Below are positions 1 through 40,000 of a DNA stretch of 40,000 nucleotides, piece after piece; position 1 is the stretch's first letter; the number at the start of each line of letters is the position of its first letter. This DNA comes from Pseudanabaena yagii GIHE-NHR1. Its GTDB lineage: Bacteria > Cyanobacteriota > Cyanobacteriia > Pseudanabaenales > Pseudanabaenaceae. The stretch is taken from the NCBI RefSeq assembly GCF_012863495.1, contig NZ_JAAVJL010000002.1, positions 684,271-724,270 on the forward strand. The letters run 5' to 3'. The translations under genes were made by a program, and so were the position numbers. Under the pieces are notes generated by a model, which saw only the letters and a program-made list of their open reading frames with translations, did not search any database and was not told where the DNA came from.

Positions 1-731
1 AGCTTCTGTAAACCTTGAGGACTAAATCGAGCATCAAGACGACGCGCACCTTGCAAGTTCTTCAAAGTCTCTGGCGTATATTTACCAGTAAGTAAACCTT
101 GAGCAAGAGGACTATAGGCAAGGATCGTTACACCCAATTGTTGTGACTTTGCGAGAACTCCATTTTGTTCGATTTGTTTATTCAAAAGAGAATAGGGAAC
201 TTGATTTACAGCCAGAGAAATTCCCTTTTCAGAAAGATACTGATGGGCAAGAGTCATCTGTTCTGCGGAGTAATTACTTACACCGACCGCCTGAATGCGT
301 CCTTTTTTCACCTCATCAGCTAAGACTTCCATAAAGTCCTTGGTCTTGAGGATAAATTCTAAGGGCCAGTGGATTTGATAAAGACTAATTTGTGAAGTCT
401 GTAAACGCTCCAGACTAGAGGTCAGAGCATCAACTATTGATGCTCGACTCCAGCGCCAAGGCAGTGGGAAATACTTAGTCGCGATCTGGATTGGTTGCGA
501 AGTTTGCTTACTAAACTTACCAATCAAACGTTCCGATTCACCTAAACCATAAACCTCAGCAGTATCAAAAAAGGTGACTCCTGCATCCACCGAAGCTTGA
601 AAAGCTCCTTCTACATCCTTTGCCCCAAAATCCTTGCCATAAGCCCAAAAAAGCGTATCTCCCCATGCCCATGTTCCTACACCTAGCGCTGTTACAGTTA
701 GTCCATTGGAACCTAGTTTAATGGTTTGCAT
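1..731 (-). CDS. Aldo/keto reductase (3' end runs off the left edge of the window)
   Basis: The reverse-strand frame is open from the window edge to the ATG at 731..729. My translation begins MQTIKLGSNGLTVTALGVGTWAWGDTLFWAYGKDFGAKDVEGAFQASVDAGVTFFDTAEVYGLGESERLIG, the typical AKR N-terminal signature. It is absent from the ORF track because the window truncates it. Confidence 0.8.
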   Translation of the reverse strand, partial: MQTIKLGSNGLTVTALGVGTWAWGDTLFWAYGKDFGAKDVEGAFQASVDAGVTFFDTAEVYGLGESERLIGKFSKQTSQPIQIATKYFPLPWRWSRASIVDALTSSLERLQTSQISLYQIHWPLEFILKTKDFMEVLADEVKKGRIQAVGVSNYSAEQMTLAHQYLSEKGISLAVNQVPYSLLNKQIEQNGVLAKSQQLGVTILAYSPLAQGLLTGKYTPETLKNLQGARRLDARFSPQGLQK

Positions 732-776
732 TGTTTTGGCTAAATTTTTCTCGACCATTATATAACAATCCTAAAT

Positions 777-819
777 GGTTTGTGGAAGCTCACACCTTCG
801 GGGTGAGCTTCCACAAACC
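777..819. other. Perfect 17-bp stem-loop with a C(TTCG)G loop
   Basis: GGTTTGTGGAAGCTCAC (777-793) pairs with GTGAGCTTCCACAAACC (803-819); the loop is ACCTTCGGG. It lies in the AKR upstream region. Confidence 0.6.
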
Positions 820-978
820 CAAAATCTACAAGATACAAGATCTCTGTGGATTGTTTTTTGTTTCTAAACACTTGCTTGGTGAGCGAGAAAGGAAAATCCA
901 GTCCCTTCAAACGCACCTTGCAATAGAAATGCTGCAAGATCTGAGGTAATGGACTGGCTATTAATTAAAGTACCTGTG

Positions 979-1022
979 GCTTCGACTCCGTTCAGCCAGC
1001 GTTAGCTGAGCGAAGTCGAAGC
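979..1022. repeat. Hairpin copy of the GAGCGAAGTCGAA dispersed repeat
   Basis: GCTTCGACTCCGTTCAGC (979-996) pairs with GCTGAGCGAAGTCGAAGC (1005-1022): an 18-bp stem with 2 mismatches. The same core recurs between nifD and nifK (25744-25862). Confidence 0.6.
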
Positions 1023-1030
1023 TAGATAAC

Positions 1031-1204
1031 TTTGGTGTGACATTTTTTATCCGCGAGAGCCTAAACAAATATACCCATGGATTAATTAGAGAGTTCTATC
1101 CTAAAATCACAAGCTTCAAAATCGTGCAAACAGATAATTTCCAGAAAACGATGAATTCAATAAATCACAGATCGAGAAAATCTCTTAACTATCTTAATCC
1201 CTGA
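1031..1204 (+). pseudogene. IS30-family transposase, C-terminal remnant only (about 57 codons)
   Basis: My translation is FGVTFFIRESLNKYTHGLIREFYPKITSFKIVQTDNFQKTMNSINHRSRKSLNYLNP*. It follows the IS30 transposase tail pattern R-G-x-N-E-N-x-N-G-L-(L/I)-R-(Q/E)-(Y/F)-(F/Y)-P-K ... LN-x-R-P-R-K-x-L-x-(Y/F)-x-x-P. There is no upstream catalytic region and no start codon. Confidence 0.55.
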
Positions 1205-1726
1205 TAAATTATTCTTTGCTTCATTTAGCCACCCTTTGCATTTCATCCTTAAATTGGCAATATATTGAGAAATCCTCAGGTTTGGCGCTAGTGAATAAGT
1301 ATCCTTCTTAGAAAAAACTTGTTGGAAGAAGAGATAATGCTATTAATGCTAAATAAGATAACAATGTCAAAAAATCACAACAATTCCAGTGATTTTTTGA
1401 TTCTCTAAATCAATTTTGAGCAGGCTTAAACATTCTATAAGCAAACTTTTTCAATCCCTGAAAGTATTGTGAGACAAGGATTTATAAAATTTGTTACGTT
1501 CTACATACTAGCTTATATCTTAATATAAGGTTGAAATGTTATGAAAATCTAAAGCCTAACTAGATGCTCAACGTGAACAGAATTACGAACACTTATCTAA
1601 GTATAAAGACTTAATATAAATCCTTTATAGATTAGAGGCTTCTATCTCTGACAAATCGACCTGCAAATTGTTAGGTAGCTGAAAGCTTAGTGTTAAAAAT
1701 TCTCAAAACATATTGGTGTTGTAACT

Positions 1727-3358
1727 ATGGCATATAAGATATCTAGCGATTGCGTTGCCTGTTCTTCTTGCATAGCTATTTGTCCTACAGGTGCAATCTC
1801 AATTCAGCAAGGCAACTATTGGATCGATCCTGCCATATGTAATAACTGTGAAGGCTATGCAAGCGAACCTCTATGCGTTAGTGTCTGTAATATCGGTGCT
1901 TCACTCCCATTACAGCCTAAAAAAGGGAGAGTCAGGACAATCGAAAATCCCCTAACGATCAGTCCGAGCCTATTTGCAAATGGTGGCAGTACTCCATTTG
2001 CCTCAGCGATCGCAATTTGGGAAGCTTGCAATTTACTTGCCCAACGTCGCGCTTTACCTTGGTCTTTAGACGATTCAGGGACTCTTGTTTATGAGAGATC
2101 TGTTAGTCAAGGCAAAGGCAAAATTGCATTGCGCTTGAATAATTTGATCAATTTTAGTTATCCGCGATCGCCCTTAGAAGCACAGACAATTCTTGCTTCT
2201 GACACCCTTGATATCCGTGCTGCCTGTATCCATCTCATCTATGCAGCCTATGCCACCACCCTAGATAAACCTTGGGAACAGGAATTTACAATTAGTGATA
2301 GTCAAATCGAAGAATATTTGGGTTTAGATAAACGCAAAGATCTTACAAAATCAACAAAGCTAAATCTAATTAAAACCATTGCAATGCAACCCTGTTGGAT
2401 TACTGCCGAAATTGATTGGCCTAAGCAAGGAAAAGTTGAAGCTTTCTCTATACCTGAAAGTCCATTATGGAATCTCTTAGAAATTGTGCATCACTTTCAA
2501 GAAGACGAAGAGGGTTGTAAACATCTAATTGGGCTGACTTTTAGAATCCAAGCAGGAATATGGTCACAATATTTTCTCAATAAAAAGGAATGCCACGTAG
2601 GAAAAGCCTTTTATCAATATAGCCACTTACCGAAGTCGCTACTAGGCGCAATCATGAGTGTCTGGCAACAGCATGAAGGTGCATCGCGAATGTTGCTTTG
2701 GTTGCTATTTAAAACTCGTATGGGAGATCAACAAAGAATTATGGTGATCACTTTAATGCGTGTTGCCTATGGCGAAGATCGCGTTAAGCTAGCGCTCTCC
2801 CAAAGAGATGAACGTAAGCGTTTATTGAGAATGTTTGAGAGTGACTTGGAGGTCGTAAATCGTTATGGACTCAAACCGATCTTCGATCCCGTCACCTATC
2901 CTGTGGAGATTCAGCCGCTATGGTCAAAACTAGAGGATATTCCTGATGATGCTGAAGCTGCCCTAGATTTCTGGATTAATGATGGTAGCTGCAATCTGCG
3001 ACTAACAGACATTGGTCCCCGTGGAAAATGGCAGATGTTAGTTAATGCTCGCATTCTATCCTTTGAGTTACTTGCTGATTGGGAACAGCCTACGGAATTG
3101 ACTCGCAAAAAGCGTAAATATGAGCGATCGCAAAGTCAGTCGAATAAACCCCAAAGATCCAGTAAAAAATCTCCACATACTCAATCTGAATTATCAGGCG
3201 AGCAAATTGCAACCCTCCGCAAAAATCTCCAAATTAGTCAGCGCACTTTAGCCGAGAAAATCGGGAAGAGTCAGAGTTGGATTCGCGATGTGGAAAATGG
3301 ACGTTTTCAAGCTAAGCAAAATGAACAACAGTTAATTCGGCAAGCTCTAGGACTATAA
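1727..3358 (+). CDS. cnfR: CnfR/PatB-type nif transcriptional activator (N-terminal ferredoxin-like Fe-S domain, C-terminal HTH)
   Basis: 543 aa. The N-terminus SSDCVACSSCIAICPTGAI...CNNCEGYASEPLCVSVCN carries CxxCxxCxxxCP plus a second Cys cluster. The C-terminus LSGEQIATLRKNLQISQRTLAEKIGKSQSWIRDVENGR is an XRE-type helix-turn-helix. This architecture, the size and the nif-linked position match PatB/CnfR. Confidence 0.8.
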   Translation: MAYKISSDCVACSSCIAICPTGAISIQQGNYWIDPAICNNCEGYASEPLCVSVCNIGASLPLQPKKGRVRTIENPLTISPSLFANGGSTPFASAIAIWEACNLLAQRRALPWSLDDSGTLVYERSVSQGKGKIALRLNNLINFSYPRSPLEAQTILASDTLDIRAACIHLIYAAYATTLDKPWEQEFTISDSQIEEYLGLDKRKDLTKSTKLNLIKTIAMQPCWITAEIDWPKQGKVEAFSIPESPLWNLLEIVHHFQEDEEGCKHLIGLTFRIQAGIWSQYFLNKKECHVGKAFYQYSHLPKSLLGAIMSVWQQHEGASRMLLWLLFKTRMGDQQRIMVITLMRVAYGEDRVKLALSQRDERKRLLRMFESDLEVVNRYGLKPIFDPVTYPVEIQPLWSKLEDIPDDAEAALDFWINDGSCNLRLTDIGPRGKWQMLVNARILSFELLADWEQPTELTRKKRKYERSQSQSNKPQRSSKKSPHTQSELSGEQIATLRKNLQISQRTLAEKIGKSQSWIRDVENGRFQAKQNEQQLIRQALGL

Positions 3359-3392
3359 GAATCATTACATCACGATGCAACGCCATTTTCAT

Positions 3393-3425
3393 GCATTTGC
3401 GCTGTGCTTTGCATGGCGCAAATGC
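3393..3425. terminator. Hairpin between the convergent cnfR and modBC genes
   Basis: GCATTTGCGC (3393-3402) pairs with GCGCAAATGC (3416-3425) around a 13-nt loop. It sits between two convergent stop codons. Confidence 0.5.
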
Positions 3426-3441
3426 CTATATTGAATGCACG

Positions 3442-5283
3442 TTAAAGGATTTTTGAGTAGCTATCTGAGCTACTTAAAAATAATTGATCAGGATCGAGAT
3501 AAACCTGTAAAGGCTGAGCATATTGCTTCAGCACAAACCACTTTTCTTTAAATACTTCTGCTTGGAGATGGTAATCCCAATCATGGTTAGGAGGATTATT
3601 TAATTTCAGGTATAAAGTCATGCGGTGCGGTGTTTCGGTCGTGCGAACTAACCAACAGGGCAGAGTATTTGGTAAATTGCCATTACTTGAACTATCTAAA
3701 AATGTAATATGATGAGCACGAATTCCTATATGCGTTGGTAGGTTTGTAGAGTTATGGTTGATTTGGAGCTTACATTCCCAATCGATCGCTTCGACATGAT
3801 CAGGTTTAATCAGGTTAATTCGCGAAAAGTTTTTACATCCTGTTAGCCTTGCTGTTGCTAAGTTAGAGGGATTTTCGAGAACGTCGGACTTCTCGCCATA
3901 TCTCATGACTTGACCATGATCTAAAATCAACAGATTTGTGCAGATGCGATAGGCTTCCTCAATGTTGTGAGTGACAAATAGCGTCATTCCTTTATAGTTG
4001 CTAAGCGCCGAAATTAACTCCCGTTCCATTTGGCTACGCAAGTGGGTATCCAATGCCGAGAATGGTTCATCGAGGAGGAGAATATCGGGTTGACTGACGA
4101 GCGCTCTGGCGAGGGCAACCCTTTGCTGCTGACCTCCTGAGAGTTGATGCGGATAGCGATCGCCAAATCCCTGTAGCTCGATGCTATGTAATTGTTCAGA
4201 GACTTTTTGCTTGATTTGTAATGCTGGTAATTCTTTGGACAAGCCAAAGGCAATATTTTGTGCGACCGTCAGATGTGGAAAGAGGGCATAGTTTTGGAAT
4301 AGAAAACCAATATGGCGATCGCGACTAGGTAAATTGATTTTCTGCTCACTATCAAATAAAACCTTGCCATTGATGACAATCCGTCCACTTGAGGGAGTTT
4401 CCATCCCCGCAATACACTTGAGCAGCATACTTTTCCCCGTCCCTGATGCCCCCAAAATACCAATAGATTGATCAACACAGTGCAAAGCAATCTGCAAATC
4501 AAACTCAGGTAATTGCTTCTCAATATCGATTACCAACCCCTCTTGATAATTCGTAATTCGTAATTCGTAATTTGATGGAATTTTTTCCTTTTTCCTTTTT
4601 CCTTTTTCCCTATTCTGTTCTCTCTTGTTTGACCAGAGATGAGCAATGGCGATCGCCGAAAAAGACATCGACAAAATGATCGCTGTCCATAGCCAAGCTT
4701 CTTGATTTGCGCCAGCTTCGACAGCGGCGTAAATGGCGAGGGGAATTGTGGTGGTTTGCTTAGGGATATTCCCTGCTAGCATCAGGGTTGCACCAAATTC
4801 ACCTAAGCCTCTGGCAAAGGAAAGCATCGCGCCTGCTAAAACCCCCGGAAAGGCAAGAGGTAGGGCTATTTGCCAGAAGACTTGAAAATCTGAAGCGCCA
4901 AGGGTTTTCGCGGCACGGAGTAAATTTCCATCCACTTGCTCGAAGGCTCCTTGGGCAGTTTTATACATTAGCGGAAAGGTAACGACAACTGCTGCGACTA
5001 CCCCTGCATACCAAGTGAAAATGATATTGAAACGGAAGAGTTGTAAAAACTTTCCCATCCAGCCATATTGTCCAAATAATTGGAGTAAGAGAAAGCCGAC
5101 GACGGTGGGCGGTAATACCAATGGTGCAAGGAGAATGCTATCAAGTACTGCTTTCCATCTACCGCGATATTCGAGGAGACTGTAAGCTGCGGTAATTCCT
5201 AAAAAGAACGTAAAAAAGATGGCAGTAGTTGCCACCTTTAGGGAGATCCAAAATGGAGAGAAATCAAAGGGTACTGAATCCAT
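3442..5283 (-). CDS. modBC: Fused molybdate ABC transporter permease-ATPase ModBC
   Basis: 613 aa. The first ~220 aa form a multi-pass permease (LAPLVLPPTVVGFLLL, ARGLGEFGATLMLAGN EAA-type loop). A Lys/Glu-rich linker follows. Then comes an ABC ATPase with Walker A GASGTGKS, signature LSGGQQQRVALARAL, Walker B ILLLDEPFSALD and a TOBE-like C-terminal tail. It lies downstream of modA. Confidence 0.85.
   Translation of the reverse strand: MDSVPFDFSPFWISLKVATTAIFFTFFLGITAAYSLLEYRGRWKAVLDSILLAPLVLPPTVVGFLLLQLFGQYGWMGKFLQLFRFNIIFTWYAGVVAAVVVTFPLMYKTAQGAFEQVDGNLLRAAKTLGASDFQVFWQIALPLAFPGVLAGAMLSFARGLGEFGATLMLAGNIPKQTTTIPLAIYAAVEAGANQEAWLWTAIILSMSFSAIAIAHLWSNKREQNREKGKRKKEKIPSNYELRITNYQEGLVIDIEKQLPEFDLQIALHCVDQSIGILGASGTGKSMLLKCIAGMETPSSGRIVINGKVLFDSEQKINLPSRDRHIGFLFQNYALFPHLTVAQNIAFGLSKELPALQIKQKVSEQLHSIELQGFGDRYPHQLSGGQQQRVALARALVSQPDILLLDEPFSALDTHLRSQMERELISALSNYKGMTLFVTHNIEEAYRICTNLLILDHGQVMRYGEKSDVLENPSNLATARLTGCKNFSRINLIKPDHVEAIDWECKLQINHNSTNLPTHIGIRAHHITFLDSSSNGNLPNTLPCWLVRTTETPHRMTLYLKLNNPPNHDWDYHLQAEVFKEKWFVLKQYAQPLQVYLDPDQLFLSSSDSYSKIL
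4548..4609. repeat. Two heptanucleotide tandem arrays inside the modB-modC linker
   Basis: On the + strand, (AATTCGT)x3 lies at 4548-4572 and (TTTTTCC)x4 at 4582-4609. The sense strand encodes ...EKGKRKKEKIPSNYELRITNYQ... Confidence 0.85.
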
Positions 5284-6103
5284 ATTTCTCGAAAATAGTC
5301 TTGGCTGGTTCGCTGGATAGAAATTCTAGGTAGGACTTGGCGCTCGTTTGGTTGGTGCTTTTTTGTAAAACTGCGATCGGATAGACAATTGGTTTATGAA
5401 GTTTAGCATCAATGACTTGGACTACTTTTACCTTAGTGGAAGTTTTCGCATCGGTTGCATAGACAATTCCTGCTTGAGCATTGCCCGATTCCACAAATTG
5501 CAGCACTTGGCGCACGTTATTGCCTAGGACAAATTTTGATTGTACATCTTGCAATAGTTCTAATTTTGTCAGGGCTTGTTCGGCATATTGACCTACGGGA
5601 ACACTACGGGGATCGCCGATCGCAATTCGTTCGATATTAGCATTAGTTAAATCTTTTAACTCTTTGGCATCGCCTTTGTCCACAGGAACGATGAGTACTA
5701 AACGATTGCTTAATAGATCGCGTCGCGTATCAGCAATGATTAAGTCCTTTTTTTGCAATTCATCCATTTGCTTAGCAGCGGCAGAAATGAATACATCAAC
5801 GGGAGCGCCATTAATGATTTGTTGTTGCAAATCGCCTGAACTTCCAAAGTTATTGCGAATGGTGACATTGGATTTTGCTTTGCTATATAGAGGTGTGATT
5901 TCACCTAATGCTTCCTTGAGACTAGCTGCTGCTGAAACTGTTAATTGGACGTTCTCTTGTTTGACTGAGGGGACTACCGAGGCATTGGGTTTACTAGTCT
6001 GTTCGACCGTTGGTGAGAGGAAGCTACATCCTGCGATCGCACATAGGGTAACGACGACTAAACTAATAAAGGTGATGAATCTTTTTGTGTGCATATTGTG
6101 CAT
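5264..6103 (-). CDS. modA: Molybdate ABC transporter substrate-binding lipoprotein ModA
   Basis: 279 aa with a lipoprotein signal ...LCAIAGC. ModA-like blocks are present: SAAASLKEA, FGSSGDLQQQIINGAPVDVFISAA, IGDPRSVPVGQYA. The stop overlaps the modBC start by 20 nt. Confidence 0.85.
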   Translation of the reverse strand: MHNMHTKRFITFISLVVVTLCAIAGCSFLSPTVEQTSKPNASVVPSVKQENVQLTVSAAASLKEALGEITPLYSKAKSNVTIRNNFGSSGDLQQQIINGAPVDVFISAAAKQMDELQKKDLIIADTRRDLLSNRLVLIVPVDKGDAKELKDLTNANIERIAIGDPRSVPVGQYAEQALTKLELLQDVQSKFVLGNNVRQVLQFVESGNAQAGIVYATDAKTSTKVKVVQVIDAKLHKPIVYPIAVLQKSTNQTSAKSYLEFLSSEPAKTIFEKYGFSTL

Positions 6104-6107
6104 ATAT

Positions 6108-6317
6108 TTAGTCCGTTGCTACCATTACATCTGAAGCTTTAATCACAACATAAGCTTCTTTCCCTTCTGTTAATTCTAAACTCTCAGCCGATGCCTTAGT
6201 GATTGTTGATATTACATTGACACCAGCAGAGATCTCGATAGATACTTCGGCAGTAACTGCGCCAATTTTAACCTTCTTTACAATACCCTGGAAAGAATTA
6301 CGAGCGCTAATTTTCAT
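6108..6317 (-). CDS. mop: Mop/TOBE molybdenum-pterin-binding (molbindin) protein
   Basis: 69 aa: MKISARNSFQGIVKKVKIGAVTAEVSIEISAGVNVISTITKASAESLELTEGKEAYVVIKASDVMVA. This is a single Mop/TOBE domain placed 4 nt upstream of modA. Confidence 0.8.
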   Translation of the reverse strand: MKISARNSFQGIVKKVKIGAVTAEVSIEISAGVNVISTITKASAESLELTEGKEAYVVIKASDVMVATD

Positions 6318-6404
6318 CGCTGTTTCTCCTTATAAATTTTTAGATGGATGACAAAACTTGTTTTATGCAGATCTGAGGAATGTAGCTCTATCTATCTGCA
6401 TTGA

Positions 6405-7034
6405 TTACTTCCTACAAGCTACGATATGGAAAATATGCCAATATTTCTGTTCACCAATAGCAGTTTCGCCATGATGTTCCTCTTCTTCAAAATATTCCAC
6501 TTTAAAAGGCTGTAATAACTCCTCAACCTTTTCCTTGGGATAATGGGTCATATTGGGATAAGTTGTCGCCCAAGTATCGCGATCGCCAAATAATTGACCG
6601 CAAAATCTGCCTCCACTTCGCAAGGATGCGATGATTTTGTTCCATAGGTTAGGAAAATCCTCAGGAAGACAAAAGGGTAAAGCGAAGCTCGAATTAATTA
6701 AATTGATGGAAGGGGGCAGGATTAGGGACTCAAAGCGCATCACTTGAGTTTCTAGCCATGTTGAATCAATGTCTTGGCGATCGCTAAACTATGCGATCGC
6801 CTCTGTATTCCCATCGATCGCTAATACTTTCCATCCACGGCTGAGCAGTTCCACCGTATCGCGCCCATCACCACAACCAAGATCGATCGCCAAGCGAGGT
6901 GATTTGGTCGATTTCTCTAGCTCAAAGAGATCTAGTGCTTTTAGTAAAGTATCGCGAGGAGGACGACCTGCTACAGCTTGATAATATGCCGACCAATCAC
7001 GGTCAAATGAACTTTTTTCAGAAGCATCAATCAT
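6405..7034 (-). pseudogene. Class I SAM-dependent methyltransferase interrupted by one in-frame TAG
   Basis: ORFs 6789..7034 (LAIDLGCGDGRDTVELLSRGWKVLAIDGNTEAIA, SAM-binding motif I) and 6405..6743 are in the same frame. They are separated by a TAG at 6791..6789 plus 15 sense codons (FSDRQDIDSTWLETQV). Read through, the two give one normal-length methyltransferase. Confidence 0.7.
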
Positions 7035-7061
7035 TGGTTTATTGTCACATTGAAATTAAGG

Positions 7062-7102
7062 AAAAATTTGAAAGTGTTGCAAAGCAACACTTTCAAATTT
7101 TT
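7062..7102. terminator. 19-bp bidirectional rho-independent terminator hairpin
   Basis: AAAAATTTGAAAGTGTTGC, loop AAA, GCAACACTTTCAAATTTTT. T-runs follow on both strands. It lies 46 nt downstream of the CBS-CP12 stop. Confidence 0.75.
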
Positions 7103-7147
7103 TGAGAAGAGATCTGAGAAGAGAACTAATCTACAAGGTTATCCAGA

Positions 7148-7789
7148 TTAACGGGCTACTCTATTAGTAACTAGCTGTCCAGTACCAAGGACTTGGAAAA
7201 TTTTGGGATTCTCGTCACAGTAGAGTTGGAAAGCAGTTTTTTCTGGAACGTCCATACCGCTTTGGTAAATCATTTCCGCTTCAATATCTTCGACCAAAGC
7301 CCAAGCTGCTGCACATTCCTTGGAAGTAATGCCTACGCCAGCACAGAGAGATTTTGCTTCAGCGATCGCACGGGACAACTCATTCCGAGCTACAACTACC
7401 TTGGGCTTCTCTAAGAAGTCTCCCTTGTTCAGGATATCGCTTAGAGAAATGATGCCTAATATACCTTCGCGAATCACAGGAGCCACATGAATACCTGTAT
7501 TCGCAAACAAACGCGCAACATACTCCACCCCTAGATCTGGATTGACCGAAATACAAGGTTTGGTCATGATTTCATAAACTCGCATAGCGGCGGGGTCTTT
7601 CCCATAGGCAACCACCTTATACACGATGTCGGTTTGCGTCACAATTCCATAGGCATCATCGGTAGAACGGATGTCTACGATCAATGTACGGACTTCCTTG
7701 AGTCTCATCAGTTTAATAGCTTCGGCAACGGTTGCAGAACCACGCACGATCGCCACATCCTGAGACATTATGTCAAATGCTTTTAACAT
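7148..7789 (-). CDS. CBS-CP12 fusion protein (Bateman CBS pair plus C-terminal CP12-like domain)
   Basis: 213 aa. Residues 1-125 hold two CBS motifs (IMSQDVAIVRGSATVAEAIKLM..., IMTKPCISVNPDLGVEYVARLF...GIISLSDIL). The C-terminus CAGVGITSKECAAAWALVEDIEAE...YCDENP matches the CP12 Cys pair plus the AWDxVEEL core. The second Cys of the C-terminal CP12 pair is missing. Confidence 0.7.
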   Translation of the reverse strand: MLKAFDIMSQDVAIVRGSATVAEAIKLMRLKEVRTLIVDIRSTDDAYGIVTQTDIVYKVVAYGKDPAAMRVYEIMTKPCISVNPDLGVEYVARLFANTGIHVAPVIREGILGIISLSDILNKGDFLEKPKVVVARNELSRAIAEAKSLCAGVGITSKECAAAWALVEDIEAEMIYQSGMDVPEKTAFQLYCDENPKIFQVLGTGQLVTNRVAR

Positions 7790-7928
7790 AAAAGCTGACC
7801 TTTATTAACGACATTATTTAGTTTAGTTCTTCTGAAATGAATTTGCATTTTCTACTACATTTCTTAACTATATTCTGTATTAAAAACAGCAATAAATACA
7901 ATAGCTAAAAAGTTTTAAAAGTCAGCAC

Positions 7929-7954
7929 AAATAAGGGGTTTAAGCTCCTTATTT
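7929..7954. terminator. Hairpin AAATAAGGGG/CTCCTTATTT (GGGGYTTAAGCYCC family)
   Basis: 10-bp stem (one G-T pair) with loop TTTAAG, followed by a T-rich run. It resembles the palindrome at 10031-10056. Confidence 0.45.
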
Positions 7955-8076
7955 TTATATTTAAATAAGATTATCCAGCAAGCTATTGATTAAATTTTGG
8001 CAGCTTGAAAGGTAATTAAAAACTTTAATATTAGCTCTAAGTACTAAATTATTTGTTTTTAATTTCCCGTTTAGTT

Positions 8077-8115
8077 TTTATGAAATATTGCCCCTTCGGA
8101 GCAATATTTCATAAA
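8077..8115. terminator. 15-bp hairpin with a C(TTCG)G loop, just downstream of the 91-aa ORF
   Basis: TTTATGAAATATTGC (8077-8091) pairs with GCAATATTTCATAAA (8101-8115); the loop is CCCTTCGGA. It starts 19 nt after the stop at 8134. Confidence 0.55.
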
Positions 8116-8133
8116 CTATTTTAGATTGCGAGA

Positions 8134-8409
8134 TTAACTTGCTAATTCACTCGGATATAAACCCAATTGTTTAGATAGCTCCCTTGCTACATGGATTAAA
8201 AATTTGGCTGCGTCGGGATTGTCATGGTGAGCGTAGTAAGTTGCTATCTGAACCATCATTTTGATTAGCCCCTCATCAAGCAAATCACTATGGGCATCAA
8301 GTACTTCAGGTTCGCCGCCACTAGGACATTGAAACAACTTGTCAATCAGTGCCGCATAGAGGTTTTGACGTTCTGATTGAGCTTGGGCGTCTTCTTGTGT
8401 TAATGTCAT
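8134..8409 (-). CDS. Hypothetical 91-aa protein
   Basis: Its ATG directly abuts the TAA of the upstream ORF (TAAATG). The segment LFQCPSGGEPEVLDAHSDLLDEGLIKMM resembles the N-terminal module seen on many cyanobacterial TPR/CHAT proteins (from memory only). Confidence 0.45.
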   Translation of the reverse strand: MTLTQEDAQAQSERQNLYAALIDKLFQCPSGGEPEVLDAHSDLLDEGLIKMMVQIATYYAHHDNPDAAKFLIHVARELSKQLGLYPSELAS

Positions 8410-8745
8410 TTAATCCTCATCCCTCGCGGGAAAATATTCTTCTAATTTCCAGAGATTGCGCTTGTTCTCCATCATCCAATTACGAGATTCAGGAGTTAAC
8501 TGCTCCCACACTATATCGATGGGAATGTAGGGAGTAGAGTATTGATATTTTTTGCCCAGCATCCAGAGATTATTGATAACCCCTTTAGGAATACCAAGCA
8601 TTTTCCAATCCACATCGATGGTTTTATGTGGCAATCCTCCAGTCGGATCAAAGATTAATTGAGTGAGGCGGATTAAATCCGCAAAATGTCCCTCATTTAA
8701 TCCAGTTAAGTTCTGAATTTGAACTGCTTTATTGTTGTTTGTCAT
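8410..8745 (-). CDS. Hypothetical 111-aa protein (start moved to MTNNNK)
   Basis: The long ORF-track start at 8787 would overlap the upstream gene. The ATG at 8745 leaves a 7-nt gap. I recognise no family. Confidence 0.45.
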   Translation of the reverse strand: MTNNNKAVQIQNLTGLNEGHFADLIRLTQLIFDPTGGLPHKTIDVDWKMLGIPKGVINNLWMLGKKYQYSTPYIPIDIVWEQLTPESRNWMMENKRNLWKLEEYFPARDED

Positions 8746-8752
8746 TTGCCGA

Positions 8753-9190
8753 TTACTGACTACAATTGCCAACCAAATCTTTCCCAATAACTTTTGGGCA
8801 AGTTTCCAGATCTAAATCTTTAACAATTGGTTGAGGTTCTTTCAGTCCCATCCAAGCGTTGAGCTTAACTAAATCAAATCCGACGGTATAGCGATCGCCA
8901 ATTTGAATTAGTGGTCGGCGAATGATAATTGGGTACTTGACCATTAGCTCTAAAGCGGTTTGCTCATCGAGCTTCTCAGGTACAATTTCGCCATCTCTAA
9001 TTTGTGGAGCCGTGCGATTAAACCATTCCCATAAAGGTCGATCCTTGAGAAATTGGTATAAGGTTTCGGGACTCCAAGATTGCGTCAATAGGTTTCGCGC
9101 TTTGACAGCATAACCAGCAGCATGGAGAATTTCCTTCTGCTTGGTATTGTTGACGCAATTAGGTTTCTCATAAAAAATGATCGTTGCCAT
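8753..9190 (-). CDS. ArsC/Spx-family thioredoxin-fold protein (nitrogenase-associated type)
   Basis: From MATIIFYEKPNCVNNTKQKEILHAAGYAV...IIIRRPLI the pattern is the ArsC/Spx glutaredoxin-like fold. A nitrogenase-associated subfamily of this fold is known from nif clusters. I moved the start to the ATG at 9190. Confidence 0.6.
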   Translation of the reverse strand: MATIIFYEKPNCVNNTKQKEILHAAGYAVKARNLLTQSWSPETLYQFLKDRPLWEWFNRTAPQIRDGEIVPEKLDEQTALELMVKYPIIIRRPLIQIGDRYTVGFDLVKLNAWMGLKEPQPIVKDLDLETCPKVIGKDLVGNCSQ

Positions 9191-9248
9191 AGTTTTTAAT
9201 GGTTTGCTTATACACAAGTCCCAACTATGGTGTACAGATAAGTCTCAA

Positions 9249-9333
9249 AACCCCCTTTAATTCCCCCTTACAAAGGGGGAAAACAAGAAATTTTGTTCCC
9301 TCTTCTTTGCAAGGGGAGGGTTAGGGAGGGGTT
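9249..9333. repeat. 85-bp MITE-like double G/C-hairpin element, copy A
   Basis: AACCCCCTTTAATTCCCCCTTACAAAGGGGG...CCCTCTTCTTTGCAAGGGGAGGGTTAGGGAGGGGTT. It is near-identical to the reverse complement of 27485-27569 and has imperfect terminal inverted repeats. Confidence 0.75.
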
Positions 9334-9352
9334 TCAAAGCATTGAGTTACAC

Positions 9353-9973
9353 TTAGAAGGGTTTTGCAGTGTGTTTTGTTGTGTCAAAAATGAACCGCGA
9401 TCGCGGTAGCGTATCACCATAAATGGTGAAACTAAAAGCGGGGTCATTGCCGATGGCGGTGACTTGGTGAATCGCATGGGGCGTAAAACTAATGATTTCT
9501 CCCGCCTTGAGAATCTTCTCGCCCACTTTCTCGATTTTGTTAGGAAACTGCGGATCTTCAACGCGCTTCCAGAAAGTATGTTTTTCCTCTCCCTTGAGAA
9601 CTGCCACCACTCCCCATGTACCATGATTGTGGACATTCGAGGAGACATTGGGCGCAAAGGTTGCCGTCTGTACGGTGAGCGGATAACCGATCTCATTGTA
9701 TAGAGTCCGCGTTGCCATCCCAGTTTTTGGAGAAGGTTCTAGATATTGAGTGTGCAACCAATAGGAGTTGATCACTAACTGCCTAACGCGCCTCCGAATT
9801 TGCGGTAAATAATTCCACTCGTCTTCCTCATTGGAAATGTTCCGCAGCAAATTGATAATCTCGGTTAGGAACTCATGAAAATAATATTTGTCCCTAATTA
9901 GATCCCACTCCCTAGAGGCAGGACGAGATTCGCAATGTCCGTCATCGGTGACAATCCAATCTTTGCTATTCAT
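9353..9973 (-). CDS. Cupin-fold protein, cysteine-dioxygenase-type-I-like (start uncertain: 9973, 9997 or 10036)
   Basis: The metal-site-like block SSNVHNHGTWGVVAVLKGEE...ISFTPHAIHQV is typical of the cupin/CDO family. The ORF-track start at 10036 lies inside the fdxB terminator palindrome, so I prefer a downstream Met. Confidence 0.5.
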   Translation of the reverse strand: MNSKDWIVTDDGHCESRPASREWDLIRDKYYFHEFLTEIINLLRNISNEEDEWNYLPQIRRRVRQLVINSYWLHTQYLEPSPKTGMATRTLYNEIGYPLTVQTATFAPNVSSNVHNHGTWGVVAVLKGEEKHTFWKRVEDPQFPNKIEKVGEKILKAGEIISFTPHAIHQVTAIGNDPAFSFTIYGDTLPRSRFIFDTTKHTAKPF

Positions 9974-10030
9974 GCGGTGGAAAGAAAGACTAATCATAAT
10001 CGAGCATGATAATTGAGGATGGTTTTGGGC

Positions 10031-10056
10031 AGACAAGGGGCTTAAGCCCCTTGTCT
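10031..10056. terminator. Perfect palindrome AGACAAGGGGCTTAAGCCCCTTGTCT after fdxB
   Basis: 11-bp stem with a 4-nt loop, 5 nt downstream of the fdxB stop codon. Confidence 0.55.
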
Positions 10057-10060
10057 GTTA

Positions 10061-10360
10061 TTAGGCGATCGCTAAATCTAAGGTTTGGTGGGTGTAGCAG
10101 TTCTTAGGACAAACTCGCGAACAAGCTTCACAGCCAATGCAGTTATTAGCATTAGCGATCGTCATTACTTTCTTCTCGATTTCATCTTCATCATCATCCA
10201 CAAATTCGCCTTCATCATTCATGCCCCTAAGTCCTAGCACTCCGCGTCCACAGACTTTGAAGCATCGAGCGCAGCCAATACATTTATGTTGGTCGATCGC
10301 TTGTACAAATTTGGGTAGCCATTCTTTGCCGCCAAAGGTCAAACCAGTTAGAGTTGCCAT
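10061..10360 (-). CDS. fdxB: Nif-specific 2[4Fe-4S] ferredoxin III FdxB
   Basis: 99 aa: [29 protein letters not shown], then an acidic insert, then [16 protein letters not shown]. There are two CxxCxxCxxxC(P) motifs, and the gene sits after fdxH. Confidence 0.8.
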
Positions 10361-10380
10361 GATTAAAGTTTCTCCTAAAT

Positions 10381-10680
10381 CTAAACAAGATAGGGTTCTT
10401 GATGGGTGCGAATCGTACAGTCAGAACGTGGATAAGAGACGCAAAGAAGGGCAAATCCTTTCTCGATCTGTTCGTCATCTAGAAAGTTCTGATCTTCCTG
10501 ATTGACAGTGCCTTCTTCTAATTTGCCGACACAACTGGAACAAGATCCTGCATTACAAGAAGATGGAAGCTCTATTCCTGCATCCTCTGCGGCTTGCAAA
10601 ATAGTTGTATCTTCATCTACGGGAATTGTGACATCGATCTGTTTCTTCTTGTTGTACAGTCGCACATTGTATGTAGCCAT
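10381..10680 (-). CDS. fdxH: Plant-type [2Fe-2S] ferredoxin, nif-associated (FdxH type)
   Basis: 99 aa: MATYNVRL...[22 protein letters not shown]...[18 protein letters not shown]. The ligands follow CxxxxCxxC...C, and the gene is downstream of hesB. Confidence 0.85.
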
Positions 10681-10708
10681 ATTTAAAACCTCCGAGTATT
10701 AATTTACG

Positions 10709-10743
10709 GAAATTGTGGTTGGGCTTTGCCCAACCACAATTTC
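10709..10743. other. 16-bp perfect intercistronic stem-loop between hesB and fdxH
   Basis: GAAATTGTGGTTGGGC, loop TTT, GCCCAACCACAATTTC. Confidence 0.7.
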
Positions 10744-10748
10744 ATTAG

Positions 10749-11114
10749 TTAGCTGCAAGGCACAGCCGCAGGGGTACAGTCGCCAGCTTGGAAGGATTGA
10801 CCACAGCCGCAGGAACCTGTCGCATTGGGGTTCTCAAACTTGAAGCCACTCTCTAGCAAGCCGTCAACATAATCGACCACCACACCATTGAGTAAGGGAG
10901 CGCTTTGAGGATCAACGTAGACGCGCACCTTCCCGATCTGCTCCACGATATCGTCAGGCTTTTGGGTATTGGTGATGTCGAGGGTGTATTGATAGCCGCT
11001 ACAGCCGCCATCCTTCACACCGAGACGGATGCCTTTTTCGGTAGTGCGATCAGCGGAACCTTTGAGGAAAGCACGTAAGCGTAATTCAGCCTTTTCAGTA
11101 AGAATAATAGACAT
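10749..11114 (-). CDS. hesB: HesB/IscA-family Fe-S cluster assembly protein
   Basis: 121 aa: GIRLGVKDGGCSGYQY...NPNATGSCGCGQSF, which is the IscA/HesB signature. Confidence 0.85.
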   Translation of the reverse strand: MSIILTEKAELRLRAFLKGSADRTTEKGIRLGVKDGGCSGYQYTLDITNTQKPDDIVEQIGKVRVYVDPQSAPLLNGVVVDYVDGLLESGFKFENPNATGSCGCGQSFQAGDCTPAAVPCS

Positions 11115-11151
11115 CGAAATCTCCTTAAGATATTTAATACAATTGGCTCAA

Positions 11152-12012
11152 TCAATGATTTAGAGGAGCAGTCTGCACCAGCATTTTGGCGAAAGATGGA
11201 ACGCGCTGGCTAGTTACTTTCTTTTTAGTTAAGGTGGGAACTGGGGATAACTGCTGCTGATTGCCACCACAGACGGGACAGTTAGGATCGTGAAACGTAT
11301 GACGCTTCGCAAATTCCAATCTCCCTAAATCCATCGTGAGAAGTTGTGAAAGTAATGGCGATGCAAAACCTGTCAGAAATTTAATTGCTTCTAAAGCAGT
11401 CAAACAGGCTAAAGTTCCTGATACTGCACCAAGAACTCCAAAACCTCGGCGATCCCAATTAGGCTTTTCGGGAAATAGACAGGAGAGGCATCCTGTTTCA
11501 TGGGGAACAATGGTGGTGAGATAAGCTTCCATATCACTCATCGCTGCTTCTACCATTGGCTTTTGCCAGCGCACACAAGCGGCATTAAGCAGATCGCGTT
11601 CATTAAAGTTATGGGCGCAGTCGAGAGCAATATCACAGGATTGAACTAGCTCATCAACATTTTCCGCTGTCACATAATCATAGACAGCTTCTATTTCCAC
11701 ATCGGGATTGATACTCAGCAGGGTTTCTTGCGCCTTGAAAACACGAGGATTGCCAACCCAATCATCGGTCATCAGGACTTGGCGATTCATGTCGTCAAGT
11801 CGCAAGCCACCACCACGTACTAGAATCAATTTACCAATACCAGCAACAGCAAGATAGAGGGCAGCCGTACCACCTAAACCACCTACACCTGTTACTAGGA
11901 CGGTTGCCGACTTGAGCTTTCTTTGAGCTTCTTCACCAAAATTAGGCAACATCATTTGACGGCTATAGCGTTCTAACTCTGTTGCAGATAGTCGAGGATT
12001 AGAAAAAGGCAT
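11152..12012 (-). CDS. hesA: HesA (MoeB/ThiF-family adenylyltransferase)
   Basis: 286 aa: ERYSRQMMLPNFGEEAQRKLKSATVLVTGVGGLGGTAALYLAVAGIG, plus CxxC pairs (CLSC, CPVC). Confidence 0.85.
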   Translation of the reverse strand: MPFSNPRLSATELERYSRQMMLPNFGEEAQRKLKSATVLVTGVGGLGGTAALYLAVAGIGKLILVRGGGLRLDDMNRQVLMTDDWVGNPRVFKAQETLLSINPDVEIEAVYDYVTAENVDELVQSCDIALDCAHNFNERDLLNAACVRWQKPMVEAAMSDMEAYLTTIVPHETGCLSCLFPEKPNWDRRGFGVLGAVSGTLACLTALEAIKFLTGFASPLLSQLLTMDLGRLEFAKRHTFHDPNCPVCGGNQQQLSPVPTLTKKKVTSQRVPSFAKMLVQTAPLNH

Positions 12013-12348
12013 CTATTCATCCTCCTCATCGATGTCGCTACCGATATCGCTTAGCATGACGATATTTGATGGCTTTTGATGGAAGACTTTAAACAACTTC
12101 TGCTCGATCGCATTGGAGGTTTGCAAGGTGGCATAGGAAGCCTCTAGAGCTTCTCGATAGAAATTTAGCTTCTGCTCTTCGTCAGATTCTGCAAATTTAT
12201 TGTCGATTTCTTCTAGAGACTGCGAGAATTTTTTGAGAATGTGCAAGCGATTGATGTTGACAACTTGGGGATCGTAGGCAAGATCAAAAAACTCGAAATA
12301 TTGTTCCGCATCGGTCAATTTCCGAAACTCGCTAAGTTTACCAACCAT
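12013..12348 (-). CDS. nifW: Nitrogenase-stabilizing/protective protein NifW
   Basis: 111 aa: AEQYFEFFDLAYDPQVVNINRLHILKKF. The stop abuts the hesA start. Confidence 0.8.
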   Translation of the reverse strand: MVGKLSEFRKLTDAEQYFEFFDLAYDPQVVNINRLHILKKFSQSLEEIDNKFAESDEEQKLNFYREALEASYATLQTSNAIEQKLFKVFHQKPSNIVMLSDIGSDIDEEDE

Positions 12349-12380
12349 ATCAGTTGCTCCTCTCCTGTTTAAGGCTTAAT

Positions 12381-12617
12381 TCAATGATTAATCTGTTCGA
12401 GAATGATTAATTGTTTCTTCAGCTCATCAATTTGATGAAAGATGTCATAGGTTTTGGCTGCTACGTCCATTAGTTGTTCGTAGTCGGTGGGTAACCCTTC
12501 TGCGAGATCATGCAGATCCATTTTCATTTGACCTGCCTTGCTGTTCAGCCGCTTGATTTTAGTTTTGAGGTCGTCAATACTAAGTCCTGCGATCGCTGTA
12601 TCTGTCACTTGCACCAT
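12381..12617 (-). CDS. DUF683 / CCE_0567-family nif-cluster protein
   Basis: 78 aa with KMDLHDLAEGLPTDYEQLMDVAAKTYD, located between DUF269 and nifW as in other cyanobacterial nif clusters. Confidence 0.7.
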   Translation of the reverse strand: MVQVTDTAIAGLSIDDLKTKIKRLNSKAGQMKMDLHDLAEGLPTDYEQLMDVAAKTYDIFHQIDELKKQLIILEQINH

Positions 12618-12659
12618 AATCTTTTCTCGGTTATTAGTTCAGACTTGCTTAAGATGGAT

Positions 12660-13160
12660 TTAGGCTTTGGCAACTTCAGGGAAGTTGATAGCGTATTCCA
12701 CACCCTTTTGGGCAAGTTTTTCGCCTTCTTCGCCTAACTTCTCTAGTGAGTCGAAGCCAAAGCGTTGAGCATCACGCAAGGTGCGAGTTGTCAACAGTAA
12801 GCGACCAGAGAAAATCAAAGCCCAACCAAATCCTTCATGACTGAGATCGACAACTACTTGGCATAGAAGACCCGATTGTTGCTCGATGCGAAGAGCGATC
12901 GCACGGTAGAAGGCAAAAATTCTGCCTTTGGTAATGGGATCAACATCACCTTCTACGGAGATTTTACGCTTTTGTTGTTTGGTAAGAATAAAGGGCTTGA
13001 GCAGCAATTCATCCGACCAATTGCGATAGGTTCCATAGCCATCGTTAACGCGGATTTGCTGAACTATGGCTTGTAAGAATGGACTTTGTTTAATTACTTC
13101 TGCACCATTTACAGGGGTAGCAGTTTCTGTGGTGGAAGATAATGTAACTGTTGCGGTCAT
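12660..13160 (-). CDS. NifX-associated nitrogen fixation protein (DUF269)
   Basis: 166 aa with SPFLQAIVQQIRVNDGYGTYRNWSDELLL...HEGFGWALIFSGRLLL. It lies immediately downstream of nifX. Confidence 0.75.
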   Translation of the reverse strand: MTATVTLSSTTETATPVNGAEVIKQSPFLQAIVQQIRVNDGYGTYRNWSDELLLKPFILTKQQKRKISVEGDVDPITKGRIFAFYRAIALRIEQQSGLLCQVVVDLSHEGFGWALIFSGRLLLTTRTLRDAQRFGFDSLEKLGEEGEKLAQKGVEYAINFPEVAKA

Positions 13161-13242
13161 AGAGTTCTCCTTGTTTGGTTTGTTGGCAAATCTGAATTTG
13201 AGAAGTTGTTAGATCTAAATGTTTGACTATGCTTTGAGGTTT

Positions 13243-13336
13243 AGATCCCCCCAGCCCCCCTTGTAAAGGGGGGAGAATTAAGAATTAATCTAACTCTTTT
13301 CCCCCTTTCATAAGGGGGTGGGGGTAGGGGGGATCT
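13243..13336. repeat. MITE-like double G/C-hairpin element, variant copy B
   Basis: The terminal inverted repeats are AGATCCCCCCAGCCCCCC and GGGGTAGGGGGGATCT. Internal hairpins are CCCCCCTTGTAAAGGGGGG and CCCCCTTTCATAAGGGGG. The element ends 3 nt from the nifX stop codon. Confidence 0.7.
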
Positions 13337-13338
13337 CT

Positions 13339-13740
13339 TTAACCAGTCTCTAGATCGTCAAAATCATGAGATGGGGGTTGCAGTGCTTTCCTCAACCAAG
13401 GTGGAGGATTGCCTTGCAGAGTTAGTACCAATTTACTTAGTACCTCCGCGATTTCTTCCTCTTCTGACTTCGCTTTGATGGGAGTAATCCGCTTGCGAAT
13501 CAGACGAGCAGCGGCGCTACCACCGATCGCGGAAACATAGACGATGGTGCAACCAACTAATGCTTCGATTTTGGGAACCAGCTTGTCTTCGTTGCCATCT
13601 TCCTTTAACTCACCTTTAAAACTGAGCGTATCCACAAATTGATATCCTTCCGTCGTGACCTCATAGACATCAATCTCTTTTGCCCAGCCAAAGTGGGCAT
13701 TAATGTGAATGCGATCGCTTGTCGTAAATGCAACCTTCAT
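13339..13740 (-). CDS. nifX: FeMo-cofactor carrier NifX
   Basis: 133 aa: MKVAFTTSDRIHINAHFGWAKEIDVYEV...VYVSAIGGSAAARLI. Confidence 0.85.
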   Translation of the reverse strand: MKVAFTTSDRIHINAHFGWAKEIDVYEVTTEGYQFVDTLSFKGELKEDGNEDKLVPKIEALVGCTIVYVSAIGGSAAARLIRKRITPIKAKSEEEEIAEVLSKLVLTLQGNPPPWLRKALQPPSHDFDDLETG

Positions 13741-13763
13741 GAAGATTCTCCTAATTAACCCAA

Positions 13764-13802
13764 TTTTTTACTTTTGCCTTTTTACTTTTTACTTTTTACT
13801 TC
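13764..13802. repeat. Heptamer tandem array (sense GTAAAAA x3, GGCAAAA, GTAAAAA) at the nifEN stop
   Basis: The + strand reads TTTTTTACTTTTGCCTTTTTACTTTTTACTTTTTACTTC. The array overlaps the nifEN stop codon. Confidence 0.8.
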
Positions 13803-16513
13803 TCTTCAGCTTCTAGCCAAATATTGCCAAGCTCAAAAAGTAGTTCCATCGTGCCGCGATAACCGACGATGCTGCGATGTCCATTACCCAGACGGTCTAG
13901 AATGGGGAAGCCTAAACGATAGAGCGGAATTCCTAACTTTTTAGCAACTCTCTTCCCGTTGGAGTTAGTTGCCATGAGATCGGAACCTGCGGCAAGGTGC
14001 TCAAAATCTTCAAGATCGCCAATCGTCACTTCCGCTATCGGTAACTTTTCTAATAAAGGTGATCGCGTGGTGGTGACGGCAGCTTGCAGTTCTACGCCCA
14101 TTTCTGTCAGCCACCAAGCGACGCTGTACAGCAGATCGGGTTCTAGGGCTAGAGAAACGCGCTTGCGACCGAAATAGAAGTGTGTATCTAAAATCGCATC
14201 TTGGAGTTGCTGTCTTTGATAGCGGTACTTCTCAGGTACGGCAACTCCACTCAATTGATAGAGTTGTTGCAATAGCAAGTCCGTTGCACCTAGCCCCGTG
14301 AGGCGATCGAATACTTGATAATCAGTACCAAAGCGCTCTTGCAGAATTGTCGCCGCAGTTCGCATACTTTCACCCAAGGCAAGGGTAAACACAGAACTAC
14401 CGACACTTTGAATTTGCTCTAGGGTAGTTCCGCCTGTAGTGACGGGACTATAACTCTCGCTCAAATGTCCATCCATCGAACTCGAAAGATCGGGAATGAA
14501 AATTGGCGATAGTCCAAAGGAATTGATAATCTCCTTAATCTCTTGGATATCCCCAGGGGCGAGAGCCGAACTTGCTAAGACCGTTAACTGTTGGGAATTT
14601 TTGATGCCTTCTTGGGGTAGCGATCGCACAATGCTTTCAATTACTGCTGCATAGCCATCCTGTAACGCGCCTCGAAAATCGGGAGTTGACGCAAATGGGA
14701 TTGCCAGTTTGTCAAGTTCAGGATGTTTTTGACGGAAGGTGCGGAGAATGCCTTCCATATCATCACCGCGAGTTTCCGTTAATCCTGTGGTGCAGAGTCC
14801 GATAATTTCGGGCTGAGCCTTTTCCACTAGAGTTAAAATCGCCTGTGCAATATTGTCTTCACCACCGAGAATCGTGGTAACTTCCGTCATCGCTGTGGTA
14901 GCTAGAGGAATTGCTTCGCGGAAATGGCGGACGAGTTGCACCTTGGCAAAAGCGGTACAGCCTTGGGAGCCGTGCATTAATGGCATCGCACCCTTTAGCC
15001 CCAGAAAAGCAAGGGATGCACCGAGAGGCTGACTCTGCTTGAGGGCATTGACAGCGACTGCTTTTTTCGGTGTGATGATATCGGTTTTAACTTGCTCAGC
15101 GTGACTTTCAATTAATAGAGACTTGTTAAACGCAAGGGGATCTTCCCAAGGTGCGGGTTGGCGAACCTGCTCCCAAATTGGACTATAGAGAGCTTCTTCT
15201 AATTCTCTAGCAATCTCAATCATGCCTACATAGCCAGCATAGGGATGATGACGCTCTTGGTTAATGTCGAGAAAGGGAATACGTGCTTTGAGGGCAGTGT
15301 ATTGGTTGCGCCCACCTGCGATTAACATATCGGCTTGGGTTTTGGCAATGGTTTTGAGTAATTCTTGGGCGTTCCCTTTCTCCATCATGATTCCATCTTT
15401 GCTCAGCAAGGCGCGAATCTTTGCCTTGTCTTCTTCAGTACTCTTCTTGGTGCTAGTAGCAACCACTTCCATACCCAAATCTTTCGCGGCGGAAATGATT
15501 GACCAGCTTTTGACACCACCTGTGTAGAGAACGACTTTTTTACCCTTAAGGCGATCGCGGTATGGCGCAAGTTCGCGATCGAGGTTTGCTGATTCCTCTG
15601 CGATCAGCTTTTCGACTCGATCCTGTAAGTCGCGATCGCCTAATTTTGCGGCAATATTGCGTAGACATTGATTCATGTCGGCAATCCCATAAAAAGATTC
15701 TTCGGTGTAGGGAATGCCATAGCGCTCTTCCATCTTGCGAGCGACATTGATTAATGCTTTGGAACAGATGAGAACATTCAGTTTTGCTCGGTGAGCATAA
15801 CAAACTTCTTTATAGGTGGCATCGCCTGTAATTTTCGACAATACGCGAATGCCCAATTTCTCAAATAAGGGCAGCACACTCCATAACTCACCTGCGATAT
15901 TGTATTCACCAATCAGATTGATATCGTAGGGAGTGGTATATTCGGGTTCCGTCGTGCCAATCACATATTCCAATAAAGCTTCGCCGCCCATGCGATTTCC
16001 TAAATTCTTGGTTCCAGCGAACCCGGGAGAATTAATCGGAACGATGGGAATACCTGTTCGTTCGGCGGCTTTTTGACAAACTGCTTCGAGATCGTCACCA
16101 ATCAGGGCAGTCACACAGGTGTTATACACAAACACCGCCGCAGGTTGATAACGTTGTTGAACTTCTAAAATTGCCTTGTAGAGCTTTTTCTCACCACCGA
16201 AGATAATATCGTTTTCGCTGAGGTCGGTGGTAAAGCCCATTTTATACATGGTCGAACCTGACGACAGGCTACCTCTTGCACCCCAAGAATTGCCACCACA
16301 GGCGATCGGGGCATGGACAAGATGGGCGACATCGGTAATAGGGACGAGAGCGATCGATGCACCATCAAAGGCACAGCCACCTTGCGCGGCTCCTGGTTGG
16401 GCTTGTTGTGAGCAAGCTTTATTCTTTTTCTGCCCATCTTTGTGATGATGATGATTATGCTCACAGGCAGTCTCGGACAGGAGTTCGTTGATTTTTCCTT
16501 GTGTGAGTTTCAT
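13796..16513 (-). CDS. nifEN: Fused NifE-NifN FeMo-cofactor biosynthesis scaffold (single 905-aa polypeptide)
   Basis: Residues 1-456 are NifE-like ([34 protein letters not shown]...[16 protein letters not shown]). Residues ~484-905 are NifN-like ([42 protein letters not shown]...). The two are joined by [25 protein letters not shown] (nt ~15065-15145) with no stop codon. Confidence 0.85.
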
Positions 16514-16528
16514 GGCACAAATGGGGTA

Positions 16529-16560
16529 GAAGTAAAAAGGAAAAGGGAAAAAGGCAAAAA
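16529..16560. repeat. Heptamer array (GTAAAAA GGAAAAG GGAAAAA GGCAAAA on the + strand) just upstream of the nifEN start
   Basis: Read directly. On the nifEN sense strand it is a pyrimidine-rich tract ending 15 nt before the ATG. Confidence 0.8.
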
Positions 16561-16574
16561 TTCAGAGATACTTT

Positions 16575-16877
16575 TTAGCTGGGGAGTTCGGAGAGGTAAA
16601 TTAGGGCGCGGAAGCGGAGGTTTACTAGCTCTTCAAACAGGGGATTGATCTTGCAGAGGGGAGGAATATGGTAGGTATAGCCAAAGGCTTTGACATCGCG
16701 TTCAAAGGGGCAACTGGCAGGAATTAGATGGCAGATGGTTTCGGCGAATTGGCGATCGCGAATTTCGATGCGATCGAGCCATTGGCGCAGAGGTAAGAAA
16801 ATATCGATCGCAAAGGATTTTTTGGGTTTACTTTGCTGCGTAAGAGTGGAGAGAAATCTGTGGGTAGTGGCGGTCAT
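16575..16877 (-). CDS. Mo-dependent nitrogenase C-terminal domain family protein (Mo-nitro_C)
   Basis: 100 aa: LRQWLDRIEIRDRQFAETICHLIPASCPFERDV...HIPPLCKINPLFEELVNLRFRAL. This matches my recollection of the family's conserved core. Confidence 0.6.
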   Translation of the reverse strand: MTATTHRFLSTLTQQSKPKKSFAIDIFLPLRQWLDRIEIRDRQFAETICHLIPASCPFERDVKAFGYTYHIPPLCKINPLFEELVNLRFRALIYLSELPS

Positions 16878-16912
16878 GGTTGTATCAACTCTGTGAATAA
16901 TTCTGTGAATAA

Positions 16913-17029
16913 CTATTTGGGTTTGCGGTGGGATTCTTGTTCATCGATGTGGAGCATTCGACGCATCATGTAATCCTGAAAATATGTGGTAATTAAAACC
17001 AAGCAACTAACAACTAGGGTTTCCGTCAT
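16913..17029 (-). CDS. Unannotated 38-aa ORF with a strong Shine-Dalgarno sequence (possible small membrane protein)
   Basis: My translation is MTETLVVSCLVLITTYFQDYMMRRMLHIDEQESHRKPK*. The upstream context is acagAGGAAAcgatcATG. It fits the 203-nt gap between nifP and Mo-nitro_C on the same strand and is below the ORF-track size cut-off. Confidence 0.4.
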   Translation of the reverse strand: MTETLVVSCLVLITTYFQDYMMRRMLHIDEQESHRKPK

Positions 17030-17080
17030 GATCGTTTCCTCTGTTTTTGTTTTTCTAAGATTTTTAAGAGCTATTCATCT

Positions 17081-17932
17081 TTACTTCTGGGAAATGTTGT
17101 CTGAAAGCTGTTGTTCTAGTCGCTCGATCCGAAGGAGTAAGTTTTGTAAGACATCAGCCGATGGATCGGCTAACTGTTCCTGATTGGTTTGACCTAACGA
17201 AGTGGGCTGACTAGGACGACAAATGCGGGCAGGGACACCAACAACGGTGGTATGGCTGGGGACATCACGCAGCACGACTGAACCTGCCCCAATGCGAGCA
17301 TTATCACCAATTTGAATATTGCCGAGGACTTTAGCACCTGCACCGACGATCGTATGGTTGCCGATGGTAGGGTGACGCTTGCCAGTTTCTTTGCCTGTAC
17401 CACCAAGGGTGATACCTTGGTAGAGCAGTACATAGTCGCCGACGATCGCTGTTTCACCAATCACTACGCCCATACCGTGGTCGATAAATACCCCTTTGCC
17501 AATGCTGGCAGCAGGATGAATATCAATGCCCGTGATAAATCGCGCACAGTAGGCAAGCAACCTTGGTAGTAGGGGGATTTGGCGATGGTGTAACCAATGC
17601 GTAAAGCGATGGATCGCCAAGGCGTGCAGTCCCGGATAACAGCATAAAATCTCTAGCCAATGGTGAGCCGCAGGATCGCGATCGGCGATCGCTTGGAAAT
17701 CAGCCTTAATTACCTGTAGAACTTCGGTGACCCGTTGCCATGATTGCTGGGCAACTTGCAATTGAGTCAGGGGTAATTGCACTAATGGCAATTGCGCCAG
17801 TTGCAATTGATAAAACTGCCAGAGTGAATGTGCAGATGATTTGGTAGGGAAATCCGATGGGTATGCTGTGGCACACATGCGATCGATTTCCCGATTATCC
17901 AAAGTGTCTAGGTGAGAGATGGGTTGCATCAT
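17081..17932 (-). CDS. nifP: Nif-associated serine O-acetyltransferase (NifP/CysE)
   Basis: 283 aa: DRDPAA...YPGLHALAIHRFTHWL...GIDIHPAASIGKGVFIDHGMGVVIGETAIVGD...GGTGKETGKRHPTIGNHTIVGAGAKVLG. This is a hexapeptide-repeat SAT. Confidence 0.85.
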   Translation of the reverse strand: MMQPISHLDTLDNREIDRMCATAYPSDFPTKSSAHSLWQFYQLQLAQLPLVQLPLTQLQVAQQSWQRVTEVLQVIKADFQAIADRDPAAHHWLEILCCYPGLHALAIHRFTHWLHHRQIPLLPRLLAYCARFITGIDIHPAASIGKGVFIDHGMGVVIGETAIVGDYVLLYQGITLGGTGKETGKRHPTIGNHTIVGAGAKVLGNIQIGDNARIGAGSVVLRDVPSHTTVVGVPARICRPSQPTSLGQTNQEQLADPSADVLQNLLLRIERLEQQLSDNISQK

Positions 17933-18016
17933 TGCAGTCTCTGACAGTTAGGAGTTTGGAGTTCTGTCTTCCTGCTTATATCAGGTGCGATTAACCCAAC
18001 GGAAATAATTGTTGCG

Positions 18017-18158
18017 GATAAGATTTATTAAATTAATTAAGAAAGTACTCAGAAGCCTAAAGTCAGACTTCTAGGGAGTTTGACTTTTCTTTTGGGATAG
18101 GGGTACTAGTATTTTTGAGAGGAGGTACTAGTATTTAAGGGAATAGGGATAAGTATTT
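18017..18158 (-). promoter_or_regulatory. nifP upstream module: conserved core block plus three 22-bp-phased repeats
   Basis: In nifP sense, the core block at 18051..18017 reads TGAGTACTTTCTTAATTAATTTAATAAATCTTATC. Three AAATAC-containing units have their + strand GTATTT at 18109, 18131 and 18153. The module is a mirror copy of the nifB module. Confidence 0.55.
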
Positions 18159-18692
18159 TTATAGCCATTTCTGCCAAGTCTGTGCTTAAAGATAAAATGC
18201 TACGCGCAAGCATGGATAAGGGTTTAAGCAAAAAATATAACCAAACACAAATTGTACTCATAGGTACTCAGAAATGAGCCAATTCCTATTGAGCAAATAA
18301 GGTTTTGTATTAATAGCTACGGTTCATAACTGTACTGCACTAGCCATAAAAAATCAAGGAATAAATTTTAAATTTTTGTATTTATATCTGTATATATAGA
18401 TACGTTTAAAATCGGTTTTTACCGAAAGAAAGCAACTCCTGACAATTGTTAAAAAATTTTGATCCTTTTGCTACAGATTATCGAAGGAATGATAATTTAG
18501 ATACAAAATTAATTGCCTTAATTAAAGCTAGTAAAAACACCTAAAAGTAAGTCTATACACGACTCCTAGCCACTAATCTTATGTTTTTTGTAAGAATTGG
18601 TATCTTTTTTGAGTACATAAAAAAGTGCTTATAGTTAGCACTCAATTTTTGCTTGTATAGGTTGCTATAACTGGATTTATAGTGAGTACATG

Positions 18693-18844
18693 CAAAACTG
18701 TACCCCTTCCCTATAAATACCTAACCCCCATCATCTAAATACTCGTACCCCTACCCCAAAAGATTTTTTAAAACTGCTTAAATGTAGGCGCAGTTAGGGA
18801 TATGAATTTTGAGTACAAGCTTAATGTATTTAATAAATCTTATC
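18693..18844 (+). promoter_or_regulatory. nifB upstream module: three 22-bp-phased repeats plus conserved core block
   Basis: The three units are CAAAACTGTACCCCTTCCCTAT, AAATACCTAACCCCCATCATCT and AAATACTCGTACCCCTACCCCA (18693-18758). The core block TGAGTACAAGCTTAATGTATTTAATAAATCTTATC lies at 18810-18844, 82 nt before the nifB ATG. Confidence 0.55.
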
Positions 18845-18925
18845 GCGATCGCTTTCCTGCCGCCTTCCATAGTGACTGCTATAAATTTTGCATATTGACC
18901 GCAGTCCACTTATCAGGAAGCCTCA

Positions 18926-20419
18926 ATGACACCCCCGACACAAGCTCTCATTGCCTCCCCCGTTGAGAATAAGATTGCAACAACTCCAGCAAAATCCCAA
19001 AAATCAGGAAACTGTGGTTGTAGTAGCTCAAAAGGTTCCCAAACTTCTAACAAAAGTACTCTTAGTGAAAGTATGCAGGAGCGGATTGCGAAGCATCCCT
19101 GCTATAGCGAAGAAGCTCACCATCACTATGCTCGGATGCACGTTGCCGTAGCGCCCGCTTGTAACATTCAGTGTAACTACTGCAATCGTAAATATGACTG
19201 TGCCAACGAAAGTCGCCCTGGGGTAGTTAGTGAATTACTAACTCCCGAAGAAGCAGCTCACAAAGTAATGGTAATTGGCGGCAAAATCCCCCAAATGACC
19301 GTATTGGGAATTGCGGGGCCTGGTGACCCTTTAGCCAATCCTGAAAAGACTTTCCGAACTTTTGAGTTGATTGCAGCAGAGGCTCCCGATATTAAGCTCT
19401 GTCTTTCAACGAATGGATTGATGCTTCCCGAATATGTCGATCGCATCAAGAAGTTGAACATCGATCATGTGACGATCACGATTAATATGGTCGATCCTGA
19501 AATCGGTACTAAGATTTATCCTTGGATTCGTTATAACCGTAAGCGCTACACTGGTCTAGAAGCGTCACAGATTCTGCACCAACGCCAAATGTTGAGCTTA
19601 GATATGCTCAGAGAAGCAGACATTCTTTGCAAAGTTAATTCGGTGATGATTCCCGGAATTAACGATGAGCATCTCGTAGAAGTGGATCGAGTGATTCGTG
19701 AAAAAGGGGCTTTTCTCCACAACATTATGCCTCTAATCTCTGCTCCTGAACATGGCACACATTTCGGTTTAACTGGACAACGCGGTCCTACTCCCAAGGA
19801 GTTGAAAAAACTTCAGGATAGCTGCGCTGACAGCAACATGAAGATGATGCGCCACTGCCGTCAATGCCGTGCTGATGCCGTCGGTTTACTCGGTGAAGAT
19901 CGTTCCCAAGAATTTACCAAAGAAAAATTCATGGAAATGGCTCCCACCTATGATTTGGAAACCCGTCAAGTGGTTCACGCTGGCATCGATCTCTTACAAG
20001 CAGAATTGAAAGAGAAGAAAGCCAAAGTAACCAACATTCAAAAGACAGTGGCAACTCCCAAAATCCTTGTAGCTGTGACTACCAAAGGCAGTGGGATTGT
20101 CAATCAACACTTTGGTCATGCCAAAGAGTTCCAAATTTATGAAGTTGATGCCACAGAAGTCAAATTTGTCGGACATCGCAAGATCGATCAGTACTGTCAA
20201 AGCGGTTATGGCGAAGAAGCAACTCTCGAAGAAATTATCTCTTCCATTGCTGATTGTAAAGCCGTACTGACCGCTAAAGTTGGTAACTGTCCTCAAGAAA
20301 GCCTTTGCAAAGCAGGTATCGAGCCAGTCGAAGCCTACGATGCGATCGATACCGTAGCGAAAGAATTCTACGCTAAGTTTCTCCAAAAAGAAGCTCTTCT
20401 AGAACAAGCTCCCTATTAA
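18926..20419 (+). CDS. nifB: Radical-SAM FeMo-cofactor biosynthesis protein NifB (with C-terminal NifX-like domain)
   Basis: 497 aa: [44 protein letters not shown]. The C-terminal part [29 protein letters not shown] is NifX/NafY-like. Confidence 0.9.
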
Positions 20420-20421
20420 TC

Positions 20422-20452
20422 AAAATCAACAATGTATGCCATTGTTGATTTT
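20422..20452 (+). other. 13-bp perfect stem-loop directly after the nifB stop
   Basis: AAAATCAACAATG, loop TATGC, CATTGTTGATTTT. Confidence 0.65.
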
Positions 20453-20509
20453 AAAACCCTTCTTTCGTGAGTCGGTACAACCAGATCTATAGCCATAAGG
20501 AGTATTGTC

Positions 20510-20683
20510 ATGCCCTATCAGCTTGAAAATCAAGAGATCTACTGGGAAGTTTGTCTTTCGCAATGCCCAAAAGCAGCTATTCAAAAAGATGCTAGTGGAC
20601 ATTACCTAATCAACCAAAGACTTTGCCATAGTTGCTTTTACGGCAAGTTTCCCCAATTTATCCAACAGCATCCAACATCATGA
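20510..20683 (+). CDS. Degenerate FdxN-like mini-ferredoxin (57 aa, only 4 Cys)
   Basis: My translation is MPYQLENQEIYWEVCLSQCPKAAIQKDASGHYLINQRLCHSCFYGKFPQFIQQHPTS*. An AAGGAG lies 8 nt upstream. The gene occupies the fdxN slot between nifB and nifS. It keeps the CxxxCP-x-x-AI...I-x4-CxxC spacing but lacks the first CxxC and the whole second cluster motif. Confidence 0.5.
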   Translation: MPYQLENQEIYWEVCLSQCPKAAIQKDASGHYLINQRLCHSCFYGKFPQFIQQHPTS

Positions 20684-20732
20684 GTGTGGACATTCCCTCC
20701 GCTCCTAAAAAATCAAAGCAGGAAGTAATAGT

Positions 20733-21938
20733 ATGAACCCCGATGTAATCTACCTTGATAATAATGCTACTACCAGAATCGATCCCGCCGTTGTCGAAGC
20801 CATGCTTCCTTACCTCACCACTTATTACGGCAATCCTTCCAGTATGCACACGTTCGGTGGACAGGTGGGCAAAGCTATTCAAAATGCGCGATCGCAAGTT
20901 GCCGAACTCCTTGGAGCCGAGCCTTCAGAAATCATCTTCACTAGTTGCGGATCTGAAGGAAACAACACTGCCATCCGTGCAGCGCTTGCAGCCCAGAGCG
21001 ATCGCAAACATATTATTACCACGCAAGTCGAACATGCCTGTGTGATGAATGTTTGCAAACAGTTAGAGAAGCAAGGTTATACCGTTACTTATCTCTCTGT
21101 AAATCGCAAAGGGCAAATTGATTTGTCGGAGTTGGAGGCGGCGCTCACTGGTAATACAGCGCTAGTAACCACGATGTACGCCAACAATGAGACAGGCACA
21201 ATCTTCCCCATTGAGCAAATTGGCTCTTTGGCAAAGGAATATGGTGCAACCTTCCATGTGGATGCAGTACAAGCGGTTGGCAAAATCCCTCTCAACCTGA
21301 AAACCAGTACGATTGATTTGCTGACCCTCTCTGGACATAAACTGCACGCACCCAAAGGCGTTGGCGCATTATATGTCCGTCGTGGCTATCGCTTCCGTCC
21401 CTATATCCTTGGTGGACATCAGGAACGCGGGCGCAGAGCAGGAACTGAGAACGTCGCTGGTATCGTTGCCCTAGGTAAAGCTGCGGAATTGGAGTTAATC
21501 CATTTACCAAATGCGATACAGCATGAAAAGAAATTGCGCGATCGCTTAGAAAAGTTTCTCCTCTCAACCATTGCCGACTGTGAAGTAAACGGCGATCCTA
21601 AAAATCGTCTCCCAAATACTACTAACATCGGTTTCAAATTCATTGAAGGAGAAGCAATTCTCTTATCCCTTGATCGCTATGGTATTTGCGCCTCCTCTGG
21701 TTCCGCCTGTACCTCTGGCTCCCTCGAACCATCCCATGTGCTTCGTGCCATGGGACTCCCCTATACGATTCTCCACGGCTCCATCCGCTTCAGCCTCTCC
21801 CGCTACACCACCGATGCCGACATCGATCGCGTCCTAGAAGTCATGCCCAGCATCATCGATCGCCTCCGTGCTTTATCTCCCTTTAACAGCGATGCTGCGG
21901 GTTGGTTGCAAGAGAGAGAAGAGGCTCTTGTCAAGTAA
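20733..21938 (+). CDS. nifS: Cysteine desulfurase NifS
   Basis: 401 aa: IYLDNNATTRIDP...FTSCGSEGNNTAI...SGHKLHAPKGVGALYVR...ASSGSACTSGSLEPSHVL. Confidence 0.9.
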   Translation: MNPDVIYLDNNATTRIDPAVVEAMLPYLTTYYGNPSSMHTFGGQVGKAIQNARSQVAELLGAEPSEIIFTSCGSEGNNTAIRAALAAQSDRKHIITTQVEHACVMNVCKQLEKQGYTVTYLSVNRKGQIDLSELEAALTGNTALVTTMYANNETGTIFPIEQIGSLAKEYGATFHVDAVQAVGKIPLNLKTSTIDLLTLSGHKLHAPKGVGALYVRRGYRFRPYILGGHQERGRRAGTENVAGIVALGKAAELELIHLPNAIQHEKKLRDRLEKFLLSTIADCEVNGDPKNRLPNTTNIGFKFIEGEAILLSLDRYGICASSGSACTSGSLEPSHVLRAMGLPYTILHGSIRFSLSRYTTDADIDRVLEVMPSIIDRLRALSPFNSDAAGWLQEREEALVK

Positions 21939-22050
21939 AAGGGAAAAAGGAAAAAGGAAAAAATATTTTTCTCTTACCTGAATTTACTTGATCTTGAAAT
22001 TCTAACTACTAGCTTTCTATTTTCACTTTTTACTTTTACCTTTTTACTTG
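21936..22050 (+). repeat. nifS-nifU spacer bounded by complementary heptamer arrays
   Basis: (GGAAAAA)-type units lie at 21936-21964 and (CTTTTTA)-type units at 22021-22050. The pyrimidine array runs up to 2 nt before the nifU ATG, and no purine-rich SD is present. Confidence 0.75.
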
Positions 22051-22052
22051 CC

Positions 22053-22937
22053 ATGTGGGACTACACCGATAAAGTATTAGACCTCTTCTACAATCCTAAA
22101 AACCAAGGAGCGATAGAAGTTACTGACGAAAGAGATATTGCAGTTGTATTCGGCGAAATCGGCAGCATTGCCTGTGGTGACGCTCTGAGACTACATCTCA
22201 AGATTGATGTTCCTACCGATAGCATTCTTGACGCTCGCTTCCAAACCTTTGGATGCACGAGTGCGATCGCATCTTCTTCTGCCTTGACAGAAATGATCAA
22301 AGGACTTACATTAGATGAAGCTCTCAAAGTAAGCAATAAAGATATCGCCGATTACTTAGGCGGCTTACCTGAAGCAAAAATGCACTGTTCCGTAATGGGA
22401 CAAGAAGCCTTAGAAGCCGCTATTTACAAGTATCGCGGCATAGAGATTGAACATCATGAAGAAGATGAAGGCGCACTTCTCTGCACCTGCTTCGGAGTTA
22501 GTGATAACCGTGTTCGCCGCATCGTCATTGAGAACAATCTCACTACCGTTGAAGAAGTTACTAACTACATCAAAGCTGGTGGTTCCTGTGGTTCCTGTCT
22601 CGCAGGGATTGAAGATATTATCGCGGCGGTAGAAAAGGATAAAGAAGCCACAACCGCTAGAGTGGAAGCCGAACTTACACGCATTCAACAAACTAGCCGT
22701 AAGTTAACCACTGTCCAAAAGATTACCAAGATTCAAGAAATTCTCGATGAAGTCCGCCCAATGCTCATCGCAGACGGTGGCAATGTCGAGCTATTCGATG
22801 TCGATGGCGATATTGTCAAAGTCATTCTCAAAGGTGCTTGCAGTTCTTGCTCTAGCAGCACCGCTACTTTAAAAGATGCGATCGAAGTGAGACTACGCGA
22901 TCGCGTTCTCTCTAGCCTCGTTGTAGAAGCAGTTTAA
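22053..22937 (+). CDS. nifU: Fe-S cluster scaffold NifU
   Basis: 294 aa: MWDYTDKVLDLFYNPKNQG...GSIACGDALRLHL...FQTFGCTSAIASSSA...KMHCSVMG. There is a central CxxC...CGSC ferredoxin-like domain and a C-terminal Nfu domain (GGNVELFDVDGDIVKVILKGACSSCSSS). Confidence 0.9.
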   Translation: MWDYTDKVLDLFYNPKNQGAIEVTDERDIAVVFGEIGSIACGDALRLHLKIDVPTDSILDARFQTFGCTSAIASSSALTEMIKGLTLDEALKVSNKDIADYLGGLPEAKMHCSVMGQEALEAAIYKYRGIEIEHHEEDEGALLCTCFGVSDNRVRRIVIENNLTTVEEVTNYIKAGGSCGSCLAGIEDIIAAVEKDKEATTARVEAELTRIQQTSRKLTTVQKITKIQEILDEVRPMLIADGGNVELFDVDGDIVKVILKGACSSCSSSTATLKDAIEVRLRDRVLSSLVVEAV

Positions 22938-22938
22938 A

Positions 22939-23056
22939 GGCGATTAGCTATTAGCTGTTAGCTATTGGCTTTTAGCTAATCTCCGAAGCAATTTAAAAAC
23001 TCATAGCTAATCACTAATCACTCACAGCTAATCGCTAAAAGCTAATCGCTAAAAGC
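22939..23056 (+). repeat. Inverted blocks of TTAGCTA-type heptamer repeats in the nifU-nifH spacer
   Basis: The left block GGCGATTAGCTATTAGCTGTTAGCTATTGGCTTTTAGCTAATC and the right block ATAGCTAATCACTAATCACTCACAGCTAATCGCTAAAAGCTAATCGCTAAAAGCC are largely complementary in several registers. Confidence 0.8.
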
Positions 23057-23214
23057 CCCAAAAAGCTACCAAAAAAATAATGAATCTTCACTTATCTATT
23101 CTTGGAGTCGAGCGCTCCCCTCCTGTGGTGACAGCGATCGCTTCTAAATCTGAGAAAGAACTTCCTTAAGCCCTTTCTCAAGAGTTCTACTTCTAACCTA
23201 CAGTACATTTTTAA

Positions 23215-24138
<924 letters not shown>

Positions 24139-24145
24139 ATAATTT

Positions 24146-24178
24146 GTCATCTATGTAGGCTATGCCTACATAGATGAC
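24146..24178 (+). other. 15-bp perfect stem-loop between nifH and nifD
   Basis: GTCATCTATGTAGGC, loop TAT, GCCTACATAGATGAC. It begins 8 nt after the nifH stop. Confidence 0.8.
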
Positions 24179-24225
24179 CTTCAATCTTTTCTCTTTTCCC
24201 TTAAAACCCTTTCCTTGAGGCTAAT

Positions 24226-25737
24226 ATGACACCTCCAGAATCCGCTACATTAACACCTCCAACCGCTACAACACCTGTTAATGACATTCCTGAAACCAAG
24301 GCATTAATCAAAGAAGTTCTCGAAGCGTATCCCGACAAAGCCAAGAAAAAACGCGAAAAGCATCTCAATGTTTTTGAAGAAGGCAAGTCTGATTGTGGTG
24401 TCAAATCCAATATCAAATCTGTGCCTGGCTCCATGACCACCCGTGGTTGTGCCTACGCTGGATCTAAAGGCGTAGTTTGGGGACCCATCAAAGACATGAT
24501 CCACATCAGTCATGGTCCCGTTGGTTGTGGTTACTACTCTTGGTCTGGTCGCCGCAACTACTACATCGGCACTACAGGTATTGATTCCTTCGGCACGATG
24601 CAGTTCACCTCTGATTTCCAAGAACGCGATATCGTTTTTGGTGGTGACAAAAAACTATTGAAATTGATTACCGAGCTAGATGAACTCTTCCCTCTCAATC
24701 GTGGTGTTTCCATTCAATCGGAATGTCCAATCGGGTTGATCGGAGATGACATTGAAGCAGTAGCCAAGAAAGCTGCTAAAGAAATCGGCAAAACTGTTGT
24801 ACCTGTTCGTTGTGAAGGCTTCCGTGGTGTATCCCAATCCCTCGGACACCACATCGCCAATGACGCAGTTCGTGACTGGGTTTTCCCTCAATTTGACAAA
24901 AAGAAGAAACAAGGCGATGTCCCTGAAGGAACTCCCTATGATGTTGCTATTATCGGTGACTACAACATCGGTGGAGATGCTTGGTCTAGCCGTATCCTCC
25001 TCGAAGAAATCGGCTTGCGCGTAGTCGCTCAATGGTCGGGTGACGGTACGCTTACCGAGATGATCAACACTCCTTCCGTAAAGCTGAATCTAGTTCACTG
25101 CTATCGCTCCATGAACTATATCAGCCGTCACATGGAAGAAGCCTATGGTATTCCTTGGTTAGAGTACAATTTCTTTGGACCAACCCAAATCGCTGCCTCA
25201 CTCAGAGAAATTGCTTCTAAATTTGATGAAACCATCCAAGCTAAAGCCGAAGAAGTAATTGCGAAGTATCAAGCCCAAACCGATGCCGTAATTGCTAAAT
25301 ACGGTCCTCGTCTCACAGGCAAGACTGTAGCTCTTATGGTTGGTGGATTGCGTCCTCGCCACGTTGTTCCCGCCTTCCACGATCTTGGTATGAAGTTGGT
25401 TGGTACAGGCTATGAGTTCGGTCACAATGACGACTACAAGCGCACCACTCACTACATTGAGAATGGCACTCTCATCTATGACGATGTTTCCGCCTATGAG
25501 TTTGAAGCCTTCGTCAAAGAACTGAAGCCAGACTTAATTGCTTCAGGCATCAAAGAGAAGTATGTGTTCCAGAAGATGGCTCTCCCCTTCCGTCAGATGC
25601 ACTCTTGGGATTACTCTGGTCCTTATCACGGTTATGACGGCTTTGCGATCTTTGCCCGTGACATGGATCTTGCCCTTAATAGCCCCACTTGGAGCTTAAT
25701 TGGTACTCCTTGGAATAAGGTTGAAGTTGCTGCTTAA
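24226..25737 (+). CDS. nifD: Nitrogenase MoFe protein alpha chain NifD (uninterrupted)
   Basis: 503 aa: [39 protein letters not shown]...[10 protein letters not shown]...HCYRSMNY...[10 protein letters not shown]. Confidence 0.95.
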
Positions 25738-25743
25738 GATGAC

Positions 25744-25862
25744 GAGTTTCGACTTCGCTCAACTCTCGATTCAACTGTGTAGTGAGCGAAGTCAACTCTA
25801 AGACAAATTAAGTCTATTTTCTCAAACTTCAATTGTTCGTGGGGTGAGCGAAGTCGAACCCC
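25744..25862. repeat. GAGCGAAGTC(G/A)A hairpin repeat copies in the nifD-nifK spacer
   Basis: The arms of one hairpin lie at 25744-25761 and 25783-25798, with core GACTTCGCTCA pairing with TGAGCGAAGTC. A further copy, GGGGTGAGCGAAGTCGAACCCC, lies at 25841-25862. The core is the same as at 979-1022. Confidence 0.7.
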
Positions 25863-25938
25863 TACCCCCTGAGGATTGGTAAACGCTACATACCCCATCC
25901 TCATCAAAAATTTTCAACCATTTTTGGGAATTAAAATC

Positions 25939-27477
25939 ATGGCTCAGAATAACGTTAACGACATTCAAGATCACGCTCGGTTATTCCACCAAGACGAATA
26001 TCAAGAGCTGTTTAAAGCTAAGAAAGAATTTGAAGGCGGACATAGTTCCGAAGAAGTTGCGAAGATTGCTGACTGGACAAAGAGCTGGGAATATCGCGAA
26101 AAGAATTTCGCCCGCGAAGCTCTCACCGTCAATCCCGCAAAGGCTTGTCAGCCATTAGGAGCAATCCTTGCAGCAGTTGGTTTTGAGGCTACATTACCCT
26201 TCGTACATGGTTCTCAAGGTTGCGTGGCATATTTCCGCAGTCACTTCACTCGCCACTTTAAAGAACCCTTCTCAGCAGTATCCTCTTCGATGACAGAAGA
26301 TGCGGCGGTTTTTGGTGGACAATTGAATATGATTGAAGGTTTGGCAACTTCCTACAATCTCTACAAGCCCAAGATGATTGCTGTCTGCACAACCTGTATG
26401 GCAGAAGTAATCGGTGATGACTTACAAGCATTCATCAGCAATGCTAAGGCAGCCAATTCAGTTCCTCAAACTTTCCCCGTTCCCTACGCCCATACCCCTA
26501 GTTTTGTCGGTTCCCATATCACGGGCTACGACAACATGATCAAGGGTATTCTCTCGAACCTGACCGCAGGTAAAAAGCAAGAAACCACCAACGGCAAGAT
26601 TAACTTCATCCCAGGATTTGAGACTTACATTGGCAACCTGCGCGAAATCAAGCGCTATGCTGATTTGATGGATGTTAACTACACCTTACTTGCGGATAAT
26701 TCTGAATACTTAGATTCGCCTAATACTGGTGAATATCAAATGTATCCAGGCGGAACCAAGCTAGAAGATGCTGCTGATTCGATCAATGCTGAAGCCACGA
26801 TCGCATTCCAGTCTTACGCCACCACTAAGACTAGAGAATATATCGAAACTGAGTGGAGTCAAAAGACCTACGTCAGCCGTCCCGTCGGTATTCGCGGTAC
26901 TGATGAATTTTTGATGAAGCTTTCGGCTCTCACAGGCAAGCCCATTCCTAAGGAATTGGAAGAAGAAAGAGGTCGCGCCGTTGATGCTTTGACCGATTCT
27001 CAAGCATGGTTGCATGGCAAGCGCATTGCTCTCTATGGTGATCCAGACTTGGTAATCGGTTTGGTTCAGTTCCTCTTGGAAGTCGGTGCAGAACCAATTC
27101 ATATCGTCGTCAGTAACAGTAATGCTAACTTTGAAGGTGAATTACGCGCTTTGCTCGATTCTAGCCCCTTCGGTCAGAATGCCACCATCTGGGGTGGTAA
27201 GGATCTATGGCACTTGCGATCGCTCCTCTTCACCGAGCCTGTCGATCTCTTGATTGGCAACTCCTACGGTAAGTACCTATGGCGCGATACCAAGACTCCT
27301 TTGGTACGCATTGGCTATCCTATCTTCGATCGCCATCACCTCCACCGCTATTCGACCTACGGCTATCAAGGTGCAATTAATCTACTCAACTGGATTGTGA
27401 ATACTCTCCTTGATGAACTCGATCGCAACACGATCATTCCATCAAAGACCGATATTTCCTACGACTTGATTCGCTAG
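25939..27477 (+). CDS. nifK: Nitrogenase MoFe protein beta chain NifK
   Basis: I start it at ATG 25939 (MAQNNVNDIQDH...) rather than the TTG-initiated track start at 25876. Motifs: ALTVNPAKACQPLGAILAAVGFEATLPFVHGSQGCVAYFR...CTTCMAEVIGDD. Confidence 0.9.
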   Translation: MAQNNVNDIQDHARLFHQDEYQELFKAKKEFEGGHSSEEVAKIADWTKSWEYREKNFAREALTVNPAKACQPLGAILAAVGFEATLPFVHGSQGCVAYFRSHFTRHFKEPFSAVSSSMTEDAAVFGGQLNMIEGLATSYNLYKPKMIAVCTTCMAEVIGDDLQAFISNAKAANSVPQTFPVPYAHTPSFVGSHITGYDNMIKGILSNLTAGKKQETTNGKINFIPGFETYIGNLREIKRYADLMDVNYTLLADNSEYLDSPNTGEYQMYPGGTKLEDAADSINAEATIAFQSYATTKTREYIETEWSQKTYVSRPVGIRGTDEFLMKLSALTGKPIPKELEEERGRAVDALTDSQAWLHGKRIALYGDPDLVIGLVQFLLEVGAEPIHIVVSNSNANFEGELRALLDSSPFGQNATIWGGKDLWHLRSLLFTEPVDLLIGNSYGKYLWRDTKTPLVRIGYPIFDRHHLHRYSTYGYQGAINLLNWIVNTLLDELDRNTIIPSKTDISYDLIR

Positions 27478-27484
27478 ACTACCT

Positions 27485-27569
27485 AACCCCTCCCTAACCC
27501 TCCCCTTGCAAAGGGGAGGGAATTAAATTTCTAGTCTTCCCCCTTTGCAAGGGGGAATTAAAGGGGGTT
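27485..27569. repeat. 85-bp MITE-like double G/C-hairpin element, copy C
   Basis: AACCCCTCCCTAACCCTCCCCTTGCAAAGGGGAGGG...CCCCCTTTGCAAGGGGGAATTAAAGGGGGTT. This is the reverse complement of copy A (9249-9333) with a handful of central differences. It starts 8 nt after the nifK stop. Confidence 0.8.
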
Positions 27570-27642
27570 CGATTTACTGGTGTACATAACACAGTATTTC
27601 TCCTGAAAGTAAATTTTTAAGTACAGCAAGAGGAGGACGATC

Positions 27643-28773
27643 ATGCTTGACATTCAAATTAACGATACAACCCTGAGAGATGGCGAACAGGCTGCTGGTG
27701 TAGCGTTTAGCATTGAAGAGAAAATCGAAATCGCCAAATTCCTCGATCGCATTGGCGTACAAGAATTAGAAGTTGGCATCCCTGCTATGGGTGGGGCGGA
27801 AACCGAAGCGATCGCCGCCATTCATAACTTAGGACTAAAAGCAAAATTACTCGGCTGGAACCGTGCGGCAATTTCTGATATTCAAGCTTCCATCGCCTGT
27901 GGGCTAAAGCGCGTCCATATTTCCGTACCTGTCTCTGATATTCAGATTGGACTAATGGCTGACGGTAAGCGGGAAACTGTACTAAAACGCCTACAAGAAA
28001 GTATTACCTATGCGCGCGATCGCGGTTTATATGTGTCCGTCGGTGGTGCTGATGCCTCCAGAGCCGATGATCATTTTCTGTTAGAAGTAGCAACTTCAGC
28101 CGAACAATGGGGCGCTTCTCGCTTCCGTTTTTGCGATACCGTTGGCATTCTCGATCCATTTAATACCTATCGCAAGATTAAATTACTGGTCAATGCCCTC
28201 TCAATTCCCGTCGAGATGCACACCCATAACGATCTCGGCATGGCTACGGCTAATGCTCTTGCGGGTGTTCAAGCAGGAGCGCGATCGCTAAATACCACTG
28301 TGAATGGTTTAGGCGAAAGGGCTGGCAATGCGGCTCTCGAAGAAGTGGTAATGGCACTAAAACAGATTCATGGTATCGACTTGGGGATTGAAACCCGTTG
28401 TTTCTGGGAACTCTCGCAATTAGTTGCCTCAGCTTCACAAAATCCCGTGCCACCTTGGAAAGCGATCGTTGGCAGCAATGCCTTTAGCCATGAATCTGGT
28501 ATCCATGCCGCAGGAGTTCTCCAAAATCCCAGCAGCTACGAGCCATTTAATCCTGATGAAGTGGGTGCAAAGCGTCAACTTGTGGCTGGCAAGCATTCAG
28601 GTCGCCATCTCGTATCGAATTTGCTCCAGCAGCAGGGTGTCGATCTGGCGAAGGAGAAAGCGCAATCAGTTTTAGATGCCGTGCGTCAGCGATCGATCCA
28701 AGTCAAGCGTAGTCTCACTTCCGAAGAATTGCTAAGTCTCGTTCAATCAGGGAGATTTGCCCATGCTGTATAA
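27643..28773 (+). CDS. nifV: Homocitrate synthase NifV
   Basis: 376 aa: [45 protein letters not shown]...[16 protein letters not shown]. Confidence 0.9.
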
Positions 28774-29017
28774 CGATGTGGAACTTGATAGTCCTCCTAT
28801 GTTTGAGATTGGCACAAAGGTCAGAATTAAGAAGTTAATTCGCAATGATGGCACTTTCCCTGGGAAGGAGATTGGCGAAACTCTTGCTAAGAAAGGAGAA
28901 GTTGGATATGTGGTGAATATCGGAACTTTCCTCCAAAGATCCTATATCTATTCTGTCCACTTTCTCTATACAGGGCATATCATCGGCTGTCGTCAAAAAG
29001 AATTAGAAATCGTCTAA
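28757..29017 (+). CDS. nifZ: NifZ (start uncertain; candidate Met codons at 28757, 28763 and 28799)
   Basis: [43 protein letters not shown] is the NifZ domain signature. The longest form overlaps the nifV end by 17 nt. Confidence 0.8.
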
Positions 29018-29075
29018 TAATGTGAGTAGGCGCAAAGCGCCCACTCGCATTTAATAATTATTAAGGAAAAAATTT

Positions 29076-29279
29076 ATGAAAGTCATGCTACGTCGGAATA
29101 ACATCGGTCATCTTGTGGTTTATGTTGCTAAAAAAGATTTGGAAGAGGAAGTTGTTAAAGAAGAGGAAACCACTGATGGCAAGGTGATGACGCTAGCAAA
29201 TGGGTGGGAGCTTGCCTTTGATAAGCTAGAAGAACCGCTAAGTTTACCCAAAACCGTTGAAGCTAGAAGAATTGCTTAA
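29076..29279 (+). CDS. nifT: NifT/FixU
   Basis: 67 aa: MKVMLRRNNIGHLVVYVAKKDLEEEVV...LANGWELAF...LPKTVEARR. Confidence 0.8.
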   Translation: MKVMLRRNNIGHLVVYVAKKDLEEEVVKEEETTDGKVMTLANGWELAFDKLEEPLSLPKTVEARRIA

Positions 29280-29284
29280 TGATT

Positions 29285-29315
29285 ATGATGGACAGTGCTT
29301 AGTTCTGTCCATCAT
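29285..29315 (+). terminator. 11-bp hairpin at the end of the nifB...nifT operon
   Basis: ATGATGGACAG, 9-nt loop, CTGTCCATCAT. It starts 6 nt after the nifT stop, and no clear T-run follows. Confidence 0.4.
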
Positions 29316-29382
29316 TGCAATATAGAGAGTACGGTGATACTATTACTGGTCTCTACATTGCTAACGATCGCTGGTTTATACG

Positions 29383-29529
29383 ATGTTGACGAATGGTGAT
29401 GATATTGTGTTTGTGAAGCTAGAGGGTAAGCAATATGCAATGTCTCAGGTTTTGGCTCCTTTGGTTAATCGGGGTGAGTTAGAGGTTGCATGGCAAGTTT
29501 TACGCAAGATTGCAGAAATAGATGTTTGA
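29383..29529 (+). pseudogene. Probable 3' fragment of a PD-(D/E)xK / HsdR-N-like cyanobacterial gene
   Basis: My translation is (VYT)MLTNGDDIVFVKLEGKQYAMSQVLAPLVNRGELEVAWQVLRKIAEIDV*. It resembles the YG-x-x-TNG-x-x-W/I-x-F-x-KL tail of that family (from memory). A stop codon lies 6 codons upstream, so no full-length frame exists. Confidence 0.3.
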
Positions 29530-29636
29530 TGTATAGATTAAGGATTTCTACTATTTCTCTTTTTTTCTTTATCTATTTGCCGCTCTATCGAATTAATCAT
29601 GTCTTTTACCCAATGAGACATTTTAGGGTGTTTGCG

Positions 29637-32600
29637 CTATGATTTGAATAGTGTTAAGTATGTTTCAAGCTTAGCAGTTTCAGCTCTATATAATTGTAGA
29701 CGGGATTCTAGAGCATCGCAAAACTCTTCAATTTCACCAAATTCATTGGTCAGTTTTACTAAAGCTGGATGCCATTGACTCTCACCTGAATCTTTTTTCT
29801 CAAGTACAGGATAAAAGTTACATAAGAAACGCAATCGGTTTTTTGGGTCTTTCTTAGCCCAATTGATATACTCGGTTTCAGGGACTCCAAATATTATACC
29901 TGCATTGTTTTGGGATTCTCCATCGAATGTATGTCGGAGGTATCCAACAAGTTCTTCCAAATAAAAAGTTTCAGATGGAGTTGCGATTTCAAAGAAATTA
30001 GATAAAGCATTCCATAGCAAAATTGGCTTGTCTTTAACTAATTCTTGAATTACACTCTGAAAATCATTATCTAACATTTGAAAAATTTTTATATCTTTAA
30101 CTTTACATAACCGTATAACTTGATTAATTAATCCAATTGCAAATTTATCATCAATTCCGTAAAACTTATGAACCAAAAGAGTTAGTTGTTTGAATGCATA
30201 CGCATGATTTATTGCTATTCTTTCTATTTTAAGAAGTTTTGGCGCAGTAACTAGTTGTTTAATTCGTTTAGCTAATTGTTTGTCAAGATTTGAGCGGTTA
30301 AGTTGGTACATAGAAATGATTTCTAGCGCCGTCCATATACCGACAGATTCTTGATTTAGATATAACTCATCAATTAAAGGCAAGATTTCTTTGACTTCAA
30401 GATTATCCAATCCCCTTCCATAGGAGAAATATACACACTCAGGTGCGTTAATACTTCCGTCTTTTAATTTCTGTACAATTTCATTTAGCCTTTCCGCAGA
30501 AATATCTATAGCATTGTATATATGCACCATTTGATTTTTCAAACGATTAGATTGCTGAGCAATTTGGATGCATTTAGTCACAATATCACTTCCTCTTTTG
30601 TCAATACCAGAAATTAATCCACTGAGAAATTGAATACCTTTATCTTCTGTAGATTTTTCAAACTCTTTGACTGCAATTTGAAATATTTTTAATGGATCTT
30701 CCACTTTTATTGCCAATTCATAGGCAAATGGATATACATTATGCAACTGTTCTTGTACCATTATTTGGATGACTTGGTTCGTAAGATCTAGATTTATAGC
30801 GATTTCAGCCGCTACTTCTTTCGCTTTTTTGGAAGAGTATTCAAAATCATCATTAGATCTATTGTTCGTATCGTAAGTTGAGTCTGGATCGTGAATATCC
30901 ATCTGCCAAAATTTTGTATATAGTAATGCTAGTTGTATTAAATCGGTTGGTAGGAGCGTATCATAAAGTTTTCTTACTCTTATCGATAAAGTTTCTGATC
31001 CCTTTTTTCTGTCGTAATATAACCAATCACCAATTCCTTTAATTGCCTCAAGCCAGATTCCTTTATCCTTGGTATTATCTTGTAAAATATTTTCAACATC
31101 TCCAATAAGGTTTTCGTAGGAGATTAAATCTCGAATATTAAAAGCAATAATTTCTTCGCATTTACAAGCAAAAACTTTATTGCTAACACGAATTTTATTT
31201 AGTCTTTGAAGACCTTCTCTAATAAAATCGAATAATTCATTCCCTGTCTCTGGTCTCCAATGTTTTAGCGGAGGTTGAGTTCCTATTTTATTAAAGTCTC
31301 TAGTCCAGCCTCGATAACTTCTTTGTATAGTATTTTGTAATGCTTCAATACAGATCTTAATGACCCTTTCATCATTAGAATTAAGCCCATCATCTAAGAT
31401 GCGGAAACGTTCTGATGGTTCGACTTCAGTTCCGCTTGAATATATTTGAAAAAGTTGTGTAAAGATGATAGTTGAGCTATTTCCCACAGGTTGCTTTTCA
31501 ACAGCAGCTAATTTTAATAGTATTCTTGCTGCAATATGAAAAGTTTTTTGGCTAAAAACAAGTTTCGCTAAAACATTTATTAGATGATCTTTTCCTGATT
31601 GTACTTGCTGAAGTTCATCTATTGATAGTTTTCCGAATATTCGCTCAATAGTATAAGCAACACTAATTGGATCAATGTGTACTAAAGCATCAAGGCATTG
31701 TAAACCAATATTTGTATTTAAACTTTCTAGCGATCTGCACAAGCCATCTCTTGCTAACAAGATCTCGGTAACTTTAGCTAATGTTTTTGAAGTGTCAAAA
31801 TACTCCCATCGCTTTAAAAAGGATGACTGTAATCTTGGTGGTGCATTCTCAATAAAATTAAGAATATTTTTTACACGCAATAGATCTAGCCTTCTTAATC
31901 CAAGAAAATTAGCTATAGGCAAAGGTTTTGCGATAAAAAAGTAGCCGTTATAGTCTACAAGAAAAGACTTTGCGGCTTGAGCTAGATATTCATACATTTC
32001 ATCCCCAGTTTGACGAGCTAAATTTTGAGCAACAAAGTCAAGTTCTTCACTTAGGGTTTCATCTGCTCCTAATTCAGTAAATAAAGCAAGACACTCAATA
32101 GCTCGAACTTGTTCTATACAAGTTATGCCGCAGCCTTTAAGGATACGTTCTTCGACATCTTCTATAGATTTTAGAATCGGTAATCCTTCTGAGTAGTTAT
32201 CAGTAGCTAGTACAGCAATACGTGGATATCCATCGCTTAGATTTTTGACAAATTCAATATCTGAGTTATCAGCTTTGGGATAGCGTTGTCGAATGATCCC
32301 TTCAATTAGAGTTTCATTGGCAGGAGTAACTGAAATATTCAAACAATCATCTTTGTCTATAGGTTGATTGTCATTGCCAATCGTTATGATTTTGAGATTG
32401 CTACTTTCTTTCTTCACTATTTCATTAAGCTTAATAGCAGTCTCACGAGGACAGTTATCTACAATGATGAGCGCTAACTTACTTGATGCTGAGAAACTTT
32501 CAACATCTGCCAAAATTTTATGACCTATTTTTTCTAAGTCGCAGTAAACTGTAGACACTGATAACGAAAGCTTTATTGTGGTTGTCTCATCCTTAAAGAC

Positions 32601-33398
32601 TTCGTATACAAATCGCGTTTTACCAAGCCCCGAAGCCCCATAAACCCTTATCGTTCTTCTAGGATCTGCTAGGTAATCCATAATTCTTTCCTTTGTTTTA
32701 TGGAAAGAAAGTGAGTCTCTTTCTTTGTTCTCTACTATTTGAAATCGATCAGCTTTGTCTTCAACTAGTGGCACTTTAGAAATATCTAATATTTCCCCCA
32801 AGCTTTCAATTGTTTCATAGCTTTTTAGCTTAAGTCCTGATTCTTGTTCATTAAGCCAAACTGCGATCGCAGGATATTGCGATACCCAAGTCGCAATTTT
32901 ATTAGCATCATAAATATCAATCCCTATTTCATCGGGATTCCCCCCAGCTTCTCGAATACCTTGGTTGATAGCCTCAATTAGTTTGGTTTTTTCTTGATCT
33001 ACAATTGGGGCAGAAGTAAAGCCGATATAAAAGCCTTTTTTAGCAATAACCGTTGTCACTGCCTCATTTAGTTCTCTTTGAGATCCTTTCTTTTGACTTT
33101 TCTTTGTCCAAACTTCTTTTTTCCATCCTGCTCTTCCTAAATTTGTAGCTTTTGACTGAAATATACAGAATCTAGAGGGTAAATAATTTGTTTCTTCGAG
33201 ATACTCTGTCCATTTAATCTCAAGTGAAAATCTGGCATCCTCACCACCATCGGGGGTAGTAATTTGAAGAGGAACTGAAACTCCTCGTAGTGGTATTCCA
33301 ATATACTGAGCCTCAGCGTGAAGTAATTTCTTGAGTAATATGACAAGGCTATTGCTATCTAACTTTTCAATTTTAGAGGGATGAACATCAAAAATCAT
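29637..33398 (-). CDS. 1253-aa Mrr-like nuclease-motif / P-loop (STAND-like) NTPase / alpha-helical repeat protein; candidate NLR/Avs-type defence sensor
   Basis: Residues 1-185: LLKKLLHAEA...ITTPDGGEDARF...CIFQSKA...GFYIGFTSAPI...IDIYDANKIATWV reads as an Mrr/PD-(D/E)xK layout (D50, E53, Q81-x-K83). Walker A is VYGASGLGKTR (aa 252-262, nt ~32616-32639) and Walker B is LALIIVDNC (aa 308-316). About 830 further residues are Leu/Ile/Glu/Lys-rich and I recognise no catalytic motif in them. The DNA is visibly more A+T-rich than the nif genes, and I find only one HIP1 site. Confidence 0.55.
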   Translation of the reverse strand: MIFDVHPSKIEKLDSNSLVILLKKLLHAEAQYIGIPLRGVSVPLQITTPDGGEDARFSLEIKWTEYLEETNYLPSRFCIFQSKATNLGRAGWKKEVWTKKSQKKGSQRELNEAVTTVIAKKGFYIGFTSAPIVDQEKTKLIEAINQGIREAGGNPDEIGIDIYDANKIATWVSQYPAIAVWLNEQESGLKLKSYETIESLGEILDISKVPLVEDKADRFQIVENKERDSLSFHKTKERIMDYLADPRRTIRVYGASGLGKTRFVYEVFKDETTTIKLSLSVSTVYCDLEKIGHKILADVESFSASSKLALIIVDNCPRETAIKLNEIVKKESSNLKIITIGNDNQPIDKDDCLNISVTPANETLIEGIIRQRYPKADNSDIEFVKNLSDGYPRIAVLATDNYSEGLPILKSIEDVEERILKGCGITCIEQVRAIECLALFTELGADETLSEELDFVAQNLARQTGDEMYEYLAQAAKSFLVDYNGYFFIAKPLPIANFLGLRRLDLLRVKNILNFIENAPPRLQSSFLKRWEYFDTSKTLAKVTEILLARDGLCRSLESLNTNIGLQCLDALVHIDPISVAYTIERIFGKLSIDELQQVQSGKDHLINVLAKLVFSQKTFHIAARILLKLAAVEKQPVGNSSTIIFTQLFQIYSSGTEVEPSERFRILDDGLNSNDERVIKICIEALQNTIQRSYRGWTRDFNKIGTQPPLKHWRPETGNELFDFIREGLQRLNKIRVSNKVFACKCEEIIAFNIRDLISYENLIGDVENILQDNTKDKGIWLEAIKGIGDWLYYDRKKGSETLSIRVRKLYDTLLPTDLIQLALLYTKFWQMDIHDPDSTYDTNNRSNDDFEYSSKKAKEVAAEIAINLDLTNQVIQIMVQEQLHNVYPFAYELAIKVEDPLKIFQIAVKEFEKSTEDKGIQFLSGLISGIDKRGSDIVTKCIQIAQQSNRLKNQMVHIYNAIDISAERLNEIVQKLKDGSINAPECVYFSYGRGLDNLEVKEILPLIDELYLNQESVGIWTALEIISMYQLNRSNLDKQLAKRIKQLVTAPKLLKIERIAINHAYAFKQLTLLVHKFYGIDDKFAIGLINQVIRLCKVKDIKIFQMLDNDFQSVIQELVKDKPILLWNALSNFFEIATPSETFYLEELVGYLRHTFDGESQNNAGIIFGVPETEYINWAKKDPKNRLRFLCNFYPVLEKKDSGESQWHPALVKLTNEFGEIEEFCDALESRLQLYRAETAKLETYLTLFKS

Positions 33399-33440
33399 GA
33401 CAGACAGAAAATATACACGTTGGTTTTATTAATGTACTCT

Positions 33441-34578
33441 CTAAGTACAGGGCAAAAAGTTGCAAAAGTAGGCAGGGAGGGGTTTTATAAAAGATAACCA
33501 CATCGTAAATAAAACCCCTATGAAAGAGATTAACCTATTCCGAGAAAAGTTGCAGCAACATCTGCAATGGAATAGAGCAAGACTAGCCTTTGTGTCCATG
33601 TTCTTGATCGCGCTAATGCGAGTAAAGACAGTAAACCTAGCTGAAATTGCCACAGGATTTAGTGGTTATGCCAAAGTCGAATCACACTATAAGAGGTTAC
33701 AGAGATTTTTTCGAGACTTTGAAGTGGACTATGAAAAGATCGCACTCATGGTCGTCAAAGTCATGCAAATCCCCGAACCTTGGGTAATTTCTATCGACCG
33801 CACCGATTGGGAATTCGGTAAAACCGTGTTTAATGTGCTGACATTGGGAATAGTGCATTACGGTATTGCATTCCCGTTGGTATGGATGATGCTGGACAAA
33901 AAAGGTAACTCAAACACCCGTGAGCGCTGTGAATTGTGTAATCGATTTCTGGAAATATTTGGAGACCGCAAAATCGACTTTTTGAGTGCAGACCGAGAGT
34001 TTGTCGGTGAGGATTGGTTAGATTACTTGTTGTGTGAACCATGTAACCGTTTTCGTATCCGCCGTAAAAATACTTTGCTCAATGACGGGCAGAAAAAACT
34101 GCGTGCCGACATTTGTTTTCAAGACCTCCAAGTTGGTCAGTCCAAAGTATTGTCCAAGCCCAGAAAGGTTTGGAACCATTGGCTTCGTATAGCCGCTATG
34201 CGTCTTGATGATGGCGATTTATTAATTGTCGCGACGACTCATGACCCTGATACGGCTATTGCTGACTATGCTAAGCGTTGGGCTATTGAGACTTTATTCG
34301 GGTGCTTTAAAACCCGTGGCTTTTGTTTGGAGTCCACTCATCTTCAAGATCCTGAACGTCTTTCCAAACTAATTGCTTTGCTTACTCTGGCTTTATGTTG
34401 GGCTTTTTCTTCTGGGCTTTGGTTGGCTCAACTAAATCCCCTCAAGCCTAAAAAACACGGTCGTCTTCCTAAAAGCATTTTTCGCCTTGGTTTTGATTTC
34501 CTTCGTCACATCATCTTTGACTTACATCTCAATTCTCAAGCCTTCTTTAACTCCATTAAATTTTTGTCCTGTACTTAG
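33441..34578 (+). mobile_element. IS4-family insertion sequence (1138 bp) with 21-bp imperfect terminal inverted repeats
   Basis: IRL is CTAAGTACAGGGCAAAAAGTT (33441-33461). The reverse complement of IRR (34558-34578) is CTAAGTACAGGACAAAAATTT, a 19/21 match. There is a single transposase ORF. The flanks AATGTACTCT and CGAAACCCGT show no direct repeat. Confidence 0.8.
33520..34578 (+). CDS. IS4-family DDE transposase
   Basis: 352 aa. The DDE candidates are VISIDRTDWEF, DFLSADREFVG and YAKRWAIETLFGCFK (the Y-x2-R-x3-E-x6-K signature). The stop codon is the last 3 nt of IRR. Confidence 0.8.
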   Translation: MKEINLFREKLQQHLQWNRARLAFVSMFLIALMRVKTVNLAEIATGFSGYAKVESHYKRLQRFFRDFEVDYEKIALMVVKVMQIPEPWVISIDRTDWEFGKTVFNVLTLGIVHYGIAFPLVWMMLDKKGNSNTRERCELCNRFLEIFGDRKIDFLSADREFVGEDWLDYLLCEPCNRFRIRRKNTLLNDGQKKLRADICFQDLQVGQSKVLSKPRKVWNHWLRIAAMRLDDGDLLIVATTHDPDTAIADYAKRWAIETLFGCFKTRGFCLESTHLQDPERLSKLIALLTLALCWAFSSGLWLAQLNPLKPKKHGRLPKSIFRLGFDFLRHIIFDLHLNSQAFFNSIKFLSCT

Positions 34579-35278
34579 CGAAACCCGTCATCTTGCCCTT
34601 CAGCGTATTAAATCAGAAGCAAGGGAAGTAGGAGCCAATGCAGTTGTTGGCATTAAGACATCGATTTTGCCATTAGGAGCAATGCAAGAAATGGTGATGA
34701 TTGGCACTGCTTCCCATCATCCATATCTGCCAGAGGTTTATCATCAAAATCCGATCGCTAGCGATCTCACCAATGAAGAAATGTGGAACCTGATTAATCA
34801 AGGATATATGCCTGTGCAGCTAGTCTTAGGGGTTTCCGTTTACTCTTTGGGATTGCTCGGCGGCATAAGCTCGTTTTTCAAATCTTTTGTGCGCGGTGAA
34901 ATTAGAGAGTTGACAACGCTGATTTATGAAGCCAGAGAAGAAGCTTTAAAGCATATCGCCGAAGATGCCCGCCGCTGTGGTGCGGATCAAGTGGTGGGCA
35001 TCAAAACCTATGTTTATAATTTAGGTGGTGGCATTATTGAGTTTTTAGCTATTGGCACAGCCGTGAAAAAAATGCCAGATGTCAGGACTGAATCAGAAAA
35101 CCTCATACCACAGGCGATTATTCGTGACCAAGAGACTTTTATTAATACTGCGGAAACCACTTCGGCTCTCTCGTTAAATCAGCCCACAAACTCATCGAGC
35201 ATTCTTGCCGTAGTTGCGGGCTTAGTCATATTTGCATTTTGGATGATCTTTTTCCTACTTCGATTTGTTCATCGTTAA
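34579..35278 (+). pseudogene. 5'-truncated tandem YbjQ/DUF74 (UPF0145) protein with a C-terminal TM helix
   Basis: Native sequence starts mid-domain at ...ETRHLALQRIKSEAREVGANAVVGIKTSILPLGAMQEMVMIGTA. A second complete domain reads EAREEALKHIAEDARRCGADQVVGIKTYVYNLGGGIIEFLAIGTAVK. The ORF-track start (34487) and the first 30 codons are IS-derived. Confidence 0.65.
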
Positions 35279-35373
35279 AAATATTTATCATGGTGCATAG
35301 TAGCTCGCGTTGATACTGGTCTGCTTATGCTTACCTTGTACTGCCTCAAGTCCTTACGAATATTGGTTTTGTT

Positions 35374-35832
35374 ATGTCAAAAGAGATCTCGTTTAGATGG
35401 TTTAGTGTATTTGTATGTTTTTATGAGATCGCTAGCTTGATTGTCTACCTGACAACATCTTTTTCCTCTTTGGCTTGGATCATTGCATTTTTTTCACTCT
35501 TACCATTTTATGGAGTTTGTGTAATTAGCATGATTGTAGCAACCATCAAAAAACGCAATGCTAGAGTCAGGTATTACAGGGCTTTTATTCCATTAATATT
35601 CGTACTTCAAGCAGCCAAGCTTTTATCTAGCCCCGCAAGCTGCTATGGATGGAGTCAGGGTAATAGTTGCTACTCATTATTACAATTATTACTAGATCCT
35701 GCAAATCTCAAAACGCTTTCAAATCCGCCTCCCCATTGGCTAACAATCGAATCCATATTTCCAATTGCATTAATCCTTTATATGATTTCTGTTGGAGCTT
35801 TTTTGCTGACGATTCGCGTTCAAGAAGTTTAA
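35374..35832 (+). CDS. Hypothetical multi-pass membrane protein
   Basis: 152 aa with about four hydrophobic helices. I recognise no family. Confidence 0.4.
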   Translation: MSKEISFRWFSVFVCFYEIASLIVYLTTSFSSLAWIIAFFSLLPFYGVCVISMIVATIKKRNARVRYYRAFIPLIFVLQAAKLLSSPASCYGWSQGNSCYSLLQLLLDPANLKTLSNPPPHWLTIESIFPIALILYMISVGAFLLTIRVQEV

Positions 35833-36000
35833 AAGGATAACCCTATGAAGTCTCAGGGTGATAATAATTTGGTGTAGTATCAGCCATCAGGGCAATTGTA
35901 ATTCAGTATAACGTCCCAATCTTGACTCTTTTGATTACCTCTTAATCTCAAAAAGTCACTTTTATCCGAACTTCCAACCTATAAGAAGTCTAATACTAGT

Positions 36001-37599
36001 ATGCTCGAAAATGCTCGTGAATTTCTTTCCCAGATTAATAATTACCCAATCTCATCAAGACTAGAGGAAGAGATAACAAATAGCGATCGCGCTTTATTTA
36101 TTCTCCATGACCAATTGAATCTTGCTGTTTTTCCTAGAGATTTACTTGATCGTAAGCCAATTTTAATCTTTGTCGAATCTCTAGCCTATGCCACCTCTAT
36201 TCCGCATCACAAACAGAAATTAGTTTATATATTGAGCACTCAGAGGCACTTTGCAATTAGCTGCTATCAGAAGGGTTTTCTCATTGTTAATCTATTTGCC
36301 GAAGGGGCTTATGCTGATGCTTTAGAGGAATTCCTCATACGTTATCCAAATATAGAGTTAACCTATATGCAGCCTTCTGAATGGGATACGCGATCGCAGA
36401 TGGCAAGATTAGCAAATATATTTGGTAAGCGTATTAAGGCTTTACCCAATCAATTTTTCATTGCTGATGTTGAGAAGTTTAAACCTAAAATCAAAAAAGG
36501 TTATCGCCTAGAAACTTTTTATCGAGAATTACGAAAACAGACAGGCTATCTGATGCAAGACGGTAAACCGATTGGCGGTAATTGGAACTACGATAAAGAG
36601 AACCGCAAGGCATTACCGAAACAGATAGTAATTCCAGAAATCCCAGAAATTAAACCTGATCCCATTACTCAGGAAGTAATTGAGCTAGTCCAGAAATACC
36701 TTCCCAATACATTTGGGAAGGTAGATAAATTTATTTATGCTGTAACCCGCGATCGCGTCCTTGAGCTAGCTCAATTATTTGTCGAAACCCGCTTATCCAG
36801 ATTTGGAGCTTACGAAGACGCAATCAAAGTAGGAGAACCATTTCTATTTCATTCAGTATTATCAATATATCTAAATAATGGCTTGCTCTTACCAAGGGAG
36901 ATCTGTGAAATGGCGATCGCAGCCTATGAAAAAGAATTAGCTCCTCTGAACTCCGTTGAAGGATTTGTACGCCAGATCCTCGGATGGAGGGAGTATATTC
37001 GCATTTATTATGAAGCAAAGATGCCAGATGTCCGCGAGAGTAACTATTTTGGATTTGATAACCATCTACCGCAGTTCTATTGGGATGCAAATACAGATTT
37101 ACTATGTCTCAAAGATGCGATTACCCAAGTTTTAAATTACGGCTATTCACATCACATTCAACGCTTGATGATCTTAAGCAATTTCAGCAATCTCATCAAC
37201 ACTGATCCCCGCCACCTAAATCGCTGGTTTTGGCTTGCCTATGTGGATGCCTATGAATGGGTTGAACTACCTAATGTCCTAGGAATGTCTACCTTTGCGG
37301 ATGGAGGCATATTAGCATCTAAGCCCTATGTCTCGGGAGGTAACTATATCAATAAAATGAGCAATAGTTGCTCGCAGTGCAAATACAATGTGAAGGAAAA
37401 AACGGGCGAAACTGCTTGTCCATTTAACTATTTATATTGGAATTTTGTCGATAAACATCGCGAAAGCTTTACTGAAAATGGAAGAGTCTCACTTATGGTA
37501 AATGCTTATGACAAAAAGACAGAAGATGAGAAACAGGAAATTCATCTATCAGCAAGCAAATTTATAAATGGTATAAAGTATGCTCCTTTAATTAGCTAG
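36001..37599 (+). CDS. Cryptochrome/photolyase-family protein of the FeS-BCP (PhrB/CryB-like, COG3046) type
   Basis: 532 aa: HKQKLVYILSTQRHF...ETFYRELRKQTGYLM...GGNWNYDKENR...GWREYIR...SHHIQRLMILSNF...WFWLAYVDAYEWVELPNVLGM...GGNYINKMS. Four Cys lie at the expected Fe-S positions (LLCL, CSQC, ACP). Confidence 0.75.
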   Translation: MLENAREFLSQINNYPISSRLEEEITNSDRALFILHDQLNLAVFPRDLLDRKPILIFVESLAYATSIPHHKQKLVYILSTQRHFAISCYQKGFLIVNLFAEGAYADALEEFLIRYPNIELTYMQPSEWDTRSQMARLANIFGKRIKALPNQFFIADVEKFKPKIKKGYRLETFYRELRKQTGYLMQDGKPIGGNWNYDKENRKALPKQIVIPEIPEIKPDPITQEVIELVQKYLPNTFGKVDKFIYAVTRDRVLELAQLFVETRLSRFGAYEDAIKVGEPFLFHSVLSIYLNNGLLLPREICEMAIAAYEKELAPLNSVEGFVRQILGWREYIRIYYEAKMPDVRESNYFGFDNHLPQFYWDANTDLLCLKDAITQVLNYGYSHHIQRLMILSNFSNLINTDPRHLNRWFWLAYVDAYEWVELPNVLGMSTFADGGILASKPYVSGGNYINKMSNSCSQCKYNVKEKTGETACPFNYLYWNFVDKHRESFTENGRVSLMVNAYDKKTEDEKQEIHLSASKFINGIKYAPLIS

Positions 37600-37619
37600 G
37601 CATAATTCAATATAAAATT

Positions 37620-38297
37620 TTATTTAAGTCTACCAAAGGCGATCGGGGTTATCTCTTCCCGTTTTGACAATCCTCCTCGCCAGTAATAAGCGATCGCATT
37701 GCCTTCAGCATTTTGAACTATGCCTATCGTTCCAGTTCCCAAACCAGTTTGCCCTTTGCTGCGACTATCCTTTGCGTGGGGTGCGCTCGTCGAGTCAATT
37801 ACTGGAATCAGGATCTCATTGGGGCGATCGGGGTTCAGACTTGGCTTGGCGCGAACAAGCATGACATGACCAGTATTGTGACTGTCAAGGTCTTGGGGAC
37901 GCAACCAAGCAACAATATCGCCACCACGTAAATCACTCGCTTTATGAATCCGCTTCCAGTGCTTAGTTTCTTTAGCTTGGGTAGCAAATAATGTATAAAA
38001 GTCTTGAGCGAGGGGACGGTGAACTTTTGATTTAGAGACGGGTATTTCTGCATAGGCTTCTGGCAATACCCTTTGGAGTGAGTAGTCTAAGAAGCCCGAA
38101 CAATCATAGTTATAGCGTCCGTTAGCTTCATCTACATCAGTAATATGTTGGTAAGTTGAGGTTTGCATTGCCGCAAGTTGCCGTTCGGCTTCTTGCAGTA
38201 AAAATTTATTCTCAGTAGTTTTTGACAAAGCAGCAAAGGTTATTCCTAAGGTGGCTAGCGAAGCGATACCGATAAAAGTTATTTTCTGAACATTCAT
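37620..38297 (-). CDS. Signal-anchored NlpC/P60-like (papain-fold) hydrolase candidate
   Basis: I moved the start to MNVQKITFIGIASLATLGITFAAL (signal/anchor). The motifs YNYDCSGFLDY (Cys) and NTGHVMLV (His) resemble the NlpC/P60 catalytic dyad. Confidence 0.4.
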   Translation of the reverse strand: MNVQKITFIGIASLATLGITFAALSKTTENKFLLQEAERQLAAMQTSTYQHITDVDEANGRYNYDCSGFLDYSLQRVLPEAYAEIPVSKSKVHRPLAQDFYTLFATQAKETKHWKRIHKASDLRGGDIVAWLRPQDLDSHNTGHVMLVRAKPSLNPDRPNEILIPVIDSTSAPHAKDSRSKGQTGLGTGTIGIVQNAEGNAIAYYWRGGLSKREEITPIAFGRLK

Positions 38298-38301
38298 TTG
38301 G

Positions 38302-38625
38302 CTATTTCTCCAAACACTCGAATACCTCATTCAACTCGGCTATTCCTCGAACTAGGCGATCGCGCAAATTATCATTAAGCTTGGGATTTTGCAAAGCTAC
38401 CTCTTGGATGGCGACTAACCATTTAGACATTGGTACATAGCTAACGGCGGCGCGTAGTCCCATATTGGTGAGTACTGCTAGATAAAAGCCTTTGAAATCT
38501 TCTGGATAGCCGTAGTCATAGAAGCCATGTATCAGCTCTAGTTTGTCGGGGGTATAGGCTTCATATTGATCAAGGGTGATTGGGGTGCGATCGCTTTGGG
38601 GTTGAGGAAGGGGTGGTTGAATCAT
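38302..38625 (-). CDS. Hypothetical 107-aa protein
   Basis: Its stop lies 4 nt upstream of the NlpC/P60-like start, suggesting an operon. I recognise no family. Confidence 0.4.
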   Translation of the reverse strand: MIQPPLPQPQSDRTPITLDQYEAYTPDKLELIHGFYDYGYPEDFKGFYLAVLTNMGLRAAVSYVPMSKWLVAIQEVALQNPKLNDNLRDRLVRGIAELNEVFECLEK

Positions 38626-38788
38626 TGGGATTACTTAGCCTCTAATTCAAAAAATTTAGTATATGGGCATTAGCTAAATCAATGTTCGATTTACTAAGAT
38701 TATCTTGCAAACTTAAAGTAGCTTTTGAAAATATATTAGCGTCTTCAGCCTTAGCAACAATATTACTGGATTACTTGGATCACCCTAA

Positions 38789-40000
38789 ATGCAAAACCGG
38801 AATTTACCGCCACAAATCCTCTCACGCGCAGAAGGTATCGCAAAAGGAAAAGCTCTGCGGGAACGAGTACCGCGCTCAAGTCATGAGGAGTGGAAAACCT
38901 CATCAGAGCGATCTGAACCTATGGCAATATTAGAAACATCTAACCAAGGCAGATTGCCAGAATTAGTGCCACTGAGATACGGACGAATGCTCGCATCTTC
39001 CTTTGCATTTCTGCGAGGAGCCGCCAGCATTATGGCATTCGATTTGAGCAAAACGCCTACAACTGGCATAAAAGTGCAGGCTTGCGGGGACTGCCACTTG
39101 TCCAACTTTGGTGGGTATGGCACACCAGAACGAAATCTTGTCTTCGATGTTAATGACTTTGACGAGACCCTACTAGCCCCTTGGGAATGGGATGTGAAGC
39201 GGCTAGCTACTAGCATCGTGGTGGCAGGGCGATCGCTTAAATTCTCAGACAAAATCAGTCGCATGGCAGCGATCGCTGCTGTTCAATCTTACCGCGAACA
39301 TATGAATGAATATGCCCAAATGACCATGATGCAGGTTTGGTATGATCGCATTGGAGTTGAATCACTACTTGCGTTTACTGATCGCGCCAAACAACTCAAG
39401 AAATTGAAAAATGAAGTGATAAAAGCACGGGCATTAACACCCGTAATGGAACTGCAAAAATTGACCGAAATAGTTCAGGGACAAAGACGTTTTATCAGCA
39501 ATCTACCCTCAGTATCGCGTCCAATGCCTGAAGATTCTCTGGCATCGGAGATGTTATCGGTCTTTCAGAAATATCGGCAAACTTTACGCGAAGATATCCG
39601 CATTTTGCTAGACCATTATCGCGTTGTGGATGTCGCAATGAAGGTAGTGGGAGTTGGCAGTGTTGGTACACGCTGTGGAATTGCTCTACTGGTGACGGGG
39701 GATAATGACCCTTTATTCCTACAAATTAAGGAAGCTCGCAGTTCTGTACTGGAAGCGTATGTAGGTAAAAGTAGTTACGATAATCACGCTCAAAGGGTAG
39801 TTACAGGACAGCGACTGATGCAAGCCTCAACCGATATCTTCCTTGGCTGGGCAAGGGGCGAGTACGGGCATGATTTTTACCTGCGGCAACTTAGGGATAT
39901 GAAGATTTCTGTCGAGATTGACAGTATGTCGGATACAGATTTGCGGGGCTATTCGCAGTTATGTGGCTGGGCTTTGGCACGAAGCCACGCTCGAACTGGC
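38789..40000 (+). CDS. DUF2252-domain protein (3' end runs off the window)
   Basis: My translation from ATG 38789 reads MQNRNLPPQILSRAEGIAKGKALRERVPRSSHEEWKTSSERSEPMAILETSNQGRLPELVPLRYGRMLASSFAFLRGAASIMAFDL...CGDCHLSNFGGYGTPERNLVFDVNDFDET. The frame stays open to position 40000. The minus-strand track ORF 38881..39264 is its antisense shadow. Confidence 0.7.
   Translation, partial: MQNRNLPPQILSRAEGIAKGKALRERVPRSSHEEWKTSSERSEPMAILETSNQGRLPELVPLRYGRMLASSFAFLRGAASIMAFDLSKTPTTGIKVQACGDCHLSNFGGYGTPERNLVFDVNDFDETLLAPWEWDVKRLATSIVVAGRSLKFSDKISRMAAIAAVQSYREHMNEYAQMTMMQVWYDRIGVESLLAFTDRAKQLKKLKNEVIKARALTPVMELQKLTEIVQGQRRFISNLPSVSRPMPEDSLASEMLSVFQKYRQTLREDIRILLDHYRVVDVAMKVVGVGSVGTRCGIALLVTGDNDPLFLQIKEARSSVLEAYVGKSSYDNHAQRVVTGQRLMQASTDIFLGWARGEYGHDFYLRQLRDMKISVEIDSMSDTDLRGYSQLCGWALARSHARTG

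Follow-up and report, generated by a model that had tools for sequence, protein, structure and literature searches.

Two back-to-back CnfR-type promoter modules probably drive the divergent nifP and nifB operons of Pseudanabaena yagii

The 993-bp intergenic region between nifP and nifB of Pseudanabaena yagii GIHE-NHR1 (positions 17933-18925 of the 40,000-nt stretch of DNA analysed here, the window) very probably holds two back-to-back activator-dependent promoters of sigma-70 type, each placed behind one CnfR-type module. The modules are orthologues of elements that have been studied experimentally, and the main finding is therefore already published rather than new. The repeats had been read correctly from the DNA letters, yet P. 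yagii is a further instance of a known regulatory region. The leftward operon comprises nifP, a 100-aa ORF (orf100), a fused nifEN, nifX, the gene for a NifX-associated protein, nifW, hesA, hesB, fdxH and fdxB, and the rightward operon nifB, (fdxN), nifS, nifU, nifH, nifD, nifK and nifV. In a species-level genome collection, Pseudanabaena sp. UBA1465 and Tumidithrix helvetica PCC 7403 had the nearest nifB loci. The window also contains a cnfR/patB-type regulator gene. NCBIfam models identified a dicluster (2x[4Fe-4S]) ferredoxin at residues 1-65 and XRE-type HTH models at residues 483-542 of its product, and over its full length the protein shared 56-63% identity with Fer4+HTH_3 proteins of ~530 aa from Nostoc, Calothrix, Leptolyngbya, Trichodesmium and Crocosphaera, whose database names are generic. 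Judged by these matches, the gene encodes a full-length CnfR/PatB-family protein; a gene of this kind is one of the features by which a CnfR-type promoter module is recognized, and P. yagii possesses it. Coordinates of genes and elements are collected in Table 1.

Table 1. Genes and sequence elements of the nifP/nifB region and the regulator gene, in window coordinates.
Feature	Position	Strand	Remarks
cnfR/patB-type regulator gene, 543 aa	1727..3358	+	NCBIfam domain matches
nifP (serine O-acetyltransferase)	17081..17932	-	TIGR01172 cysE, E=3.5e-74; heads leftward operon
nifP extended -10, TGATATAAG	17975..17983	-	conserved TGnTATAA position
nifP-side 1C (TGAGTACT) + TAAT..AATAAATCTTATC block	18017..18051	-	inverted repeat I2
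nifP-side three units	18089..18158	-	2B 18089-18114, 2A 18115-18136, distal 18137-18158; inside nhmmer match 18160-17970
nifP-side degenerate 1B, TAAGCACA	18181..18188	-	sole position with canonical spacing: 72 bp from 1A, 137 bp to 1C
nifP-side 1A, TGAGTACA	18253..18260	-	exact; extra TGAGTACC 10 bp upstream, 18263-18270
Two nifP-sense CGTA-N8-TACA boxes	18305-18321, 18388-18404	-	fit NtcA consensus
Two nifB-sense TGAT-N8-TACA boxes	18460-18476, 18490-18506	+	second also readable as extended -10 TGATAATTT
nifB-side 1A, TGAGTACA	18610..18617	+	exact match
nifB-side 1B, TGAGTACA	18683..18690	+	exact; 73 bp after 1A, 127 bp before 1C
nifB-side three units	18692..18762	+	distal 18692-18714 (abuts 1B), 2A 18715-18736, 2B 18737-18762 (AAATACTCGTACCCCTACCCCAAAAG)
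nifB-side 1C (TGAGTACA) + TAAT..AATAAATCTTATC block	18810..18844	+	inverted repeat I2, conservation
nifB extended -10, TGCTATAAA	18877..18885	+	conserved TGnTATAA position
nifB	18926..20419	+	TIGR01290, E=5e-203; heads rightward operon

The region consists of two inverted copies of one module, one for each gene. Read towards the gene, each copy begins with TGAGTACA (motif 1A), followed after ~72 bp by a second TGAGTACA (1B) and by three AAATACnnGTACCCC units placed 22 bp apart. A further 63-73 bp lead to motif 1C (again TGAGTACA) with a TAAT..AATAAATC block, and ~30 variable bp separate this block from an extended -10 of the form TGnTATAA. A repeat search recovered inverted repeats between 18112-18161 and 18712-18761 (50 nt, 70%) and between 18017-18054 and 18807-18844 (I2; 38 nt, 84% complementary). 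Local alignment of the nifB half to the reverse complement of the nifP half scored 41, against 12.6±1.6 (max 20) for block shuffles and 14 for the same-strand control, so the mirror similarity is real and far beyond chance. The quasi-mirror layout described in the sequence-only reading was thus borne out, as were its component parts: three 22-bp-phased units per side (GTATTT on the + strand at 18109, 18131 and 18153 for nifP; 18692-18762 for nifB), a near-identical proximal unit, and a 35-bp core block shared by the two sides (I2), which ends 82 and 85 nt before the nifB and nifP ATG, respectively. Each side contains one perfect match to the proximal unit AAATACT(A/C)GTACCCCT (AAATACTNGTACCCCT); allowing up to three mismatches gave four matches in the 40 kb, three of them in the region, where 0.65 was expected.

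The mirror is inexact. 1B and 1C are 127 bp apart on the nifB side and 137 bp apart on the nifP side, 2B to 1C measures 73 bp versus 63 bp, and 1B precedes the first unit by 10 bp versus 30 bp, the nifP-side 1B being displaced by ~20 bp and lying further from the units. Better copies of this degenerate nifP-side 1B occur at the same place in the relatives (TGGGTACA in Pseudanabaena sp. UBA1465 and TGAGTACA in T. helvetica). Relative to the start codons, AAATAC is found at -182, -204 and -226 for nifP and at -211 and -189 for nifB, where a weaker distal unit abuts the octamer at -243 and is separated from the next unit by 22-23 bp, depending on the alignment.

The heptamer TGAGTAC is concentrated here, with six of the eight copies of the 40-kb window falling in the 993-bp region (~3 expected for the whole 40 kb). 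These lie at 18610, 18683 and 18810 on the + strand and at 18045, 18254 and 18264 on the - strand, and all face the nearer gene. Positions and orientation had been described correctly beforehand, but the label "extra" did not hold, since the heptamers at 18610 and 18683 belong to the canonical 1A and 1B and that at 18254 to the nifP-side 1A; the one at 18264 comes on top of the canonical 1A. It had also been described correctly that the symmetry centre falls on the midpoint between the two ATGs, but as a separate fact this lapses: it restates the equal distances to the ATGs and is lineage-specific. The same upstream distance for both genes holds in P. yagii but fails as a general design rule, the 1C-to-ATG distance in other taxa being 108-565 nt for nifB and mostly 104-120 nt for nifP. 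From this comparison, an equal distance of the core block from both ATGs is a peculiarity of the Pseudanabaena/Tumidithrix lineage.

Conservation of the module was examined by collecting 80 nifB loci and searching their upstream regions, which gave a comparative set of 84 distinct modules. The triple TGAGTACA module occurred upstream of nifB in ~60 cyanobacterial loci (most of ~70) and, in the opposite orientation, upstream of ~20 divergent nifP genes, with spacings of 70-75 bp (1A-1B) and 114-137 bp (1B-1C). None was found in four non-cyanobacterial nifB loci or in 2120 shuffled sequences. In every taxon, three units of the form AAATACnnG(T/n)(A/n)CCC lay between 1B and 1C, the last typically AAATACTnGTACCCCTACCCCAAAA, and of the 66 pairs of successive units in the 84 distinct modules, 64 were spaced by exactly 22 bp. 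Both 2A and 2B are present on each side in P. yagii, with 2B almost the same on the two sides and in other taxa. The consensus of the 1C block in other cyanobacteria, TGAGTACAaac.TAATaAaTccAATAAattctAtcc, is the 35-bp core block of the earlier reading. An nhmmer profile built from 78 modules of other cyanobacteria, with the lineage of the window excluded, matched exactly twice in the 40 kb, at 18608-18892 on the + strand (E=6e-45) and at 18160-17970 on the - strand (E=1.4e-32).

The P. yagii modules thus show overall homology to those of other cyanobacteria, three TGAGTACA motifs oriented towards the gene (all exact on the nifB side, 1B degenerate on the nifP side), A/C-rich 2A and 2B between 1B and 1C, and an extended -10 accompanied by no conserved -35. 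Conservation of the repeats in relatives had been named beforehand as a test, and the module proved to be present across cyanobacteria on both the nifB and the nifP sides. This analysis observed directly how the module is built, how far it is conserved, which rules of orientation and spacing it follows, and that a CnfR-type gene is present. The spacings fall into classes of 114-117, 124-129 and 136-137 bp for 1B-1C and of 61-64 or 71-75 bp for 2B-1C. These classes are approximately one helical turn (10-11 bp) apart, which suggests a face-of-helix constraint.

The motifs of the region are the cis-elements published for CnfR-dependent nifB/nifP promoters, which supports the earlier proposal of candidate CnfR-response modules. 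Three TGAGTACA motifs (1A, 1B and 1C; also CS1-3) with two A/C-rich motifs (2A and 2B) between 1B and 1C have been described (bioRxiv 10.1101/2025.04.01.646610; PMC8510180; PMC4284476). In the preprint (Pratte, Vernon & Thiel), 1A-1C and 2A/2B are placed upstream of A. variabilis nifB1, nifB2 and nifP (also Vernon et al. 2017), the L. boryana nifB-nifP intergenic region (Tsujimoto 2016) is said to carry these motifs, and purified CnfR is described as binding Nostoc fragments that bear these regions (bioRxiv 10.1101/2025.04.01.646610). CnfR-dependent transcription under low oxygen and nitrogen limitation is known only from L. boryana, A. variabilis and Nostoc PCC 7120. For P. yagii, dependence on CnfR, a need for 2A/2B and binding in vitro would hold by analogy with this literature on other cyanobacteria.

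By that analogy, CnfR (the 1727-3358 product, with an Fe-S sensor domain and an HTH) would sense low oxygen via its Fe-S domain and bind the module under low oxygen combined with nitrogen limitation. Binding would most likely be centred on the 22-bp AAATACnnGTACCCC units (2A, 2B and the weaker distal unit), with contributions from 1A, 1B and 1C. The bound complex would then recruit or activate RNA polymerase at the extended -10 (TGnTATAA) promoter, which has no -35, and transcription would begin ~82 bp beyond the first base of 1C. The spacing would fit multimeric binding of CnfR on one face of the DNA, a reading strengthened by the comparative data. Which motif CnfR contacts is something we infer, and the 22-bp units could bind a factor other than CnfR.

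One alternative assigns the true CnfR sites to the TGAGTACA octamers and leaves the 22-bp units to a second protein, DNA bending or an UP-like element. The octamer is the most sharply conserved element, with 0 mismatches in most modules, all three copies stand roughly whole helical turns apart, and loss of either 1A or 1B halves expression of A. variabilis nifB1 (bioRxiv 10.1101/2025.04.01.646610). Against this, the same preprint summarizes that in a Synechocystis reporter with only CnfR supplied, altering L. boryana 2A or 2B (segments IV-V and VI-VII) abolished activation by CnfR, whereas altering 1B (segments I-II) had little effect (bioRxiv 10.1101/2025.04.01.646610). In P. yagii itself, the nifP-side 1B is degenerate while the rest of the module is kept. 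We consider octamers as the CnfR sites unlikely. The roles of individual motifs do differ between promoters, 1B being inhibitory in A. variabilis nifP (bioRxiv 10.1101/2025.04.01.646610), in comparison to its effects in A. variabilis nifB1 and L. boryana. The best-supported reading, following the direction of the published mutational data, is that the 22-bp units would be indispensable and the octamers modulating.

Promoters of the nifB/nifP type have an extended -10 and no -35 (PMC8510180). In 83 of the 84 modules, TGnTATAA followed the first base of 1C at a distance of 66-69 bp, and in P. yagii it lay at 1C+67/68, while the interval from 1C+35 to 1C+65 was unconserved and held no conserved -35. 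In A. variabilis, transcription of nifP has been mapped to begin at -33/-34 relative to the ATG, 6-7 nt past the corresponding hexamer. The A. variabilis nifB1 start lies at -328 (PMC4284476). The latter fits the position of ~-326/-327 predicted for Nostocales loci with 1C at -407 to -409. In P. yagii, transcription is predicted to start at ~18892 for nifB (an A, 34 nt before the ATG) and at ~17968-17969 for nifP. These predicted starts fall ~47 nt downstream of the core blocks, which would span ~-82 to -48; the core block is thus predicted not to be the promoter itself, and starts upstream of or unrelated to the blocks, which would have spoken against the sequence-only reading, are not what the predictions give.

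A start just downstream of the 35-bp core block, with its A/T-rich part serving as -35/-10, was also weighed. The block is A/T-rich, contains TAAT/TAATAA strings and is the best conserved stretch nearest the genes. It is nevertheless a very improbable promoter: the TGnTATAA at its fixed distance from 1C is a much better candidate, the mapped A. variabilis starts follow that hexamer, and a generic sigma-70 scan, which returned three promoter-like matches versus 3.7 expected and was uninformative in that respect, had no match in the block. A symmetry with no regulatory role, left over from a neutral inverted duplication or belonging to some dispersed repeat or mobile element, can practically be dismissed. 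Homology between the two halves is clear, but each copy keeps its register in distant cyanobacteria whereas the spacers around it have diverged, and published mutational data are summarized in the preprint (bioRxiv 10.1101/2025.04.01.646610). A dispersed repeat or mobile element was rejected on a further ground, the motifs being confined to the region within the 40-kb window.

One of the closest known systems is the cis-element of L. boryana (Tsujimoto, Kamiya & Fujita 2016, Mol Microbiol 101:411), where nifB and nifP are transcribed divergently from a shared region under CnfR control. The two species have in common divergent nifB/nifP operons with a shared region of ~1 kb, cnfR in the same cluster, and matching operon contents (nifBSUHDKV... 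and nifP..EN X W hesAB fdxHB). According to the preprint, the motif set is shared as well (segments I-II = 1B, IV-V = 2A, VI-VII = 2B). P. yagii differs in genus, in the fusion of nifE and nifN, in the extra octamer at the nifP-side 1A, and in a nifP-side 1B that is degenerate and 20 bp further from the units. The A. variabilis promoters share the octamer, the order of elements, the A/C-rich motifs, the extended -10 without a -35, and the position of the nifP start, as predicted here. In A. variabilis, however, nifP is apart from nifB and the nifB leader is ~300 nt, whereas in P. yagii both predicted leaders are ~35 nt and the two modules stand back to back.

Two further classes of nif or nitrogen-regulated promoter were considered. 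The proteobacterial NifA/sigma-54 UAS resembles the P. yagii module in having an oxygen-responsive activator upstream of nif operons and face-of-helix spacing. The P. yagii regulator is, in contrast, a ferredoxin-HTH protein rather than an AAA+ enhancer-binding protein, and the promoter is of the extended -10 sigma-70 type. No match to TGT-N10-ACA or to GG-N10-GC (-24/-12) was found on either strand of 17933-18925, and a NifA/sigma-54 nif promoter was rejected on the absence of these UAS and -24/-12 motifs. Class II NtcA promoters have GTA-N8-TAC at -41.5 and a -10 ~22 bp downstream. Boxes of this sequence do occur in the centre of the P. yagii region (18307-18320 and 18390-18403), but ~400 bp from the predicted starts. 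GTA-N8-TAC matches in 17933-18925 were limited to 18254, 18307 and 18390, with none at -41.5 of the predicted starts. Canonical NtcA promoters for nifB and nifP were therefore rejected, the boxes being hundreds of bp away.

P. yagii joins the cyanobacteria whose nif genes are driven from one divergent region of CnfR type. The exact coordinates of the elements and the two predicted starts are useful for annotation and for the transfer of nif clusters into non-fixing hosts. The 84-module set additionally yields spacing rules (22-bp units, length classes ~one helical turn apart, the -10 at 1C+66-69) that make the architecture of CnfR activation testable. These rules, together with the boxes upstream of the modules, are a modest added value.

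In the window, Pseudanabaena sp. UBA1465 and T. helvetica, conservation in the middle of the region (~18300-18510) equals that of the known motifs. This stretch contains four similar boxes, the two nifP-sense and two nifB-sense ones of Table 1, and in the nifP-sense boxes GTA-N8-TAC is invariant in all three loci. The nifP-side doublet of 1A and extra octamer (18253-18270) can also be read as GTA-N8-TAC. Across the comparative set, GTA-N8-TACA was present upstream of 1A in 9 of 20 nifP modules (~1 expected), and the nifB-sense TGAT-N8-TACA box in 50 of 64 distinct nifB modules (~3 expected), usually ~120 bp before 1A. By sequence, the centre boxes could be an NtcA-type site; alternatively, a short upstream transcript could arise from them, with TGnTAnnnT as its extended -10. 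In Nostoc PCC 7120, a strong NtcA ChIP-seq region (#603), with no assigned consensus, has been placed 'upstream far' of nifB. The box of Nostoc PCC 7120 reads TGATATGTTAGATACAG.

We also considered whether the ~290-bp module as a whole forms a helically phased nucleoprotein scaffold, in which the DNA would be wrapped or looped by CnfR, with or without a partner, and the upstream boxes would provide either an NtcA-type input or a short-transcript promoter. This idea is tentative and somewhat doubtful. The spacings are near whole turns throughout (1A-1B ~72 bp, units 22 bp, 2B-1C 63 or 73 bp, 1B-1C 116, 127 or 137 bp). If it were true, an NtcA-type input on nitrogen status, placed ~400 bp before each start, could account for the additional requirement of nitrogen limitation in CnfR activation.

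In Nostocales, the box is followed by a hairpin, CTGGAGTAG..CTACTCCAG, and a T-run. The hairpin is rich in G-U and poor in A-C combinations, a pattern that an RNA of nifB sense would produce. A small-RNA reading of box plus hairpin has only six consensus pairs and little two-sided covariation. A hairpin of the Nostocales type was not recognizable in the lineage of the window, and an Rfam search of the region and eight related loci returned nothing above noise. The hairpin and box readings are leads rather than conclusions. The spacer between 2B and 1C showed a weak tendency towards hairpin formation, with a mean z of -1.18 compared to -0.40 in a control spacer, too little for a conserved hairpin to be claimed. 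Among the matches of the generic sigma-70 scan was TTGCTA-17-GATAAT, ending at 18496 and overlapping the second nifB-sense box.

Conservation in the centre of the nifP–nifB intergenic region (18300–18510) equalled that of the known motifs when the window was compared with Pseudanabaena sp. UBA1465 and Tumidithrix helvetica PCC 7403. Within this segment the pattern [TC]G[TA][AT]-N8-TACA[AG] recurs four times, two of these boxes being exact fits to the consensus of the regulator NtcA. One also forms part of a wider pattern: an AAAAAA-TGnTAnnnT-nGATACAGAATTGAATTTC box upstream of the nifB module was kept in 50 of 64 distinct modules, approximately 120 bp upstream of motif 1A in nifB loci L004–L066 of other genomes (for example ~2293–2360 in L007). 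In Nostocales and several other orders, a GC hairpin (CTGGAGTAG..CTACTCCAG) and then a T-run lie downstream of the box. The arrangement has the appearance of a regulated terminator or of a short transcription unit. An Rfam search of the intergenic region and eight related loci returned no match for the box and hairpin. In Nostoc PCC 7120 a strong NtcA ChIP-seq region, with no assigned site, lies upstream of nifB.

Features of the intergenic centre and of neighbouring genes (window coordinates)
Feature	Position	Strand	Remark
[TC]G[TA][AT]-N8-TACA[AG] box	18305-18321	-	exact fit to GTA-N8-TAC
[TC]G[TA][AT]-N8-TACA[AG] box	18388-18404	-	exact fit to GTA-N8-TAC
[TC]G[TA][AT]-N8-TACA[AG] box	18460-18476	+	
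[TC]G[TA][AT]-N8-TACA[AG] box	18490-18506	+	also the AAAAAA-TGnTAnnnT-nGATACAGAATTGAATTTC box
Motif 1A doublet	18253-18270	-	GTACCTATGAGTAC; also fits GTA-N8-TAC
Fused nifEN, one 905-aa ORF	13796-16513	-	NF011047 bifunctional NifEN, 1427 bits
1253-aa ORF	29637-33398	-	adjoins the transposase gene
IS4-family transposase gene	33520-34578	+	just past the nif cluster

Spacings inside the CnfR-type module, taken over 84 modules (the window and L001–L074), were quantised. The 1A–1B spacing was 70–75 bp; 1B–1C fell into classes of 114–117, 124–129 or 136–137 bp and 2B–1C into 61–64 or 71–75 bp; successive units were 22 bp apart in 64/66 cases. The length classes of these spacings differed by about one helical turn (10–11 bp). 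Motif 1A is doubled in several taxa, with paired octamers 9–11 bp apart in the window, L001, L023 and L014.

Published work indicates that nifB2 and nifP expression requires sequences downstream of the start site. The predicted nifB leader (18893–18925) opens with TTGACCGCAGTCCAC, similar to the taTAtCGCCAatcaC that other cyanobacteria conserve downstream of the extended -10; in the predicted nifP leader the initial bases are a conserved GCAGgaA. Immediately after the nifB-side core block (motif 1C and its TAAT-containing block) lies a HIP1-type palindrome, GCGATCGC (18845–18852), invariant among three close relatives and absent from the nifP side.

Among the neighbouring genes, nifE and nifN form a single fused ORF in the window, whereas they are listed as separate in L. 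boryana.

Follow-up and report, generated by a model that had tools for sequence, protein, structure and literature searches.

Avs8, which is the same system as PD-lambda-4 (Vassallo et al. 2022, PMC9519451), was originally described as a two-gene operon with Avs8B and is represented by Avs8A of E. coli ECOR07 (WP_000963924.1). Avs8A binds the phage major capsid protein (MCP) with a Kd of 14-127 nM and reads capsid proteins by their fold, at less than 15% mutual identity; it degrades dsDNA in an ATP/Mg-dependent manner, its nuclease mutants lose defence, and Avs8B is dispensable for Avs8A defence (10.1101/2025.07.02.662641). The sensing of MCP by Avs8A was independently confirmed in a work where Avs7 and Avs10 were found to bind the same A-domain surface of the HK97 capsid, with sensor architectures reported as different, and where related Avs sensors were found to be able to differ in target (10.64898/2026.01.04.697583). 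The published criterion for the Avs8 family is the placement of the sensor in the structural cluster of the EcAvs8A sensor (Foldseek, 80% coverage, TM>=0.40).

The window analyzed here is a stretch of 40,000 nt from Pseudanabaena yagii GIHE-NHR1, and all coordinates are positions in this window. An open reading frame on the minus strand (29637..33398) encodes a protein of 1253 aa, WP_211167856.1, which carries the label 'hypothetical protein'. With a probability of about 0.75, we read this locus as a horizontally acquired gene for an antiviral STAND NTPase of the Avs8 family, recently truncated and most likely impaired or inactive. The features of the locus are listed in Table 1.

Table 1. Features of the Avs8A-like gene and of its flanks, in window coordinates.
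Feature	Position	Strand	Basis or remark
Avs8A-like gene, ancestral frame	29538..33398	-	1286 codons and natural stop (29538-29540); one nonsense codon inside
N-terminal effector domain, Avs8A type, residues 1-185, Mrr-like PD-(D/E)xK signature	32844..33398	-	PD-Lambda-4_A match
STAND-type P-loop NTPase module, residues ~230-415	32154..32711	-	homology to E. coli Avs8A NTPase
Walker A GASGLGKT (254-261)	32616-32639	-	motif
Walker B LIIVDN (310-315)	32454-32471	-	motif
Winged-helix/arm region and all-alpha solenoid sensor, residues 416-1253	29640..32153	-	AF2, Foldseek, alignment to Avs8A sensor
Premature amber codon TAG, codon 1254	29637..29639	-	Trp (TGG) at this position in 43/44 homologues
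Orphaned 3' tail, 32 in-frame codons (RKHPKMSHWVKDMINSIERQIDKEKKRNSRNP), now untranslated	29541..29636	-	aligns with the C-terminal helix of relatives
HSDR_N-like (PD-(D/E)xK-type) small gene remnant, convergent	29295..29529	+	blastn and translation vs loci L001/L002; Pfam HSDR_N E=7e-5
IS4-family element, 1138 bp, divergent from gene	33441..34578	+	24-nt inverted repeats, DDE_Tnp_1 transposase
IS4 transposase ORF	33520-34578	+	DDE_Tnp_1 match
IS inverted repeats, 24 nt	33438-33461 / 34558-34581	both ends	
YbjQ-domain gene, 5'-truncated, abutting right end of IS	34579..35278	+	first Pfam YbjQ domain starts at about profile position 62

The protein was scanned with PADLOC, a check proposed in a preliminary description of this DNA made from the sequence alone. 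The model PD-Lambda-4_A was found with E=1.2e-69 and 233 bits, residues 2-1044 aligning with positions 3-1040 of the 1283-position profile, and no other PADLOC model matched the protein. BLASTP against an Enterobacter plasmid Avs8A, a bona fide comparator of 1283 aa that scores 1777 bits against the same model, gave 22% identity (E=2e-32) in a collinear alignment over residues 2-978, of which approximately 600 residues fall in the sensor. The closest relatives of the window protein also match PD-Lambda-4_A, and searches with the E. coli Avs8A NTPase and with the window protein led to the same plasmid loci. At E<=1e-30 the family comprises 917 cluster representatives (50% identity).

The last 240 residues or so of the cyanobacterial proteins showed no direct alignment to the PADLOC profile. 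Homologues from Burkholderia and Rhizobium, which share 47% and 37% identity with the window protein, cover the profile end to end (positions 3-1271), so that the sensor could be placed directly up to about residue 1044 and, through these intermediates, to the C-terminus. By sequence, the gene belongs to the Avs8/PD-lambda-4 family. The preliminary description had proposed an Avs-type STAND immune sensor encoded by a single, horizontally mobile gene, and this core reading is supported; its suggestion of an undescribed clade is superseded by the match to a named and mechanistically studied family, and the C-terminal region that it could not place is now aligned with Avs8A.

The effector domain alone (residues 2-185) matches positions 3-174 of PD-Lambda-4_A with E=1.1e-15. 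Its signature residues are E29, P49-D50-G-G-E53-D54 and Q81-S-K83, of which D50, D54, Q81 and K83 align with PDGGVD and FQAK of the Enterobacter Avs8A; D50, G51, G52, D54, Q81 and K83 are invariant among the 24-45 homologues compared. An hhalign comparison of the effector with the Mrr profile was collinear over 122 columns with a marginal P=0.03, a score reached by 2 of 60 shuffles. Foldseek, profile search of the PDB and Pfam (no Mrr_cat) all failed to recover the nuclease fold. Thus, for the Mrr/PD-(D/E)xK N-terminus described previously, the motifs stood, the profile evidence was marginal and the fold did not emerge in the structure search. The domain resembles the catalytic domain of E. 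coli Mrr (b4351), at the same marginal level, in its collinear order of helix, DGGxD, QxK, a hydrophobic strand 'G(V/F)(F/Y)I..TS' and a strand/helix; it differs in being N-terminal and fused to an NTPase, whereas the domain of Mrr is C-terminal, behind a winged-helix DNA reader.

The NTPase showed 25% identity (E=4e-14) to the NTPase domain of E. coli Avs8A (residues 217-398). Pfam assigned only a sub-threshold AAA_16 to this module; neither a NACHT match (Pfam) nor a bNACHT match (PADLOC) was obtained, and the bNACHT option of the preliminary description failed every test run. The AF2 model of the NTPase and sensor had a pLDDT of 87.8, the sensor being nearly all helical. Foldseek placed Avs3 (in complex with terminase, 8dgc) as the best match of this model, followed by STAND-TPR (6mfv), the NB-ARC of NRC2/3, NOD2 and HEAT/ARM solenoids, NOD2 being one among many STAND matches; the sensor part resembled both the HEAT/ARM solenoids and the sensor of Avs3. 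These matches, together with the homology to the Avs8A NTPase, bear out the P-loop NTPase and helical-repeat sensor proposed before.

The protein shares with Avs8A the length class of approximately 1285 aa, the three-part architecture, with sequence homology in effector, NTPase and sensor alike, and the motifs PDGGxD, FQxK, GxSGxGKTR and (I/L)(I/V)DNCP; as in Avs8, one effective gene is located on mobile DNA. It differs from Avs8A in its low identity, in belonging to a cyanobacterial low-G+C branch, in its nonsense codon and in the lack of an Avs8B-like neighbour: none of the neighbouring ORFs gave a PADLOC match, and the window contains no defence partner. Since Avs8B is experimentally dispensable, its absence is no argument against function. 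Avs1-4 (AVAST) likewise combine a STAND NTPase, an N-terminal nuclease and a TPR-like sensor wrapped around a conserved phage protein, and their member Avs3 is the best structural match; however, their sensors read terminase or portal and not capsid, the nuclease of Avs3 is of the Cap4 type, and phmmer against the PDB gave no significant sequence similarity to Avs1-4/Avs3. With Avs7 and Avs10, Avs8 has in common that it is a capsid-sensing STAND family.

The open reading frame, its motifs and its low G+C content had been described correctly: the G+C content is 34.3% for the gene and 43.5% for the remaining window. HIP1 (GCGATCGC) occurs 43 times in the window and, as had been noticed, only once in the gene (at 32863), against 4.4 sites expected (Poisson P=0.07); across the islet as a whole (29280-35996) this one site compares with 8.5 expected (P=0.002). 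The Avs8-family gene has a foreign composition in each cyanobacterial host (34-36% G+C, HIP1-poor). In P. yagii, nifT is 360 bp away, and the gene, which runs convergently to the nif operon, occupies the edge of a strain-specific nif segment. The settings of its homologues vary: some adjoin gas-vesicle genes, others are carried by plasmids or sit in a prophage-like region, TA modules and transposases abound nearby, and no conserved neighbour gene was found among them. The gene is horizontally acquired and its context here is mobile.

The 1253-aa frame, which the preliminary description took as intact, ends at a TAG that replaces a conserved Trp codon by a single G-to-A change, with the loss of 33 residues. 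Translation through the TAG fits the conserved C-terminal tail of the relatives over 32 further in-frame codons, indicating an intact product of 1286 aa. The lost segment aligns even with the enterobacterial Avs8A, and 7 of its 33 positions (W1254, H1257, W1263, A1264, L1271, I1275 and E1278) are conserved at >=90%, none of them in fewer than 40 of the 44 homologues. A dN/dS of 0.30 relative to the nearest intact relative, together with a single internal stop, points to a recent inactivation; no frameshifts were found.

Both flanks of the gene are disturbed as the preliminary description had reported, by an IS on one side, which proved to be of the IS4 family by its inverted repeats and DDE_Tnp_1 transposase, and by gene debris on the other. 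The IS edge is exactly 42 bp from the ATG, and at least four identical copies of its transposase occur in the genome. Similarity to all relatives ends at this edge, the native upstream DNA beyond -42 being replaced by the IS. No target-site duplication was found flanking the element, promoter-like matches near the IS and the gene start were no more than chance, and the junction looks like a rearrangement. The debris corresponds to an HSDR_N-like gene, 143 aa long in loci L001 and L002, which here has lost approximately 236 bp internally and retains no more than about 15 aa of its N-terminus and 48 aa of its C-terminus. Several genes of this small A+T-rich islet are in decay, the Avs8-family gene most likely among them.

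The 1253-aa product could nevertheless be a fully functional Avs8-type defence protein, if the C-terminal 33 residues were dispensable and the IS supplied or spared transcription. Neither the catalytic nor the nucleotide-binding motifs are damaged, the consensus residue is kept at 242/242 evaluable positions of >=90% conservation apart from 10 conservative deviations, the frame has no stop or frameshift besides codon 1254, and the natural tail of one close relative (P0001, 1277 aa) is about 9 residues shorter. The seven conserved residues of the lost segment, the degraded islet neighbours and the displacement of the native upstream DNA argue against full function, which we regard as possible but doubtful. 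The stop might, instead, be a sequencing or assembly error in an intact gene, as it involves one base and the GenBank assembly is PacBio-based. That assembly, however, was Illumina-polished at 59x, and the run SRR11458705, assembled independently in Logan, agrees with it at 100% identity across 5944 bp, both the TAG and the IS junction included. Polishing usually leaves few substitution errors, and such an error here is very improbable. The nonsense codon has cost the P. yagii allele a helix of 33 residues, and an IS4 element sits 42 bp ahead of its start; judged from the conservation of what was lost, its function is most likely reduced or abolished.

Because of the low identity to the characterized Avs8A, the trigger specificity may differ, and the divergent cyanobacterial/proteobacterial branch might sense a phage component other than an HK97-type MCP. 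This would be in agreement with the C-terminal segment that escapes direct alignment to the profile and with the variation in target among related Avs sensors (10.64898/2026.01.04.697583). The collinearity of the sensor with Avs8A, the end-to-end alignment of the intermediate 47% identical to the window protein and the recognition by Avs8A of highly dissimilar capsids through their fold (10.1101/2025.07.02.662641) make a different trigger rather unlikely. A housekeeping or regulatory STAND ATPase tied to the adjacent nif genes, as the proximity to nifT within a strain-specific nif segment might suggest, is scarcely credible: the gene is convergent with the nif operon, its homologues occur elsewhere in unrelated contexts, its composition is foreign in each cyanobacterial host, and its homology is specifically to Avs8A, whose role in defence has been validated.

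For the Avs8-family reading, a mode of action can be proposed by analogy with Avs8A. In the intact protein, the C-terminal alpha-solenoid would wrap a monomer of the HK97-fold major capsid protein of a tailed phage. Capsid binding would free the STAND NTPase for ATP binding or hydrolysis and for oligomerization, probably into a tetramer, which would gather the N-terminal Mrr-like PD-(D/E)xK domains. The gathered nuclease domains would then degrade dsDNA, so that phage replication is stopped and the infected cell is sacrificed; no partner gene would be needed for such action. As a speculation that we consider improbable, the gene may have travelled with the nif segment (approximately 35 kb) as cargo of one transfer, and the cyanobacterial, alpha- and beta-proteobacterial branch of ~1290-aa proteins could be a distinct Avs8 subfamily, its C-terminal ~240 residues, including the terminal helix lost here, being tuned to cyanophage capsids or to a different phage protein.

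With its premature stop and its position between damaged genes next to the nif cluster, this gene is an ordinary representative of a known family, probably in decay. The discovery value is small, as the Avs8 family, its trigger and its mechanism are already published and a standard PADLOC scan recognizes the gene. For WP_211167856.1 and hundreds of relatives that carry the label 'hypothetical protein', annotation as Avs8-family STAND nucleases is now possible, and the family is widespread in cyanobacteria, with a foreign composition in all of these hosts. With its naturally shortened C-terminus, the P. yagii allele could serve for testing the need of the conserved terminal helix. For the bloom-forming, odour-producing Pseudanabaena, one probably defunct defence against cyanophages is added.

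The preliminary description had proposed a single-gene Avs-type immune sensor, possibly from an undescribed clade, encoded by a 1253-aa ORF. This ORF was present, as were the motifs quoted for its nuclease domain (P49-D50-G-G-E53-D54 and Q81-S-K83, within residues 1-185) and for its NTPase (Walker A GASGLGKT, residues 254-261; Walker B LIIVDN, residues 310-315). Searches of Pfam and NCBIfam gave no useful match, which explains the "hypothetical" annotation of WP_211167856.1 (Pseudanabaena yagii).

A PADLOC search with the same protein yielded one strong match, PD-Lambda-4_A (E=1.2e-69), which aligned residues 2-1044 with positions 3-1040 of the 1283 in the profile. The effector domain alone (residues 2-185) matched positions 3-174 (E=1.1e-15), and the effector domains of all 24 homologues tested also matched the effector positions of this model. 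PD-lambda-4 was discovered in an E. coli pangenome selection (Vassallo et al. 2022, PMC9519451) and has since been renamed Avs8. Its Avs8A protein consists of an Mrr-family nuclease, a P-loop STAND NTPase and a repeat sensor; nuclease active-site mutants lose defence, and the partner Avs8B is dispensable (10.1101/2025.07.02.662641). Sensing of the major capsid protein (MCP) by Avs8 was found independently, with the sensor modelled as wrapping the capsid A-domain (10.64898/2026.01.04.697583).

The NTPase domain of E. coli Avs8A (residues 217-398, from the supplement of 10.1101/2025.07.02.662641) was 25% identical to window residues 248-405 (E=4e-14). With this domain as query, a complete Avs8A encoded on an Enterobacter plasmid was obtained as comparator (1283 aa; NTPase 75% identical to the query; 1777 bits to the PADLOC model). 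The window protein was collinear with it over residues 2-978 (22% identity, E=2e-32), with PDGGxD, FQxK, GxSGxGKTR and (I/L)(I/V)DNCP in register in both. The C-terminal ~240 residues, which did not align directly, were bridged to Avs8A by homologues from Burkholderia and Rhizobium, which share 47% and 37% identity, respectively, with the window protein and whose match to the Avs8A profile runs from end to end. Searches with the E. coli NTPase query and with the window protein led to the same plasmid loci of Phaeobacter, Burkholderia, Sphingobium and Xanthomonas, and the relatives form a continuum of identity from 59% down to 20%. The family has many members of constant length: in an exhaustive HMMER search, 2981 cluster representatives reached E<=1e-3 and 917 reached E<=1e-30, most of them 1250-1300 aa long and aligning end to end.

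None of the neighbours of the gene matched any PADLOC model, hence no Avs8B is present at this locus. The reading as an Avs-type single-gene sensor is upheld. The suggestion of an undescribed clade had to be abandoned, because the gene is, judged by its sequence, a divergent member of the Avs8/PD-lambda-4 family, which is already known and whose mechanism has been characterised. The copy in the window is a truncated one.

In the window protein and its closest relatives the Walker B Asp is followed by Asn at codon 315 (32454-32456; IVDNCP), as it is in the Avs8A of both E. coli and Enterobacter (ILDNCP); among the other homologues, 42 of 44 carry Glu (IVDECP). This difference may be relevant to the debate on whether Avs8A needs to hydrolyse ATP.

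The truncation, which the preliminary description had overlooked in treating the 1253-aa ORF as it stood, was revealed by alignment with the closest relatives (88-92% identity, 1277-1287 aa). All extend beyond the last residue of the window protein with W-RKH-PKMSHWVKDMINSIERQIDKEKKRN. The codon following Ser1253 is TAG in the window and TGG in the relatives; the 32 further open codons past it encode exactly the tail of the relatives, up to a natural stop at 29538-29540. The product of the intact gene would be 1286 aa long. Seven of the 33 lost positions (W1254, H1257, W1263, A1264, L1271, I1275 and E1278) are at least 90% conserved among 44 homologues, and the lost segment can be aligned even with enterobacterial Avs8A.

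An assembly artefact as the source of the TAG was ruled out by the Illumina polishing (59x) of the PacBio assembly and by the independent Logan assembly of run SRR11458705 from this strain, which showed 100% identity across 5944 bp that contain both the TAG and the first 42 nt of the adjacent IS. The frame has no stop or frameshift other than the TAG at codon 1254. Against the nearest intact relative, dN/dS was 0.30 (0.18 to 0.33 per domain), indicating that the gene has been under purifying selection and was hit recently.

The copy in Pseudanabaena biceps PCC 7429 (10001-13448 of locus L012; 91-93% identical to the window gene) seems to be broken too: the only proteins in the database from this genome are fragments of 690 and 376 aa, and the DNA similarity to the window stops ~300 bp short of the contig end. 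A second Pseudanabaena may be losing the gene by independent decay. A distant full-length paralogue (24% identity) on the Pseudanabaena galeata CCNP1313 plasmid NZ_CP112879.1 (54733-58326) shows that Pseudanabaena harbours several diverged, circulating lineages of the Avs8 family.

Features of the islet around the Avs8-like gene (window coordinates)
Feature	Position	Strand	Remarks
HSDR_N-like (PD-(D/E)xK-type) gene remnant	29295-29529	+	convergent to Avs8-like gene; ~236 bp internal deletion
Avs8-like gene	29637-33398	-	1253 aa
IS4-family element	33441-34578		24-nt inverted repeats; DDE_Tnp_1 transposase
152-aa ORF	35374-35832	+	predicted membrane character; between truncated YbjQ gene and resumption of synteny

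The islet (29280-35996) is a mosaic of damaged genes. The HSDR_N-like gene is intact beside 92%-identical relatives (143 aa, 4201-4632, in the comparison locus L001) and absent beside more distant homologues. As had been described, the IS4-family element ends exactly 42 bp from the ATG of the Avs8-like gene; its transposase has at least four identical copies in the genome. No target-site duplication was found at the IS ends (flanks GTACTCT and CGAAACC; window 33441-34585), and the flanks are not contiguous: on the left lies the region upstream of the Avs8-like gene, at -42, and on the right the inner part of a YbjQ-domain gene whose first ~60 codons are missing. Such a junction suggests a rearrangement mediated by the IS, through deletion or recombination, and not a simple insertion. 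Precisely at the IS edge, the similarity to all relatives breaks off. The 152-aa ORF had no Pfam or PADLOC match.

The A+T-richness and HIP1 scarcity reported for the gene were reproduced: its G+C content is 34.3%, against 43.5% in the rest of the window (0.32-0.37 over 29-33 kb and ~0.45 to both sides), and it holds a single HIP1 octamer, at 32863. The window has 43 octamers against 0.44 expected by chance; the deficit in the gene alone (1 against 4.4 expected, P=0.07) is clearer for the whole islet (1 against 8.5, P=0.002). At all of the cyanobacterial loci examined, the gene has 34-37% G+C and is nearly HIP1-free, with flanks of 39-45%, so that the foreign composition is a trait of the gene lineage and not of the window locus.

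The gene is mobile, and the contexts of its homologues are unrelated to one another. In Nostocales they lie beside DUF433/DUF5615 toxin-antitoxin genes and pieces of transposase genes, whereas the neighbours in Gloeothece are a large helicase and IS fragments; the Burkholderia setting is prophage-like, and on a Pseudanabaena metagenome contig the neighbours are ParB and HipAB. Homologues occur on 44 plasmids, half of them conjugative; no relatives were found among sequenced phages.

In P. yagii GIHE-NHR1 the window holds a complete nif cluster (modA/modBC, hesA-type ThiF, fused nifEN, cysE, nifB, S, U, H, D, K, V, Z and T), mentioned in the genome announcement of the strain. Positions 1-762 match an aldo-keto reductase gene, inverted here, which is the immediate neighbour of the DPRP gene in other Pseudanabaena genomes (L024-L026); synteny with these resumes at 35997 (through 37565), with DPRP at 36001. 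The intervening ~35 kb, nif cluster and islet, are therefore strain-specific at this site, with the Avs8-like gene at the right-hand edge, which suggests that the nif cluster arrived, or was rearranged, as a single block. A single 905-aa ORF (13796-16513, reverse strand) with two nitrogenase component-1 domains indicates a nifE-nifN fusion. Two further low-G+C patches were seen, at 1001-2000 (0.35), overlapping a 543-aa ORF (1727-3358) with no Pfam match, and at 18001-19000 (0.34), upstream of nifB.

The analysis establishes the family membership, architecture, truncation and mobility of the gene; its mode of action is proposed by homology to Avs8A. In the intact protein, the solenoid would bind an HK97-fold capsid protein, as a monomer, that is produced when a tailed cyanophage infects the cell. 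ATP would then be bound or hydrolysed by the STAND module, which would oligomerise, and the clustered N-terminal PD-(D/E)xK domains would cut dsDNA indiscriminately, aborting the infection. The allele carried by P. yagii is probably impaired in this role (a probability of about 60-70%), since its conserved terminal helix has been lost and its native upstream DNA displaced.
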